Shown here: piece by piece, positions 1 through 54,109 of the stretch
How the letters are laid out: the number at the start of each line of letters is the position of its first letter
Position numbering within the stretch: the stretch's first letter is position 1
Source: a virus
Taxonomy: Duplodnaviria; Caudoviricetes
IMG/VR virus record: IMGVR_UViG_3300027808_000037
Coordinates: 1 to 54,109 of that record
Strand: one strand, 5' to 3'
Length of the DNA stretch: 54,109 nt
Program-made: the position numbers and the translations under genes
Notes under the pieces: generated by a model
Databases searched by the model: none
What the model was told of the DNA's origin: nothing
What the model saw: the letters and a program-made list of their open reading frames with translations, nothing else

Positions 1-44
1 GCCGCCTTCGGGCACGCCTGGTTCGATCCCAGGATACTCCACCA
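1..44 (+). tRNA. 3' part of a class II tRNA (probably Tyr), truncated by the window edge
   Basis: Variable-arm hairpin GCC-TTCG-GGC, T-arm GGTTCGATCCC, ends ACCA; anticodon lies outside the window. Confidence 0.75.
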
Positions 45-51
45 AGTTTAT

Positions 52-127
52 GCGACTTTAGCTCATCGGTTAGAGCAGGGTACTCATAATGCCTTGGCGG
101 TTGGTTCAACTCCAACAAGTCGCACCA
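52..127 (+). tRNA. tRNA CAT (Met or Ile2)
   Basis: Cloverleaf, anticodon loop CT-CAT-AA, encoded CCA. Confidence 0.9.
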
Positions 128-136
128 AAATTTAAT

Positions 137-210
137 ATCTCTCTGATGTAATGGCAGCATGTCGGTCTCCAAAACCGTTCGTGGGGGTTCGAGTCCCTCG
201 GGGGATGCCA
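137..210 (+). tRNA. tRNA-Trp(CCA)
   Basis: Loop CT-CCA-AA, T-arm GGTTCGAGTCC, CCA end; U11-A24 pair and U27.U43 mismatch. Confidence 0.92.
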
Positions 211-218
211 GTCAATAA

Positions 219-310
219 GGAAGCGTGGCAGAGCCCGGTTTATTGCAACAGTCTTGAAAACTGTCGGACTTTAAAAGGTCCCGTGAGTTCGAATCTCACC
301 GCTTCCGCCA
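219..310 (+). tRNA. tRNA-Ser(TGA)
   Basis: Long variable arm, loop CT-TGA-AA, GCCA end. Confidence 0.93.
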
Positions 311-317
311 AGTTTAT

Positions 318-394
318 GCACCGGTACCAGAGCGACTAATGGCGCGGATTGCAAATCCGTTGATTCGTGGGTTTGAGTCCCACCCGGTGTTCCA
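318..394 (+). tRNA. tRNA-Cys(GCA)
   Basis: Loop TT-GCA-AA, TCCA end. Confidence 0.9.
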
Positions 395-396
395 GT

Positions 397-531
397 TTTG
401 TTTATGTGTGTACGGTTACCCTTATGTGATACGTGAGCCAACCAAGCCGCTTATGTATGTACTCGAAGCCCGTAGCAAGCGTAGTCGATACGTTCAGCGC
501 ATGCCTTGGACAGTGTGTGACGATAAACAAA
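397..531 (+). ncRNA. Candidate structured ncRNA A in the tRNA array
   Basis: Closing helix TTTGTTTAT/ATAAACAAA, internal CCAAG/CTTGG pairing; no credible ORF. Confidence 0.5.
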
Positions 532-539
532 TTCAATAT

Positions 540-629
540 AGTGAGTTGACAGAGTTCGGCTAAATGTACCTCCCTGCTAAGGAGTGTGTCGGAAACGGCA
601 CGTGGGTTCGAATCCCACACTCACTGCCA
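540..629 (+). tRNA. tRNA-Ser(GCT)
   Basis: Long variable arm, loop CT-GCT-AA, GCCA end. Confidence 0.9.
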
Positions 630-653
630 ATTTTTATTTTAGACTTATTAGGT

Positions 654-726
654 GTGACCTTAGTGTAGCGGCAGCACCCCAGATTGTGATTCTGTTAGTA
701 CGGGTTCGACCCCCGTAGGTCACCCC
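654..726 (+). tRNA. tRNA-His(GTG)
   Basis: Loop TT-GTG-AT, T-arm GGTTCGACCCC; no encoded CCA; flanked by a 10-bp inverted repeat. Confidence 0.88.
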
Positions 727-738
727 TAATAAGTTTTT

Positions 739-814
739 GTTCCTTTAGCTGATGTGGTCATAGCAGCGGTCTGAAAAGCCGATGAAGCAGGTTCGATCCC
801 TGCAGGGAGCACCA
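739..814 (+). tRNA. tRNA-Phe(GAA)
   Basis: Loop CT-GAA-AA, ACCA end. Confidence 0.92.
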
Positions 815-821
815 AGTATAT

Positions 822-895
822 TCCTCTGTAGTTAAATGGTATAACAGTCGACCGATAATCGACTATCACAAGTTCGATTCTTGTTGGAGGAACCA
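822..895 (+). tRNA. tRNA-Ile(GAT)
   Basis: Loop CC-GAT-AA (C instead of the usual U33), ACCA end. Confidence 0.88.
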
Positions 896-898
896 AGT

Positions 899-1117
899 TT
901 TGTTAAAGTGTCAGCAAGAGAAAGTCACGCTATAAAGGTTTCTTCGAAGGACTGATATAGTAGAAGGTAATGGGTTCAACTCCCAACCACTCGCAAGGGT
1001 GGTGTCTGTAACGGAGACTACGCTGGACCGGTATCCCAAGTGACGTACCGAGTCCCGCTCGAGCTTGTTAATTCGGGTGAATGGTGCTTATAATTATGGT
1101 AGCACTACTTTAACAAA
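899..1117 (+). ncRNA. Candidate ~220-nt multi-helix ncRNA B
   Basis: 11-bp closing helix TTTGTTAAAGT/ACTTTAACAAA, AGCAAG/CTTGTT and GTCAC/GTGAC helices, a GCAA tetraloop hairpin and a T-loop-like GGGTTCAACTCCC. Confidence 0.65.
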
Positions 1118-1125
1118 TTCAATCA

Positions 1126-1200
1126 GCGTCTGTAGTATAATGGAGAATACACTGGTCTACGAAGCCGGGGATTGTGGTTCGATTCCATACAGACGCACCA
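1126..1200 (+). tRNA. tRNA-Arg(ACG)
   Basis: Loop CT-ACG-AA, ACCA end. Confidence 0.92.
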
Positions 1201-1208
1201 ATTTTTAT

Positions 1209-1284
1209 CACTGTGTTAAGCGGGGCTGTATACACCCTTGCCAATAGTCGGGAATGTCAACATCGGCGTTGACCACAGTGGCCA
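1209..1284 (+). ncRNA. tRNA-like RNA with acceptor stem and CCA but non-canonical arms
   Basis: CACTGTG/CACAGTG stem followed by G-CCA, 76 nt; GTCAAC/GTTGAC hairpin in the T-arm position without a TTC loop. Confidence 0.6.
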
Positions 1285-1291
1285 ATTTTAT

Positions 1292-1367
1292 CTCGCATTC
1301 GGTTAGTGGCTATACCACTCCGTTTGGGGCGGAGACATCGTAGGTTCGAGTCCTACATGCGAGACCA
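1292..1367 (+). tRNA. tRNA-Pro(TGG)
   Basis: Loop TT-TGG-GG, ACCA end. Confidence 0.9.
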
Positions 1368-1376
1368 ATTTTTTAT

Positions 1377-1450
1377 GCCTTGGTAGTTTAATGGTAGAAC
1401 TGCGGTGTTACATACCGCTGACGGGAGTTCGATTCTCCAACAAGGTACCA
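1377..1450 (+). tRNA. tRNA-Val(TAC)
   Basis: Loop GT-TAC-AT, ACCA end. Confidence 0.87.
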
Positions 1451-1457
1451 CTTTAAT

Positions 1458-1535
1458 CTGTGTGTAATGTCAATCTGGTAGACGGCCTTGTTTGGAACGA
1501 GGAGGCTGTAGGTTCAAATCCTACCATGCAGACCA
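1458..1535 (+). tRNA. tRNA-Pro(TGG), second divergent copy
   Basis: Loop TT-TGG-AA, ACCA end. Confidence 0.88.
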
Positions 1536-1543
1536 ATTTTTGT

Positions 1544-1617
1544 TCGGGTGTTATGTAATGGTAGCATATCAGACTTTGACTCTGAGAGTGTAGGTTCGAT
1601 CCCTACCACCCGTACCA
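1544..1617 (+). tRNA. tRNA-Gln(TTG)
   Basis: Loop CT-TTG-AC, ACCA end. Confidence 0.9.
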
Positions 1618-1618
1618 G

Positions 1619-2431
1619 TTAAGATTTAAACTTAATTAATTTTTCGTGCAATAATTTTGCAGCAAGTATATTTGAGTCAATTCCGGGGTGCCGACAATCT
1701 CTGGCAAGATCTCGAATTGGTAATAACATCATGGGAAAATTTGGATATTTTAGATTTTGCTCATCCCACATTTTATTAAAATGTGTAGCATGTATCACAG
1801 GGATATCAGTATACAGTGAGTTAGTTATCATTCTATTAAACATTGCAGAAATTGCTCCTGACTTAGATTTACCAAATATCTCGTCGAGTACTTCTATAGA
1901 AACGTCATTTGAAAATCCAAAGTTATTCCAAGGTCCGTTGAATTGTATATTATAATTTTTGTCTACAGAAAATGGTCTATTAGAATCGGCCCAGAGATGA
2001 ATTACTGCCCGGGGCCTAATATTATTATTTTTTAATATCATCATATTGTAAAGACTAATTTGTTGGCAACTGGCCACCACACCCAGATTAACTACATTGC
2101 AACCTGTAAGTTCTTTAAGTCTGGAAGAGATCGTATCAGCATCATCAACACCAACACCAAAGGCGTTACTGCACCCAAACATTACAATAGAATTAGACCA
2201 ATCTATGTTTTCAAAAGGCTCGCAACGATAATACTGTCCATTGAGCGTGTATTGAATAGATTTGGTTCTGTAAATCCAAGTGTCGTGCAGCCTAGCAAGA
2301 TTAATTTTGAAATTTGATTCAGAATCTGCTGCCACAAAGGGCGAATCCATTGGGTGAAAATTATCAACATACACTTGTGACGAGCTTGTGTCAAAATTGA
2401 TAAGTTGTCTTTGTAATGTGTCAGAGTGCAT
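1619..2431 (-). CDS. SGNH/GDSL-hydrolase-like protein inserted antisense in the tRNA array
   Basis: FGCSNAFG block, NLG block, C-terminal DxxHPG. Confidence 0.6.
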   Translation of the reverse strand: MHSDTLQRQLINFDTSSSQVYVDNFHPMDSPFVAADSESNFKINLARLHDTWIYRTKSIQYTLNGQYYRCEPFENIDWSNSIVMFGCSNAFGVGVDDADTISSRLKELTGCNVVNLGVVASCQQISLYNMMILKNNNIRPRAVIHLWADSNRPFSVDKNYNIQFNGPWNNFGFSNDVSIEVLDEIFGKSKSGAISAMFNRMITNSLYTDIPVIHATHFNKMWDEQNLKYPNFPMMLLPIRDLARDCRHPGIDSNILAAKLLHEKLIKFKS

Positions 2432-2445
2432 ACCCTATTTATTAT

Positions 2446-2537
2446 GCCAGCGAGACTTGGAAGTCAGAGAGGTCTTATATACCTTTTAGCGCCAGATTAG
2501 CGTTCTTGAGAGAGTTCGATCCTCTCCGCTGGTACCA
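2446..2537 (+). tRNA. Atypical tRNA with TAT anticodon (Ile by anticodon) and a long variable arm
   Basis: 7-bp acceptor stem, 4-nt D-loop, extended anticodon stem, loop CT-TAT-AT, V-arm AGCGC/GCGTT, ACCA end. Confidence 0.75.
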
Positions 2538-2541
2538 TTAT

Positions 2542-2619
2542 GCCCCGATAGCCCAATTGGTATGAGGCGTCTCTCTCAAAAGGAGAATCGTGTCGGTTCG
2601 AGTCCGACTCGGGGTACCA
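2542..2619 (+). tRNA. tRNA-Leu(CAA) with a short variable loop
   Basis: Loop CT-CAA-AA, 5-nt variable region, ACCA end. Confidence 0.8.
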
Positions 2620-2658
2620 TTGAATTTATAGTACTAACGTATTAGCGTACTAAAGTAT

Positions 2659-2666
2659 TATAAATA
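2659..2666 (+). promoter_or_regulatory. T4-type late promoter TATAAATA
   Basis: Exact T4 late consensus 4 nt before the ATG at 2671. Confidence 0.6.
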
Positions 2667-2670
2667 TACG

Positions 2671-3312
2671 ATGTATAAAATCATCGAAAATAACAGTCCG
2701 TACTACATAAAGTTCAAAATGCCAAATGCAATTGAGATTGCTAATGTATGTAGAGCCAGGTGTGATCGTGTTTTTAAAAGATTCTTTGTGTCTGAACCGT
2801 TGCAACGCATTGAAGTGGAAAGTATAATTGAATTATTTCCAAGTTTTAATCAATTGCAGTTATTAGATTCCCGCGTAAATATCTTTGTTAGTGAGCCGGG
2901 ACTATACTCGCCACCACATAAAGATGGCGCAGATATGCAATTTGGTATCAATATACCAATTGAAATTGCCGACGACGAATGTATTACAAATTGGTATTCA
3001 GATGAAAGTTTAAGCAATTATGAATACTATGCTGGAGTGGATAATTTATTAGGTATGAAACGATATGTTCGCCAGATACAAAATTATCAGGTTGACGCAT
3101 GCTCGCCAATCGCTTCAACTACAATGAAACCAGATGAATGTATGCTGTTCAATGTAAATTGCTTTCATGATTGGGACAATCGACGGTCTACTAACCGTCG
3201 AATTATACTAACTCTCCGACCGACACCGGGCATTGGAAACTTGTCGTTTAACGATGTCGCTCAGATATTGTTTGGAAAATCAAACAAATTAGATTCGACG
3301 GCCGTCACGTGA
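2671..3312 (+). CDS. 2OG-Fe(II) oxygenase-like (DSBH) protein
   Basis: PHKD ... FHDW ... RRIILTLR (HxD...H...R pattern). Confidence 0.6.
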   Translation: MYKIIENNSPYYIKFKMPNAIEIANVCRARCDRVFKRFFVSEPLQRIEVESIIELFPSFNQLQLLDSRVNIFVSEPGLYSPPHKDGADMQFGINIPIEIADDECITNWYSDESLSNYEYYAGVDNLLGMKRYVRQIQNYQVDACSPIASTTMKPDECMLFNVNCFHDWDNRRSTNRRIILTLRPTPGIGNLSFNDVAQILFGKSNKLDSTAVT

Positions 3313-3630
3313 TCGTTGTTGCGCAATCATAACACGTTTTGGAACTACACTAGCGATTTCTTCGTAGTCGTCCATATCAATAGCATCTTGATCGGCACCT
3401 ACTTCGATAATCTTCTCTACAACAAAATGTAGAATATCATCACTTACAACATCTTCTCGAATCATTTCTAATACACGAATAAGTGTTGGAATGTTAAATG
3501 ATACGCATGGCTGTGTTGATTCGGTGGCATCGTCATCTGTTTCAACTTCAACTTCGTTGTTGGTAGTGTCAGACTGATAAAGTCCATTGCGACCTCTGAC
3601 CATTGACTGACGTGATTTGTAATATGACAT
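3289..3630 (-). CDS. Hypothetical protein
   Basis: AGGAGA RBS before the ATG at 3630; acidic ORF. Confidence 0.7.
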   Translation of the reverse strand: MSYYKSRQSMVRGRNGLYQSDTTNNEVEVETDDDATESTQPCVSFNIPTLIRVLEMIREDVVSDDILHFVVEKIIEVGADQDAIDMDDYEEIASVVPKRVMIAQQRSRDGRRI

Positions 3631-3730
3631 AATGTGTCTCCTTGTATTATTAGACACACTTACTTAAAATGAAACTTTAGATATCGGCTACGGCTTTTGC
3701 AGTAGCATCAACTTCATGTTGACAACATGG

Positions 3731-3759
3731 TTGACAACAGTCAAGAATGGCTGTATAAT
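3731..3759 (+). promoter_or_regulatory. Sigma70-type promoter for the second tRNA block
   Basis: TTGACA-N17-TATAAT. Confidence 0.85.
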
Positions 3760-3786
3760 TAGAACTTAAACAAAAGAGGTAATGAC

Positions 3787-3810
3787 ATGAAACGTACAGG
3801 TAAACTGTAG
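3787..3810 (+). CDS. Putative 7-aa leader peptide MKRTGKL ending in TAG
   Basis: GAGGT RBS; the TAG overlaps the base of hairpin 3810-3845. Confidence 0.5.
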   Translation: MKRTGKL

Positions 3811-3871
3811 TGTCCCTTAGATCCCCGTATGGTCTAAGGTGGCACGTAAAAGACAAAGTCAATACGAACAC

Positions 3872-3946
3872 CCATGCTAAACTTTAGTGGTGAAGTACCC
3901 GGCTCTTAACCGGAATAACCGAGTTCGATTCTCGGAGCATGGACCA
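3872..3946 (+). tRNA. tRNA-Lys(CTT)
   Basis: Loop CT-CTT-AA, ACCA end. Confidence 0.9.
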
Positions 3947-3948
3947 TA

Positions 3949-4023
3949 CGGGGTATAATTCAATGGTTAGAATAGCCGGCTTTTAACCGGTCTATCACGG
4001 TTCGAGTCCGTGTGCCCCGACCA
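3949..4023 (+). tRNA. tRNA-Lys(TTT)
   Basis: Loop CT-TTT-AA, ACCA end. Confidence 0.92.
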
Positions 4024-4105
4024 TATCTAAACACATTACCCACTGATAGCGGCGTACCCGTGAGTCTTTGGGAGTCTTGCAAGCTAGTGTGTTTAGATAT
4101 GGTCG
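4018..4105 (+). ncRNA. Candidate ncRNA C, an 18-bp perfect helix enclosing a ~50-nt domain
   Basis: CGACCATATCTAAACACA / TGTGTTTAGATATGGTCG. Confidence 0.55.
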
Positions 4106-4151
4106 ATGCTATCTGCAGATAGCATTCATAATCGGAAGTAATTACTCCGAT

Positions 4152-4229
4152 GAACTCGTAGTCTTCTAATGGTAGGAAAGGCCCGTTATGGGGCTTAATG
4201 CAGGTTCGAATCCTGCCTACAATGAGTTT
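4152..4229 (+). ncRNA. tRNA-like RNA with an 8-nt anticodon loop and bulged acceptor stem
   Basis: Canonical D arm and T arm (GCAGG-TTCGAAT-CCTGC); loop CGTTATGG; no CCA. Confidence 0.6.
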
Positions 4230-4360
4230 GCATATTGAAGTATATTCATCATTGGTAGTAGACTTCGATCAACTTGGTTAATAGTTGAGTCTCATTATGA
4301 AGCAGCCTAACCAGCGCGATGAAAAGACCCTTTACGTCGAGAGTATATTTCAATATGTAA
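4228..4360 (+). ncRNA. Candidate ncRNA D with a pseudoknot
   Basis: 20-bp closing helix with three G.U pairs; loop TGGTTA of the TCAACT/AGTTGA hairpin is complementary to TAACCA at 4308-4313. Confidence 0.65.
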
Positions 4361-4431
4361 TAGCTTGCAAGGTCGCTCCTTGCCGCAAACGGCAGCGTCA
4401 GTCGTGACATCCCGGGAGAGACCGGGGCCAT

Positions 4432-4506
4432 GGTAACGTAGCATTAAGGCAATGCGCCACCTTCATACGGTGTCAAAAGTGAGTTCGATTCTCACCGTTA
4501 CCACCA
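4432..4506 (+). tRNA. tRNA-Met(CAT)
   Basis: Loop TT-CAT-AC, ACCA end. Confidence 0.9.
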
Positions 4507-4514
4507 GTTTTTAT

Positions 4515-4590
4515 TCCATCTTAGTATTCTCGGTGAGTGCCCCTGGCTGTTAACCAGGTGAGGTTGGTTCGAATCCAACAGATGGAGCCA
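4515..4590 (+). tRNA. tRNA-Asn(GTT)
   Basis: Loop CT-GTT-AA, GCCA end. Confidence 0.92.
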
Positions 4591-4596
4591 GTATTT

Positions 4597-4671
4597 CGGT
4601 CCTTGGTGAAATGGATATCATCTCTGTCTTCGAAACAGAGGGTAGAGGTTCGATTCCTCTAGGACCGGCCA
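4597..4671 (+). tRNA. tRNA-Arg(TCG)
   Basis: Loop CT-TCG-AA, GCCA end. Confidence 0.9.
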
Positions 4672-4677
4672 AGTTAT

Positions 4678-4772
4678 GGGAAGTAATGCAGGGGTGTTGG
4701 TACCCCGACCAGCCTTGAAAACTGGGTCCTGGTGATGAGCCGGGTGGGGTTCGACTCCTCTGCTTCCCGCCA
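4678..4772 (+). tRNA. Atypical 8/4-fold tRNA-Ser(TGA) with a Sec-like D arm
   Basis: 8-bp acceptor GGGAAGTA/TGCTTCCC, 4-bp T stem, 6-bp D stem with 4-nt loop, long V arm, GCCA end. Confidence 0.8.
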
Positions 4773-4777
4773 AGTTT

Positions 4778-4858
4778 TGTGTGTTTCGTATAAATGTTAG
4801 GGCGCCATTACATGAGGCTAATGACCTCCGGATACAGGTTCGAATCCTGTAACACACA
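4778..4858 (+). ncRNA. Degenerate tRNA-like element
   Basis: TGTGTGTT/AACACACA acceptor stem and perfect T arm ACAGG-TTCGAAT-CCTGT; D and anticodon arms not canonical; no CCA. Confidence 0.5.
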
Positions 4859-4864
4859 TTCAAA

Positions 4865-5011
4865 TTTCGAGATAGACGTAGAAGTTGAGTCCCCGATGCG
4901 CTAGGGCCCTGTTCTTGTGCCTGACACACCAGTAGCAACATCGGGTAGTTTAAACTCCTTTATACGAGACAAGCCTGTGAGTCCTTGAGAAAGATAGCGG
5001 GTCTCTTGAAA
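4865..5011 (+). ncRNA. Candidate structured ncRNA E at the end of the array
   Basis: TTTCGAGA/TCTTGAAA closing helix, CCCGATG/CATCGGG helix, possible CTTGT/ACAAG pseudoknot. Confidence 0.5.
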
Positions 5012-5013
5012 AC

Positions 5014-5367
5014 CTATTGTACCTTGCCCCAGTTAGACTTTGCACGAACAGCAAAGGCAAGTTCATGCATCTTACTATATTGGGGCGTACCTTTTGGGTG
5101 CGGCCCTGTTTTTTTGAGTGCGTTATACTGTGCTAGCAATTCTTCTTTAGTTTTGCCTTCATACTTGCCGCGTTCATTGGGGTTAACCTGAGTAGCAGTG
5201 TCCCAACCTTCTTCAATATCCTTGGCAATGGCTTTTCGTCTGCGTGATAGATATTGGTCAGACTTGTCACTGTCGCCATCATTGTCAACATCACTATCTT
5301 CTTTGCCAACTGGATCAAGTGCTTCGTTAATGATGTCGATGTATTTTCTAAGTAAGTTACCGCTCAT
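5014..5367 (-). CDS. Hypothetical, possibly a virion internal protein, with a DxDNDGD Ca-binding-like loop
   Basis: AGGAG RBS; DPVGKEDSDVDNDGDSDKSD motif. Confidence 0.65.
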   Translation of the reverse strand: MSGNLLRKYIDIINEALDPVGKEDSDVDNDGDSDKSDQYLSRRRKAIAKDIEEGWDTATQVNPNERGKYEGKTKEELLAQYNALKKTGPHPKGTPQYSKMHELAFAVRAKSNWGKVQ

Positions 5368-5441
5368 AGTATATTCTCCTAACAATATTTAGAATAAAAT
5401 ATACAACAGCGCATTGTACTTTAGTACTAATCTTAAATTGG

Positions 5442-5470
5442 TTGACACCCATTCGAAATAGTGTTACAAT
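5442..5470 (+). promoter_or_regulatory. Sigma70-type promoter
   Basis: TTGACA-N17-TACAAT. Confidence 0.75.
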
Positions 5471-5491
5471 AGCATAAACAGGAGAACCAAT

Positions 5492-5959
5492 ATGCCATGG
5501 ATTGAAAACGTAGCAGCCGCAGACATCCCAACCCGCTTTCATCACGAAGCTGGCCCAAACAGTATGCTAATCAGTATTGTTGATCCAGCCAGCTGGAGGC
5601 CAGAAGCGGCCCATGAATTCAAAGAGCGCCATAACTTTGAGTTCCTAGACATTGAAAAGAACGACTTTGCGCTAGACGAAGCAATGCGTTGCAGCCAAGA
5701 ACAAGCAGACGAACTGGTCCGCCTGTTGCAACATGCATTGGCGAACAAAATGAATGTTGTCGTTCATTGCTTTGCAGGCATTTGCCGTTCAGGTGCAGTG
5801 TGTGAAGTTGGTGTAATGATGGGATTTGAAGACACAGGTCGATTCCGTAGCCCTAACTTGTTGGTTAAGCATCGCATGATGAAGGCCCTGGGCTGGACTT
5901 ATGATGAAAACGAAAAGCCCAATATTGATGACTGGCGCACCTTTAAAAGTGTTGACTAA
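5492..5959 (+). CDS. Cys-based (tyrosine/dual-specificity) phosphatase family protein
   Basis: HCFAGICRS = HCx5R P-loop; AGGAG RBS. Confidence 0.85.
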   Translation: MPWIENVAAADIPTRFHHEAGPNSMLISIVDPASWRPEAAHEFKERHNFEFLDIEKNDFALDEAMRCSQEQADELVRLLQHALANKMNVVVHCFAGICRSGAVCEVGVMMGFEDTGRFRSPNLLVKHRMMKALGWTYDENEKPNIDDWRTFKSVD

Positions 5960-5960
5960 G

Positions 5961-6016
5961 TGTTGTAAAAATACAACAATAAAACGGTTGCTCAACTTGG
6001 AATTTTGTGTTATACT
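5961..6016 (+). promoter_or_regulatory. Early promoter with palindromic box
   Basis: TGTTGTA-AAAA-TACAACA, then AAAACGG-TTGCTC-N17-TATACT. Confidence 0.7.
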
Positions 6017-6044
6017 ACATGTATTAAACAACGAAAGGCATTAT

Positions 6045-6218
6045 ATGGCTGGCAAAGCAAAATCAATTTATTTGACAATCACAGTAAAAGGACAGTTCAA
6101 AACTGTTTTTAGCAGAGTCTTTTTTGATGCTAAGGCATATAACGAATATGTTAAGTCAGACGAGTTTAAAGCCCAATGGCCCGTTGAAGAATTTGATGTT
6201 ATCAAGGAAGTATATTAA
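6045..6218 (+). CDS. Small hypothetical protein
   Basis: AAAGG RBS; ORF directly downstream of a promoter. Confidence 0.7.
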   Translation: MAGKAKSIYLTITVKGQFKTVFSRVFFDAKAYNEYVKSDEFKAQWPVEEFDVIKEVY

Positions 6219-6225
6219 GGAATAA

Positions 6226-6453
6226 ATGTATAAGGTAATAGGAAAAGAAGAACTATTTCGAGTTCTTACTCTTGCAGAAGCAATGAATGTTGCCAAGAGT
6301 ATGAATGAATTCGTTACTATCAAAGGACCCGACTTTGAAGTATGCGGAATGTTTGGAGTAGATAGCATTAAGGACGGATTATGCCCCGACGGTGTTAAAT
6401 ACGATTGGAACAAGGCCAGTAGAATTGGTCGTGTTAAAAAGGAGCGAGTATGA
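6226..6453 (+). CDS. Hypothetical protein
   Basis: AAGGA RBS; its TGA stop overlaps the next ATG (ATGA). Confidence 0.75.
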   Translation: MYKVIGKEELFRVLTLAEAMNVAKSMNEFVTIKGPDFEVCGMFGVDSIKDGLCPDGVKYDWNKASRIGRVKKERV

Positions 6454-7118
6454 AACGTGTAATTGAAGTCCGTGCCGCAGAAGGTGGCGAAGACAGTAAA
6501 CTATTTGCAAAAGATCTTGCACAAGCCTACATTAAATTTGCCCACAGCAAAGGCTGAGCTACCCGCCTAATAGGTGAGTATCTTGGTGAACTTCATATTG
6601 AAGTAAAGGGTACTGATTTATCAGGCTTGTATAATGAAAGCGGTGGACACAGAATACAACGTGTTCCGCCAACAGAGCGTAAAGGTAGAGTTCATACCAG
6701 CACCGTAACAGTTGCTATTACAGACCCAACTGAAGTTGCCATAAAGGTTGCAGACAGTGATTTACGTATCGAATGGTATAGTGGTACTGGAGCTGGCGGC
6801 CAGCACCGAAACAAGCACCAAAACAGTTGCCGTATTACTCACATACCCTCTGGCACAGTTGCAACAGCACAATGTCGCAGTCGTCAAAATAGCCTTGATC
6901 AAGCCATGGGTACTATTCACAAAACGGTTGACAAACAGGTTCAAAACCAGTATAATAACGGCATAGCAAGTGATAGAAAGCAACAAGTTGGATCGGGTAT
7001 GCGAGGAGACAAAATCCGTACATACCGTTTCCAAGATGATGTTGTTAAGGATCACGTAACAAATAAATCAAACAGCGTTAAACGAGTGCTAAGTGGCAAT
7101 TTTGACCTGCTGTGGTAA
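6450..7118 (+). CDS. prfA: RF1-like class I peptide chain release factor lacking domain 1, with an in-frame UGA at codon 36 (6555-6557)
   Basis: EVRAAEGGEDSKLFA, ESGGHRIQRVPPTE (PxT motif), GAGGQ and IRTY motifs all in one frame; AAGGAG RBS. Confidence 0.85.
6928..6956 (+). promoter_or_regulatory. Sigma70-type promoter internal to the release factor gene
   Basis: AAAACGG-TTGACA-N17-TATAAT, same form as the other early promoters. Confidence 0.8.
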
Positions 7119-7130
7119 TAAGGAATTGAA

Positions 7131-7679
7131 ATGAAAACATGGATCACAAGCGACTTGCACTTTGGGCACAAGAACATTATGAGCTTCTGCCCCGAGACGC
7201 GAGCACGTTTTAATAACGATGTTGCTTACATGAACAACGCAATGGCAGAGGAATGGAACGCCAAAGTGCAACCAGAAGACACAGTTTACATCTTGGGTGA
7301 TGTGGCGTTCATGTCGGGCAGTGTTGCTGGTAGAACAATTGCCCGTTTGAATGGCACCAAGATTTTGATCGAAGGCAATCACGATCGCAAGACATTACAG
7401 GATGCAACATTCCGTAGAGCTTTTGCAGAGGTACACAAGTATTTGGACATCACATATGACGGCCACAAGTGCGTTATGTTTCATTATCCAATTGCCGAGT
7501 GGGATCAAATGCATCGTGGAGCATTGCACTTTCATGGTCACTTGCACGGAGGTGTAAGCGGCTTGGAAAAGTACCGTGCATTGGACGTGGGTATGGACTC
7601 AACCGGTGAAATTGTAGTTTCTATGGAACGTGCAATTAATTTGATCAAGGACAACGAAATTAAAGGTCATCATGTTTAA
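7131..7679 (+). CDS. Calcineurin-like metallophosphoesterase
   Basis: SDLH, LGD, GNHD, HYP and HGHLH motifs. Confidence 0.9.
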   Translation: MKTWITSDLHFGHKNIMSFCPETRARFNNDVAYMNNAMAEEWNAKVQPEDTVYILGDVAFMSGSVAGRTIARLNGTKILIEGNHDRKTLQDATFRRAFAEVHKYLDITYDGHKCVMFHYPIAEWDQMHRGALHFHGHLHGGVSGLEKYRALDVGMDSTGEIVVSMERAINLIKDNEIKGHHV

Positions 7680-8577
7680 GGACAAGTTGAAAGAGTATGT
7701 AGAATCGTCTAAGCTGGTTGGCATGCGCGAAGCCGGTGAAGGCATCTATGTACTCAAATATAAGAAGCGTGTGTTTTACGACAACCTGTGGAACGAATAT
7801 ATTGCTGAATGTCGTGGAAGTATTGTGGATGCAGATTTCAACCTAGTTGCTTATCCATTCACAAAAATCTACAACTATGGCATTGAAAATGAAGCACCTG
7901 TATTGGCAGACGATACTGAAGTTACCGCGTTCCGTAAAATCAACGGCTTTATGGTTGCAATGACTTGGTACAACGGCGATATCCTGGTGTCTACTACAGG
8001 TTCAACTGACAGCCCATACGTTGCTATGGCAAAGGAAATGATGTTGACTCATCAAAGCTGGGCCGACTGGCAGTTGGCATTCAATCGCGCAGACATGGAC
8101 GGGATGACGTTTATGTTTGAATGTGTACATCCCAACGATCCACATATTGTGCCTGAAAAGCCAGGTATGTATATCTTGGGTTATCGTGAAAACACTTGGT
8201 GTAGCCGTGTAGGTCATGATCCTGCTGTACTACAAGATTTAGCAAATGCATTTAACTGCTATGAGACAGAAAGCTATACCACTAATATGGTTCGCTTGAA
8301 AGAAATGGCAAAGGAATGTAAGCATGAAGGTTTTGTATTCTATACTGAAGATGGTGTAAGTGCTAAAATCAAGAGTCCATACTACTTGACTTCAAAGTGG
8401 GTTGCTCGTAATCCACGTACAGACAAGTTGGTGAACATGCAAGCAGACATCAAGCATCAACTAGACGAAGAATACTACCCTCTAGTGGATGCTATTCGTG
8501 CTAACATTGTCGAGTACACTGCTATGGACGAGCAAGCTCGTTTAGCTTGGGTGCGCAACTACATGGAGACAGTATGA
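7672..8577 (+). CDS. T4 Rnl1-type RNA ligase
   Basis: ECRG, PFTKIYN, KINGFM (motif I), EGFV (motif IV), KIKS (motif V). Confidence 0.85.
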   Translation: MFKDKLKEYVESSKLVGMREAGEGIYVLKYKKRVFYDNLWNEYIAECRGSIVDADFNLVAYPFTKIYNYGIENEAPVLADDTEVTAFRKINGFMVAMTWYNGDILVSTTGSTDSPYVAMAKEMMLTHQSWADWQLAFNRADMDGMTFMFECVHPNDPHIVPEKPGMYILGYRENTWCSRVGHDPAVLQDLANAFNCYETESYTTNMVRLKEMAKECKHEGFVFYTEDGVSAKIKSPYYLTSKWVARNPRTDKLVNMQADIKHQLDEEYYPLVDAIRANIVEYTAMDEQARLAWVRNYMETV

Positions 8578-8735
8578 AAGAAGAAAAGTTTCAAAAGATA
8601 GTAGAAGAGATTAGTGAGTTTCTTGGAGACCATATGCAGAAGAATCCTCACTACTTGTTCGACGAGGACATTATCAAAATCTTTTCTCACTATAAAAAGA
8701 AGCACATTAAACGAGCATTAGAGGAAATACGATGA
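8574..8735 (+). CDS. Small hypothetical protein
   Basis: ATGA overlaps at both ends. Confidence 0.6.
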   Translation: MKEEKFQKIVEEISEFLGDHMQKNPHYLFDEDIIKIFSHYKKKHIKRALEEIR

Positions 8736-9040
8736 AACAACTTACTTGCCCACATTGTGCAGACACTTATCCAGATTTTGATGTTGCTCACGTCTGTAGT
8801 AAAGGTCAGTATGCCCCCAAACTCAACCCTAAAATGAATGATGAAAGTCACCTACCTGTAGCAGAACAAAGTCTGGTGTTCCGTTTGCGTAAACGAGCAG
8901 AGATCCGTAGGCAAATCAGTTCACGTAAAAGTGTAGAAGAAGGTAAACCAGACCGTATTGCTGACTTGTTAGAAGAAGCCGCTGCCGAAATTGATCGGCT
9001 TAATTTGTCCGTTAAAGATGTTTCAGTTGACAGCAAGTGA
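8732..9040 (+). CDS. Hypothetical protein with an N-terminal CxxC
   Basis: GAGG RBS, translationally coupled. Confidence 0.65.
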   Translation: MKQLTCPHCADTYPDFDVAHVCSKGQYAPKLNPKMNDESHLPVAEQSLVFRLRKRAEIRRQISSRKSVEEGKPDRIADLLEEAAAEIDRLNLSVKDVSVDSK

Positions 9041-9055
9041 TAACTATGTTATAAT
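9027..9055 (+). promoter_or_regulatory. Sigma70-type promoter
   Basis: TTGACA-N17-TATAAT upstream of tRNA-Ser. Confidence 0.8.
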
Positions 9056-9075
9056 AACTGCATAGCAAGAAATTA

Positions 9076-9167
9076 GGAACGGTGGCTGAGTGGCCGAAGG
9101 CAGCAGGTTGCTAACCTGTCGAGTGTTTTATTATGCTCCGTGAGTTCGAATCTCACCCGTTCCGCCA
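9076..9167 (+). tRNA. tRNA-Ser(GCT), second copy
   Basis: Loop TT-GCT-AA, long V arm, GCCA end. Confidence 0.93.
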
Positions 9168-9193
9168 AGTTAATTAACCAAAGAAAGAAAAGT

Positions 9194-9355
9194 ATGAAGC
9201 CAGGTAAGACATTTAAGTTGAGTAAGCAGACAAAGCGTTTGATGTGCAGCATTGTAGATGCCAAAGAACGTAATGCATTTAAAAGTGCAATGATCCAAGC
9301 AGAGTTGGCTGCTGGTGTAGTTATTAAACGCGAGCCACGTGAAGCTCGTAAGTAA
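9194..9355 (+). CDS. Small basic hypothetical protein between two tRNAs
   Basis: 53-aa ORF MKPGKTFKLSKQ... Confidence 0.6.
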   Translation: MKPGKTFKLSKQTKRLMCSIVDAKERNAFKSAMIQAELAAGVVIKREPREARK

Positions 9356-9367
9356 TCGCCAAATTCT

Positions 9368-9442
9368 CTGGCGTTAGTATAATGGATAATACAGCAAGCT
9401 TCTACCTTGCGAATGTGGGTTCGATTCCTGCACGCCGGACCA
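9368..9442 (+). tRNA. tRNA-Arg(TCT)
   Basis: Loop CT-TCT-AC, ACCA end. Confidence 0.92.
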
Positions 9443-9449
9443 TATAAAG

Positions 9450-9479
9450 AAAATAGGACCCAATGGGTCCTATTTTTTT
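9450..9479. terminator. Bidirectional intrinsic terminator
   Basis: AAAATAGGACCC-AAT-GGGTCCTATTTTTTT between convergent units. Confidence 0.85.
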
Positions 9480-9497
9480 GGCTGTACGAAGCTTAAA

Positions 9498-9812
9498 TTA
9501 TGCTTCGAGTACTTCAACTACATAATCATTTGTGATGTTATGTGTTGTGTTGTATGCATCACGCTCGGCTACAACAGAAGCTAAACTTGCATCTGCTACA
9601 AATTCATCAAGGGCGTCAACGCTAGCGAATACATATTCAACAACTTGTGTCAATGCACCAACTGCTGGTACAGTTCTAGTCACTGAAAGTAATTTGCCAG
9701 TGACTACATAAGCTGCATCGATTGCAGATTTTGTGCCGGCTGCGGCTGCCCAAAATGACACTTCAGTGTCTGGACGGGTAAAGGTGCGAGTTAATTTAAC
9801 TGGGTTTGTCAT
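9498..9812 (-). CDS. Hypothetical protein
   Basis: GGAG RBS; 104-aa ORF ending at a terminator. Confidence 0.75.
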   Translation of the reverse strand: MTNPVKLTRTFTRPDTEVSFWAAAAGTKSAIDAAYVVTGKLLSVTRTVPAVGALTQVVEYVFASVDALDEFVADASLASVVAERDAYNTTHNITNDYVVEVLEA

Positions 9813-9904
9813 TTGAATGGACTCCGTATTTTCATGAACGCTTCATGCGTTGTCTAAAAGTATTTATCATTTACTTAGTGTTAGGCTATTCGTTCAGCAA
9901 CTTA

Positions 9905-10699
9905 TTAGTAATTTATGATGCTGTCTGCATTGATGTATTTACTCAATTCTGCTGTTGGCCGCCCCGTTATACGGATTTGGCGCCGCCTGCTGGTAGTTAA
10001 CGGCACGCCATGATAAAAGAAGTCGTTAAACAAATAAACAGGGTAGTTAATAGCCTTATATGAATCACCTAGCTCGCTGGTGTCACTATAGAACATTGGC
10101 ACGCCACCATCGCTTAGATTAATAGTTATTTGTACAAATCCCTGTTTCCACAAATAATTGTCAATCATGCGCTGAACTCCTAGACTACGTTGGCTACTAG
10201 GTAAGAAATTGCTATTATCCCTGTGAATTATTGCGAAGGTATCTTCTCGTAAACTAACACAGCGTACACCAATAATTGTAGTTAACGGAAGAGCTTTAAT
10301 GTATTTGGTTATCATTAAATCCTCGTACTGCGGAAAGAACTTGAATTCACCGTGACGATCAAGTACATAGTTACGAATCGAAACACTACCGTTTTTGCTA
10401 TTTTCAGAAAGCTCGGGCTCGGTTGAATCTAAATAAACCAATGAAGCCCCTTTCCAACTTGGGTAACCGTTGTCAATTGGTTCTCCGGTGCGGCTTCGTA
10501 CGTCAGCTTTTACGTACTTGTCTGGGTCAACCATGTTCCATTTTAAATTGGCATTGATAGTATTGAATAACACATCTTGTCCATTGCGGACATTGTTGCT
10601 TGCCGTCAGAATACAACGATCATACTCGTTTATAAATGCATCTTGATCATAATCCAAGTTAATTAACTCGGCTGCGACCATTGAATCAAACTCCATCAT
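9905..10699 (-). CDS. 2OG-Fe(II) oxygenase-like protein
   Basis: IHRD ... YHGV ... RRQIRI. Confidence 0.55.
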   Translation of the reverse strand: MMEFDSMVAAELINLDYDQDAFINEYDRCILTASNNVRNGQDVLFNTINANLKWNMVDPDKYVKADVRSRTGEPIDNGYPSWKGASLVYLDSTEPELSENSKNGSVSIRNYVLDRHGEFKFFPQYEDLMITKYIKALPLTTIIGVRCVSLREDTFAIIHRDNSNFLPSSQRSLGVQRMIDNYLWKQGFVQITINLSDGGVPMFYSDTSELGDSYKAINYPVYLFNDFFYHGVPLTTSRRRQIRITGRPTAELSKYINADSIINY

Positions 10700-11625
10700 A
10701 TTGTTTCTCCCCTAAGATTTCGTATCATTGTTTCATATTCAACTGCATGTTCTGCAAGATGAAAAGGAAATCGTTCAAACAGTTTGTTTCTACTGGCAGA
10801 GTCGGCCAATGCTAATTTTTCAAATCCAGTGTACTTCTTTCTGTTCAATAAATCAGATTCTGGATAATGAGTTTGATAGATCAAATGTTTAATGTCTGCA
10901 TTATTTGCCAAGTCTTCACCTGCTGGTGCATTAGCTTGTATCATGTCTAATGCAATCGGGTCAGTTAAGTATGCAAGCATTTGGTCGGGTGTATATTGAT
11001 GAAATCCAGCAGCACCTTTGACTCCGGAAAACACCCAGTACTTGTACCAAGAACAAATCATTTCGCGTTCACGAAACCACCACTTGCCAAACTGTCTATA
11101 CAGGTAAGGCTCGCCTTGACCAAGAACTACGTAACCTGGTATTTGTTTCGCACCCCACATTGTGCAAGCAAGTTGCCCGCTTCTTGTTTGGCTAATTGAA
11201 GTGATGGTTTCAAACTCGTCACTTTCAAAAAATGCATTAGGGTCAAGTTTGATTTCCAACTTGGGAATGTTATATGCTCGACACAATGCGTCAGCAAATA
11301 CAGATTCGTGTTCATTGGCCTTGTTTTTATATTTTAAAATGGCAGCAGTAAATGGAACGCCAGCGTCCAAGAAAGCACGGGCCGCAACTTCACTATCAGC
11401 ACCACCGCTTAACAGCAAATACACATCAAGCCCGTGACGTTGTGCTTCAGCTTGAATTTTTAGTGCAGCCCTACGATTGGCTTCTTTGACAGTTAATGTT
11501 GTATCTTCTGCAACACCATAATCGCATACCCAAGTTTGATATCTGCTGGTTCGCGGAACATACCATGTGTTGTCGTATCCGAATTTAAAATGATTTTTAT
11601 GGGTGTAATCTACAGTGGGATTCAT
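10696..11625 (-). CDS. N-type ATP pyrophosphatase / asparagine-synthetase-like protein
   Basis: LSGGADSE PP-loop. Confidence 0.7.
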   Translation of the reverse strand: MNPTVDYTHKNHFKFGYDNTWYVPRTSRYQTWVCDYGVAEDTTLTVKEANRRAALKIQAEAQRHGLDVYLLLSGGADSEVAARAFLDAGVPFTAAILKYKNKANEHESVFADALCRAYNIPKLEIKLDPNAFFESDEFETITSISQTRSGQLACTMWGAKQIPGYVVLGQGEPYLYRQFGKWWFREREMICSWYKYWVFSGVKGAAGFHQYTPDQMLAYLTDPIALDMIQANAPAGEDLANNADIKHLIYQTHYPESDLLNRKKYTGFEKLALADSASRNKLFERFPFHLAEHAVEYETMIRNLRGETI

Positions 11626-11678
11626 AATAAGTATAGTTATAGCGATATTTATGATTCAACTATTCGCAGGAAAGCTCA

Positions 11679-12554
11679 ATGAAAAAGTTCTTTATTAAAG
11701 ATTGCCCCGCAGACATTACAGTTAGTCGCTGGCTCAAAAATAACTCAGACTGGGAAAGTTTGATGCAGACGGTCAAACCAAAGACTGTACTTGATGAAGT
11801 TATATGTTTGCGTGTAGCAGACTTTGATCCAGTTGCAATCAGCAACAGCATCACCGAAGCACTGGGCATTTATGGTGACCATGGTTGGAAGTCAAGCGAA
11901 GGTGAGGACGCAGGCTACACTGGATTTAGCTTGGTATATAACCCAGATCACCAAGATGGTTTAGACCCGCATAGCTCTACATTAGGTACACCTAAGAATT
12001 CTAATAGCCAATTCTTTTGGAATTCTAAGCAACAGCACTCGCAATTGAAAAACAGTTACTTTGATGGTTATGGCTTTAATACGCCAACACCAGCGAGTCA
12101 GCATGGCGAGTTTGGTAAGTTCATGGAGCGATGCAAGCGCACACGAGTCAGAAGCAGACTAAGCATTTTAAATGGCCGAGACTTTGAATTAACTCGTGGC
12201 TGGCACAAAGATGAAATGATTTTTGAAAACATCAGGATTAATATTCCAATTACAACAACACCACAGTACATGTTTCAAATTGAAAATCATGAGCCCACTC
12301 ATTTAAAAATTGGCTGGGCATACTCGTGGGATACATACATTCCGCATAGAGTGTTTTGTGAAAACGTAGTAGACGATAGTCGACGTATTCATGCAGTGCT
12401 TGGATTTAGTCCTTGGTGGGATTACAATGCAGAAGAACAATGCTGGACTCAGAATGAATTCTATGGAAGCAAGCACCCATTTGATATGTTAGTAGATGGC
12501 GACATATTTGAAGGACTTGAACTTGACACAAATTTAAAGGTATACAATGATTGA
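11679..12554 (+). CDS. Asp/Asn beta-hydroxylase-like 2OG-Fe(II) oxygenase
   Basis: WHKD, RINIPI, PHRV, RIHAV. Confidence 0.7.
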   Translation: MKKFFIKDCPADITVSRWLKNNSDWESLMQTVKPKTVLDEVICLRVADFDPVAISNSITEALGIYGDHGWKSSEGEDAGYTGFSLVYNPDHQDGLDPHSSTLGTPKNSNSQFFWNSKQQHSQLKNSYFDGYGFNTPTPASQHGEFGKFMERCKRTRVRSRLSILNGRDFELTRGWHKDEMIFENIRINIPITTTPQYMFQIENHEPTHLKIGWAYSWDTYIPHRVFCENVVDDSRRIHAVLGFSPWWDYNAEEQCWTQNEFYGSKHPFDMLVDGDIFEGLELDTNLKVYND

Positions 12555-13356
12555 TTTTAACAAATTTTACACAGCATGGTTTTATAACAACGAGATGAAT
12601 TTAATTCCCGTTGCCAACATTACTCGCGAACTTGCAACCACGGCTGGATTTACAGTAAAGTTTAATTTTGAAGATGTGCCCGACTTGCCATTAGCAGAGT
12701 TGGCCACAGTTCTGTTACAGCAGTTACCGCAGAACTTTGTTTTTGTACGCCCGGGTATGCGATTAACAAGTGATGCCCTGGAAGCACTTTGCACACAGAT
12801 TGGCCGCACTGACATTGTGTTTGTCACCCCCGATGCAGACATTGATGCCGACTGGTTTGAAATGGCAAAAGAAAAGTACTTTTTCAATAGCCAATTTACT
12901 GCACACGAGTTATACACAGTAGAACGATTGTCTAGAGAAGGAATTAAAAGTGGCCTTGTTGGTGCTATTCCGTCTTTTCAAGATTGTAGCATTGTAGTTA
13001 AATCCCCAACGACCTTTCACGCTGCTGGTCCACAGTGGCAAGCATTATTGCCATATTCTGATATTCCAGCAAGTTTAATGTACAACGATTGTGAAAACTT
13101 TTTAGTTCCAAACTTTTGCTTACTGTTAGTTGGTGCGTTTGTTAAGCAACTTAACTTTAAACAAAATGATATCTTATTAAGAGCATTGACTATTAATCGC
13201 ATGGGGCCAATGACATTGGCTATTTCTCTAATGCCGACCAAATCACACAATCTTGAACTTATTGGGTATACACTAAACTATCCATTTTACAAAGGACTTA
13301 TTGCTAGAGAATATGCAAATACACTAATGCCAGTGGAGAGTCTTGATGTTAATTAA
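12547..13356 (+). CDS. Hypothetical protein
   Basis: 269-aa ORF coupled to its neighbours. Confidence 0.7.
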   Translation: MIDFNKFYTAWFYNNEMNLIPVANITRELATTAGFTVKFNFEDVPDLPLAELATVLLQQLPQNFVFVRPGMRLTSDALEALCTQIGRTDIVFVTPDADIDADWFEMAKEKYFFNSQFTAHELYTVERLSREGIKSGLVGAIPSFQDCSIVVKSPTTFHAAGPQWQALLPYSDIPASLMYNDCENFLVPNFCLLLVGAFVKQLNFKQNDILLRALTINRMGPMTLAISLMPTKSHNLELIGYTLNYPFYKGLIAREYANTLMPVESLDVN

Positions 13357-13783
13357 GGAAAGTTCATACGCCGAATGCCTGCCATTGATGCAGGAACTGT
13401 GGCCCGACAAAGAGCCAGTGCCACCAATTGACAATACACTGGGCAAGATTAAATTCTGGGGCTCAGATTATCAACAGATGAAGCCACGATACATTATTGC
13501 GCTTGATGATGAAGGAACTCCATTTGGATGCACACATGCATACAAGACTGCACCTGATGAATTGCGAATCAGAGGAACTTACTGCAAGCCTGACAATCGT
13601 TATTCGGGTGTGGCCAGTGCAATGGTAAATCAAGCAATTGCGTTATTTCCTGAGTGCAAGCTAATTTACACATTCCCACGCACTGGTGTCGAAGGCTTTT
13701 ATGCAAAGTTAGGATTTACAATTTCAGAACATCGCTGGCCAGGCATTTACAAGGGAGTATCTTATGCTTCCAAACAATTATAA
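13343..13783 (+). CDS. GNAT-family acetyltransferase
   Basis: KPDNRYSGVASAMV (motif A) and FYAKLGF (motif B). Confidence 0.75.
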   Translation: MMLIKESSYAECLPLMQELWPDKEPVPPIDNTLGKIKFWGSDYQQMKPRYIIALDDEGTPFGCTHAYKTAPDELRIRGTYCKPDNRYSGVASAMVNQAIALFPECKLIYTFPRTGVEGFYAKLGFTISEHRWPGIYKGVSYASKQL

Positions 13784-13795
13784 CAAGGAAACATT

Positions 13796-14494
13796 ATGGC
13801 AATGACACGTTGGGACTACTCTAAAAACTTGAGTAACTATCATTTTGACAGTACTATTAACGAAGACAACAATCCGCACTATCGAGTAATTGGTAGAGTT
13901 GAAGGTGATTTGGCTGCATTATATGAAGCACAATTGCAAGTGTATAAGCCAGAAGCCAATGGCTTTTTAAACAGATTACAAGTACAAAACAACCAAGTCG
14001 ATCCTCCATTTACAATGGAATATGATCGTGCTGAATTAGAATACTTAAACTTAGATCCAAACCATACCTTCTTTTATAATTTACGCCGCACTGGCAATGA
14101 TGGTATTCAGAAAATAATTGATTCGTTTAAATTTAAGAAAGCAGGTGCCAGCTTTCACATTCAAAAGCCTGGCGGCCTATTTCCTTGCCACGTTGATGAA
14201 CTCCCTGGTACTAAGGGGAATGATCCCAACAGTTGGCTAGACCAAGACCCACAGTGGGCTGCACGTTTTGAAATTCAAGTATTTGATTGGCAACCAGGCC
14301 ATGTGTGGGCAGTAGGAAATTCATACTGGAAGCAATGGCGTGCCGGCGATATTGTTTGGCATAATTGGCGTGACACTCCGCATGGTACTTGTAATATTGG
14401 GCGCAGTGACCGCGTGACCCTTCAAGTTACTGGATTGTGCTCCGAAGAGACAATTGAAATTATTAATAACGCCAACCACATTTTCCAACTATGA
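13796..14494 (+). CDS. 2OG-Fe(II) oxygenase-like protein
   Basis: PCHVD ... PHGTCN ... RVTLQVTG. Confidence 0.65.
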   Translation: MAMTRWDYSKNLSNYHFDSTINEDNNPHYRVIGRVEGDLAALYEAQLQVYKPEANGFLNRLQVQNNQVDPPFTMEYDRAELEYLNLDPNHTFFYNLRRTGNDGIQKIIDSFKFKKAGASFHIQKPGGLFPCHVDELPGTKGNDPNSWLDQDPQWAARFEIQVFDWQPGHVWAVGNSYWKQWRAGDIVWHNWRDTPHGTCNIGRSDRVTLQVTGLCSEETIEIINNANHIFQL

Positions 14495-15126
14495 ACCAAT
14501 TTGAACGTTTGACCCTGTTAATTGATTTACAATCAGATTGCATACTATGCATGGCATCAACTCGATCTAGCATTGCAGTCCCGACATTTAATGCATTAAA
14601 GCAAACAATGTTAGATACTGAAGTTAGATTGTTGTCAGCTAACTCTGCGGTCCTTAAAGATATTTCATTTGAAGCTGTTAGGACTAAATGCCTTTACCTG
14701 GGGTTTGCAAATGGATCATATCAACTTAAATCCTTGGAACTAGAAGGAGACGCATTGTCCAGACAGATTGCCCGCAAGAAGATAGCAGTGCGCAAATTAC
14801 ATTCAATTGAACGGTTACTCTGGCTAGAATTGCAAAATCTCAAAGAATGCATCAGCTATCAGGGTCTTGATTACGAACATTGTATTGCCCGTGGTGTTGC
14901 AGGAGATTCTAGCATCAATGAATATGCTGCAATTAATAGCCTAACTAACGAGCAAGCTCTTCGAGAACTTGAGTTTGATTTGAATGAGATACAAAATAAA
15001 AAAATGCGTATCTATGCTTGGCACAAGCATTTTGTAAGTAAAATTTCAGCTTGCCAATCTGACGAGGAACTTGACAACGTGGATGCTAATATAAATGCAC
15101 AGCTTTGGAGAGACGCACTAATATGA
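14491..15126 (+). CDS. Hypothetical helical protein
   Basis: ATGA-coupled 211-aa ORF. Confidence 0.7.
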   Translation: MNQFERLTLLIDLQSDCILCMASTRSSIAVPTFNALKQTMLDTEVRLLSANSAVLKDISFEAVRTKCLYLGFANGSYQLKSLELEGDALSRQIARKKIAVRKLHSIERLLWLELQNLKECISYQGLDYEHCIARGVAGDSSINEYAAINSLTNEQALRELEFDLNEIQNKKMRIYAWHKHFVSKISACQSDEELDNVDANINAQLWRDALI

Positions 15127-16223
15127 TTTCCTTATATGCGTACAATCCAAGTCGTGTGCAATTAGAATCAACCCCAGATGTGCTTCGATGGAAAAATATT
15201 AACAAGATTATCAATGACAATATTAGTTTCATTGATCGTACAGGATACATTAAACTACCTGTCAACACAAGCGCACCTGCAGAAGCTGCATTGCCAAAAT
15301 TTGACAACCGGTTTAGTTTAAGTTATACAGATTGCTGTCAACTTCAAGTACAACGTATTCTTAAACTACAAGAGCGTTTAGACAAGCCAATTCGACTAAT
15401 GTATTCCGGCGGCATTGATTCGAGTATGGTACTGCTGAGTTTTATCAACGAGTTGGGAGTTGAACGCCTTGGCACCAGATTAGAAATTGTTATGAGTTCA
15501 ATTTCCATTGACGAAAACCCTGCTATGTGGGAAAAGATTATTCGCCGCAGTGATATTCGATTGATCAACTCATTGGATTTTAATTCAGGCATCAGTTCTG
15601 ATTACATACTTGTTGGTGGAGAGTTTAACGACCAACTGTTTGGCTCAGCAATGATCAAAACATTGCTCAAATGGAAAACAGCACAAGAGCTGTTGGCACC
15701 ACGATCACTTTCTATGCTTGTGGAATACTTTACATGGGTTGGTCTTGATGTTCGCGAAGCAGAACGTTGGGCCGCTTTACTTGATGGATTAGCCAACAAT
15801 GCTGAGTGTGAAATTTATTCGACGTGGGATGTTTTTTGGTGGCTGAACTTTACCTGCAAGTGGACCAGCGTGTACTTTAGATTTCTAATCTTTAATCCAC
15901 AACAGCAACTTGATGCAAAATACCTGCAGGATAACTACATACAGTTCTTTGGCACAACAGAGTTTCAACAGTGGAGCATGAACGATCGAGATCACAAGCA
16001 TCACGGCACCTGGAACTCTTACAAATGGTACCCACGTCAACTGATTGCCAACTTTTTAGGCGACACGTCTTATTTGGAAAAAGCCAAACGCGGCAGTTTG
16101 TATCACGTGGTGAGGGCTCGCAAAAGCAATGATGCAATTGATAGCAATTATAATTTTGTAAATTTGTCAACTGTCAATAGTGAACTAATTTACAACGACA
16201 CAAATAGTTTTGTACAGGATTAA
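15123..16223 (+). CDS. Asparagine-synthetase-like ATP pyrophosphatase
   Basis: YSGGIDS PP-loop and GGEFNDQLFG (cf. GEGADELFG). Confidence 0.75.
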   Translation: MISLYAYNPSRVQLESTPDVLRWKNINKIINDNISFIDRTGYIKLPVNTSAPAEAALPKFDNRFSLSYTDCCQLQVQRILKLQERLDKPIRLMYSGGIDSSMVLLSFINELGVERLGTRLEIVMSSISIDENPAMWEKIIRRSDIRLINSLDFNSGISSDYILVGGEFNDQLFGSAMIKTLLKWKTAQELLAPRSLSMLVEYFTWVGLDVREAERWAALLDGLANNAECEIYSTWDVFWWLNFTCKWTSVYFRFLIFNPQQQLDAKYLQDNYIQFFGTTEFQQWSMNDRDHKHHGTWNSYKWYPRQLIANFLGDTSYLEKAKRGSLYHVVRARKSNDAIDSNYNFVNLSTVNSELIYNDTNSFVQD

Positions 16224-16224
16224 C

Positions 16225-17109
16225 ATGAAAAAATATTACGTAAAAGATGTTCCAGATGAATCAACAGTTATATCTTGGCTGTACAGCCAAAGTGACTGGA
16301 AGAAAGCAAACAACAGTTGTCAGCCACGTACGACTTATGATGAGTTAATGTGCTTTAATATTGACAACTTTGATGTTGACCAATTGCATACTGACATTGT
16401 TGATGCAACTACAGTTTATGGCGACCACGGTTGGGTGTCAAGTGAAGGCATTACGCCTTACTATACTGGATTTAGTTTGGTGTACAATCCATTCCACGTT
16501 GACAACTTGAACCCACACAGCTCTACACTAGGCACTCCAGTAAACAGTATCCAGAAAGATGAATTCTTTTGGAACAGTACACAAAAGCACAGTGTACTAA
16601 AAAACAGCTACTTTGATGGATATGGATTCAATCAACCAACACCGGCCAGTGGACACAAAAGTCTAGGTACATTTATGGATCGTTGCAAGCGCACTCGTGT
16701 ACGCAGCCGAATGAGTATCCTAAATGGCGAAGTGTTTGATGAAAAGCGCAAAGCAAAACGCGGCTGGCACAAGGACGAATTAGTGTTTGAAAACCTACGC
16801 ATTAACATTCCAATCACTACAACATCAGATTATTTGTTTCAAATTGAAAAGCATGAACCTGCACACTTGGATGTGGGCTGGGCATACTCGTGGGACACTA
16901 ATGTTTCGCATCGTGTGTTTACCAATGCACAAAACGATAGTCGCAGGATTCACTTGGTCCTTGGATTTAGTCCATGGTGGGACTACTTACCCGAAGAACA
17001 AGCATGGGTTCAAAATGAATTTTACGGAGTCAAGCATCCATTTGATATGTTGGTGGATGGCGACATTATGGACGGACTACATCTTGACACAACCAAAAAG
17101 ATATATTAA
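16225..17109 (+). CDS. Asp/Asn beta-hydroxylase-like oxygenase, close paralog of 11679-12554
   Basis: Shared blocks GFSLVYNP, LKNSYFDGYGFN, WHKD, LGFSPWWDY. Confidence 0.72.
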   Translation: MKKYYVKDVPDESTVISWLYSQSDWKKANNSCQPRTTYDELMCFNIDNFDVDQLHTDIVDATTVYGDHGWVSSEGITPYYTGFSLVYNPFHVDNLNPHSSTLGTPVNSIQKDEFFWNSTQKHSVLKNSYFDGYGFNQPTPASGHKSLGTFMDRCKRTRVRSRMSILNGEVFDEKRKAKRGWHKDELVFENLRINIPITTTSDYLFQIEKHEPAHLDVGWAYSWDTNVSHRVFTNAQNDSRRIHLVLGFSPWWDYLPEEQAWVQNEFYGVKHPFDMLVDGDIMDGLHLDTTKKIY

Positions 17110-17117
17110 AATACAAT

Positions 17118-17639
17118 ATGACAACACTTTTTGCAAATTTACCAATTCCAAGAGCACCACACTTCATTGGCGGATGTGATGAAGTTGTTGGCTCCGAAAC
17201 TGACTCAACTGGTCGCCAGTTGAGTATTTCATTTACTGATGTTGTGGCAGGCAGCCCTGCTATGTCGCTTTTCTTAAAGACCTACGCAGAAATTATTGAC
17301 ACTGGCTTTGCTGCGCCACTAGTGGTATGGGCCGACGTCAACAAGTCACACTGCATCTATGCTACTGATGCCAACAATACAGTAGTTGGTGGTATTGTGT
17401 TTGAATTTAGGCAGTTTGCCCGCGGCGGATGGATTACATTGTCATTCACGCACCCAGACAACCGTGGTCGCCGCATTAACCAACTATTACACAAATACGT
17501 GGTTGAATTTGTTAAACTACGCGGTGGTGATCATATTGCTTCACATGTACACGTAGACAATGCGTCTCGTTTAAAAAGTAGCGAGCGTGTTGGATTGAAG
17601 CCACAGTTTTATAGAATGCATCAGTCATTTAATGACTAA
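17118..17639 (+). CDS. GNAT-family acetyltransferase
   Basis: HPDNRGRRI (motif A), DNASRLKSSERVGL. Confidence 0.75.
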   Translation: MTTLFANLPIPRAPHFIGGCDEVVGSETDSTGRQLSISFTDVVAGSPAMSLFLKTYAEIIDTGFAAPLVVWADVNKSHCIYATDANNTVVGGIVFEFRQFARGGWITLSFTHPDNRGRRINQLLHKYVVEFVKLRGGDHIASHVHVDNASRLKSSERVGLKPQFYRMHQSFND

Positions 17640-18486
17640 GTTTGTGGTTCTGGTAGCTTTGTTGCTGACCTCAGTTGGAGCTTGGTCAAAGAAGCCTTTG
17701 CAAATTGCTGCGGTTGATGAAGCCCAGGCAATATTGGTATTTGATAGATCGGCAAATCGTGTAGTTGAAGGATTCAATACTAACTCTCAATTACCAATTG
17801 CATCTATTACAAAGATAATGACAGTGTATGTTGTATTAGAAAGCAATGCTGACTTAGACGAACTGATTACCGTTAAACGGCAGAAGATTGAAAGTAGTCG
17901 TAGTTTATCGCACGGCATGCGTGTAAGCCGTAGGGAATTGATTACGCTGAGCTTGGTAGCGTCGGACAACTTGGCTGCAAAGACTCTAGCAGTGGCGCAC
18001 CCTGCGGGCTACGATAATTTTATTGACACAATGAACTTGACAGCCAAGACGATTGGCATGCTCAATACTGTATACGTAGAACCAACTGGACTACTATTAA
18101 ACAAGAGCACTGCCTGGGATTTACATTTGTTAAACAGTGCAGTCAAGAAACATCGAGAATTCACAGCAGCCGCAATGACTGCACAAACAACTGCAAATAC
18201 TGTCAACTTAAAAGGAATCATCAAACATATTATGATTCGCAATACCAGTATGTTTGCAGGCAAGTATGATATCGCTGTGGGCAAAACTGGTTTTACAAAT
18301 CCAGCTGGTTGGTGCATTTCAATGCTGGTAACTCACAAAGGAAAAGAGTTTGATATCATTGTGCTGGGTAGTCCCAATAAGAAAACCAGAAACAACTTGG
18401 TCTCGGCAAAGCTAAAAGATTACATGAATGCATTTACAGCAAGTGCAGTGATCAAAGACATGGATGTCATTGACAACACAAATTAA
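17632..18486 (+). CDS. Peptidase S11 D-Ala-D-Ala carboxy/endopeptidase (PBP7-like), secreted
   Basis: ASITK (SxxK), SDN and KTG motifs; signal peptide. Confidence 0.88.
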   Translation: MTKFVVLVALLLTSVGAWSKKPLQIAAVDEAQAILVFDRSANRVVEGFNTNSQLPIASITKIMTVYVVLESNADLDELITVKRQKIESSRSLSHGMRVSRRELITLSLVASDNLAAKTLAVAHPAGYDNFIDTMNLTAKTIGMLNTVYVEPTGLLLNKSTAWDLHLLNSAVKKHREFTAAAMTAQTTANTVNLKGIIKHIMIRNTSMFAGKYDIAVGKTGFTNPAGWCISMLVTHKGKEFDIIVLGSPNKKTRNNLVSAKLKDYMNAFTASAVIKDMDVIDNTN

Positions 18487-19148
18487 ATACTAAATTGGTC
18501 TACTAGATTGGCCCAAGGCATAGTTGATCTGACACTTAATATAAGTCTCGGCCTTGCCCCGGTCCAATTAAGCGCATGGAGTATATCAGTTCTAACAAAA
18601 CTGGCGTACTCCTGTTTTCTTAATAAGGAAGTAGATTTAACCGATGGATCACCTAATGCTTGCCATCGTTCGGCAGGATTAGAACCAACTACTTGGAGTC
18701 GCCCAACTGCCTGGCCAGCAGGATTAGTAAACTTTTCGTTTGTTATTCTTGAGTCGTAACGATCAACATCCCACCAAACCATTTCAGTATCCTCGTCACC
18801 TGCCATAAGAATGTTAAAGCGAATAGGAATGTTTGTTTCAGTACCATCACCACCTGTTGTATCGATGTGCGGATTGCTCAGAACTGCATTGTGAGTCCTT
18901 GGTAATCGCTTGTAAATGAATAGCTGAGGATATGGATCTGTTATGGCGTAGGTTTGTAAGAATTCTGTAAGTTCTGCCCACGCAGTACTAGAGATGAACC
19001 GTTCATAATCCTGGTCCTTGAACTTAACCAAGGCACTTGGTGCTGGTGCATGTTGTTGGTAGTCTGCCACAATTGGTTCAAAAAACTCAGCCAGCCAGGC
19101 CCAGGATTGATCCGAAAATTTAAAGTTTACAGTAAGATAGCGATTCAT
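18483..19148 (-). CDS. 2OG-Fe(II) oxygenase-like protein
   Basis: PHID ... LHAL ... RLILSVR; start chosen just after TATAAATA. Confidence 0.6.
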   Translation of the reverse strand: MNRYLTVNFKFSDQSWAWLAEFFEPIVADYQQHAPAPSALVKFKDQDYERFISSTAWAELTEFLQTYAITDPYPQLFIYKRLPRTHNAVLSNPHIDTTGGDGTETNIPIRFNILMAGDEDTEMVWWDVDRYDSRITNEKFTNPAGQAVGRLQVVGSNPAERWQALGDPSVKSTSLLRKQEYASFVRTDILHALNWTGARPRLILSVRSTMPWANLVDQFSI

Positions 19149-19152
19149 ACGA

Positions 19153-19195
19153 TATTTATAAATAGGTTGACAGCATGATAAAGTTAGTATATAAT
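19153..19195. promoter_or_regulatory. Divergent promoters: late TATAAATA (-) and sigma70-type (+)
   Basis: Palindromic TATTTATAAATA; TTGACA(19167)-N17-TATAAT. Confidence 0.7.
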
Positions 19196-19216
19196 AGTAA
19201 AACATAAGGAGTAGTT

Positions 19217-19450
19217 ATGATTGTTCACATTAAAGTAGGCGTAGCAAAAGAGAACGGCAAGTGGGTTGGGCGCTGGCAGTCTACTAAGTGCGTAAGAGAC
19301 GGATTCGTATGCGACAACTGCACTGATTTTCCCAGCGAAATTCTAGCAAATCGTAGAGAAGAACTTGAGCGCAAAATGGATAAGGCCCTGCGCCTGGCAT
19401 TCCCTAAAGCCAGTTACATTGTTCAACACCGCGAGGCAATTGATGCGTGA
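19217..19450 (+). CDS. Hypothetical protein
   Basis: AAGGAG RBS. Confidence 0.7.
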   Translation: MIVHIKVGVAKENGKWVGRWQSTKCVRDGFVCDNCTDFPSEILANRREELERKMDKALRLAFPKASYIVQHREAIDA

Positions 19451-19664
19451 TTTGCAAGCTGAAGTAAAATCCACCAAGACGTTATTTGCATTTAGTGGAT
19501 TGATGTTTTTGTTTGGGTTAGTAGCACTGGCCATTGGCACGGAAATGATGGTGCTGGAATATTGGACAACCGATCCAACACATTTTTGGATTTGGCAAGG
19601 TGTGTGGTTTGTTGCAGTATCTTTTATTTTAGGTATAATTGTTAATCTTTCACAACGGAAGTAA
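19443..19664 (+). CDS. Small membrane protein with two TM segments
   Basis: Two hydrophobic segments; GAGG RBS. Confidence 0.65.
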   Translation: MRDLQAEVKSTKTLFAFSGLMFLFGLVALAIGTEMMVLEYWTTDPTHFWIWQGVWFVAVSFILGIIVNLSQRK

Positions 19665-19666
19665 TT

Positions 19667-20755
19667 ATGAAAAGATCCCTACTTGCTGCCTTACTGGCAA
19701 CCAGCTTCGGCTTTGCACATGCAGCCATTCCCGAAGTTAGCGCGGCCCGGCATACTGGCGGAATAGCAAGCGATCGAAACAATCGTGTATTTGCTCCGGC
19801 TAAAACAGTTGTACCATTGCCACAAAAAGAAAACTTGTCCTGGACTGATAAGCGTATTGCTGCCGAAGCAGAACGTTTAATTGATAACAACAAGACCACA
19901 GCAATCATTCTTATTGAACGTGGCAAGATTGTTTTTGAAAAATATAAAGAGCCTGCAAATCAAAACTCTCCATTGTTTTCACAATCAATGAGCAAAAGTC
20001 TAACAGCATACACCATTGGCAATATGTTGTGCGATGGTAAACTTCAATCGCTTAACGACCCAGCCAAGAAGTATGTTTCAGTGCTTGACGGAACTGCACC
20101 AGGCGATGCAAAGCTGAAGCATGTACTTTCAATGAGCAGCGGCACAGTAGACGCAAAGTATGCCGGCGAGCACGAAGATAATCAATGGAACAAAGTTCGC
20201 ACAGGAATATTATCAATCAAAGAAGTTATTGCCAAGCACGGTACAAAAAATATTGAACCTGGTAAGGAATTAAGGTACAGTGCATTAGATACATATACCT
20301 TGTCTCTAGTTGCGAATGAAACTGGTGGCTTCTTTGAAAGTTTTGAGAAACATATTTGGGAAGCCGCTGGCACCGAAGCATCGGGTTACTGGTTATATGA
20401 TAAGAACGGTGATGCAATGTCGGCGTCGGGATTTAGTGCTACTGGACGTGATTGGGGCCGCCTGGCAATGTTCTCTATCAAGCAAGCCAAAGCCAGTGGC
20501 TGTATTGGTGACTTTATGCGAGACGCAACACGAGCACAAGTACCAAATAATTCACGCCGTATAGGTGCCGCGTTTCCCAGTTATGGTTACCAAACTTGGA
20601 TTGGAAACTTTCGAGGCAAAGCCTCTTATTGGTGGGTTGGTTACGGTGGACAGCGTGTAGGCATTGACCCCGAATCAGAACGTATTATTGTGCTGACCAG
20701 TTATCGAGAAGATTACATGGCCGAAGTATACAAGCTGTGGGGCAATTGGAACTGA
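19667..20755 (+). CDS. Secreted serine hydrolase, beta-lactamase (class C-like) family
   Basis: SMSKS (SxxK), VLSMSSG, LRYS, YGYQTW and GYGGQ; signal peptide. Confidence 0.85.
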   Translation: MKRSLLAALLATSFGFAHAAIPEVSAARHTGGIASDRNNRVFAPAKTVVPLPQKENLSWTDKRIAAEAERLIDNNKTTAIILIERGKIVFEKYKEPANQNSPLFSQSMSKSLTAYTIGNMLCDGKLQSLNDPAKKYVSVLDGTAPGDAKLKHVLSMSSGTVDAKYAGEHEDNQWNKVRTGILSIKEVIAKHGTKNIEPGKELRYSALDTYTLSLVANETGGFFESFEKHIWEAAGTEASGYWLYDKNGDAMSASGFSATGRDWGRLAMFSIKQAKASGCIGDFMRDATRAQVPNNSRRIGAAFPSYGYQTWIGNFRGKASYWWVGYGGQRVGIDPESERIIVLTSYREDYMAEVYKLWGNWN

Positions 20756-21081
20756 TGGCAGCCGCAAACTTTAAGGGATTACCAGTTGGTCCCTGGCGTA
20801 CAAACGTAAAAACAAGTCATTGGCTACCTGTCAAAACATTTGTCACTTACGATGATGATACTGGGAATGAACGGATATTACTAATGCAACACATGCAAGC
20901 AGTTCTACAACAAGTAGCAACTGATCTTAAAGAGCATAAAATTGAAATTGTCAACGCCCAATGTGGCGATATGTTTGATCCACGATCATTTGAAACAGTA
21001 TATAAGTTAGCGGTTGGCTTCGGCAGTCAAGAAGATTTAGTGATGGCAAAATTGGTGTTAAAATGCGAAGAGTACGATTAA
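20755..21081 (+). CDS. Hypothetical protein
   Basis: TGATG coupling. Confidence 0.65.
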   Translation: MAAANFKGLPVGPWRTNVKTSHWLPVKTFVTYDDDTGNERILLMQHMQAVLQQVATDLKEHKIEIVNAQCGDMFDPRSFETVYKLAVGFGSQEDLVMAKLVLKCEEYD

Positions 21082-21314
21082 CAAATCTTGCCCTAGGCGA
21101 TCCAGATGATGTGGAAATTTATGCTGGCGCCGCGGTCTGGGACTGGATGCAGAAACCCGAGTTCGAAAGACTAAAAGTATTTAATATCACCGCTGACAAA
21201 ATGACTTGGACACGTGGTCCTATGTTGCCGCACAGTATTACCGTTGACGTTTGGACCGAAGTAGAAGAAGAAACAGCTATTTTACTCAAGTTGTCCGGAT
21301 TGTGTCAACTATAA
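21063..21314 (+). CDS. Hypothetical protein
   Basis: 83-aa ORF. Confidence 0.6.
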   Translation: MRRVRLTNLALGDPDDVEIYAGAAVWDWMQKPEFERLKVFNITADKMTWTRGPMLPHSITVDVWTEVEEETAILLKLSGLCQL

Positions 21315-21379
21315 CGCAGGCTACGGCGTTATATATGTATACAGACAATAATGTGTGTATATAACTTAAAAGGTATTTT

Positions 21380-21646
21380 ATGAAAATTGTATCCGCCCTA
21401 ATTGCAACATTGTTCGCCGCTTCTGCATTTGCTCAAGCACCTGCTGCCAAGAAAGAAGAAGTTAAGCCTGCTGCTCCGGCTGCAAGTGCCCCGGCTGCTA
21501 AACCAGCTGATGCTAAACCTGCTGCCAAACCAGCTGCCAAGAAAGAAGAAAAGAAAGCTACGGCAACGCCTGCAAAAAGTGCTCCTGCCAAGGTCGAAGC
21601 TGCACCAGCACCGGCTACTCCAGCAGTCAAGCCAGCAGCCAAGTAA
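21380..21646 (+). CDS. Secreted Ala/Pro/Lys-rich low-complexity protein
   Basis: Signal peptide ending AFA; KPAA repeats; AAGG RBS. Confidence 0.8.
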   Translation: MKIVSALIATLFAASAFAQAPAAKKEEVKPAAPAASAPAAKPADAKPAAKPAAKKEEKKATATPAKSAPAKVEAAPAPATPAVKPAAK

Positions 21647-21829
21647 TTTAAGCGCAGATGACAACGATGAAGATTATGGCCCAGATGAGCTTGATCTTCA
21701 TCGTAGTTACTCGAGACCTCAGTTAGTTAAGAAGTTTGAAGACTTAGACGATGACGAAGAACTATCTGATTACGTGCTTGGAAGGCTAGCATCTATACGT
21801 GCTTTAGCAATGGAGAAGTATAGACAAAA

Positions 21830-21855
21830 GTGGGGCTGAGAAGTCCCATTTTTTC
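21830..21855 (+). terminator. Intrinsic terminator
   Basis: TGGGGCT-GAGA-AGTCCCA followed by a T-run. Confidence 0.6.
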
Positions 21856-21881
21856 TGGTAAGTACTGTACAGGAGAATTAT

Positions 21882-22265
21882 ATGGCATACAGCGACAAAG
21901 TAATTGATCATTATGAGAACCCACGCAATGTTGGATCATTTGACAAAGGTGACGACTCAGTGGGCACCGGTATGGTCGGAGCACCTGCCTGCGGCGATGT
22001 AATGAAACTACAAATCAAAGTTGAAGATGGTATCATTACAGATGCAAAATTTAAAACGTACGGATGTGGTAGTGCTATTGCAAGCAGTTCGCTTATCACT
22101 GAAATGGTCAAAGGAATGAGCCTCGATCAAGCTGGTAGTATTAAGAACTCGGAAATTGCCGAAGAGCTGGCACTGCCTCCGGTTAAAATCCATTGCAGTA
22201 TTTTGGCCGAAGATGCTATCAAAGCCGCAGTGGCTGACTATAAAGCAAAGCACATCGGCACATGA
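21882..22265 (+). CDS. iscU: Fe-S cluster scaffold IscU
   Basis: YSDKVIDHYENPRNVG, APACGD, GCGSAIAS, LPPVKIHC. Confidence 0.97.
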   Translation: MAYSDKVIDHYENPRNVGSFDKGDDSVGTGMVGAPACGDVMKLQIKVEDGIITDAKFKTYGCGSAIASSSLITEMVKGMSLDQAGSIKNSEIAEELALPPVKIHCSILAEDAIKAAVADYKAKHIGT

Positions 22266-22588
22266 TTGCTATAACCGAACTTGCAGCCCAGAAGATAAAG
22301 AGAAACTTGGCCCGACGTGGTAAGGGTGTAGGTATTCGAATTGGAGTCAGGACCACAGGTTGCTCTGGGCTTGCTTATGTGTTAGAATACGTAGACAGTA
22401 TTGAATACGAAGTTGGTGTAACAAATTATGCGCAGTCTGATTTTGCAGTACTGGTTGGCGCAAAGGACGAACCATACTTGAATGGTTTAACAATGGATTG
22501 GGTCCGTAACGGACTTAACGAGGGTTTTGAATTTATCAACCCAAACGAACGCGACCGTTGTGGTTGCGGGGAAAGTTTTAGAGTCTAA
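22262..22588 (+). CDS. iscA: A-type Fe-S carrier IscA
   Basis: TTGCSGLAY and CGCGESF. Confidence 0.95.
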   Translation: MIAITELAAQKIKRNLARRGKGVGIRIGVRTTGCSGLAYVLEYVDSIEYEVGVTNYAQSDFAVLVGAKDEPYLNGLTMDWVRNGLNEGFEFINPNERDRCGCGESFRV

Positions 22589-22597
22589 GGAGACTGT

Positions 22598-22897
22598 ATG
22601 AAAAAGTTAGTTGCAATTTTATTGTTAGCAGTAGCATCCACTTCAGCAATGGCCCAGCATCATGGGCACGGTGGTCATCGACACAGCGGTCACTATCGTG
22701 GAAACAATTGGGTTGCACCTGCAATCATTGGCGGTGTTATTGGTTACGGATTGACTCGTCAGTATTACGAGCCTTACTATGCTCCTCAGGTTATAGTCCA
22801 ACCACCAGTGTACGTACAACCTGCGCCAGTGTGTACTCGCTACATTTATCAAGACCAATACGGAAACACATTACGGGAAGAGACTCGTTGTAATTAA
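22598..22897 (+). CDS. Secreted His/Gly/Pro-rich protein
   Basis: Signal peptide, HG-rich tract, QPPVYVQP. Confidence 0.75.
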   Translation: MKKLVAILLLAVASTSAMAQHHGHGGHRHSGHYRGNNWVAPAIIGGVIGYGLTRQYYEPYYAPQVIVQPPVYVQPAPVCTRYIYQDQYGNTLREETRCN

Positions 22898-22922
22898 ATT
22901 TTAGTTGTGTTACAATTCACTT

Positions 22923-23198
22923 ATGAAAATGAATGAACTTACCCAACTTGATCGACTGCTCAAGCATGTTGATCCAAAATTTGCAGATGACTTTTGCCAA
23001 ACTTGGTACGTGGATCTTGACCAATACAAAGAGCACCCAGATACTCTTTTGCTAATGGCCAATGCAGTGTTGTATCACTGGGGCATTCCTTTATACACTA
23101 CCGGTGTATCGTGGCACGATAAAGACGAATGTTTCATTTGGCACTTTGGTAAAAATACTTCTCCGGACTACAATAACTACAAGCAACAGGAGAACTAA
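22923..23198 (+). CDS. Hypothetical protein
   Basis: ORF filling the gap before 23199. Confidence 0.6.
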   Translation: MKMNELTQLDRLLKHVDPKFADDFCQTWYVDLDQYKEHPDTLLLMANAVLYHWGIPLYTTGVSWHDKDECFIWHFGKNTSPDYNNYKQQEN

Positions 23199-23837
23199 AT
23201 GAGTTTGAATTTTAACGGCAACTTTTCTGCAATAGCAGATCCACAGTGGACACTACCCGACGGCGAGCAACTCTCTCCATTAGTTATCCCAGATCGTCAA
23301 GGACCTTGGGCAGTACGTTACATTTGGGTCAAACACCGCGATCAGAATGATGAGTTTGTTGCCAATTACTTTAACAAAGGCAACAATGCAACAGGCACTG
23401 GCCTAAACTTACGCAAGCAAACTACACACATGCAAACAGCATGGAACCCACATAATCAAATCTTTGAAACAAGCCGTGATAACGGTAACCTAGTCTGGCG
23501 GGTAAAGGTACATAATCCTGTTGCCAACAGTATTGACTATGTTGAAGTTTGGCGCAGTCCCGAAATTATCAGTTCAATGTTCCGCTACATTAAAGAAGGC
23601 GAAGCAGTCAAAGTAACTGATGGAGTAGTGCGAACATCTGCTGATCAAAAGACTCTTCGTAATGGATTGTACGATGCAGGCTTTGAAGTTCGTCGTTGGA
23701 GAGATTCGGAAACAAACTGGCCCACAGTAACTCCACAAGTTGCTATGATGTGGTACCGTCATTTTGTAAAGAAGCATCTTGCTCAAGATAACTGTATCAT
23801 CAACACCAAGTACAACGCAGAACTAAATCCAATTTAA
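23199..23837 (+). CDS. Hypothetical protein
   Basis: AGGAG RBS, 212 aa. Confidence 0.75.
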   Translation: MSLNFNGNFSAIADPQWTLPDGEQLSPLVIPDRQGPWAVRYIWVKHRDQNDEFVANYFNKGNNATGTGLNLRKQTTHMQTAWNPHNQIFETSRDNGNLVWRVKVHNPVANSIDYVEVWRSPEIISSMFRYIKEGEAVKVTDGVVRTSADQKTLRNGLYDAGFEVRRWRDSETNWPTVTPQVAMMWYRHFVKKHLAQDNCIINTKYNAELNPI

Positions 23838-23839
23838 TC

Positions 23840-24049
23840 ATGGACTTGGACCTACACGGCATACGACACTCTGAAGTGGATCGATTGGTAGAGAACTTTA
23901 TCTATCTGAATCAATCGAGTATGCCCCTTAAAATCATCTGCGGTAACAGCAATACAATGATTAATTTGGTCCAGGAAGTAATTGAACGTATTGGGTGTGA
24001 AACATCGGCCCTGCAATTTGGTACAATCGTAGTTGACAAATTTCGTTGA
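23840..24049 (+). CDS. Stand-alone Smr (small MutS-related) domain protein
   Basis: LDLHG N-terminus and IICGNS (cf. IIHGKG). Confidence 0.65.
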   Translation: MDLDLHGIRHSEVDRLVENFIYLNQSSMPLKIICGNSNTMINLVQEVIERIGCETSALQFGTIVVDKFR

Positions 24050-24061
24050 CTACTGTATAAT
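24033..24061 (+). promoter_or_regulatory. Sigma70-type promoter for clpP
   Basis: TTGACA-N17-TATAAT. Confidence 0.8.
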
Positions 24062-24085
24062 TTAATTTTAGACAAAGGAAGAAGA

Positions 24086-24706
24086 ATGAGTTTAGTCCCA
24101 ATGGTTATCGAAAAGACCGGTACAGGTGAACGTGCTTATGACATTTACAGTCGCTTACTCAAAGAGCGTATCGTTATGTTAGAAGGCGAAGTGCATGACC
24201 AAATGAGCAACCTAATCGTTGCACAATTACTTTTCCTTGAAGCAGAAAATCCCGAACGTGACATTACCCTGTTCATCAACAGTCCCGGTGGTAGTGTAAC
24301 AGCAGGCCTTGCGATTTACGATACAATGCAATTTATCAAATGCGATGTCGCAACCTATGTGATGGGACAAGCTGCAAGCATGGGGTCATTCTTAGCACAG
24401 GCAGGAGCACCGGGCAAGCGTAATGTATTGCCCGAAGCTCGTACAATGATTCACCGTGTTAGTTCAGGCACACGTGGCACAAGCGGAAGTGTACACGTAC
24501 AAGATCTACAGTTTGAAGATGCTAAACGTAGTTTTGAAGAAAGCGTTCGTATCAACAAGCGTCTGACAGAACTTTATGTGCGTCACAACACAGCAGGCAA
24601 GACATACGACGAATTGTTCAACACAATGAAGTTTGACACGTTCTTGAGTTCCGACGAGGCAGTTGCATATGGTCTTGCTGATAAGGTAGTTAGCAAGCGT
24701 GTCTAA
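24086..24706 (+). CDS. clpP: ATP-dependent Clp protease proteolytic subunit
   Basis: [35 protein letters not shown]. Confidence 0.96.
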
Positions 24707-24796
24707 TACTCAAGTGTAATATATCTGTAACACTATACCATGTAAATAACATACTCGCTTGCCAGTAGCGTATAATAGGATAAGTCATTGGTGCTA

Positions 24797-24815
24797 AGGA
24801 CCTTCGGGTCCTTTT
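24797..24815 (+). terminator. Intrinsic terminator
   Basis: AAGGACC-TTCG-GGTCCTTTT. Confidence 0.8.
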
Positions 24816-24834
24816 CTATTGAATAAGTATTGCA

Positions 24835-25743
24835 ATGAAGATACAGTTTACTTTTAGCAATGACTTAAAGTTGGTATACAATTTATTTGATACAGATTCT
24901 GCTAAATTCTTTACTGATGCAGTTCAGCTTCTTACTCCAGCAGATATAAACCCAACTTCTTTTAAAAACGGTTTTGACTCCGAAACGTTTATCCCCGAAC
25001 GCATTGCTCGACTATACGCAGTTGCCGATACTATCAATTCACTGTACCCGGGACAAATAAACATTGTTCCATTGGGTTCCAATTGGAGGCAAGCATTACA
25101 GCAAATGCACACGCACTTTCCTGACCTTACGCACAATCTTCCCGGAGAAGAATTACAACGTGCAACTCCGTTACTGGGCGAGTTCAACGATCTGATACAT
25201 TGGTTGGAAAAGGAATTGAATAGAAAGCACAATGGCTCACTATTAGACAAGTCGTGGGCAACCATATGCTTAGATTTTAACCGTGCGCCTGACTGCTGTC
25301 ATGTTCCAATTCCTGAAAGTGATTACCAACACTTTACACATCAACTGTACTTTGGAAACCTACACTTACATTATGACAATGTAGGACGTCACCCTTGGGA
25401 ATTGTTTGGTAGTAAAGATTATGTTTGCCCTCAAGACCAGGTCATTAGTCAAACACAAATGAGTCCAAGTTGCAATATGTATTTTAACGATTGGGATATT
25501 CTACGTAATAATCAGCAAGCACTTAGTCTAGATAAGTACACAGCCAGATTTGATAAGTTTTATCACGAGCGAGGCGGCCAAAACTTTTTTAAGTATGCAC
25601 AAGATGATCCTCGACTTGCTGTTGGGTATTTGAAAATTGGGAAATTAGTAAATATCAATGACTTTAATTCTATTCTTGCTCGCGAACAATTGCGAACTCA
25701 ACTAGCTGCTAGCTCACTAATAGGATGGACTATCTTTGAATAA
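24835..25743 (+). CDS. Hypothetical protein of a family repeated next to radical SAM genes
   Basis: MHTHF ... FNDLIHWLE ... LHYDNVGR pattern shared with the 39722, 43616 and 44385 ORFs. Confidence 0.7.
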   Translation: MKIQFTFSNDLKLVYNLFDTDSAKFFTDAVQLLTPADINPTSFKNGFDSETFIPERIARLYAVADTINSLYPGQINIVPLGSNWRQALQQMHTHFPDLTHNLPGEELQRATPLLGEFNDLIHWLEKELNRKHNGSLLDKSWATICLDFNRAPDCCHVPIPESDYQHFTHQLYFGNLHLHYDNVGRHPWELFGSKDYVCPQDQVISQTQMSPSCNMYFNDWDILRNNQQALSLDKYTARFDKFYHERGGQNFFKYAQDDPRLAVGYLKIGKLVNINDFNSILAREQLRTQLAASSLIGWTIFE

Positions 25744-26848
25744 CATACGCTGGAACGACGTCAAAATCCTGCACTTAGAAATAACTGCATTATGCAACGC
25801 AGCCTGCCCTGCTTGTAGTAGATATCCAACATCTAGCTATTTTGTCCATCCTTACATTTCAACCAACGACACTTGGTCAATTGAGCAAGTCAAACAACGT
25901 TTACCGCCAGAAGATATTGCGGGCATTGAACTATTCTTTATTAACGGAACATTAGGTGACTTTATTGCAAACTTTCATGCACTAGAGATTATTGAGTATT
26001 TTCGAGCTTGCTCTCCGTACGCAAAGATACTTATAAACACAAACGGATCTGCTCGAACTCCCGAATGGTGGGCACGTCTTGGTAGTATTCCAAAGCTGCA
26101 TGTATCATTTGCAATCGACGGCTTACGGGATACGCATGAATTATATAGAAGAAATACAAACTGGGATAAGATTATAGAAAATGCACAGGCATTTATTCAA
26201 GCGGGTGGAAGTGCCGAATGGATAATGACTATATTCAAACATAACGAGCACCAAGTTGATGATTGCAATTCGCTAGCAGTACACTACGGATTTAAAAACT
26301 TTACAACTCGATTTAATAATCGAGCTCATGTACCAGTTCGTGATCGGTCAGGTAAAACAATTTATAAACTAGAGTCAGCAGCCAATACTCCATTAACAAT
26401 GTTGCAAGATATGAGTGAAGGCGACATGGTACGTAAAGAAGAAATGTACCAAGAACAAAAAATACTAGTAATCAAACAAGAAAAAATAAGCAAACCACTT
26501 AGTGGTGGTAGGCAAGATTGCGGAAGTTTAATCCGAGGTGAAATTTACATTAGCGCACAATGGGCAGTGGTGCCTTGTTGCTTTCTTGGCAATGCAATGT
26601 TTTACAAAGAGTCTGAACGATATTTTGCAGACATAGTCGATCTTGCAAAAGAGCACGGCGTAGACGTTTCTGATTTGGTCGCCACAGATAATAGAACAGT
26701 TGCAAGCATAGTAGATGCTGGCTTTGACTGGGTATACGAAAGTTTACACACTGATAAGGCACTGTCTGTTTGTTACAATAATTGTAATTCTAAAACAGCA
26801 CCTTTTGCCGTGGGCCAAACACATAGGACCTTTAAGAAACTACAGTAA
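25736..26848 (+). CDS. Radical SAM protein with a C-terminal SPASM/twitch-like Cys cluster
   Basis: CNAACPAC, NTNG, IDG, VVPCC ... CYNNC. Confidence 0.88.
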   Translation: MNNIRWNDVKILHLEITALCNAACPACSRYPTSSYFVHPYISTNDTWSIEQVKQRLPPEDIAGIELFFINGTLGDFIANFHALEIIEYFRACSPYAKILINTNGSARTPEWWARLGSIPKLHVSFAIDGLRDTHELYRRNTNWDKIIENAQAFIQAGGSAEWIMTIFKHNEHQVDDCNSLAVHYGFKNFTTRFNNRAHVPVRDRSGKTIYKLESAANTPLTMLQDMSEGDMVRKEEMYQEQKILVIKQEKISKPLSGGRQDCGSLIRGEIYISAQWAVVPCCFLGNAMFYKESERYFADIVDLAKEHGVDVSDLVATDNRTVASIVDAGFDWVYESLHTDKALSVCYNNCNSKTAPFAVGQTHRTFKKLQ

Positions 26849-26872
26849 ACGGACAAATTTCTTTTAAAAGAC

Positions 26873-26901
26873 TTGACAAACTGCTAACATTGTCGTATAA
26901 T
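26873..26901 (+). promoter_or_regulatory. Sigma70-type promoter for the NAD salvage operon
   Basis: TTGACA-N17-TATAAT. Confidence 0.8.
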
Positions 26902-26962
26902 AGAACTAAGTAAACACAGCAGAGGGATAGACCCCGAGCACATTTATTGTAAGGATTTTACA

Positions 26963-27289
26963 ATGTCAAAACTAACTCTCTTCGCAATCGAAGAACAAAT
27001 CAAACAACACGAGCAAGGTCTCAAAGACTTGCAGGCCCAATTAATTGAGGCCAAACTCGAAAGCCCCGATCACCAACTTGCAACAGAATTGCATAGCATG
27101 CTCTGCACTCATAACCATACTGACGGTTGCGGTTGGCACTATGAATTCAAAAACAAAAAGGATGACTGGACTGGGTATGCACATACCGAGTACTTGAAAA
27201 AGGCTCAAAAACTGATCGGGCACTGTGATCACAATGGTATGGACGTTACTGCCACACTTGGTGCATTCAAATTGGTAAGGGGTTATTAA
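26963..27289 (+). CDS. Hypothetical protein with a His/Cys-rich motif
   Basis: LHSMLCTHNHTDGCGW; AAGGA RBS. Confidence 0.75.
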   Translation: MSKLTLFAIEEQIKQHEQGLKDLQAQLIEAKLESPDHQLATELHSMLCTHNHTDGCGWHYEFKNKKDDWTGYAHTEYLKKAQKLIGHCDHNGMDVTATLGAFKLVRGY

Positions 27290-27290
27290 A

Positions 27291-28307
27291 ATGAAAAAAT
27301 ACGATACACTGGTTTTGATTGGCCGCTTTCAGCCATTCCACAATGCTCACCTTGAGATTGTAAAACGTGCGACCGCATTGTGCGATAAGTTGGTTATTGT
27401 AGTTGGTAGTTCGCGCCAACCACGCACTTACAAGAACCCGTTTACATTTGAAGAACGCCGTGCAATGATTCGATCTGCTACAGCAGGCTTGAGTCTGCAG
27501 ATTATGATCGAATCCAACACAGATACCATTTACAACGACCAGGCCTGGGCAGTCCGTGTTCAGCAAATTGTTGCCCAACACACAGTAGCAGGCGATCGCG
27601 TAGGCATCATTGGTCACAAGAAAGATGATTCAAGTTTCTACCTTGATATGTTCCCGCAGTGGGGTTACGAAGATGTTGAACTGGTTGAGTTCTTGAGCGC
27701 AGTTGATGTGCGTGACTTGTATTTCAAATACACATTCAACAGCAACTTTATCAAGAACGTTGTACCAGACAGCACTTACGATTCACTCATGGAGTTTCGC
27801 AAAACAGAAGACTTTGCACAAATTGTTCGTGAACGCGAGTTCATTGCCGAACACAATAAGCAGTATGCCGGACTCAAGTATCCTCCGATCTTTAGCACAG
27901 CAGACGCAGTTGTTATCTGTTCAGGCCATGTGCTAATGATCAAACGCAGAGCCGAGCCAGGTAAAGGTTTGTGGGCACTGCCTGGCGGTTATGTAAACGC
28001 CCGCACTGACAAGAGTGTAGAAGATGCGGCTATACGTGAGCTACGCGAAGAAACACAAATCAAAGTGCCTGCTCCTGTGTTGCGGGGCAGTATTAAACGC
28101 AGTAAGGTATTTGATGCAATTGATCGTAGCCCCCGTGGACGAATTATTACTCATGCTTTCCATATTGAATTGCCCGACGGCGAACTGCCAAAGGTAAAGG
28201 GAAGTGATGACGCAGAAAAGGCACGGTGGGTGCCTATTGCAGAAGTTCTTAGTGAACAATGCTTTGAAGACCACTACGAAATCCTACAGCATTTTGTAGG
28301 TGCCTAA
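27291..28307 (+). CDS. nadM: Bifunctional NMN adenylyltransferase / ADP-ribose pyrophosphatase (NadM-Nudix)
   Basis: GRFQPFHNAH (HxxH) and Nudix box PGG...AAIRELREET. Confidence 0.93.
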   Translation: MKKYDTLVLIGRFQPFHNAHLEIVKRATALCDKLVIVVGSSRQPRTYKNPFTFEERRAMIRSATAGLSLQIMIESNTDTIYNDQAWAVRVQQIVAQHTVAGDRVGIIGHKKDDSSFYLDMFPQWGYEDVELVEFLSAVDVRDLYFKYTFNSNFIKNVVPDSTYDSLMEFRKTEDFAQIVREREFIAEHNKQYAGLKYPPIFSTADAVVICSGHVLMIKRRAEPGKGLWALPGGYVNARTDKSVEDAAIRELREETQIKVPAPVLRGSIKRSKVFDAIDRSPRGRIITHAFHIELPDGELPKVKGSDDAEKARWVPIAEVLSEQCFEDHYEILQHFVGA

Positions 28308-28349
28308 GCGATAGACGCAAAGGTTAATTTACTTTAAAGGAACTTTAAA

Positions 28350-29747
28350 ATGAAACTCGCAAAAAACTTAATCTTAAACACTGACAGCTACAAAGTCAGC
28401 ATGTTCAAACAATACCCAGCAGGAACTACAGGTGTATACAGTTACATTGAATCCCGGGGTGGGCGTTACGATAGAACAGTGGTCTTTGGACTCCAGGCTT
28501 TTATCAAAGAATACTTACTTGAACCCATTACCCAAGCAGACATTGATATCGCAGATGAAATCCTTACCGCCCACGGTGAGCCATTTAACCGAGCAGGATG
28601 GCAATACATTCTTGACCAGCACGATGGATACCTCCCAGTTGTTATTAGGGCAGTCCCTGAAGGAACGGTTGTGCCTGTTAAAAATGTCTTGGCCACCATT
28701 GAAAACACAGACCCAGAATGCTTCTGGTTGACTACTTGGTTGGAAACTGCTTTGCTTCGTGCAGTGTGGTACGGTACTACTGTGGCAACACAAAGTTACA
28801 CAATTAAACAAGTTATTCTTGACTACTTGGAGCGCACTGGTGACCCTACTACTATTGATTTTAAGTTACACGACTTTGGTGCTCGTGGTGTTAGTAGCAT
28901 GGAGAGTGCTGGTATCGGCGGTGCCGCCCACCTTGTCAACTTTATGGGGACAGACACTATTTCGGGTGTGTTGTTTGCTCGTGAGTATTACAATGCTGGC
29001 ATTGCTGGTTTTTCAATTCCTGCAATGGAACATAGTACCGTAACAAGCTGGGGTCGTGAAGGAGAAGTAGATGCTTATAGAAACATGCTCAATCAGTTTG
29101 CAAAGCCTGGCGCTGTTCTGGCTGTCGTATCTGATAGTTACGACATCTACAATGCCGCAGAAAAACTCTGGGGTGAAGAACTTCGTCAACAAGTCATTGA
29201 TTCTGGGGCTACCGTTGTTATTCGTCCTGACAGTGGTGATCCTGTGGAAGTAAACCGCAAGTTGATCGAAATTCTTGGATCAAAGTTTGGATATACAAAA
29301 AACGCAAAAGGCTTTAAGGTACTCAACAATGTACGTCTTATTCAAGGTGATGGCATCAACGAACTTACTGTTCGCAGTATCCTTGGAGCGTTCATGGCCA
29401 TGGGATGGAGTGCTGACAACATTGCTTTTGGTATGGGCGGCGCACTGCTTCAAATTGTGGACCGCGACACACAACGATTCGCAATGAAGTGCAGTGCCAT
29501 GCAAATGAACGGTGAGTGGGTTGATGTTGTCAAAGACCCTGTCACTGACCCAGGTAAGAAGTCTAAAGCAGGTCGTGTGACTCTTTGGAAGAGTGGCGGC
29601 GAGTACGTGAGTGCAGTTGCTTGTCCAACTGGATGGCACGACAAGGCTATTGGTGACTTTGTTGACGTACTTGAAGAAGTTTACCGTGATGGTAAGTTGA
29701 TCAAGGAAATTGACTTTGCTACAGTTCGGGCAAACGCTCGCAAATAA
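28350..29747 (+). CDS. nadV: Nicotinamide phosphoribosyltransferase
   Basis: TDSYK, LHDFGARG, EHS, VSDSYD, IRPDSGDP, IQGDG, FGMGG. Confidence 0.95.
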   Translation: MKLAKNLILNTDSYKVSMFKQYPAGTTGVYSYIESRGGRYDRTVVFGLQAFIKEYLLEPITQADIDIADEILTAHGEPFNRAGWQYILDQHDGYLPVVIRAVPEGTVVPVKNVLATIENTDPECFWLTTWLETALLRAVWYGTTVATQSYTIKQVILDYLERTGDPTTIDFKLHDFGARGVSSMESAGIGGAAHLVNFMGTDTISGVLFAREYYNAGIAGFSIPAMEHSTVTSWGREGEVDAYRNMLNQFAKPGAVLAVVSDSYDIYNAAEKLWGEELRQQVIDSGATVVIRPDSGDPVEVNRKLIEILGSKFGYTKNAKGFKVLNNVRLIQGDGINELTVRSILGAFMAMGWSADNIAFGMGGALLQIVDRDTQRFAMKCSAMQMNGEWVDVVKDPVTDPGKKSKAGRVTLWKSGGEYVSAVACPTGWHDKAIGDFVDVLEEVYRDGKLIKEIDFATVRANARK

Positions 29748-29757
29748 GTGACAAGAT

Positions 29758-29789
29758 AGGTAGACAGAAATGTCTACCTGTTGTATAAT
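29758..29789 (+). terminator. Hairpin/terminator overlapping a promoter
   Basis: AGGTAGACA-GAAA-TGTCTACCT; TAGACA-N17-TATAAT. Confidence 0.6.
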
Positions 29790-29827
29790 AGTCGTATACT
29801 AACAAAGACATACATAAGGATTTTTTC

Positions 29828-30919
29828 ATGTCTTACTTTCTGAAATCTGGCAATACCTTCCGCGTAAGCACTAAAGAAGCCATGGATCTGCATGATTCGT
29901 TGCCTGCTGGTAACTACGTGGTCAAAGAAGCGCCAATGGATGGTCCATTGTACCTGGAGCACATTGAAAGCTTCGAAGTCAAGGGCAAGCGTTACGGCGA
30001 CCTTGATAAGAATACTGATCGTATTTTGCGCACATTCATGTCTCGCCCTGCATCAACTGGTGTAATGCTGGCAGGTGAAAAGGGTTCTGGTAAGAGTTTG
30101 CTGGCCAAGAACTTGGCAATCGAAGCTGCCAAGCGTATGGATATTCCTTGTATTGTGATCAACGCACCTTGGGTTGGTGACAAGTTCAATGCCTTTATGC
30201 AAATGATCGAACAGCCATGCATGGTGTTGTTTGATGAGTTTGAAAAGGTGTACGACGAAGAAGATCAGGAAAAAGCACTGACCTTGCTGGATGGTGTATT
30301 CCCAAGCAAGAAGTTGTTTGTTCTGACTTGTAACGACAAGTGGCGTGTGAACCAACACATGCGTAACCGTCCAGGTCGACTGTTCTACATGTTGGATTAC
30401 AAAGGTCTGGACTCCAACTTCATTACCGAATACTGTAATGACAATCTGAAGCCCGAACTGCAAAAGCACACTGAAAAACTGTGCCAAATTGCCAGCTTGT
30501 TTAGCCAGTTCAACTTCGACATGTTGAAAGCAACCGTTGAAGAAATGAATCGTTACGATGAAGAACCACAGGACGCACTACGTATGTTGAACGTCAAGCC
30601 CGAGTTCGACAATGGCAACAAGTTTACGTTCAAGATGATTCGCGAAGGTGACGAAGTCAAACCCGAAGATATGGATCGTAGTGAATGGACTGGCAATCCA
30701 CTGCAAACTCAAGTTGAGCTGAATGTCAAAGAATACGAAGATGAAAAAGACGAAGACGGTGACTTTGATTGGAACTGGAAACGTATTCGCTTCTCAGCGT
30801 CTGACCTGAAGAAGATTGACAGCCAATCTGGCAAGTTTGTTTTTGTCAACAACGATGGTGTCACACTAACACTTAACAAGGTTAACGAAAAGTCCTTTAG
30901 CTACTACGATGCGTTTTAA
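29828..30919 (+). CDS. AAA-family ATPase
   Basis: GEKGSGKS (Walker A), FDEFEK (Walker B), NRPGR. Confidence 0.9.
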   Translation: MSYFLKSGNTFRVSTKEAMDLHDSLPAGNYVVKEAPMDGPLYLEHIESFEVKGKRYGDLDKNTDRILRTFMSRPASTGVMLAGEKGSGKSLLAKNLAIEAAKRMDIPCIVINAPWVGDKFNAFMQMIEQPCMVLFDEFEKVYDEEDQEKALTLLDGVFPSKKLFVLTCNDKWRVNQHMRNRPGRLFYMLDYKGLDSNFITEYCNDNLKPELQKHTEKLCQIASLFSQFNFDMLKATVEEMNRYDEEPQDALRMLNVKPEFDNGNKFTFKMIREGDEVKPEDMDRSEWTGNPLQTQVELNVKEYEDEKDEDGDFDWNWKRIRFSASDLKKIDSQSGKFVFVNNDGVTLTLNKVNEKSFSYYDAF

Positions 30920-30932
30920 ACTAAAGTAGTAC

Positions 30933-31004
30933 AAAAGCGTTGTAGAAATACAACGCTTTTTTTTGACTAAAATGGTTGACAATCTGGGCCAGAACCAGTA
31001 TAAT
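30933..31004 (+). promoter_or_regulatory. Palindromic box/terminator plus early promoter
   Basis: AAAAGCGTTGTA-GAAA-TACAACGCTTTT; TTGACA-N17-TATAAT-AAACAC. Confidence 0.8.
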
Positions 31005-31030
31005 AAACACATAACAACAAGGAGTAGCTG

Positions 31031-31231
31031 ATGGCATACGTGGTAATGGATGCAATGCGCGAACAGTATTTCACTCGCAAAGGACTTGAAGGCCCTTTCA
31101 ACTTTGGTGGACGTGTACTGTACTATGATCCCAAGGCAGGCCAATACTGGGATCCACGGTCTGACTTTTATGTTGAACAGGATGAGATGGATCAGTTGCA
31201 AGATCAAATTGTGAATCGGCTGAGCAAGTAA
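31031..31231 (+). CDS. Early hypothetical protein
   Basis: AAGGAG RBS; YYDPKAGQYWDP. Confidence 0.75.
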   Translation: MAYVVMDAMREQYFTRKGLEGPFNFGGRVLYYDPKAGQYWDPRSDFYVEQDEMDQLQDQIVNRLSK

Positions 31232-31240
31232 GGAAGCAAG

Positions 31241-31636
31241 ATGAAGTTATCGGCTCACAGCAAAAATCGCTTAATGGAAACATTCAAGCTCTGGTCAGTG
31301 CCCAAGGAATTTGCTGATCCGATGTACAACTATCTTGTGTATGGATATGAGCCAGGTAGTTGTTTTACAGCAGTACTGGCAAATGATTTTGCCGGAGCAA
31401 TACAGCGTAGTCATCCTGGTAATACCATTGAAGCTTTCAAAGCACTGACGGGATGGATCAATGATACAATCCCGCCGACTGCAAGGGGCAGTTACCAAGC
31501 AGTGGTAGCCTGGATCAATTTAGAGCCAGGCCAGCGTCGAGCTATATTAGAACGTGGACGTCTGGTGTTCACAGCAGAAGATGAAATGATGTTGGTACTG
31601 GCCGGGGAAAAAACAATAGAACCTGTATTATGGTAA
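31241..31636 (+). CDS. Hypothetical protein
   Basis: AAGGA RBS. Confidence 0.75.
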   Translation: MKLSAHSKNRLMETFKLWSVPKEFADPMYNYLVYGYEPGSCFTAVLANDFAGAIQRSHPGNTIEAFKALTGWINDTIPPTARGSYQAVVAWINLEPGQRRAILERGRLVFTAEDEMMLVLAGEKTIEPVLW

Positions 31637-31645
31637 GGAATTAAA

Positions 31646-32032
31646 ATGAGATATTTGACAACAGAGCAAGCATTAAAGAACATGGTTGGATCAATCTTTC
31701 CTACCGTGACAGCGGCAGATGGTGAATTGATTTTTGAAAACTCCACCGACCGGTATGTGTTTTCGCATCACCAAGATTGTTGCGAGTCAGTGTACATTGA
31801 AAGCATTGTGGGAGATTTACAAGACTTGGTAAACACACCAATTTTGATTGCCGAGGAATCCACTGGAGACACACCAGCTGATTCGAACTTTCGTCCAAGT
31901 GAGTCTTACACATGGACTTTTTACAAGTTTGCAACCTTCAAAGGGTATGTAGACATTCGTTGGGTAGGTGAGTCAAATGGCTACTACTCTGAATCAGTTG
32001 ATGTAGAGCATACATCTAAGGTGCCAGCATGA
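31646..32032 (+). CDS. Phage hypothetical protein (HxQDCCE motif)
   Basis: [12 protein letters not shown] ... SNGYYSE. Confidence 0.75.
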
Positions 32033-32241
32033 AGTTGGACTTTTACCTAAAGTGGTTGGCCACAGTGGCAATTGTCCTGGCTACACTTGCAAACGCCTTT
32101 GATGTTGTTCCGCTTAACAAAGTCCTATTCCTTATTGGATGCGGACTATGGGGTTGGGTTGGTGTACTGTGGCGCCAGCCTAGTCTTTGGGGTTTAAACG
32201 CCTTTTGTGGAGTGGTTTACGTAGTTGGTTTGTTAAGGTAG
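32029..32241 (+). CDS. Small membrane protein
   Basis: Three hydrophobic segments; ATGA overlap. Confidence 0.7.
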
Positions 32242-32278
32242 TACTTTAGTAGGTAATACTTTAGTTAAGTTTCGCGAA

Positions 32279-32344
32279 TGTTGTAAAAATACAACAAAAT
32301 AGGGTCAGAAAACGGTTGACCAAAGGCCCAGAGTGCAGTATAAT
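32279..32344 (+). promoter_or_regulatory. Palindromic box plus early promoter
   Basis: TGTTGTA-AAAA-TACAACA; AAAACGG-TTGACC-N17-TATAAT. Confidence 0.8.
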
Positions 32345-32373
32345 AAACACTTAAACAGCAAAAAGGATCAAAG

Positions 32374-32643
32374 ATGAAAGCACTTAGCACCTGGATTGAG
32401 CAACAAAACAAGTGGGCCAGTTTGTTCAAGGGACAGCGCACAGAGCCTTTGTATGAGATCCAGACAGCGGCTGGACGTAAGCGAGTAGCAGAAGCTATTG
32501 ATTGTGCATTGAGTCCCGAGAATCTGTCGTGTGATGGCGAACTGCCCCGTAGTCAAGTCAACGCTCGTTATCGTGCATTGTCTGGGGCGGCCCGCGATTT
32601 GCTCAAGTTAGACCCATCTGTTCAAATCCACGAATACGCCTAA
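32374..32643 (+). CDS. Early hypothetical protein
   Basis: AAGGA RBS; LSPENLSCDGE. Confidence 0.75.
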   Translation: MKALSTWIEQQNKWASLFKGQRTEPLYEIQTAAGRKRVAEAIDCALSPENLSCDGELPRSQVNARYRALSGAARDLLKLDPSVQIHEYA

Positions 32644-32652
32644 GGAGTAGTT

Positions 32653-32811
32653 ATGATTCGATTTGCAATTGGTTTTTTGATGACGTTTGGTGCAGTTGGT
32701 ACCCTTGAAGTTGACCCCAATGCCAGCCTGCTTACTACAGCAGTTCTGGCAATTGTGGGCCTGACAATTATGGCATTTGGTGTTGCAAAAATACAACAAC
32801 AAAACGGTTGA
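32653..32811 (+). CDS. 52-aa membrane protein with two TM segments (not in the ORF track)
   Basis: AAGGAG RBS; MIRFAIGFLMTFGAVG... Confidence 0.65.
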   Translation: MIRFAIGFLMTFGAVGTLEVDPNASLLTTAVLAIVGLTIMAFGVAKIQQQNG

Positions 32812-32836
32812 CAGTTCGGACAAATCGCAGTATAAT
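32781..32836 (+). promoter_or_regulatory. Palindromic box plus early promoter
   Basis: TGTTGCA-AAAA-TACAACA; AAAACGG-TTGACA-N17-TATAAT. Confidence 0.8.
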
Positions 32837-32862
32837 AAACACTTAAACAACAAAAGGCTTAC

Positions 32863-32994
32863 ATGAAAAACACTTACCAAATCGCAACTGGCACAGTTAC
32901 TATCACTCCTACAGGCCTTATCCACAAAGCGTCTAACGCATACAGCGGCAAGATTGCACAAAAAGAAGCCAAACAAAAACCCGCAAAAAAGTAA
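32863..32994 (+). CDS. 43-aa basic protein (not in the ORF track)
   Basis: AAAGG RBS directly after a promoter. Confidence 0.55.
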   Translation: MKNTYQIATGTVTITPTGLIHKASNAYSGKIAQKEAKQKPAKK

Positions 32995-33058
32995 GGACAT
33001 TGGTTGACGTTTAGATCAAACGGCGTTATAATTAACACATAGCAACAAGGAGTTCAAA

Positions 33059-33622
33059 ATGGGTACACGTAGTCGAATTGGCGTTATGCATGGTGATGTT
33101 TGCAAAAGTGTTTACTGCCATTGGGACGGTTATATTGCACACAACGGTAAAATTCTGCAGGAACATTATGACTCAGCGAAAGCAAACCAACTTGTGGCCC
33201 TTGGGAACCTCAGTAGCCTTGGCAAACGCCTTGGCGAGAAGCACGCCTTTGACACTTACCACCTCACCCCAGAAGAACGTAAGCAACACGAGTTGGACCA
33301 CGGAGATTCATGCACGTTCTACGAACGTGACCGAGAAGAAGAAGGACAAGCCTGGAAAGTAGACCACACGTTTGCAGACTTCCTGGATCGTGTGGATGGT
33401 TGTGGCGCAGAGTATTACTACATCATGCGGGACAATGTCTGGTATGTTGGATGCCCGGACAAAGGTAGTAAACTGGTAGAACTGGCAGAAGCATTGGCAG
33501 AGAAAGATGAGCCTGATTCAGAGATCCAGGCAGATTTAAATGAAACATTAGGTTTGGATCGAAATACACGACTGGAAGATTTGGTTGCACACATTGAAGA
33601 GTTAGACGATGACGAAGCATGA
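33059..33622 (+). CDS. Early hypothetical protein (YCHWDGY motif)
   Basis: Own TTGACG-N17-TATAAT promoter and AAGGAG RBS. Confidence 0.8.
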   Translation: MGTRSRIGVMHGDVCKSVYCHWDGYIAHNGKILQEHYDSAKANQLVALGNLSSLGKRLGEKHAFDTYHLTPEERKQHELDHGDSCTFYERDREEEGQAWKVDHTFADFLDRVDGCGAEYYYIMRDNVWYVGCPDKGSKLVELAEALAEKDEPDSEIQADLNETLGLDRNTRLEDLVAHIEELDDDEA

Positions 33623-33807
33623 CTGGATTTGCTAGTAAAAAGAAAATGTCAACAGATAAACTTAAAGGAAATATTATGGGCGAACTTGATTATGATATCC
33701 AGGAAATGTTTATTGAAGGATGGGAAGCTGAAGAAATTGCTGACAAACTAAAACTCAGTCTTGGCAAGGTAGTGTCAGTACTGAATAGCTTTGGAGTAAC
33801 TGCATAA
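33619..33807 (+). CDS. Small protein, possibly HTH-like
   Basis: EEIADKLKLSLGKV. Confidence 0.55.
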   Translation: MTGFASKKKMSTDKLKGNIMGELDYDIQEMFIEGWEAEEIADKLKLSLGKVVSVLNSFGVTA

Positions 33808-34022
33808 TGTCAAACTACTCTGAACAATGGCCGCACCTGGCCCAAGTTACCAGCAATCTTGAAACACATCATGTTTCTTATGTTGGCGCACATTTAGAAG
33901 ATTACAGTGTTGAGGTACAAATTGATTATGCAGACTATACCGCATTCATCATCGAATACAGTGATTGGAGCGAACGCCAAGGTGCGCTCCAAGATGCGCT
34001 CGAGCCAGGGTACGATTGGTAG
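33807..34022 (+). CDS. Hypothetical protein
   Basis: TAATG coupling, GGAG RBS. Confidence 0.6.
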   Translation: MSNYSEQWPHLAQVTSNLETHHVSYVGAHLEDYSVEVQIDYADYTAFIIEYSDWSERQGALQDALEPGYDW

Positions 34023-34074
34023 ACTGGAGTCGGCACTAACACGAAAGCGTCTAGAACGAGAAAGAAAAGAGAAA

Positions 34075-34368
34075 ATGAAACTTACCATACGACAGCGGCT
34101 TCGAAACTGGTTACTGGCCACGCCCGAAGACGAACCAGATCTTGTTCTGAATAAATATGCCGAAGATGATGACGAAGATTTTCGAGTCGATCACGAGAGT
34201 GCAATCCACTTTGCTGTGATTCCGGCCGCAGGCGGAAAGATTGTGCAGATTAGGTACTACGATAAAGTCAAAGATCGTAACCTTACCAAGTTGCATATCA
34301 TCACACCCGATGAGAAACTTGAAGAAGCACTTGCACACATCTTCCAAATTGAAGTCCTGAGCAGGTAA
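34075..34368 (+). CDS. Hypothetical protein
   Basis: ORF MKLTIRQRLRNWL...; start uncertain. Confidence 0.65.
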   Translation: MKLTIRQRLRNWLLATPEDEPDLVLNKYAEDDDEDFRVDHESAIHFAVIPAAGGKIVQIRYYDKVKDRNLTKLHIITPDEKLEEALAHIFQIEVLSR

Positions 34369-34387
34369 CACTCAAGTACTACTTTTT

Positions 34388-34474
34388 TGTTGCAAAAATA
34401 CAACACTTTTAAGCCAAAAAAACAGCCCAAAATGCCAGAAAACGGTTGACCATTTGGCTCTGATGCGCTATAAT
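34388..34474 (+). promoter_or_regulatory. Palindromic box plus early promoter
   Basis: TGTTGCA-AAAA-TACAACA; AAAACGG-TTGACC-N17-TATAAT. Confidence 0.8.
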
Positions 34475-34507
34475 AAACACATAGACAGCAACAAACAGGA
34501 GTTTAAA

Positions 34508-34846
34508 ATGGTAACAGACGTTAAAGAGTTAGTTGAAGCCGCAGTGAACCAGGGCAAGGTAGAAGCCGCTCGCAAGACGCAAAACTTTTTGACCCAACAC
34601 GGTGATCGTGATTGTTGCGGTTTTGCTTGGGTTACTGTATTTGAAAAAGGCTCAACCAAATTGGGCAAGGCGCTGATTGCTAACGGCTTCAGCAAAAGTT
34701 ACGATGGTGGACTTCAACTTTGGAATCCTAGCGGTAATTCAACTCAGTGCATTACAGCCAAAGAAGAAGGTGCCGAAGCGTTTGTGGTTGTGATGCGTAA
34801 CACATTCCCGGGCATGAAAGTGTATGCTGGCTCGCGCATGGACTAA
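34508..34846 (+). CDS. Early hypothetical protein (CGFAWV motif)
   Basis: AGGAG RBS. Confidence 0.75.
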   Translation: MVTDVKELVEAAVNQGKVEAARKTQNFLTQHGDRDCCGFAWVTVFEKGSTKLGKALIANGFSKSYDGGLQLWNPSGNSTQCITAKEEGAEAFVVVMRNTFPGMKVYAGSRMD

Positions 34847-34854
34847 GGGCAGAT

Positions 34855-35019
34855 ATGGCAATCCTAACACGTGAACAAAAGTCAGAAGAGATTATGCGTC
34901 TTGAGATTGAAGCCAGCAAGCTCGAACACCAAGCAGGTGGCAGCATCTACGGTAGCAATCTGTTTCCCGAGTATCTTAAAATCATCCGCAAAGTACAAAA
35001 GCTAAGGGACGCACTATGA
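34855..35019 (+). CDS. 54-aa hypothetical protein (not in the ORF track)
   Basis: AAGGG RBS; ATGA overlap with the next gene. Confidence 0.55.
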   Translation: MAILTREQKSEEIMRLEIEASKLEHQAGGSIYGSNLFPEYLKIIRKVQKLRDAL

Positions 35020-35348
35020 TTGCAGTCCGCGAAACAACAGTTTGGAAAGATGTAGCAGTGCAGGCCAACCATGTGTATCTGATGGATGGTGACAAGGCTG
35101 TAGCATACATCAAGTGGGGCGAAGGTGAAGCATTTTACTTTAAAAAGCCCATGCGCCTTGACAAGCGTGGTCGCAAGTTTGAAACATTAAAGTCTAATCC
35201 GTTCAAGGCTAAAATTGTTTCTAACATGATTCGAGTTGAAGGTAGCAAAGGTGCAGTGTACGAAGTTGATCCTGATGCACGAACTTGCACCTGCCCTGGT
35301 TTTACATTTCGTGGTAACTGCAAACACATTGAAGGAATCGCAGTATGA
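35016..35348 (+). CDS. SWIM zinc-finger protein
   Basis: CTCPGFTFRGNCKH. Confidence 0.75.
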   Translation: MIAVRETTVWKDVAVQANHVYLMDGDKAVAYIKWGEGEAFYFKKPMRLDKRGRKFETLKSNPFKAKIVSNMIRVEGSKGAVYEVDPDARTCTCPGFTFRGNCKHIEGIAV

Positions 35349-35662
35349 AAGTTTTTTATTTCGTTGCATGGCTTGTTCGTAAGCTGGCCAAATCAATCTC
35401 CGCTTCGCAGGACAACTTTAAAGAGCGATTGAGATACCGGCCAGGCGAAGGCGTGTTTATGTTTATCAGCATTTCAGTATTGACGTTCATTGCAATGTTA
35501 CTGCCTGTTATAGCATACGCCGACACGTGGCCACAAGTTGCTAGCTTTTTTGCAGGCTATTGGACCGCATCTGGTTGTTATTTTGTTTATAGTATCTTTA
35601 GTGTACTGTACGATAAGTTTTCACAAGAACAAGAAGAATTTGTCAACAAGCTCAAGCGTTGA
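35345..35662 (+). CDS. Membrane protein
   Basis: Two hydrophobic segments. Confidence 0.65.
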   Translation: MKVFYFVAWLVRKLAKSISASQDNFKERLRYRPGEGVFMFISISVLTFIAMLLPVIAYADTWPQVASFFAGYWTASGCYFVYSIFSVLYDKFSQEQEEFVNKLKR

Positions 35663-35669
35663 AGTTACC

Positions 35670-35957
35670 ATGATTGCACTATATCACTTTAAAGACGGCA
35701 CATCAGATAAGATCTGGGGTTGGACCAAAACAGATGACGGAGCACTTAGCTTCTGGGGCAGAGCCAAAGGTTCATTAAGCTTCAAGCATTATGACCGAGT
35801 TTGGGATGCCGAAGACCAAGCACACAAGAAAGAGCGTAAGGGCTATGAATACGTGAGCCATTACAATCAAGAAATTGGTCCACGTGGACAAGCCCTATTG
35901 CCCGACGACTTTAAGGGTCAATTGATGCTGGCCAAATTAGGACAAATAAAATTTTAA
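35670..35957 (+). CDS. WGR-like domain protein
   Basis: SDKIW ... FWGR ... KERKGY. Confidence 0.55.
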   Translation: MIALYHFKDGTSDKIWGWTKTDDGALSFWGRAKGSLSFKHYDRVWDAEDQAHKKERKGYEYVSHYNQEIGPRGQALLPDDFKGQLMLAKLGQIKF

Positions 35958-35975
35958 ATTTTTGCCAAAAAACGG

Positions 35976-36004
35976 TTGACAACGTGACCGTTTTGTGGTA
36001 TAAT
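35976..36004 (+). promoter_or_regulatory. Early promoter
   Basis: AAAACGG-TTGACA-N17-TATAAT. Confidence 0.8.
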
Positions 36005-36081
36005 AAGAACATGGACAAGAAGTTCATGCCCGACAGCAAGCGGTTTACTTGCTAAATTTGACACACACAGGAGTATTTTAA

Positions 36082-36372
36082 ATGACTGACAAACTTTTTA
36101 CAGTGACTGGCTATTCTACTAAAGATGGCAAAACTAAGCCCCGTTTCGCAACGGACATGACACGTATCAAGACGCTTATCAAAACTGGTAGCACTGATAT
36201 TCAACTTTACGAGCTGGCCAAGCCTGCTACCAAGGTTGAGGCACTGGAGTTCTTGCACGCCAAGCACATCCCGGGTGTTGCTGGCATTGCTATTGCAGAA
36301 GAACTTGCAAAGCGTACCAAGCGCAAGGTGGCCGATCTTATCAAGAATGGTCCTGCAACTAAAGCAGCCTGA
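36082..36372 (+). CDS. Basic hypothetical protein
   Basis: AGGAG RBS; structured leader. Confidence 0.75.
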   Translation: MTDKLFTVTGYSTKDGKTKPRFATDMTRIKTLIKTGSTDIQLYELAKPATKVEALEFLHAKHIPGVAGIAIAEELAKRTKRKVADLIKNGPATKAA

Positions 36373-36431
36373 GCATGACGCCTGTCGAGGGGCAGGCCTA
36401 AAAACCCCTTAACTAATTTTAAAGGACGCAC

Positions 36432-37754
36432 ATGACAGCACAGACCACTTTCGTTATTCATGCACTTGAAACACATCCCAGTCGCTTGAATAAAGAAGCC
36501 ATTGTACTGGCTGAAGCTGAAGCAGGGAACGATGTGTTCTTTGAAGGTGTGCGTCTTGCCCTTGACCCTATGGTTACATTTGGTGTCAAGAAGATTCCCA
36601 AGCACAGTGGTCCCGATGGTCAAGGTCTTCCTTGGGCTGCCTTTCGAGCACTGGCAGACAATTTGGCACAACGCAAGCTGACTGGTGATGCGGCACGTGA
36701 CGCTATTGAACTTTGCCTTAAGACTGCAAAGCAAAGCGAGTGGAACGACTGGTACATGCGTATCCTGCAAAAGGATCTACGTGCTGGCTTTGGTGAGAAT
36801 ACAATTAACAAGGTTGTTTCAAAGAAATATGCAAAATATAGTATTCCTATCTTTAGCTGTCAACTTGCTCACGATAGTGCTAATCACGAAGCTAAAGTTA
36901 TCGGCCCTAAGATCATTGAAGTCAAACTTGATGGGGTTCGTGTCATCACTATTGTTTATCCAGATGGCCGTGTTGATCAGTATAGCCGTAATGGCAAAGA
37001 GCTTGTAAACTTTCCACACGTTAAAGAGCAGTTTGCACGAACTGTTACAGGAGTTACCGAGCCCGTGGTTTTCGACGGTGAGATCATGAGTGGCTCATTC
37101 CAAGACTTGATGAAGCAGATCCATCGTAAAAGCGATGCACAAGCACAAGACGCAGTTCTTAATGTGTTTGACATTCTGAGTCTCAAAGACTTTGAATCTG
37201 GCAAGAGCAAGCGGACTCAAACAGAACGCAGTGCTAAATTGGTTGCTTGGAAAGACTTGTGGACAGAAGAAACACCCAACATCACTGTAGTGGGTCAAGA
37301 ACTTGTTGACTTGGATACTGTGGCTGGACAAGCTCGCTACAAAGAAATCAATGCATTGGCAATTGATGGCGGATATGAAGGCATTATGCTCAAAGATCCT
37401 AACGCAGGTTACGAGTGCAAACGCACAGTGGCCTGGATGAAACTCAAGCCTTTTATTGAAGTTACCTTAAAAGCAGTTGCAGTCGAAGAAGGCACAGGCA
37501 AGAATGCAGGCCGGATGGGTGCAGTGTTGTTTGAAGGTACAGACGATGGCAAATTTATCCGTGTAAGCGTTGGTGGTGGTTGGAGCGACAAGGATCGTGA
37601 CGACATTTGGGCCAACAAAGACAAGGTGCTGGGCGAGCTTGGTGAAATTCGTGCAGATGCACTTACTAAGAATCAGGACAGCGATGATGTTTGGAGCATG
37701 CGTTTCCCTCGCTTTAAGACCTGGCGCGGCTTTGCTGCCGGCGAAAAGCTGTGA
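36432..37754 (+). CDS. lig: ATP-dependent DNA ligase
   Basis: KLDGVR, FDGEI, EGIMLK and WMKLKP motifs, plus an OB domain. Confidence 0.95.
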   Translation: MTAQTTFVIHALETHPSRLNKEAIVLAEAEAGNDVFFEGVRLALDPMVTFGVKKIPKHSGPDGQGLPWAAFRALADNLAQRKLTGDAARDAIELCLKTAKQSEWNDWYMRILQKDLRAGFGENTINKVVSKKYAKYSIPIFSCQLAHDSANHEAKVIGPKIIEVKLDGVRVITIVYPDGRVDQYSRNGKELVNFPHVKEQFARTVTGVTEPVVFDGEIMSGSFQDLMKQIHRKSDAQAQDAVLNVFDILSLKDFESGKSKRTQTERSAKLVAWKDLWTEETPNITVVGQELVDLDTVAGQARYKEINALAIDGGYEGIMLKDPNAGYECKRTVAWMKLKPFIEVTLKAVAVEEGTGKNAGRMGAVLFEGTDDGKFIRVSVGGGWSDKDRDDIWANKDKVLGELGEIRADALTKNQDSDDVWSMRFPRFKTWRGFAAGEKL

Positions 37755-38866
37755 AAACAATGTTAGCAATCATTGGTGCTTTTACTATATTCCTTGGCCT
37801 ATTAGGAGCATTTGGGATTGGTAATTTTGTAATGATGTACAGCCCCGATAAGATCTCTTGCACAAAAGGTTCAGCATGAACGATACTATTGTTAAAGTTG
37901 CAGTACTGTTATATGACTTTGCCTTGTTGGCAGGCACAGCATATCTGGTAGCAGTTCACAATTGGTCTATGTGGACTTTTTTGTTGGCTGCTATCTTTTT
38001 TATTACTACTAAAAAATCAAATGACTAAATTTGAATACTCTGCAAGTGGATTGTGGTACACACAAAGCCACAAAGGTGAACAGGTAAATCACTTGTTCAG
38101 GCTTGGTACTACAACTCGCGACGGTGTAAAGATTTATGAAATCATCATTGGCAGATTTAGATTAGCTTGGACTTGATATGACTAACCAACATTACAAACG
38201 ATTAGAAGATGGTGCCATGGACGAGATTGATGCCGCTATTTGGTCAGGTGACTTGTTTCACAATCGTGAGAACATTGCAGCCTTTCGTGAGATGATGGCT
38301 CGGTGGGAACGTGGGTTGCAATCGTGCGAAGATATTTTAAATGAGGTACCAGAAAATGATTTTATTTGATAAAGAATACACAGGCGAAAGCATTGTGGAC
38401 ATGGATCGTGATGTCAATGAGTTCTTCTCGGACTCATTAATCGACGACTTTGAGATTCCACAAGACGACAACGGTATTATGCAAGGTAGCTTTCGTGTAA
38501 CTGTGGATTGGGTGCCAGCATGAACGAGCTATTGTTGATTTTTATTTACTTTGTGGGCATTGCACAAGGTCTTGTTTTTGGCTTTATTCAGTGGGCACCC
38601 GACAGCGCCTTCAAGCAGGGTTTCGTTGATGGGATTACCTTTAAATTTCTATGGCGCCGCAAATGATTAACGAGCCCATTGGCTATACGGAACAAGCCGG
38701 AGTATATACTCCACTGTATGCTGCACCACCGGGTAGTATTGTAACGCAAGCATTTATTTTATGTAAAGAATGCGGCGGCGCTATTAGTCCTTGTATGGGG
38801 CCGCAGTACGATACAGTGTGTTTGACATGTTATGCAAAGGCTCAAGATGATTCTAATATGCGATGA
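37751..38866 (+). other. Run of very small coupled hypothetical ORFs (including 38178-38369, 38356-38523, 38651-38866)
   Basis: Tightly packed ORFs with overlapping stop/start codons; several hydrophobic. Confidence 0.55.
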
Positions 38867-38986
38867 CTACAATGAGATTTATGTTTGGGTTGATGATAAC
38901 GATCACAATCACGAACTAAGCCCGCATTTTGATTATGAAGAAGATGCTCATGTATGGAAAGAGCGCATGAAAAAAGAAATGCTAAA

Positions 38987-39190
38987 ATGACAAAGGCACT
39001 GCACCCCGGGCACCCGCACTTTACAATTGTTGACAGATTTACAGTCACATCACGTGCTGCATTTGAAATTAGCAATTGCTGCCCAGCCGAATACAAAAGC
39101 ATTTTTATTACTGCAATCAACGCAGGCTGGATCAAGCCAGTCGCCTATGTGACCGATGAAGAATACATGGTAATGCAATTATCCAAATAA
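38987..39190 (+). CDS. Hypothetical protein
   Basis: ORF in a co-directional run. Confidence 0.55.
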   Translation: MTKALHPGHPHFTIVDRFTVTSRAAFEISNCCPAEYKSIFITAINAGWIKPVAYVTDEEYMVMQLSK

Positions 39191-39204
39191 CACCAGGAGA
39201 TATT

Positions 39205-39450
39205 ATGACAAAGATTGTAAGTATTGCACCAAACGACCGCGAGCGAGAACGTGTCAAAGCAGACTTATTAGAAGTTCTTGACAATATGCGAGAACAAATT
39301 GAAAGCGGGGACATTGTAGAATTTGTAGCAACCAGCATCTGTACCGATGGAGTGCCTCAGATTCACAGTTATGTTAGTGATCTACCCGCAGGAGTTGGGC
39401 TTTATGAACTTGGCAAGCACATGTTTATTCAGCAAGAGGCTTACGAATGA
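39205..39450 (+). CDS. Hypothetical protein
   Basis: AGGAG RBS. Confidence 0.7.
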   Translation: MTKIVSIAPNDRERERVKADLLEVLDNMREQIESGDIVEFVATSICTDGVPQIHSYVSDLPAGVGLYELGKHMFIQQEAYE

Positions 39451-39725
39451 TTGAGTTCAGCTTTGACTTTTCGCTGCTGACCCGTGAGTTTAAAAACTAC
39501 TGGAGCCGAGCCTGGGCCACTCCATTCCGGCACAAGTTTGTTGAGTTAGAAGTACACACAACCGAGTCCGTAATTGGCTTCAACTTTCTTTGGACTACTC
39601 GTCGCGATCACGCCGGATTAGATATCCAATTGTCCTTGCTTGGACTATGTGTTCACTTTAACTTTTACGACAATCGTCATTGGAACTACCGTGATGGTCG
39701 CCCTTTTAAAGACGGAGAAGTTTAA
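39447..39725 (+). CDS. Hypothetical protein
   Basis: ATGA coupling. Confidence 0.65.
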   Translation: MIEFSFDFSLLTREFKNYWSRAWATPFRHKFVELEVHTTESVIGFNFLWTTRRDHAGLDIQLSLLGLCVHFNFYDNRHWNYRDGRPFKDGEV

Positions 39726-40582
39726 TCTCCAAGTGCCCAACTCTCTATAACAATCTCTCCCATGTTACTGTCAATTGCCCATTGATATAGATTGCCAATG
39801 TCAGACTCATGTGGTAATGCAAGTACACATTCTTTTGTAATATGAATTGGGTCGTATGGATCATAACCAAATTGTTTCACATTGTGTTTCTCGCACCAGA
39901 GATAGTGATTTGATATCATTCGGTCCGCTGATTGATCAACTTCCGACAATGATAATTTCACTTCGCATGATAGCGTTATTTTTGGTCGCACCATTTTATT
40001 TTGAACCAATTGTAAATCATTGTCGCCGCTACAGTTGAGAAGTGATTTTCCAATGGTAGAATAACTAATTGTCAATGAACCTGCTGGAATAATGTTTGAA
40101 TCAAATTCTAAGTAGTCATTGGGTACCAATAGTTGCTTGTTAAATGAGTTTAGAGTAAAAATAGCGTAATTGTCACGATTTGGCCATCTCAAATTTCTTT
40201 CAGTGGTTTCTGCATTATGCACTAATCTATTAAGCTGGTCCAGATCATCAATGGATCTTATTAAATTTTCTGCTACTTCGTGAAATTTTAGATGCAGGAT
40301 ATTTAAATTTTCTCGCGTCAAATTGTAACATAGTTCTAACGGGATATCGAACCCATGAAGCTGATTCAACTTCTCGGATATTTTAATGATACTGTTTTTT
40401 ATAGTTTCATAATGAGCAGGCGTATGCCCCACCGCCCAGAAATCCCACGGGTGATCGTATCTATCTTTTGTGCCGCGGAGCAACTGTAACCATTTTTGTG
40501 TAATAGGTTTGTCGTTCACTAACCAACGAAACTCTTTGCGCTCGTTTTTATTATTTCTAAATGTTATTGTCAGTATTGTCAT
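39722..40582 (-). CDS. Hypothetical protein, radical-SAM-associated repeated family
   Basis: LNILHLKF ... LNRLVHNAE ... YSTIGK. Confidence 0.7.
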   Translation of the reverse strand: MTILTITFRNNKNERKEFRWLVNDKPITQKWLQLLRGTKDRYDHPWDFWAVGHTPAHYETIKNSIIKISEKLNQLHGFDIPLELCYNLTRENLNILHLKFHEVAENLIRSIDDLDQLNRLVHNAETTERNLRWPNRDNYAIFTLNSFNKQLLVPNDYLEFDSNIIPAGSLTISYSTIGKSLLNCSGDNDLQLVQNKMVRPKITLSCEVKLSLSEVDQSADRMISNHYLWCEKHNVKQFGYDPYDPIHITKECVLALPHESDIGNLYQWAIDSNMGEIVIESWALGD

Positions 40583-40641
40583 GTCGTATTTAACTTTAAT
40601 TTTTGGTAGTGTTGCTATTTTCAGCTTTGCTAAGTAGCAGT

Positions 40642-42042
40642 ATGGACTATAACAACTTACCTAAATCATTTTGTATCCTCCCGTGGATACATTCTGCAAT
40701 TAATCCTGACGGCACTGTCAGACAGTGCTGTGTTTCACAACCATGGAGTGCAACAGTTGGAAGTCTGAGCAATAACACATTGGAAGAAATTTTCAATGAT
40801 GCACCATTAAGAGAACTTAGAAAGCAACTACTCACAGGCGAACGTTTACCTGAATCTTGTTTAAGTTGCAGGTTGCGTGAAGACGCAGATACAAAAGTCT
40901 TCTCTTACAGACAAGGAACAAACGCAAAATATCGTGATGTAATTGAGACTCTTCAACCAGACCCTGACGGGTATGCTGAATTCCAACAGTTATACATTGA
41001 TTATAGATTTTCTAATAAGTGCAATTTTAAGTGTGTCAGCTGTGGACCTTCACTGAGTAGCTCTATCGGGCAGGAAAGAATCAAAGTAGAACAGCTTAAA
41101 AACCCACACGTTGATCCAGCTCGCATCAAGCAATCAATGCCGCCAGCATTCATTGAAGTTGACACACAAAAGTTTTATAAAGAATTTTTAAAGTTTAGCA
41201 CTACAATTAGAGAAATTTATTTTGCTGGTGGCGAACCATTGATTAACGACCACCACTACGAGTTACTTGAGCATTTCATTGAGACACAGCAACCTGTTAG
41301 TATTTTCTATAACACTAACTTCTCTGAATTAAATTACAAAGGTAAAAATGTAATTGAAATGTGGCGTAAGATCAATGGGCCAGTCAATATCTATGCCAGC
41401 ATTGACGGGTACGGTGAAACTGGGGAAACAATCAGAGATGGCTTTAGTACAGCAGTGTTTGAGGAAAATGTTAAAAAATATATCTCAGCAAAACTTACCA
41501 AGGTGCTTCCGGCAGTTACTGTCAACAAACAACACCAAATTGGATTCTGTATAACATTTGGTTTAACAAATTACGATAAAGTTATTGACACTGCAAGATG
41601 GTTATTGACAATGGTACATGCTTCAATGGACGCCAATGGAATAATGCCAACCAAACCGTCAGCTGAATTGGATAACCTTTATTATCCAGCAATTAACTTT
41701 AATCCCATCATCGAACCAGCCCCAATGAGTGTTACATTCCTCAATGAGGAACAACGTGCGCAAGTGGTAAACAAGATAGAACAACAGCTACTAGAGCTCC
41801 GCAATGATAGTCAATTTGGTGCCGTGTTTGGGCATGATAGGCTACTACAGGAGATACATGACAATTTCTTAGGGTATATTAAACGAGTTGAACTTCGCCC
41901 AACTATTAACTATCAAATATTGTCTAGTACGATTGAAATATTAGATAGCGCAGAAGAATTACGTGAATCAAATTGGCGTAAAACCCTAGCACCAATGTAC
42001 AAAATTTGGTCAGACGCATTAAACAACGAAGGTAAACAATGA
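40642..42042 (+). CDS. Radical SAM protein with an N-terminal SPASM/twitch-like domain
   Basis: FCILPW...QCC...CLSC, CNFKCVSC, AGGEP. Confidence 0.9.
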   Translation: MDYNNLPKSFCILPWIHSAINPDGTVRQCCVSQPWSATVGSLSNNTLEEIFNDAPLRELRKQLLTGERLPESCLSCRLREDADTKVFSYRQGTNAKYRDVIETLQPDPDGYAEFQQLYIDYRFSNKCNFKCVSCGPSLSSSIGQERIKVEQLKNPHVDPARIKQSMPPAFIEVDTQKFYKEFLKFSTTIREIYFAGGEPLINDHHYELLEHFIETQQPVSIFYNTNFSELNYKGKNVIEMWRKINGPVNIYASIDGYGETGETIRDGFSTAVFEENVKKYISAKLTKVLPAVTVNKQHQIGFCITFGLTNYDKVIDTARWLLTMVHASMDANGIMPTKPSAELDNLYYPAINFNPIIEPAPMSVTFLNEEQRAQVVNKIEQQLLELRNDSQFGAVFGHDRLLQEIHDNFLGYIKRVELRPTINYQILSSTIEILDSAEELRESNWRKTLAPMYKIWSDALNNEGKQ

Positions 42043-43619
42043 GCACACCGCAAATGAAAAAAATGGATCAATTTACAAAAAACATTGTTGAAACAGAACA
42101 AAAGATAAACGACATCAGCCCCTCGATGTGCATGGCCAAATGGTATCAAGTCACGATCCATTTACAAAACGGTCATACACACAGTTGCCATCACCCGGGT
42201 ACGCACCAAGTTCCGTTAGAAGAACTTGCAGTGAATCCCAGTGCGCTACACAATACACTGCACAAGAAGAAGTTGCGTGAAGAAATGGTAACAGGCGTGC
42301 GTCCTAAAGAGTGCGACTACTGTTGGAAAATTGAAGACGTGGGTGAGCGTTCAGATCGTACTTACAAGAGTGCTGATTCATGGGCCCGGTCTTATATTCC
42401 CATTGTAGAAGAAGCAAAGAAGCAGGGCACGTTAATGGACTTTGCTAATGCAGATGTGAACCCAACGTATGTTGAGGTAGTATTTGATCACACTTGTAAC
42501 TTTAAATGTGCATATTGTGCTCCAAACATTAGTAGTTCTTGGATGGAAGAAATTGAACAGCACGGCCCATACTTGACTGCTCCGTACTTCAACGACCTAC
42601 GTTGGATTGAAAAGCAAGGACAAATGCCTATTCCCAAGCGTGAAGAGAATCCTTATGTGGAAGCATTTTGGAAGTGGTGGCCAAGTTTAGTTCCGGGTCT
42701 ACACACATTCCGCATCACTGGTGGCGAACCAATCCTGAGCAAGAACACGTTCCGTGTTATGGATGACATCATTGAAAACAATCCTAACCCTAACCTGCAT
42801 CTTGCCATCAACTCAAACATGTGTGTGCCGGACAAGTTGTTTGATGATTTTGTTGTTAAACTTAATAAGGTGCGCAACAACGTACAAAAGGTTACAATTT
42901 ATACTTCCATTGACACTTTCATCCCTAAGCACAATGAATACATCCGCTTTGGTATGGAGCACGACAAGTTCTGCGCCAGCGTAGAAAAGCTATTAGACAC
43001 AGTTGAGCAGGAAATCACACTCAGCTTTATGATTACCATCAGTGCATTAAGTGTATATGGTACACGTGAACTGGTTGAGTGGATCTACAAAATGAAGGAA
43101 AAGTACAAGGGCAAGCACCGCCTAATGCCCGACTTCCCGTATCTGCGCCATCCTGAGTTCTTGTGTGTTGACGTTAATCCAGAGGACGCAGTTGTTGAAT
43201 TAGAACGTGCGCTGGAGTTTGTTAAAGAGAAATCTGTCACTGAGATAAGCAAGAACTGGGAACAAGAAGAAAAAGACAAGTATGCATTTAATTGGAAGAA
43301 CTATGCGTTTTTCGATGACTTTGCAGTACAGCGTTTGGGTCGGGTAATTGAGTTTGCTCGCAGTAAGATTGAAAATCCAAATCCCAAGTTGAACACGCAT
43401 ATGGAAGACTTTGCACTGTATGTTGACGAGTATGATTATCGTCGTGGTACTAACTTCTTAGAGCTGTTCCCGCAAATGGCCAAGTTTTACAATCGTTCCA
43501 AGACAATGTTGATTGCGTCTGGCCGCCAGCGTAATGCACGGGAAAAGTCAACAGTTGTTGTCATTCCAGTAAGCAGCATCAAGCGTCTTAACAAAGCTAA
43601 ATCTCTATTTGATCAATGA
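42039..43619 (+). CDS. Radical SAM protein with an N-terminal twitch-like domain
   Basis: CMAKW...SCHH...CDYC, CNFKCAYC, TGGEP. Confidence 0.9.
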   Translation: MSTPQMKKMDQFTKNIVETEQKINDISPSMCMAKWYQVTIHLQNGHTHSCHHPGTHQVPLEELAVNPSALHNTLHKKKLREEMVTGVRPKECDYCWKIEDVGERSDRTYKSADSWARSYIPIVEEAKKQGTLMDFANADVNPTYVEVVFDHTCNFKCAYCAPNISSSWMEEIEQHGPYLTAPYFNDLRWIEKQGQMPIPKREENPYVEAFWKWWPSLVPGLHTFRITGGEPILSKNTFRVMDDIIENNPNPNLHLAINSNMCVPDKLFDDFVVKLNKVRNNVQKVTIYTSIDTFIPKHNEYIRFGMEHDKFCASVEKLLDTVEQEITLSFMITISALSVYGTRELVEWIYKMKEKYKGKHRLMPDFPYLRHPEFLCVDVNPEDAVVELERALEFVKEKSVTEISKNWEQEEKDKYAFNWKNYAFFDDFAVQRLGRVIEFARSKIENPNPKLNTHMEDFALYVDEYDYRRGTNFLELFPQMAKFYNRSKTMLIASGRQRNAREKSTVVVIPVSSIKRLNKAKSLFDQ

Positions 43620-44395
43620 CAATATTTGTAGCGCATTTTGAAAACTCTGATGGGACCGAAGCCGCAAGCCATAAGTTCCGCTTAGAAGATAATGAATTAG
43701 CACGATCTTGGCTCAAAGCAGTATCAGCAGGAGTAATACACATTGCTTCTGCTGGCGCTCCAACTGACGTAAGAAAGTTGCGCCAATGGCAAGTGATTCG
43801 ATATCACATCAATCAAGCCAACTCTGACCACTTGTTAGACGAATGGATTCATTTCCCATTGGAAATACCAGACAGCCCACAAACATTATTGAATCGCATA
43901 CGATTGCGGGCGCATGCTTTTGAATTGTACGCAAATTCCAATGACCAACAAAGTCAGACTCGAACCAGCTTGCTACGAGTAATACAAGCAATTGATGCAT
44001 TTGAAGCCACAGTTGACCCAGCAGGCTATCAAGCGTATCTGCGTTTTCAACATCATACAGTAGAGTTTACACAAGCAGAAAAAACTAATACTGTGACACC
44101 GGGCACTATAGTATTGGTACAGCCGCCACCTCAGCGTACAGCATATCAAATGTATCGTGCAAATGATACCACGCTATTAGACAAACGTCTGATGCGTCCA
44201 TGGATCAGCACAATGACCAATTATTCAATGATTGTATTAAATGAACACGTTGAATTAATTGACACAGAAACAATGCCCCTATGCACAGATAACTATAGTA
44301 TGAACAATACGATTCCTGTAGCAACAATTGTTGATACGACTAGCATGGAATCTATCTCATTGACTAAGGTGCTGAGAATAGAAAATGAAGACTAA
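43616..44395 (+). CDS. Hypothetical protein, degenerate member of the repeated family
   Basis: Similar layout (ARSWL, LLNRI, PGTIVL) but the conserved His residues are not retained. Confidence 0.6.
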   Translation: MTIFVAHFENSDGTEAASHKFRLEDNELARSWLKAVSAGVIHIASAGAPTDVRKLRQWQVIRYHINQANSDHLLDEWIHFPLEIPDSPQTLLNRIRLRAHAFELYANSNDQQSQTRTSLLRVIQAIDAFEATVDPAGYQAYLRFQHHTVEFTQAEKTNTVTPGTIVLVQPPPQRTAYQMYRANDTTLLDKRLMRPWISTMTNYSMIVLNEHVELIDTETMPLCTDNYSMNNTIPVATIVDTTSMESISLTKVLRIENED

Positions 44396-46634
44396 AGTAA
44401 TTATAATCGACAATCAAAATTTAAGTGACATTGATTTTGCATTTTTAAGTAAACCGTTTGAAATCCAATTTAAAGATGCCAGTATCGTTAAATTAAAAGG
44501 AATTCATACTGGGTGGTTGGGCCAAGAATTAGCTTTAGCTCTGTCAGATGGATTTGATGAAGTACTATGTATTCCCATTGGCGCATTGGGCATTGATCTG
44601 GCGAGTATTCGACAGTCTGCCAAAGACAACGATGCAGCACTATCATTGAGCGAATTTAACAGTGGTCCCAATGGCAATTTTTTTGCAATCGACAATTTTT
44701 TTGCATATCTAAATTTAGATTTTTACCGCTCAAACAATGTTAATATAGATTGGGGAACTGTTTGGCATTGCGACATTGGAATTTTAACACCAAACTTCAT
44801 ACTAACAAATGAAACATTATGTCACACTGAAGGCTTCACTGTTGCGCATGATTTCGGACCAGGGTGGATCTTATTAATAAACACCCTTCGTAACAATGGA
44901 AAGATTTTAAATTATCCAGTTGAAATTGAAAATAACATGACAATTGTTACTGATGTAACGATTCGAATGCAATCTCCAGCTGCTGATCACTTGCCTGTGA
45001 TTGCCAAATGGATGAAACAAATAGAAGATGTACATGTTGGCGTAACCGCAGTCAGTCTACTAGACATACAATCCACCTTTGCCAATGTGTTAACTCCTGT
45101 GGAAAATTTATATACCACAGCCGATAGTTTATCTGTATTAGAAATCCCATTGGCATATAGCAATGATTGTCGTGTTGTATTTTTCTCAGAATCAACTGAA
45201 AACATCGAGTTAGTTAAGTTAATAATTGCAAACTGGAACGGGGAAAATACCAATGAACTTCCAATTCCAGAATCTTACAAAACAACTTTAAATAATCTAG
45301 CGGCACAGCCTGACTATTTTGAAACAGTGTGGACTAAACTAATCAGCGGATATGTTGCATATTTTGATTTTAATCAGAATGATCTACTAGATGATTTGGC
45401 AACGCAAAAGCATGTCAACAACTTTATTTTTCTAGGCAACTACTCAAGCTCTATTAGATCTTTCTTGATATCAAGTATTGATACTGCAAGTTGTGAAATA
45501 TGCTATACATACGAAAATGGTCACAATGTTGAACCGCGATTTAGTACAGGTCCTTATGTTCAAGACTTGTATTCTAGATTCAGAATTACATATAGAAATA
45601 CACAGTCGGGTTTAGAAGTCCCAACCGAATATGCAATTCAGCCGCATTTTCTAGCGCAAAAATGGGCCAGAGCATTACGACATGATTACTTAGAACATGC
45701 AGTAAACAAAGTAGAAAAAAATTACATGCTTCAGCATTGGGAATACGATGATACAAACCCCAATGGTAGATCATTGAATCAATTGTGCATAGAGATGAAT
45801 CGTTATGTTGCGCATATAAACAATTATTTCGATGGTAGTTCAGCCAGACGAATCGACTATCATATTACTCAAATTTTTGATCCGGTCACAATAGGTCAAC
45901 CCATTCTGAATCAGATTCATCATCATTTTGAATTATTGATTGGCCAAGTTTGGAGTGTAAGCGAGTACTATAAGCTAGCCGACACTGCAACATGTTTTGC
46001 AATTAGGCAATTGAACAACTTATGTCATGAAATGGAAAGTTTGCTTCGACCAAACTTTAGAGTCGCAGACAGCTGGTCTGCGGCAGTGTACTTTCCATTC
46101 ATTAGAGTAGTACGTTATAAATTTGTCGACAGTGATTATGACCACTTTACTCAAATACAAGATTTTGGCGACTTGGTATTACATTATTCACAATTGGGAA
46201 AAACTCCACTTGAGGCATTTGCAGGGAACGATAGCGAAGTATTTGACGAAAACATAACAGGTCTAAGATACCTAAGTGGTGAATTTGATATTACATTTAG
46301 AACTGACGTATCATATGAAAGACAACGACTGGCTATTGCTAAACACAGTGCCCGAGCGTTTCCGTGGATCAGAGCACGTGGTCAGGACCCTGAAAGTAAA
46401 TATACCGGAATTGGATATGTAACAATTGGAAAATTTGATCGTACGTTATTTCCTAATATGTCAGCTGAGGAGATTATGGCGGAATTGGTCAAGTGCGACG
46501 ATATTTACAAGTTAGAATTGATCGACAGTGACAATAATATAGTTAAAGAAGCTGTATTAGATTATACTTGGAAAGACGTACTGAAAGTGACTGATCCAAC
46601 ACATCCAGATTATACAGGAGAATTCCAATGGTAA
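44385..46634 (+). CDS. Large hypothetical protein; C-terminal domain belongs to the repeated family
   Basis: LNQIHHHFE ... LNNLCHEME ... LHYSQLGK. Confidence 0.72.
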   Translation: MKTKVIIIDNQNLSDIDFAFLSKPFEIQFKDASIVKLKGIHTGWLGQELALALSDGFDEVLCIPIGALGIDLASIRQSAKDNDAALSLSEFNSGPNGNFFAIDNFFAYLNLDFYRSNNVNIDWGTVWHCDIGILTPNFILTNETLCHTEGFTVAHDFGPGWILLINTLRNNGKILNYPVEIENNMTIVTDVTIRMQSPAADHLPVIAKWMKQIEDVHVGVTAVSLLDIQSTFANVLTPVENLYTTADSLSVLEIPLAYSNDCRVVFFSESTENIELVKLIIANWNGENTNELPIPESYKTTLNNLAAQPDYFETVWTKLISGYVAYFDFNQNDLLDDLATQKHVNNFIFLGNYSSSIRSFLISSIDTASCEICYTYENGHNVEPRFSTGPYVQDLYSRFRITYRNTQSGLEVPTEYAIQPHFLAQKWARALRHDYLEHAVNKVEKNYMLQHWEYDDTNPNGRSLNQLCIEMNRYVAHINNYFDGSSARRIDYHITQIFDPVTIGQPILNQIHHHFELLIGQVWSVSEYYKLADTATCFAIRQLNNLCHEMESLLRPNFRVADSWSAAVYFPFIRVVRYKFVDSDYDHFTQIQDFGDLVLHYSQLGKTPLEAFAGNDSEVFDENITGLRYLSGEFDITFRTDVSYERQRLAIAKHSARAFPWIRARGQDPESKYTGIGYVTIGKFDRTLFPNMSAEEIMAELVKCDDIYKLELIDSDNNIVKEAVLDYTWKDVLKVTDPTHPDYTGEFQW

Positions 46635-46759
46635 ACTCAATGAGACGACTATTAAATTTTTTATCGAAACCTTATCACAAGTACCAAGAATGGAAACGTC
46701 TTCGTGCTCGTCGTAAGATGATTGAAGAAATGAAAAAACGCGACCCATTCATTTACTAA
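46628..46759 (+). CDS. 43-aa basic protein ending KRDPFIY (not in the ORF track)
   Basis: AGGAG RBS; fills the gap before the carbamoyltransferase. Confidence 0.6.
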   Translation: MVNSMRRLLNFLSKPYHKYQEWKRLRARRKMIEEMKKRDPFIY

Positions 46760-46760
46760 T

Positions 46761-48224
46761 ATGATACTGGGCATTACAGCACATAACCATGACGCTAGTA
46801 TGGCGTTAATTGATGGGGACCGTATAGTATGGGCAGCTCATAGTGAACGATACAGTCGTGTCAAAAACGATTCGTTAATTCATCCGGATATGATAGATGA
46901 AATGTTTGAACACGGTTTCCCGTCGGAAGCAGTTTGGTTTGAACGGCCCTTATTAAAAAGTCTGCGTAGAATCTACAGTGGTGAGCGACCCTGGTACACT
47001 AACCCAGCACAGCATTTAGCTGATCACGATTTATTTCATATGCCCATCAAGTACGTGGGGCATCATCATAGTCATGCTGCCGCTGGTTATTACACGTCGG
47101 GCTTTGACCATGCAGCCGTTGTGGTAGTTGATGCTATTGGTGAATGGGACACAGTAAGTATTTGGGAAGGCCGTGGTACTGAACTTAAAAAGCGTTGGGG
47201 AGTTCGTTATCCCAATTCAATTGGATTGTTTTATAGTGCTATTACACAATGGTGCGGTCTCAAGCCCAATGAAGAAGAATATATTTTAATGGGCATGGCT
47301 GCTTATGGTGAACCCCGTTATGTAAATGAATTACGCGAAACATTCTTTAGTGCCTGGAACTTGCCTGACTTTAAACTGCGACATAATTTACATCGTGGAT
47401 GCCGCTGGTGGACTCCTACTGATCCCAACGCAAGCAAATACGATATTGCAGCTTCTGCGCAAGCACTGGTAGAAGATTATTTGGTAGCCGTGACATCATA
47501 CGCCCGACTGTTGGTAGGAAGTTCTAATTTGGTATTTCAAGGTGGTGTAGCACTCAATTGTGTTGCCAATACTCTGGTTGCTAACTCGGGCGCATTCAAG
47601 CAGATGTGGGTCATGCCCAATCCCGGTGATGCTGGCAGTGCCATTGGCGCAGTGGCAGCATATACCAAGACACATTTAAAATGGACAACACCATTCCTGG
47701 GTACCAATATTGATCGTGAGTTAGATATTGATGCTGTTGTAAAAGAACTGCTGGCTGGCCGAGTAGTTGGCGTTGCAAATGGTCGTGCAGAGTTTGGACC
47801 ACGTGCTTTAGGCAATCGCAGTTTGCTATGCGATCCCCGCGGAGTCGAAGCCAAAGACCGTATGAATGAGATCAAGAAGCGAGAAAAGTTTCGGCCGTTT
47901 GCACCAGCTATACTAGAAGAACACGCAGAAGCCTACTTTGAAATGCCAAGTATTGTACCATCAAGTCCTTATATGAGCTATGTTGTTCGCTGCCGCACGC
48001 CGGACTTGATTCCGGGCGTGGTGCATCACGATGGAACAAGTCGTGTGCAAACTGTGTCAGCAGAAGATAACCCACAATTTCGACAGCTATTAGAAGCGTG
48101 GTATGCGGCTTCAGGTTGCCCAATATTAATGAACACCAGCTTAAATATCAAAGGTGAACCGCTTGTTAACACATGGGCAGATGCAGTACGGTTTCAACAA
48201 CGCCATAATATTCAAATATTTTAA
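46761..48224 (+). CDS. Carbamoyltransferase (NodU/CmcH/TobZ family)
   Basis: HDAS, HHHSHAA, DAIGE, MGMAAYG, GGVALNC, EFGPRALGNRS, NTSLN. Confidence 0.93.
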   Translation: MILGITAHNHDASMALIDGDRIVWAAHSERYSRVKNDSLIHPDMIDEMFEHGFPSEAVWFERPLLKSLRRIYSGERPWYTNPAQHLADHDLFHMPIKYVGHHHSHAAAGYYTSGFDHAAVVVVDAIGEWDTVSIWEGRGTELKKRWGVRYPNSIGLFYSAITQWCGLKPNEEEYILMGMAAYGEPRYVNELRETFFSAWNLPDFKLRHNLHRGCRWWTPTDPNASKYDIAASAQALVEDYLVAVTSYARLLVGSSNLVFQGGVALNCVANTLVANSGAFKQMWVMPNPGDAGSAIGAVAAYTKTHLKWTTPFLGTNIDRELDIDAVVKELLAGRVVGVANGRAEFGPRALGNRSLLCDPRGVEAKDRMNEIKKREKFRPFAPAILEEHAEAYFEMPSIVPSSPYMSYVVRCRTPDLIPGVVHHDGTSRVQTVSAEDNPQFRQLLEAWYAASGCPILMNTSLNIKGEPLVNTWADAVRFQQRHNIQIF

Positions 48225-48955
48225 TGGAAAAACTTTTAGTAATAGGTGACAGTTTTTGTAAAGATCGAAACAAGGAATCTGATTGGCCAGTTGCATTATC
48301 AAAGTTGCTTGGCTGTAAAATGTACGGTAGAGGCAGAGGCGGCTGCTCGTGGTGGGCAAGTAGAAATGATCTCAATGAGTATATAGAAGATCGATCTTCT
48401 ACAATTTTAATAGTAATACACACAGAAGCGGCCCGACTTCCAAATGACTTTAATTTTGCAGTTAATCCAGGTATTGCATTTACTACTGCTGGCTCAGCTG
48501 GCGACGACTTAAAACGCAACCCCGAAATCAGGCAAGTTGCATCTGACTTTTATACTAGCAAATTATTTTCTCCAGGATTTTACCATTGGGCTCAACAGTC
48601 CTGGATTAATGAATTGGATTCAAGTAAAGACTTTTATGCTACACTGCACATCCCTGCTTTCAACAATGTTGACTTGACTAGAGTTAAGAACGGTGTTGTT
48701 ATAACTCCTGGCAACGGATTTAAATCATTAAGAGATATTAGCAACACTGAAGTAGGGGATGTTAAATGGGCAGGGCCCGATTCCAGAAGTAATCACTTTA
48801 AGGACTTTAACAATCTTAAATTTGCAGAAGCATTGTTTAACAATATCAATAATTTACCATCAGACCGGGTTGGTACTCAAACACTTGACAATATGTCAGA
48901 CTGGGATCTGACTCCTACGGCATTTAAACACTCTGCTGCATATTTGAATAAATAA
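48224..48955 (+). CDS. SGNH-hydrolase-like protein
   Basis: IGDSF N-terminal block, SNH near the C-terminus. Confidence 0.55.
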   Translation: MEKLLVIGDSFCKDRNKESDWPVALSKLLGCKMYGRGRGGCSWWASRNDLNEYIEDRSSTILIVIHTEAARLPNDFNFAVNPGIAFTTAGSAGDDLKRNPEIRQVASDFYTSKLFSPGFYHWAQQSWINELDSSKDFYATLHIPAFNNVDLTRVKNGVVITPGNGFKSLRDISNTEVGDVKWAGPDSRSNHFKDFNNLKFAEALFNNINNLPSDRVGTQTLDNMSDWDLTPTAFKHSAAYLNK

Positions 48956-48959
48956 ACTT

Positions 48960-49406
48960 ATGAAAAAACTACTAATTTTAATCACAGCACTGATGGTGAG
49001 TGTGAGTGCTGTGGCACAAAAGAAGACTCCAGAAATGAAGGTATACGACTTTCCTGTAACTCGCGTAATTGACGGCGATACAGTTGAATTCGCAGCCACC
49101 TTTCTCCCAGCACCACTTAAACCCAAATTGGCTGTACGAGTATTTGGAGTTGACACCCCGGAAAAGGGATTTAGAGCCAAATGCGATTCAGAAGCTAAAC
49201 GAGGAGAAGCTGCCTCAGCCTTTACAAAGAAAGTTATTACTGAAAGTAAAACGGCTCGAATTGCGATCATTGACTGGGATAAATTCGGTGGTCGTGTGCT
49301 TGGAGATATTATTTTAGATAATAATGTAAGCCTAAGAGCATTGCTTATTCAAAATGGCTTTGCCCGCGAATACTACGGCGAAGCAAAACAAAGCTGGTGT
49401 AACTAA
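48960..49406 (+). CDS. Secreted thermonuclease (SNase family)
   Basis: VIDGDT, RVFGVDTPE, DKFGGRVL; signal peptide. Confidence 0.9.
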   Translation: MKKLLILITALMVSVSAVAQKKTPEMKVYDFPVTRVIDGDTVEFAATFLPAPLKPKLAVRVFGVDTPEKGFRAKCDSEAKRGEAASAFTKKVITESKTARIAIIDWDKFGGRVLGDIILDNNVSLRALLIQNGFAREYYGEAKQSWCN

Positions 49407-49427
49407 AATACAACACTAAAACACCAA

Positions 49428-49484
49428 AAAAAGCCCGTTTTGACGGGCTTTTTGGTTGACAACAGGTCCAAAAAGCTGTATAAT
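49428..49484 (+). terminator. Terminator followed by an early promoter
   Basis: AAAAAGCCCGT-TTTG-ACGGGCTTTTT; TTGACA-N17-TATAAT. Confidence 0.8.
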
Positions 49485-49512
49485 ACATACATATTAAGCA
49501 AAAAGGACCGGT

Positions 49513-49839
49513 ATGTTGACATTTTCTCTAGACACTAAAGAATCTAATAACAAGTTTTTTGCATTACAAGATCGCCGTATGCGCAATCATGCAAATAAAA
49601 CACTGTATACTCAAGCTCAACAAATTCGTTTAGACCGAATCAAGCTGGCACTTGAGATGGTGTTGCGTGGCACTATTTACGATCCAGCTTACGGTAAAAA
49701 GAGTGCCAGCGTCAAAGTGCAAGACGGCGCAGTAATTGCAGATCGTAAGACTTTGCGTTTGCTTGAACAAGACTGGGCCGCAGAGGGTATCTTTAAGAAA
49801 GTATCTGCACAGGGCTTTCAGTACCACATGCCTCTTTAA
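49513..49839 (+). CDS. Early hypothetical protein
   Basis: AAGGA RBS. Confidence 0.7.
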   Translation: MLTFSLDTKESNNKFFALQDRRMRNHANKTLYTQAQQIRLDRIKLALEMVLRGTIYDPAYGKKSASVKVQDGAVIADRKTLRLLEQDWAAEGIFKKVSAQGFQYHMPL

Positions 49840-49853
49840 TCTAAGGAACCATT

Positions 49854-51002
49854 ATGCCTTTACATAAATCTATTCTCCCTTCAATTCTTTTATTGGGTCT
49901 GCTGACTGCATGTGGTGGCGGCGGTGCAAGCACTGGCATCGTAGAACCTCCAACTGTGCCAGTTGTCCCAATTGTGATATCGCAATTGGCATATGAAAAT
50001 CGTCACCAGTTGTATTCATATAGTGCAACAGTTCCGGTTGACGCAAATGCTCGTTCATATTTTAAATACTCAGACGGTACATTAGGCCTTATTACTGTTA
50101 AGTTGGTGTCGTGGACAGGCAATGCCACATTAGAAACTGCACTACCTTCAGTTACAACATTTTACAAATGGGTAAGCGGGAAATGGGTGGCAAATACTGA
50201 AGCAGTGTTTGATTCAATAACAAGCGTACCTGGTTGCTTGCATCCACGAAAATCTATTGCAGCCGACTATAACCAAGATGGTGTTATTGACTTTGCTATT
50301 GCATGTCATGGCTGGGATGCTCCTCCTTTTGCTGGTGAGCGTAGTCGTGTAATATTGAGTCAGCCCTCGGGAAAGTATCAGATGGACTATCTATCTACTG
50401 TGATTGATTTTCAGCATAGCGGCACGTCAGCTGATCTAAACAGTGATGGTTACCCAGATTTAATTATGACAAGTATCACTGGGGTTGACGTATTACTCAA
50501 TGATAAAACTGGCCACTTTGTTCGCTCAACTGATTTGGCAATTACACAGCAACAGCGTCCGTCACACGTTGAGCTAGTAGATTTAAACGGGGACGGAAAA
50601 TTTGACTTTGTGCAAGGAGGACATGAATGGAACACCAGTACTCGCATTACTATAAATCCAGGCAATAACAATTTCAACAGCTCATTGTTTAGTCGTCCAA
50701 CTGAGATAGTAATTCCACCTGTACCAGGCGGCGGAGTTATTACTGACTTCTTGTTTGTTAAATCAGTCAATGCGCTTTACATACTACGTACTGGTGACGG
50801 CCAGTCCAATGGCACTACATTTTACGAAGGTGTTTGGGTACAAAAGTTTGCATTAGATACTCGTATCAGTACAGTGGTATACGCAAATCCATCATGGATC
50901 GACACCGCAAATCCTTGGAAAAAGTGGATCGACTGGATTGTGGAAAAGGATGGTTTCGTTACCAGTGACGTTGGAGCATTGATTCAAATTCCAATCCAAT
51001 AA
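49854..51002 (+). CDS. Lipoprotein with FG-GAP/VCBS repeats
   Basis: LTAC lipobox; DYNQDGVID, DLNSDGYPD, DLNGDGKFD. Confidence 0.85.
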   Translation: MPLHKSILPSILLLGLLTACGGGGASTGIVEPPTVPVVPIVISQLAYENRHQLYSYSATVPVDANARSYFKYSDGTLGLITVKLVSWTGNATLETALPSVTTFYKWVSGKWVANTEAVFDSITSVPGCLHPRKSIAADYNQDGVIDFAIACHGWDAPPFAGERSRVILSQPSGKYQMDYLSTVIDFQHSGTSADLNSDGYPDLIMTSITGVDVLLNDKTGHFVRSTDLAITQQQRPSHVELVDLNGDGKFDFVQGGHEWNTSTRITINPGNNNFNSSLFSRPTEIVIPPVPGGGVITDFLFVKSVNALYILRTGDGQSNGTTFYEGVWVQKFALDTRISTVVYANPSWIDTANPWKKWIDWIVEKDGFVTSDVGALIQIPIQ

Positions 51003-51082
51003 CAGTAATTTGGACAGTTAACACTACACTTAAAGCGTAAAAATATGGTACCGTTTTAAAAATTGCTTCGTATGGTACCGCT

Positions 51083-51140
51083 AAACAGGGCACATTGGTT
51101 GCCCTGTTTTGTTGACTTCTTATAAGTATTTTGCTATAAT
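51083..51140 (+). terminator. Terminator followed by a sigma70-type promoter
   Basis: AAACAGGGCA...TGCCCTGTTTT; TTGACT-N17-TATAAT. Confidence 0.7.
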
Positions 51141-51146
51141 AAGAAG

Positions 51147-51665
51147 ATGAAAGTTATCAATGTTATTGCAGGCCCGGGAACAGGCAAAAGCACACTGGCG
51201 TCAGGCTTATATCATGAAGCCAAACGTCGAGGGTGGAATGTAGAGTTAGTTACCGAAGTAGCTAAGGACCTGGTTTGGGAAGGCAGACATTGTGCGCTGA
51301 GTAATCAAGCCTATGTGTTTGGACGTCAAGTTCAGCGTATACATAGACTGGAGGGACAGGTAGATTTTGTAATCACCGACAGTCCATTTTTATTGAGTGC
51401 CATCTATGCTCCAGCAGATTATCCCCCAGAGTGGGAGCAGGTGGTAGTGGAACTTTGGAAACGTTACAACAATGTTGTGGCATTTTTAGAGCGTGGCCCT
51501 TGGTTTAACGATCGTGGCCGTGTACATAATCTTCAGCAGAGTTTGGAGATCGATCAACGGATCGCAGTGCTCTTGAACAAGCATAACATAGCCCATACTC
51601 AGGTTAGTTATGGATATCAGAGTCCAGGTGAAGTTTTAGATGCTATTATGGCATCCGAGATGTGA
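51147..51665 (+). CDS. P-loop kinase (NadR-like/AAA_28)
   Basis: GPGTGKST, ELVTEVAK, ITDSP. Confidence 0.75.
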   Translation: MKVINVIAGPGTGKSTLASGLYHEAKRRGWNVELVTEVAKDLVWEGRHCALSNQAYVFGRQVQRIHRLEGQVDFVITDSPFLLSAIYAPADYPPEWEQVVVELWKRYNNVVAFLERGPWFNDRGRVHNLQQSLEIDQRIAVLLNKHNIAHTQVSYGYQSPGEVLDAIMASEM

Positions 51666-51695
51666 CTGAAAGTGATCATTATGAAAGGAGGACTT

Positions 51696-52244
51696 ATGGA
51701 AAAGTCAATTAAATTTATAGCCTGTGCTTTGGGCTTATTCGCAGTACTGTCGCTAGTACAAACAGTTACGGCAAACAAGTTTGCTGATCTTAAACAGCGC
51801 AGTGGGCAATTCAGCAATGATGTTGTCAGTATTAAAACTATAGAAAAACAGTTGGACTGTTTGGCTATCAACATCTACAGAGAAGCAGGGCACGAGCCAT
51901 TTGAAGGCAAAGTAGGGGTGGCTCAGGTCACTATGAACCGTGTCAAAGACGGCCGCTTTGGCACAGACGTGTGCGGAGTTGTGTATCAAAAGAACGTGGT
52001 TATGGAACGTGTGATCTGTCAATTCTCATGGGCTTGTGATTCAGTACACAAAAATCGACCCATCAATCGAGCTGCTTATGACGAAAGTTATGCAGTGGCC
52101 AAAAAGGTTCTGTTAGAACATTTCAGATTAGATGTTCTTAAAGAAGCCTTGTACTACCATGCAGTGTATGTGAATCCACAATGGAACCTGGACAAGATAG
52201 GCAAAATTGGACAACACGTTTTTTACAAACCTAAGGGAAATTAA
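51696..52244 (+). CDS. SleB-like cell wall hydrolase (Hydrolase_2)
   Basis: CLAINIYREA, VAQVTMNR, CQFSW, ALYYHA, IGQHVFY. Confidence 0.88.
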   Translation: MEKSIKFIACALGLFAVLSLVQTVTANKFADLKQRSGQFSNDVVSIKTIEKQLDCLAINIYREAGHEPFEGKVGVAQVTMNRVKDGRFGTDVCGVVYQKNVVMERVICQFSWACDSVHKNRPINRAAYDESYAVAKKVLLEHFRLDVLKEALYYHAVYVNPQWNLDKIGKIGQHVFYKPKGN

Positions 52245-52246
52245 TT

Positions 52247-52549
52247 ATGATCCACAACATCAATCAAATCAAAGAGTTTTTCAGAACTAAAATCAGTCAT
52301 ATTTCAGCAGAAACATTTGGTTGGTTAGCAATAATTGTAATGCATGCTGCCACAGTGCCTAGCTTATTGGCTGTGATGGCAGGACTAACCGACCGCTTGC
52401 CTGGGGTTGACCTGGTGCTATTGGTCTGGTCCGGACTGAGCTTGCTGTTTATCAAGGCAGCAGTGCAAAAAGACATGTTGAATATTGTCACAATTGGATT
52501 TGGATTTATCATCCAAGCAGTGTTGTTGGCCTTGATCTTCTTTAAATAA
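52247..52549 (+). CDS. Membrane protein with three TM segments (possible holin)
   Basis: Three hydrophobic segments directly after the cell wall hydrolase. Confidence 0.6.
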   Translation: MIHNINQIKEFFRTKISHISAETFGWLAIIVMHAATVPSLLAVMAGLTDRLPGVDLVLLVWSGLSLLFIKAAVQKDMLNIVTIGFGFIIQAVLLALIFFK

Positions 52550-52639
52550 ATACTGGTAAGAAAATTTAATGCTACATATATAGTGACAGCCATTTTGGCA
52601 ATCACTTGTAACATATAACTAAACCAAAGAGAGATTAAA

Positions 52640-52978
52640 ATGCGAAGATTATATCCAGCCAGGCTACTAGAAGTACGAGGTACCGATACCTTAGAAGTAG
52701 AACTAGACCTTGGCTTTAACGTGTACAGTCGCCAGAAGATTCGCCTATTCGGCGTTTCGTCTTGCGGCAAAGATAACGAAGTAAAAATAGTCTTAACTGA
52801 ACTATGTAAAGATGGCTTTATTGTTGAGCCTATTATTACTAAACGTGCCAAACTTGGCCGCGTACTGGGTTGGGCATGGTTGGCAAATGATCTAGGCGAC
52901 CCTACTCTTAACATTAACGAAGCATTAGTCGACCAGGAACTTGCTACTAGTTTCCAGGTTGATGATGAGGAAGAGTAA
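52640..52978 (+). CDS. SNase-fold nuclease-like protein
   Basis: DTLEVELDLGF ... IRLFGV ... KLGRVLG. Confidence 0.65.
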   Translation: MRRLYPARLLEVRGTDTLEVELDLGFNVYSRQKIRLFGVSSCGKDNEVKIVLTELCKDGFIVEPIITKRAKLGRVLGWAWLANDLGDPTLNINEALVDQELATSFQVDDEEE

Positions 52979-53724
52979 TGTATGAAGCGGGACTAACTGC
53001 TCGAAAGATAGCACAATTTGATACAGCTATCTTTGATCAGTATCGTGCGTGGGAAGCTGAATTTAATTGGGATAATCCCAATTGCTTCCTACGTCGAGTT
53101 CCACCAGGCAAACGTCCTGACCATACTTACATAATTTATTTGCCAGTTAACACAGCACGTAGCGCAAGCTACGGCAGAGAAATGTCAATGTATCCACCAG
53201 CAATTGATCTATTATGGGCCAACATTTTAAAACCCTGTTGTGACCATTTAATGGGCTTAACTGGAATAGACAATCCTGTCCTAGTGCAAGCAGATATTGC
53301 ACGTATGAAACCACGCGATGGTGATACATTACTGCATACTGACACACGATACAATCAACGTTATGCTCGCCGATACAATATTGCCATTAACACTAATACT
53401 GAATGCTGGCTTTACCATCACAGCTATGATTTAAATAATGGTGGTGTACGTGATCACATTGCTAAAGGCGAGATATGGGAATTAAACAACAAGATTCCAC
53501 ATACCGCAGTGAATGGTGGTGACACTTGGCGTACCCATTTAATTATTGACGTTATGCCGCAAAACTATTACGACCGTATGTGTGAACTATACAACCCATA
53601 CGACAAAGTACCAAACCCACAATCATTAAATACCACCTACGATTATGATATCGCAGGCAATTTGATACATGAACCTCTATTTGAGGATCTACCACACTGC
53701 TTCCCAGCAAGGACACACATATAA
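52978..53724 (+). CDS. Asp/Asn beta-hydroxylase-like oxygenase
   Basis: LHTD, GEIWELNNKIPHTAVN, RTHLIID. Confidence 0.78.
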   Translation: MYEAGLTARKIAQFDTAIFDQYRAWEAEFNWDNPNCFLRRVPPGKRPDHTYIIYLPVNTARSASYGREMSMYPPAIDLLWANILKPCCDHLMGLTGIDNPVLVQADIARMKPRDGDTLLHTDTRYNQRYARRYNIAINTNTECWLYHHSYDLNNGGVRDHIAKGEIWELNNKIPHTAVNGGDTWRTHLIIDVMPQNYYDRMCELYNPYDKVPNPQSLNTTYDYDIAGNLIHEPLFEDLPHCFPARTHI

Positions 53725-54109
53725 TGAAATTTACATTCACAGACAAGCTAATAGCATATCTGGCTTTATTAAGCGGACTAAGCATCAGCACAGTTGCCAT
53801 TTACTACAGTGTAGCAGGCTTGGTCAGTATCTTCTCGGCCGCAGTAATTCCTATTATCGTGATGGGCGTGGTGCTAGAAGTCAGTAAGCTGATTGCCACA
53901 ATGTGGTTAAAGATCAATTGGACTCGTGCCCCGTACTTTATCAAAGCCTACATGTCAGCAGCCATTGTAATACTGATGATTATCACGTCAATGGGTATCT
54001 TTGGCTTCCTATCTAAAGCACACAGTGATCAAAGTTTAGTAAGTGGTGATGTACAAAGTAAAATTGCAATATATGATGAAAAAATTAAAACCGCAAAAGA
54101 GAATATTGA
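53724..54109 (+). CDS. Membrane protein with a coiled coil, truncated by the window edge
   Basis: TAATG coupling; MKFTFTDKLIAYLALLSGLSISTVAIYYSVAGL...TSMGIFGFLSKAH, open to the end. Confidence 0.75.
   Translation, partial: MKFTFTDKLIAYLALLSGLSISTVAIYYSVAGLVSIFSAAVIPIIVMGVVLEVSKLIATMWLKINWTRAPYFIKAYMSAAIVILMIITSMGIFGFLSKAHSDQSLVSGDVQSKIAIYDEKIKTAKENI

Follow-up and report, generated by a model that had tools for sequence, protein, structure and literature searches.

The work of Hirsh in 1970 and of Smith and Yarus in 1989 reportedly concerns a UGA suppressor of E. coli, the G24A form of trpT. In prfB, the gene encoding RF2, an autoregulatory +1 frameshift takes place at an early in-frame UGA. 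Natural tRNA-Trp(CCA) genes with a 4-bp anticodon stem have been surveyed in bacteria by Fakih et al. (2026, Nucleic Acids Res, PMC13092985), who report this form for 8.9% of 38,615 tRNA-Trp(CCA) genes in a collection of 42,109 genomes. According to the same source, the stem is open at its top in 3,171 of the 3,438 4-bp genes, and 2,414 of the 3,438 carry A9C and/or G24A. The 4-bp form is the sole tRNA-Trp in 2,677 genomes that use the standard code, and lower UGA use accompanies 4-bp forms in 13 of 19 orders. Over-expression of a C27A 4-bp variant of the E. coli tRNA raised UGA read-through about 2.5-fold, and C27A alone had no effect in vitro (PMC13092985). In Blastocrithidia (Nature 2023, as cited in PMC13092985), UGA is read as Trp genome-wide, with an altered eRF1 and a tRNA-Trp that keeps the CCA anticodon and has the top pair of its anticodon stem open. 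For recoded phages, Borges et al. (10.1101/2021.08.26.457843) describe code-change modules of suppressor tRNA, aaRS, RF1 or RF2, and report RF1 in TGA-recoded Jade phages.

The DNA analysed here, referred to as the window, is a viral contig of 54,109 bases with 42% G+C, which on its own makes up its assembly. Public sequencing runs containing this DNA are freshwater or lake metagenomes, and the source is a freshwater, jumbo-type phage with a near-complete tRNA set. When positions 1-5000 were compared with named phages by megablast, no close cultured relative was found; the matches, to E. coli jumbo phages and Xanthomonas phage XacN1, were no larger than a tRNA. Genes of the large-phage type were present, including ClpP, NifU/IscA, NAMPT, NMNAT-Nudix, DNA ligase, radical-SAM enzymes and a cell-wall hydrolase. 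ARAGORN identified 22 tRNA genes and Rfam one more. All features described here lie on the plus strand. The contig starts within a tRNA gene, and the main tRNA island (1-4858) comprises the 3' half of this cut gene, 20 tRNAs found by ARAGORN and the Rfam-only tRNA-Ile with anticodon AAU (4779-4858). Two further tRNAs, Ser-GCU and Arg-UCU (9076-9442; ARAGORN, Rfam), lie beyond a release-factor (RF) gene, which therefore sits inside the tRNA island. This gene is flanked by genes for a phosphatase, a calcineurin-like phosphoesterase and a T4 Rnl1-type RNA ligase, a gene set that we take to be of the tRNA-repair kind.

UGG occurs 20 times per 1000 codons in the window's ORFs. The 77 ORFs end in TAA (47), TGA (27) or TAG (3), with Pfam-supported genes among those ending in TGA. 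Window-wide recoding was rejected as a candidate; treating TGA, TAG or TAA as sense did not lengthen long ORFs in a telling way. Same-frame ORF pairs joined by a TGA were considered as split genes and likewise rejected, being separate neighbouring genes. Besides the RF gene, no large ORF of the window is split by TGA. A gene for TrpRS was not found in the window.

The RF gene (6450-7118) has 222 codons, contains PPT and GGQ motifs and encodes an RF1-like protein without domain 1, as supported by Pfam, PDB alignments and NCBIfam. The open reading frame at 6627-7118 covers the end of the Pfam PCRF domain and the RF-1 domain. The true start of the gene is an ATG at 6450, preceded by a Shine-Dalgarno-like AAGGAG, and codon 36 of the resulting frame is an in-frame TGA (6555-6557). 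In alignments to solved PDB structures of RF1, this TGA falls in the column of a conserved tryptophan, which is Trp in the Thermotoga and E. coli proteins. The PDB chains align to the RF1-like protein from RF1 residue 87-112 onward. A full-length prfA equivalog was rejected, since domain 1 is absent and the NCBIfam prfA score of 197.8 bits (model positions 115-341 of 361) lies below the cut-off of 423.25. Identity as PrfH was rejected as well, with a score of 39 bits under the TIGR03072 cut-off of 166.65.

Relatives of this gene were collected as the best 80 of 264 viral stretches, with 66-97% identity. Codon 36 is TGA in all 81 genes (the window and these best 80 of 264), and it does not vary among the 72 unique RF sequences, though flanking synonymous sites do. 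Within codons 1-71 of the 72 unique sequences, no stop besides this TGA was found, and codon 1 is ATG in 80 of the 81 sequences. Entropies at the first, second and third codon positions were 0.47, 0.32 and 1.26 for codons 2-35 and 0.61, 0.33 and 1.09 for codons 37-71 (72 unique sequences). Variation is of the coding type on both sides of the TGA and in one frame, which argues that a full-length RF product is under selection. Judged from these patterns, the RF gene appears to be translated through its TGA in frame, with the TGA itself apparently retained by selection. In two RNA libraries, each from a different study, contigs cover the TGA without change, and one of these, 403 nt long, shows no differences. 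Editing of TGA to TGG was not seen at the level of these RNA contigs, which hide rare variants and may include DNA carry-over. A literature search with release-factor terms found no paper describing a UGA-interrupted RF1-like gene.

With prfB the RF gene of the window shares an early UGA that gates a release-factor gene, here at codon 36. Unlike the +1 shift of prfB, reading after the UGA would continue in the same frame, that is, by read-through. By analogy, such a UGA gate could couple RF expression to the efficiency of UGA termination. With its PPT motif, the RF1-like protein presumably does not recognise the UGA of its own gene. The recoded phages and the window have in common a phage-borne release factor among tRNA genes; compared with the phages as described in 10.1101/2021.08.26.457843, the window has no UCA suppressor, no TrpRS and no genome-wide in-frame TGA, and its RF is without domain 1 and itself TGA-interrupted. 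A code-4 phage with a dedicated UGA suppressor was rejected, there being no UCA tRNA in the window, the best 80 RF loci or three relatives that are 92-100% complete, and TGA being a stop in 27 of 77 ORFs. The same ORF ends, and a single conserved in-frame TGA, set the window phage apart from the genome-wide recoding with altered eRF1 in Blastocrithidia, as that system is summarised in PMC13092985.

A tRNA with a UCA anticodon was not found in the window, neither among the 22 ARAGORN genes nor as the Rfam-only tRNA nor with relaxed ARAGORN thresholds, in agreement with the first-pass annotation of this DNA. That annotation had named a UCA tRNA elsewhere in the genome as grounds for refuting its claim that the tRNA-Trp of the window supplies Trp at the RF UGA. 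Three relatives stood in for the rest of the genome: G001 (354 kb, 100% complete), G002 (364 kb, direct terminal repeats, 100%) and G003 (321 kb, 92%). A whole-record Rfam search gave 46-47 tRNAs in each, and ARAGORN found one or two tRNA-Trp(CCA) and one isolated CUA-anticodon tRNA in each. Their tRNA sets contained no UCA tRNA, also with relaxed ARAGORN settings; as far as these relatives represent the missing genome, no such refuting tRNA exists. None was present among the 904 ARAGORN tRNA calls at the best 80 of the 264 RF loci. With relaxed thresholds ARAGORN made 1,558 calls in the 80 loci, eight of them 'tca' and all outside the window and G001-G003; these candidates were treated as false, as not one is backed by an Rfam tRNA match. 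With no UCA tRNA found, Trp at the RF UGA has no evident source other than a tRNA-Trp with a CCA anticodon. A CCA-anticodon tRNA-Trp, of host or phage, is on this sequence evidence the likeliest reader of the RF UGA.

The tRNA-Trp(CCA) of the window (137-210; ARAGORN, Rfam RF00005) is 74 nt long with an encoded 3' CCA, and its RF00005 match (137-207) reaches 48.7 bits, well above the gathering score of 29. The first-pass annotation had singled out two features of this tRNA as linked to UGA decoding, a U11-A24 pair and an open U27.U43 that leaves a 4-bp anticodon stem. Both were borne out by the sequence, the ARAGORN structure and Rfam. The D stem consists of A10-U25, U11-A24, G12-C23 and U13.G22, in which U11 (147) and A24 (159) form a Watson-Crick pair. 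In the anticodon arm (162-178; anticodon 169-171), U27 (162) and U43 (178) are unpaired, followed by the four pairs C28-G42, G29-C41, G30-C40 and U31-A39 and a 7-nt loop, CUCCAAA. The 27:43 pair is the sole pair flagged as non-standard in the Rfam alignment. Position 9 is G, position 73 is G and the acceptor stem starts with A1-U72. G73 and A1-U72 are identity elements for TrpRS, and they occur in 101 and 93, respectively, of 111 cellular tRNA-Trp genes among the matches listed. Among the 22 tRNAs of the window, ARAGORN structures show a 27:43 mismatch in six (Trp, Ser-GCU at 540, His, Phe, Lys-CUU and Met at 4432), G.U in five and U11-A24 in nine. Neither feature is therefore exceptional within the tRNA set of the window, and the caveat entered in the annotation, that other tRNAs here have an open 27:43, applies to five besides Trp. 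As a side observation, the depth at 1-317 in public RNA runs combines similar tRNAs from other organisms and shows loose ends at 163 and 199, so that it does not bear on the expression of this tRNA; stretches of 1-9500 lack cover in these runs, to which no meaning is attached.

The window tRNA shows the traits of the top-unpinned 4-bp class: a non-standard 27:43, four pairs below it and a 7-nt loop. With the bacterial 4-bp tRNA-Trp(CCA) genes described in PMC13092985 it shares the CCA anticodon, the 7-nt loop, the unpaired 27:43 and A24. It differs in being phage-encoded, the words 'phage' and 'viral' being absent from the main text of that paper, and in its U:U, the most populated unpaired combinations given there for bacteria being C:A, C:U and G:A. 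By its predicted structure, the tRNA fits this natural class, in a phage that the paper's main text does not cover. With the Blastocrithidia tRNA, as presented in PMC13092985, it has in common the open top pair of the anticodon stem in a CCA-anticodon tRNA-Trp. Assignment to the 'Blastocrithidia-like' subclass was rejected, as the definition in PMC13092985 excludes A9C and G24A and the window tRNA has A24. The Hirsh suppressor and the window tRNA both have A24 opposite U11 and keep the CCA anticodon. In the suppressor, A24 arose by mutation from G24, whereas in the lineage of the window A24 is the usual base and U11.G24 is found in one of 23 tRNAs of the clade. A derived A24 of the Hirsh type was rejected, A24 being in the majority both in the clade (19/23) and in unrelated viral contigs (59/90 among the matches listed).

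The frequencies of A24 and of an open 27:43 were determined in three comparison sets of tRNA-Trp(CCA), all processed with one ARAGORN-based parser. The pattern used for the controls fixes the CUCCAAA loop and the T-loop consensus; the controls are non-random, and U32 loops are excluded. The RF-clade set contained 23 unique genes from 23 of the best 80 loci. In this set 11:24 was U-A in 19, C-G in two, U.G in one and G-C in one, and 27:43 was Watson-Crick in 10, G.U in four and mismatched in nine. Six of the 23 combined A24 with a mismatch, and the letters of the open pair varied (UU, CU, UC, GA). At least 120 cellular loci of many phyla yielded 114 tRNA-Trp genes, 111 of them unique. Among the matches listed, 11:24 in the 114 cellular genes was C-G in 59, U-A in 29, U.G in nine and another combination in 17, these odd pairs reflecting a call that assumes standard spacing; 27:43 was Watson-Crick in 90, G.U in 20 and mismatched in four. 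Of the 111 unique genes among the matches listed, 28 had A24, four a mismatch and two both. For viruses at large, at least 116 loci found with the same pattern yielded 106 unique genes, and among the matches listed 73 had U-A, 20 a 27:43 mismatch and 20 G.U.

The records behind 99 of the viral loci were searched with the RF protein. A TGA-interrupted homologue was found in two records and a partial, stop-free match in two more; in all 17 viral control records that are at least 90% complete, this search found no RF. Some mismatched genes of the viral set were identical or nearly identical to RF-clade tRNAs. For this reason genes with at least 85% identity were dropped, together with the two RF-positive loci, leaving 90 genes as an unrelated viral set, of which six loci had not been searched for RF. 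Among the matches listed, 59 of these 90 had A24, 13 a mismatch and 11 both. A24 thus accounts for 83% of the RF clade, 66% of the unrelated viral genes and 25% of the cellular genes (listed controls; Fisher p = 0.14 for 19/23 against 59/90). Because of these shares we read A24 as the norm of phage tRNA-Trp, with or without an RF. The reservation in the annotation that A24 occurs naturally in some tRNA-Trp genes is upheld by the same counts, 59/90 unrelated viral and 28/111 cellular among the matches listed. The 27:43 mismatch reaches 39% in the RF clade, 14% in the unrelated viral and 3.6% in the cellular genes (listed controls). The difference between 9/23 in the clade and 13/90 in the unrelated viral set (among the matches listed) gave p = 0.015 in a Fisher test, and that between 9/23 and 1/16 in RF-negative records at least 90% complete (listed) gave p = 0.028, kinship being ignored in both. 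The other tRNAs of the RF clade are mismatched in 93 of 700 cases. The open pair is somewhat enriched in the RF clade and far from universal.

The 27:43 state was then compared with the phylogeny of the RF gene. The tRNA-Trp of the window is identical to that of locus L008, and the next relatives (L009, L011) have G27.U43. The complete relative G002 shares the RF TGA, yet its only tRNA-Trp has U11.G24 and A27-U43 and so lacks both features. Members of the window-like subfamily almost always have U43, while all four bases are found at position 27, a pattern expected under free drift; in this phage clade position 27 seems free to vary. On a maximum-likelihood tree of 24 RF proteins with a neighbouring tRNA-Trp, the three states of 27:43 require about nine changes, and the open pair flips at least five times. 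The nine changes compare with a mean of 10.8 for shuffled states, and 28 of 200 shuffles were as low. Well-supported sister pairs differing in 27:43 are L035/L041, L040/L067, L060/L056 and L068/L037. The share of ORFs ending in TGA was 29% (63/216) beside mismatched, 23% (11/47) beside G.U and 27% (38/140) beside Watson-Crick tRNA-Trp, so that by ORF ends TGA is not depleted as a stop in open-stem phages. The terminase genes of G001-G003 contain no internal stops. Nothing points to strong or general reading of UGA.

In our judgement, the tRNA-Trp(CCA) at 137-210 is probably an ordinary UGG-decoding phage tRNA with features typical of its lineage. Its main job would be the decoding of UGG, and U11-A24 would be the normal state of phage tRNA-Trp and not a mutation of the Hirsh type. 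The RF UGA would most likely be read at a low level as Trp by a near-cognate tRNA-Trp(CCA) of either origin, aided by the local mRNA context. The window tRNA may add modestly to this read-through, being neither required nor specialised; a quantitative contribution is plausible because C27A raises read-through in E. coli, as reported in PMC13092985. Of the proposal that this tRNA supplies Trp at the RF UGA, the part that some CCA tRNA-Trp reads the codon is thus likely to stand, and a special fitness of the window tRNA is unsupported. Several observations pull against an ordinary tRNA. The mismatch is enriched in the RF clade, and it persists while its letters change, which could mean selection for an open pair. 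The RF gene lies inside the tRNA island, 6.2 kb from the tRNA-Trp(CCA), and without a UCA tRNA in complete relatives tRNA-Trp(CCA) must read the UGA.

An unlikely explanation is that A24 and the open 27:43 tune the tRNA-Trp(CCA) for UGA. It would then be the designated supplier of Trp, and the RF would be made only once the island is expressed. The invariance of the TGA (81/81) at a conserved Trp column agrees with such a role, as does the lack of a UCA tRNA in three relatives that are 92-100% complete. A tRNA-Trp is present at nine of the 11 RF loci with full 10-kb flanks, 27:43 is other than Watson-Crick in 13 of the 23 clade tRNAs and 11:24 is U-A in 19 of them, the mismatch exceeds that of the listed unrelated viral tRNA-Trp (p = 0.015), and PMC13092985 offers experimental precedent for 4-bp stems and G24A. 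However, 10 of the 23 tRNA-Trp beside the same TGA have a Watson-Crick 27:43, the complete G002 has U11.G24 and A27-U43, and the 27:43 state is unclustered on the RF tree. A24 is equally common in the listed viral contigs without RF, five other tRNAs of the window have the same open pair, and TGA is a frequent stop (27/77) that is undepleted in open-stem phages. The co-occurrence of the two features with UGA-bearing RF genes across phages, which the first-pass annotation had put forward as a check, proved neither strict nor specific, with a mismatch in only 9/23 and U11-A24 in 19/23 against 59/90 (listed). Its view of A24 and an open 27:43 as marks of a UGA reader is unsupported; the features are generic, decoupled from the TGA and absent in G002. 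If the tRNA were specialised in this way, a near-cognate tRNA, and not a suppressor anticodon, would control a phage translation factor, and the 4-bp-stem mechanism would extend from recoded eukaryotes and symbionts to viruses.

The mRNA following the TGA was analysed as well. The six codons directly after it (6558-6575) show suppressed synonymous variation and form a possible read-through context: at five of the codons 37-42 the third position has an entropy of 0.47-0.68, compared with 1.36-1.81 in codons 24-34. This low variation suggests a signal at the nucleotide level. At +4, directly behind the TGA, 50 of the 81 sequences have A, 29 have G, two have C and none has U; U at +4 is a context reported to lower read-through (PMC5289835). 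A covarying helix was not found after the TGA, the RNAalifold consensus having four pairs and no compensatory changes, nor was a covarying hairpin of the SECIS kind found 3' of the RF TGA. The window's own sequence after the TGA folds well (z = -3.0), but the fold is not conserved, and a conserved RNA structure after the UGA was rejected on the lack of compensatory changes. A doubtful further idea is a timer gated by tRNA, in which variants of tRNA-Trp (A24, a non-Watson-Crick 27:43 and, in some, U32) together with the 18-nt context would raise UGA read-through, and the RF would be made only after, and in proportion to, expression of the phage tRNAs, without a suppressor anticodon.

It is improbable, to our mind, that the mismatch stems from phage-host tRNA conflict, as an escape from nucleases or defence, or from relaxed constraint, in either case unrelated to UGA. 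Mismatches at 27:43 are indeed spread over many isoacceptors, six of the 22 tRNAs in the window and, in its relatives, Lys-CUU (16/17), Lys-UUU (8/21) and Met (14/54). Among the matches listed, the mismatch is commoner in viral (116/1016) than in cellular (12/195) non-Trp tRNAs. The phosphatase, phosphoesterase and RNA ligase beside the RF, presumably of the tRNA-repair kind, would suit such a conflict. On the other hand, known escape changes in tRNAs lie mainly in anticodon loops, and the mismatches would fit plain relaxed constraint as well as escape. Just as improbable is that the RF UGA mainly terminates, as a brake or a sensor of host RF2, or is decoded otherwise, the properties of tRNA-Trp being irrelevant: TGA is a genuine stop in this phage, an early UGA in a release-factor gene recalls prfB and the RNA contigs of two runs carry the codon unchanged with no TGG editing at contig level, but codons 2-35 and the 186 downstream codons evolve as coding in one frame, with an ATG as first codon in 80/81, RF1 itself has Trp in this column, and neither a frameshift is needed nor a SECIS-kind covarying hairpin present.

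In line with the preferred reading, an ordinary UGG-decoding tRNA, the comparative data argue that both A24 and an open 27:43 belong to the general background of phage tRNAs. Their presence in a tRNA-Trp gene is, without controls, no evidence of UGA decoding. Two by-products of the analysis are perhaps worth more than the tRNA itself, the constrained six codons after the RF UGA and the excess of A24 and open stems in phages. Regarding the latter, phage tRNA-Trp genes as a class have A24 and open stems more commonly than those of cells (listed controls).

The RF1-like gene of the window (6450-7118) lacks domain 1 and is interrupted by an in-frame TGA at 6555-6557. This TGA did not vary in any of the 81 sequences compared, which comprised the window and the best 80 of 264 related viral loci, and a U at position +4 was never found among these 81. 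Among the relatives of the RF gene compared, synonymous variation was suppressed in codons 1-6 past the TGA (6558-6575). Because the TGA is invariant, the six codons behind it are constrained at synonymous sites and +4 U is absent, comparison of the sequences points to programmed read-through of the TGA assisted by a signal in the mRNA. At and past the TGA, the window's own RNA is predicted to fold into a long hairpin (6540-6635; -31.3 kcal/mol, z = -3.0); covariation analysis across 23 relatives gave no support for this hairpin.

The tRNA-Trp(CCA) genes listed by pattern scan were compared between viral contigs and cells. Among these matches, the U11-A24 pair was present in 66% of the genes on viral contigs versus 25% of the cellular genes, and an open 27:43 pair in 14% versus 3.6%. 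Non-Trp tRNAs displayed a viral-versus-cellular shift of the same kind, albeit a weaker one; since other tRNAs shift similarly, the shift in tRNA-Trp may stem from base composition or from the lineage of the hosts. The pattern fixes a C32 loop (CUCCAAA), hence tRNA-Trp variants with U32 lie outside the control counts. Such variants, carrying the loop UUCCAAA, were found in some relatives, namely at L018 11300-11376, L019 17537-17613, L021 17095-17171, L056 8537-8613 and L076 6847-6921 (related viral loci). Two tRNA-Trp copies, one of them the U32 form, are encoded in the related genomes G001 and G003 and in L076.

These two genomes and a third relative, G002, all of them complete or nearly so, each contain one tRNA with a CUA anticodon (amber suppressor-type), distant from the main tRNA island (G001, L204 92-166; G002, L202 109-183; G003, L206 116-190; each position referring to a stretch of that genome). 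In the window, only 3 of 77 ORFs end with TAG.

Within the tRNA island, the RF gene is flanked by genes encoding a dual-specificity phosphatase-like protein (5492-5959), a calcineurin-like phosphoesterase (7131-7679) and a T4 Rnl1-type RNA ligase (7672-8577), which together look like a putative RNA or tRNA repair set. A tRNA-Ile with the anticodon AAU (4779-4858; Rfam, 45.5 bits) was missed by default ARAGORN; its D region carries a 13-nt insertion and its 27:43 position a U27.C43 mismatch. Ile(AAT) tRNAs are also present in G001 and G003. The 92-nt tRNA-Ile(UAU) called by ARAGORN at 2446-2537 had no Rfam match at gathering score, and may represent an odd structure or a false call. In related loci, ARAGORN reported several tRNA-like genes with odd-sized anticodon loops (L041 4203-4277 and five other loci): in four calls the anticodon has four letters (UUUC and CUCC, for example), and in three it has two. 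The tRNA islands of relatives further harbor a GOLLD RNA truncated by the contig end (L037 1-451, 168 bits) and a permuted alpha-type tmRNA (L023 4800-5181).

Follow-up and report, generated by a model that had tools for sequence, protein, structure and literature searches.

A conserved in-frame UGA probably gates a minimal RF1-type release factor of freshwater jumbo phages, separate from a neighboring putative RNA repair gene set

Among the class-I release factors, RF2 is the sole factor that reads UGA, and RF1-type factors do not read this codon by the usual rules. Broken RNAs are the business of other enzymes: the Pnkp/Rnl1 pair of phage T4 serves tRNA repair, and bacterial Pnkp comprises a kinase, a metallophosphoesterase and a ligase. 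The gene for RF2, prfB, is the textbook case of recoding as feedback; in Escherichia coli it carries an in-frame UGA at codon 26 that is passed by an autoregulatory +1 frameshift (PMC5009743). A UGA gate passed in the zero frame was proposed for release factor genes decades ago, before sequencing, yet as of 2016 no bacterial gene for RF1 or RF2 was on record with one, when both the zero-frame gating of RF2 genes and an RF1 counterpart were reviewed as unknown (PMC5009743). In the release factor gene of Mimivirus (R726) and of Megavirus, internal stops are passed by recoding that includes readthrough (Jeudy et al., 2012, PMC3521657). A preprint describes Jade phages in which TGA is recoded genome-wide in late genes and which possess a TGA suppressor tRNA together with a TrpRS (bioRxiv 10.1101/2021.08.26.457843), and the PrfH-RtcB2 pair is reported to be a system for ribosome rescue and repair (PMC9304027; PMC6514570).

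We analyzed a 54,109-nucleotide stretch of DNA (the window), a fragment of a freshwater jumbo phage that corresponds to about 16% of its genome. The locus of interest sits between tRNA genes (52-4671 and 9076-9442), just as the initial annotation of this DNA had reported, and comprises the following features:

137..210, plus strand: phage-encoded tRNA-Trp (CCA) that may read the gate as a near-cognate; U-A at D-stem pair 11:24
5442..5470, plus strand: sigma-70-like promoter upstream of the phosphatase gene; 11/12 consensus, TG extension
5492..5959, plus strand: Cys-based phosphatase of the dual-specificity type, 155 aa, HCX5R (PF22785, DSPc)
6045..6218, plus strand: small ORF, 57 aa, without family; present in 10 of 80 related loci
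6226..6453, plus strand: small ORF (o75), 75 aa, without family; its TGA stop overlaps the release factor start as ATGA
6450..7118, plus strand: RF1-type class-I release factor (RF) without domain 1, 222 codons; TGA at codon 36, terminal tandem TAA TAA
6555..6557, plus strand: conserved in-frame TGA, RF codon 36, the proposed readthrough gate; aligned with an RF1 Trp, conserved in relatives
6560..6631, plus strand: predicted extended hairpin, in which 6565-6584 and 6607-6626 would form the main stem, beginning 7 nt past the TGA
6928..6956, plus strand: sigma-70 promoter within the RF coding region, facing the MPE and ligase genes; 12/12 consensus
7131..7679, plus strand: calcineurin-type metallophosphoesterase (MPE), 182 aa (Metallophos, phrog_547)
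7672..8577, plus strand: Rnl1-type RNA ligase, adenylyltransferase domain, 301 aa (PF09511, phrog_562, T4 Rnl1)
8574..9040, plus strand: pair of small ORFs (53 and 102 aa), of which the longer accompanies the ligase in relatives

A near-identity DNA search of positions 5400-8800 against cultured phages yielded no match, and the tblastn matches of the RF to cultured phages (74 records) were all at or below 41% identity. The 80 related loci belong to a single phage lineage, and the neighborhood that they share is largely inherited synteny. The Cys-phosphatase that had been placed upstream of the RF is present at 5492-5959, where it scores 31.3 bits with Pfam PF22785 (Tc-R-P; cut-off 27) and 29.3 bits with DSPc, and its HCX5R motif can be read directly in the sequence.

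The RF matches the PCRF profile at positions 103-194 of 194 only, together with the RF-1 domain (PF03462, 83.7 bits; PF00472, 70.3 bits), and its alignment covers residues 112-340 of E. coli RF1. Because the alignment starts at RF1 residue 112, domain 1 is absent; on this point the initial annotation, which let the protein begin at domain 2, was correct, but the 222 codons that it described as one frame are not open: codon 36 is a TGA, which had been overlooked. The NCBIfam scores are 199 bits for prfA, 118 for prfB and 39 for prfH, and the two prfA equivalog models, with 199 and 198 bits, stay below their cut-offs of 400 and 423. GGQ is invariant in the alignment of the domain-1-less family. 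A PxT tripeptide and its neighboring residues read the stop codon in RF1; the corresponding tripeptide of the RF, PPT, aligns with PVT/PAT of RF1, the preceding Gln and the following HTS-T are conserved, and PPT and the RF1 codon-reading residues are kept throughout the domain-1-less family. An AF2 model of the RF (pLDDT 93.7) gives a TMq of 0.92 to ribosome-bound RF1, and a TMt of 0.57-0.58 when compared with full-length RF1 chains. Each of five relatives has exactly one gene with an RF domain. The best reading of these sequence and structure comparisons is that the gene encodes a minimal RF1-type termination factor consisting of domains 2-4 only, with a predicted specificity for UAA and UAG; PPT may mark an altered codon range, for instance UAA only, which would spare the tRNA(CUA) of relatives. 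The small ORF o75, found in 65 of the 80 related loci and mostly immediately 5' of the RF, was considered as a stand-in for domain 1 and rejected, as it lacks a family match and, in the complete relative G002, is separated from the RF by 33 kb.

These scores bear on the proposal, made in the initial annotation, that the RF is PrfH-like and would free ribosomes stalled on damaged RNA while working with the phosphatases and the ligase. PrfH also lacks domain 1 (PMC6514570). However, the prfH model (TIGR03072) has a cut-off of 166.65 bits, and the match of the RF to it is limited to residues 98-194, the GGQ domain; in the PDB comparison PrfH is found with an E value of 8e-4 vs. 1e-41 for RF1, and the conservation of RF1 codon-reading residues across the family likewise speaks for a factor that reads stop codons.

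With codon 36 (6555-6557) being an in-frame TGA, the mechanical list of ORFs contains the RF only as a 163-aa protein that starts at TTG 6627. The TGA is present in all 80 relatives that we fetched (65-97% identity) and hence, with the window, in 81 of 81 sequences, a count that does not represent independent events because the relatives share ancestry. An IMG/VR-wide scan with a 21-nt motif around codon 36 returned 70 stretches with TGA and none with TGG. In a set of 77 distinct sequences, purifying selection is strongest on codons 1-35 (pS 0.69, pN 0.158, dN/dS about 0.09), and codons 37-60 have a pN of 0.21 vs. 0.20 for the remainder of the gene; selection thus acts on the protein before as well as after the TGA, which means that translation covers both parts. 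In the alignment with the RF1 proteins of Thermotoga maritima and E. coli, the TGA falls on a Trp. It is preceded by a GGN or AGC codon, with bases further upstream varying among relatives, and the +4 base is U in none of the 77 sequences, compared with 7 of 16 true TGA stops in the window and 29 of 85 in G002. A 403-nt contig from an RNA library covers 6306-6708 with 0 differences, so that the TGA is unedited there, although such contigs can contain DNA.

A lone stop within a reading frame ordinarily points to a pseudogene, and it might also stem from an assembly error, but the 81/81 conservation, the low dN/dS upstream and the 70-to-0 outcome of the motif scan exclude both; the codon-36 TGA is not damage. 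Two specialized types of recoding belong to the same group of explanations. A bacterial SECIS looks like a hairpin after UGA, as is predicted here, and the take-off site of T4 gene 60 has a Gly codon before the stop, as the gate TGA does. Against selenocysteine insertion stand the Trp found at this site in RF1 and the ARAGORN results for three complete relatives, in which no tRNA-Sec was called. Bypassing of the gene-60 type would leave out a stretch that is in fact coding sequence homologous to RF1, and the take-off codon (GGC, GGT, GGA or AGC) mismatches the next conserved Gly codon within individual sequences, e.g., L016 and L050. Taken as a group, decay, misassembly, selenocysteine and bypassing are extremely improbable.

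Constraint at the nucleotide level is seen directly 3' of the TGA. Synonymous diversity has its minimum at codon 39 (0.18 vs. a mean of 0.49), with a second dip at codons 158-172, the site of the internal promoter. The predicted hairpin at 6560-6631 has a minimum free energy (MFE) of -31.3 kcal/mol (z -3.0), and an MFE profile with 72-nt segments, for which every second sequence was sampled (38/77) at a coarse step, has its minimum directly after the TGA (-25.2 vs. -12.7 to -20.4 elsewhere). When the stem of the window was projected onto the relatives, 87.9% of the cells were paired and 11 of 18 pairs were altered on both sides; the window itself had supplied this structure, which is thereby favored over slid controls, so that the test is a weaker one than RNAalifold, and RNAalifold, applied to all 70 flanks, gave no consensus structure. 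Judged by eye, the most diverged subgroup seems to pair in a different register. A conserved stop, protein-level selection on both of its sides and nucleotide-level constraint 3' of it are the features of readthrough, and they are seen together here. Programmed UGA readthrough, probably with insertion of Trp, that gates a codon-reading RF1-type factor is the best reading of these sequence data.

Database entries for the gene are frequently 145-187 aa long and start past the TGA, the window's own annotation (P0044) with 163 aa being one of them, while some entries have 222 aa, presumably with the TGA translated as Trp. The short entries fit a scheme with two products, in which the TGA ends translation and a shortened factor is initiated downstream, e.g., in the 163-aa TTG frame, or in which the 35-aa peptide and the remainder assemble as a split protein. 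We deem this scheme very unlikely: between the TGA and codon 61 the window offers no in-frame ATG, GTG or TTG, and yet codons 37-60 are conserved at the protein level like the remainder and are homologous to RF1 strands. A truncated protein would moreover lose the most strongly selected region, codons 1-35, which we take to form the helix that contacts the stop codon with its tip in decoding.

A different meaning of TGA in the whole phage is the next point to be weighed. Of the long ORFs, 16 of 47 terminate in TGA in the window and 85 of 301 do so in G002, UAA accounting for two thirds of the phage stops; since long ORFs end in TGA, and so does the gene upstream of the RF (at ATGA), genetic code 4 is ruled out for the phage. 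Long-ORF coverage under different codes did not discriminate, because spurious ORFs grow whenever a stop is dropped from the code. A subtler change would be a dedicated suppressor tRNA, or a switch to TGA as Trp late in infection. In its favor, the TGA-recoded Jade phages have an RF1 in their code-change module (bioRxiv 10.1101/2021.08.26.457843); suppressor tRNAs occur in the present clade, as relatives carry a tRNA(CUA), and in a genome of which the window holds so small a part a suppressor tRNA may sit elsewhere. Nevertheless, ARAGORN found no tRNA(UCA) in three of three complete relatives, TGA closes about a third of the long ORFs, inspection of the list by eye revealed no other convincing window gene split by a single TGA, and the RF1 gene of the Jade phages is itself in the standard code (bioRxiv 10.1101/2021.08.26.457843). 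Suppression or a code switch is hence quite unlikely. Two candidates for an opal suppressor in the window were inspected and discarded: a tRNA at 4779-4858 detected by Rfam only has the anticodon AAU by our reading of the alignment, and a tRNA-Sec-like element at 4700-4769, which scores below threshold (26.8 bits vs. 47), has the anticodon UGA, not UCA.

For readthrough of the UGA within the standard code, we propose the following course of events. Synthesis of the RF would require programmed zero-frame passage of the conserved UGA at codon 36, most likely through reading by a near-cognate, phage-supplied tRNA-Trp that presumably inserts Trp; the three complete relatives possess 2, 1 and 1 tRNA-Trp(CCA) genes. 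The weak stop context, in which +4 is never U, and the hairpin that begins 7 nt downstream would aid readthrough. Because only host RF2 reads UGA, passage of the gate should respond to the RF2 level, and a larger share of ribosomes would pass it under RF2 shortage or with plentiful tRNA-Trp. The supply of the RF would thereby be tied to the RF2 capacity of the host, and the additional phage factor could take over termination at UAA. Such a logic would be that of prfB feedback acting in trans, and the feedback must be indirect, UGA not being among the codons usually read by factors of the RF1 type. That the gate is a cross-factor sensor of this kind, with the RF made only when host RF2 lags at UGA and with hairpin-stimulated Trp insertion by the phage tRNA-Trp, is a tentative proposal to which we give slightly less than an even chance.

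The MPE and the Rnl1-type ligase follow the RF as had been described, and both are borne out by profile matches. The MPE scores 26.6 bits with Metallophos and matches phrog_547 with an E value of 3.5e-52; the ligase scores 55.4 bits with PF09511 (RNA_lig_T4_1), matches phrog_562 (6.4e-52) and T4 Rnl1 in the PDB (5e-8), and its motif I Lys aligns with that of T4 Rnl1, while 38.7 bits with the T4 RnlA equivalog TIGR02308 are below the cut-off of 242.25. In five of five long relatives, an AAA_33 P-loop kinase is encoded between or beside the two genes, and this kinase-phosphoesterase-ligase triad is kept together in all five. No kinase was found in the 54-kb window or in four partial records of closer relatives, which are 13-42% complete and thus say nothing on its absence. 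The promoter at 6928-6956 is preserved in its two hexamers in 43 of 81 sequences and in the -10 hexamer in 64 of 81; it probably gives the MPE and ligase genes a transcript of their own. The best explanation for these genes is an RNA end-healing and sealing set separate from the RF, with the relatives' kinase as a further member; it probably serves tRNA repair, and the triad is plausibly an ordinary RNA repair set.

The idea of a rescue-heal-seal system was hence partly right, as the MPE and the ligase resemble a heal-and-seal pair, but the RF does not qualify as their PrfH-like partner. The RF does adjoin the MPE and ligase genes in a tRNA region, both in the window and in its closest relatives, and a 6-kb neighborhood of the RF includes an MPE gene in 51, a ligase gene in 25, a kinase gene in 24 and a phosphatase gene in 73 of the 80 loci; locus L048 has the order phosphatase-kinase-RF-o75-MPE. 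This arrangement in many relatives leaves room for a functional tie of the RF to RNA repair. However, the common descent of these loci accounts for much of the linkage, a distance of 64-72 kb separates RF and triad in four of the five long relatives although the triad is intact in each, a separate promoter within the RF gene faces the MPE and ligase genes, and RtcB (PF01139) is absent from all five records searched, the window and four relatives. The neighborhood survey called for by the initial annotation consequently went against an RF-repair unit, and a PrfH-like rescue factor is unlikely. We regard it as probable, on the strength of these genomic comparisons, that the locus encodes a readthrough-gated minimal RF1-type factor and a separate repair set that merely adjoins it in this lineage.

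Our literature search found no description of a UGA-gated short phage RF. If our reading is true, this would be the first known programmed zero-frame readthrough controlling a bacterial-type release factor, with a gate TGA fixed across a large and abundant clade of freshwater jumbo phages, and phages may then tune the termination capacity of their host, beyond the supply of tRNAs. The locus would constitute a compact natural cassette for UGA readthrough, consisting of the stop context and the hairpin. The RF family is hidden in annotations because gene callers systematically shorten or mis-code the gene, as entries of 163-186 aa or of 222 aa show. An attractive but unsupported reading of the RF as a PrfH-like repair partner is corrected at the same time.

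In comparison with T4 Pnkp/Rnl1 and bacterial Pnkp, the MPE, the Rnl1-type ligase and the relatives' AAA_33 kinase provide the same three predicted activities for breaks with 2',3'-cyclic-phosphate and 5'-OH ends, but they are encoded by separate small genes; the phosphoesterase is of the calcineurin type, whereas that of T4 Pnkp is of the HAD type, much of the C-terminal domain that T4 Rnl1 possesses, in fact most of it, is missing from the ligase (aligned up to about residue 261 of 374), and no kinase was found in the window itself. With PrfH-RtcB2, the locus shares an RF homolog without the N-terminal domain near an RNA ligase; it differs in that the RF falls far under the PrfH threshold and keeps RF1 motifs, the ligase is Rnl1-type rather than RtcB, and relatives do not conserve the linkage. 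The Jade phages resemble it in that a phage RF1 is connected with the meaning of TGA (bioRxiv 10.1101/2021.08.26.457843), but in the genome studied here TGA is a stop and occurs in frame only in the RF gene. Mimivirus R726 is likewise a virus-encoded class-I release factor gene whose translation passes internal stops via recoding; it is of the eukaryotic/archaeal eRF1 type, belongs to an amoeba virus and uses both frameshifting and readthrough, in contrast to a bacterial RF1-type phage factor without domain 1 and with a single proposed UGA readthrough. Similar in its logic is prfB, also a class-I release factor gene; like the phage gene with its codon 36, it has an in-frame UGA that is conserved and lies early in the frame, so that expression would depend on the efficiency of UGA termination. 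Unlike prfB, the phage gene is continued in the zero frame, without a CUU slippery codon or a conserved upstream SD-like element; a hairpin on the 3' side appears to act as stimulator, and the gated factor is of the RF1 type, with the gate codon being read by another factor, host RF2.

All four genes named in the initial annotation are indeed present in the window:

5492-5959: Cys-phosphatase (Pfam Tc-R-P, 31.3 bits; HCX5R motif)
6450-7118 (+): release factor (RF), a 222-codon frame with TGA at codon 36
7131-7679: calcineurin-type metallophosphoesterase (MPE; phrog_547, E 3.5e-52)
7672-8577: Rnl1-type ligase (PF09511, 55.4 bits; phrog_562, E 6.4e-52)

The block is, as described, bordered on both flanks by tRNA genes (52-4671 and 9076-9442), and the alignment of the ligase to T4 Rnl1 covers T4 residues 35-261 and matches the motif I lysine. 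The observation as a whole was right but incomplete: the RF frame has the reported length of 222 codons, but it is closed by a TGA at codon 36 (6555-6557) that the annotation had missed. The mechanical ORF starts only at TTG 6627 and encodes 163 amino acids, as does the database annotation of the contig (P0044).

A protein-guided scan of IMG/VR yielded 264 relatives, the best 80 of which (65-97% identity) were fetched. Codon 36 is a stop in all 80, and this stop is TGA every time; when the 21-nt motif around the site was run against the entire collection in two paired forms, the TGA form recovered 70 stretches and the TGG form none. The aligned counterpart of this codon in RF1 specifies Trp. 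Among the 77 distinct sequences, codons 1-35 are under purifying selection (pS 0.69, pN 0.158, dN/dS ~0.09), and codons 37-60, which precede any possible in-frame start, show a pN of 0.21 versus 0.20 in the rest of the gene. By these substitution patterns, the frame is translated on either side of the TGA. Elsewhere the phage keeps to the standard code: 16 of the 47 window ORFs of at least 150 amino acids, and 85 of 301 in the complete relative G002, stop with TGA; the RF's upstream neighbour does so too, at an ATGA overlap; and inspection by eye turned up no other convincing TGA-split gene in the window. In protein databases, the same gene appears with 222-237 amino acids on contigs below 6 kb and with 163-186 amino acids mostly on longer ones; it looks as if gene callers apply a TGA=Trp table to short contigs and cut the gene elsewhere. 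A 403-nt metatranscriptome contig from one library covers 6306-6708 without a difference from the window, and in a second RNA library, from another study, a relative's contig crosses 6555-6557, where no change is listed. If these contigs derive from RNA, the transcript therefore carries UGA; such libraries can contain DNA.

The absence of domain 1 noted in the initial annotation is borne out. The match to the PCRF profile is confined to positions 103-194 of 194, and the alignments span residues 112-340 of Escherichia coli RF1 and 87-314 of Thermotoga maritima RF1. An AlphaFold model (pLDDT 93.7; 30-row alignment) superimposes on ribosome-bound RF1 with a TM score of 0.92 when normalised to the query, and of just 0.57-0.58 when normalised to the full-length chains. 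NCBIfam scores (prfA 199 bits, prfB 118, prfH 39) and PDB matches (RF1 E 1e-41, RF2 1e-26, PrfH 8e-4, the last over the GGQ domain only) identify the protein, at the level of sequence, as RF1-derived. It retains the RF1 codon-reading positions, namely the tripeptide as PPT, the Gln preceding it and the HTS..T stretch, whose roles in stop-codon reading we take from RF1-ribosome structures. These residues are also conserved in a wider family of domain-1-less factors (36-49% identity). Position 36 of that family is often Leu, Ile or Ala, which points to the gate, as we call the in-frame TGA, as the property of a subclade; about 21 calls of 145-187 amino acids starting after the gate position, among the best 150 representatives, suggest that the wider family holds more gated members. 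By the tripeptide rule, PPT should presumably read UAA and UAG. Loss of domain 1 should, as truncation studies indicate, abolish coupling to RF3, not codon-dependent release. Each of the five long relatives carries exactly one RF-domain gene. Among the 47 long ORFs of the window 31 end in TAA and none in TAG, and the RF gene itself is closed by a tandem TAA TAA (7116-7121).

A signal at the nucleotide level follows the stop. Codons 37-60 are low in synonymous divergence (pS 0.45 versus 0.69-0.77); measured over a sliding window of 7 codons, synonymous diversity is lowest for the whole gene at codon 39 (0.18 versus a mean of 0.49), with a lesser dip at codons 55-60. An extended hairpin is predicted at 6560-6631 (MFE -31.3 kcal/mol, z -3.0), and in a profile of alternate sequences (38 of 77) mean MFE within the first 400 nt is lowest for the 72-nt stretch right after the TGA (-25.2 versus -12.7 to -20.4). 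Across 69 distinct flanks, 87.9% of cells in the main stem (6565-6584 with 6607-6626) are paired, versus 30-50% in slid controls, and 11 of its 18 pairs have changed on both sides. Three points count against this signal: RNAalifold predicted no structure for all 70 flanks together, the most diverged group apparently uses another pairing register, and the stem counted here was derived from the fold of the window. The +4 base of the gate is U in none of the 77 sequences, versus 7 of 16 true TGA stops in the window and 29 of 85 in G002; +4U reduces readthrough according to the available text of PMC5289835.

The gate is most likely read by tRNA-Trp. ARAGORN found neither a tRNA(UCA) nor a tRNA-Sec in the three complete relatives, which encode two, one and one tRNA-Trp(CCA) genes; another lies in the window, at 137-210. 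The three tRNA-Trp sequences inspected all have U-A as D-stem pair 11:24, the state that Hirsh's classical UGA-suppressor mutation brings about in E. coli tRNA-Trp. We regard this hint of UGA reading as a lead.

Other features of the tRNA complement (22 ARAGORN genes in the window) deserve recording. A well-formed, amber-suppressor-like tRNA with a CUA anticodon (ARAGORN label 'Pyl') is conserved in four related genomes: G002, 174391-174465 (-), G003, 363408-363482 (+; 82% identity between these two), L105 and L106. TAG ends none of the 47 long ORFs of the window versus 25 of 301 in G002. Permuted, two-piece phage tmRNA genes with ANDS/E..A-type tags occur in G002 (179583-179981), G003 (361980-362523) and a further relative, G005 (149874-150283). 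A 92-nt tRNA-like gene at 2446-2537 of the window (long variable arm, UAU anticodon, ARAGORN call Ile, fold z -3.0) drew no Rfam report at gathering score; Ile at RF codon 41 is encoded by ATA in 67 of 67 cases. A tRNA at 4779-4858, its D-loop lengthened by a 13-nt insertion and its anticodon apparently AAU, was seen by Rfam alone (45.5 bits); G002 also has a tRNA-Ile(aat). Upstream of the Rfam-only tRNA, 4700-4769 resembles a class-II tRNA gene or remnant with a sub-threshold tRNA-Sec match and a UGA anticodon. A tRNA of G003, 227532-227606 (-), has a four-base anticodon (tttc), i.e., an 8-nt anticodon loop, according to ARAGORN.

CheckV estimates the 54,109-bp record to be ~16% complete; its relatives are as long as 235-364 kb, and two have terminal repeats; the window is therefore a piece of a jumbo phage genome. 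Near-identical DNA comes chiefly from freshwater and lake metagenomes, one run possibly being the window's own source. Head protease and DNA ligase genes are also encoded, as are an NAD-salvage pair at 27291-29747 (an NMN adenylyltransferase/Nudix-type protein and a nicotinamide phosphoribosyltransferase; phrog_395, phrog_448), two radical-SAM genes at 40603-43619 and a carbamoyltransferase at 46761-48224.

The initial annotation had read the block as a PrfH-like rescue-heal-seal module, and this reading finds little support. The gene-neighbourhood survey of 80 loci, covering up to 6 kb from the RF, found the phosphatase in 73, the upstream 75-amino-acid ORF in 65, the MPE in 51, the ligase in 25 and a kinase of the AAA_33 family in 24; gene order varies, insertions are frequent and numerous contigs stop short. 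The phosphatase keeps to the RF (391 nt apart in G002). MPE, kinase (PF13671, E 1e-19) and ligase lie mutually within a few kb in all five long relatives, with the RF 64-72 kb from this triad in four and 2-6 kb away in one; in the window and its closest relatives the MPE directly overlaps the ligase, and no kinase was found. RtcB was detected neither in the window nor in four relatives. A perfect (12-of-12) sigma-70 consensus promoter (TTGACA, 17 nt, TATAAT) lies inside the RF coding region at 6928-6956, facing the MPE and ligase; 43 of 81 sequences keep both of its hexamers, and it coincides with a further dip in synonymous diversity, at codons 158-172. Since the triad stays together, the RF is distant in four of five relatives, RtcB is absent and a promoter lies within the RF, we take this triad for an ordinary heal-and-seal set for RNA, probably tRNA, which the RF adjoins by synteny in a translation-related island rather than in a PrfH/RtcB-like partnership. 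A looser functional link, in keeping the translation machinery intact when the host attacks it, may still exist. A second perfect sigma-70 promoter, at 9027-9055, lies at the end of a 102-amino-acid ORF and faces tRNA-Ser.

What the sequence shows is the anatomy of the gate; how the gate is decoded and regulated, and what the factor does, we infer as follows. The strong Shine-Dalgarno sequence ahead of the RF gene (AAGGAG) would load ribosomes, and at codon 36 RF2 would compete with near-cognate tRNA-Trp, the hairpin and the weak context tipping the balance towards the tRNA. The full-length factor would provide extra termination at UAA (and UAG). Because UGA is read by RF2 only, its output would rise when RF2 is saturated or when the phage raises tRNA-Trp; by taking UAA work off RF2, the factor would close an indirect feedback loop.

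Full-text literature searches found no account of a UGA-gated phage RF1-type gene, and the word 'phage' is absent from the available portion of a release-factor evolution survey (PMC6514570); the recoding gate in this phage RF gene is well supported and apparently unpublished. According to the accessible text of a 2016 recoding review (PMC5009743), RF2 genes were at one time suggested to contain an in-frame UGA read in zero frame, but none was found, and an RF1 counterpart of such a gate was unknown. The RF of a giant amoeba virus is, in the portions available, the sole case combining readthrough with frameshifting (PMC5009743, PMC3521657), whereas the window RF has a zero-frame UGA alone. Jade phages, which recode TGA, also carry an RF1; as far as the available text of the preprint goes (bioRxiv 10.1101/2021.08.26.457843), that gene itself is in standard code, whereas the RF gene of the window contains the in-frame TGA.
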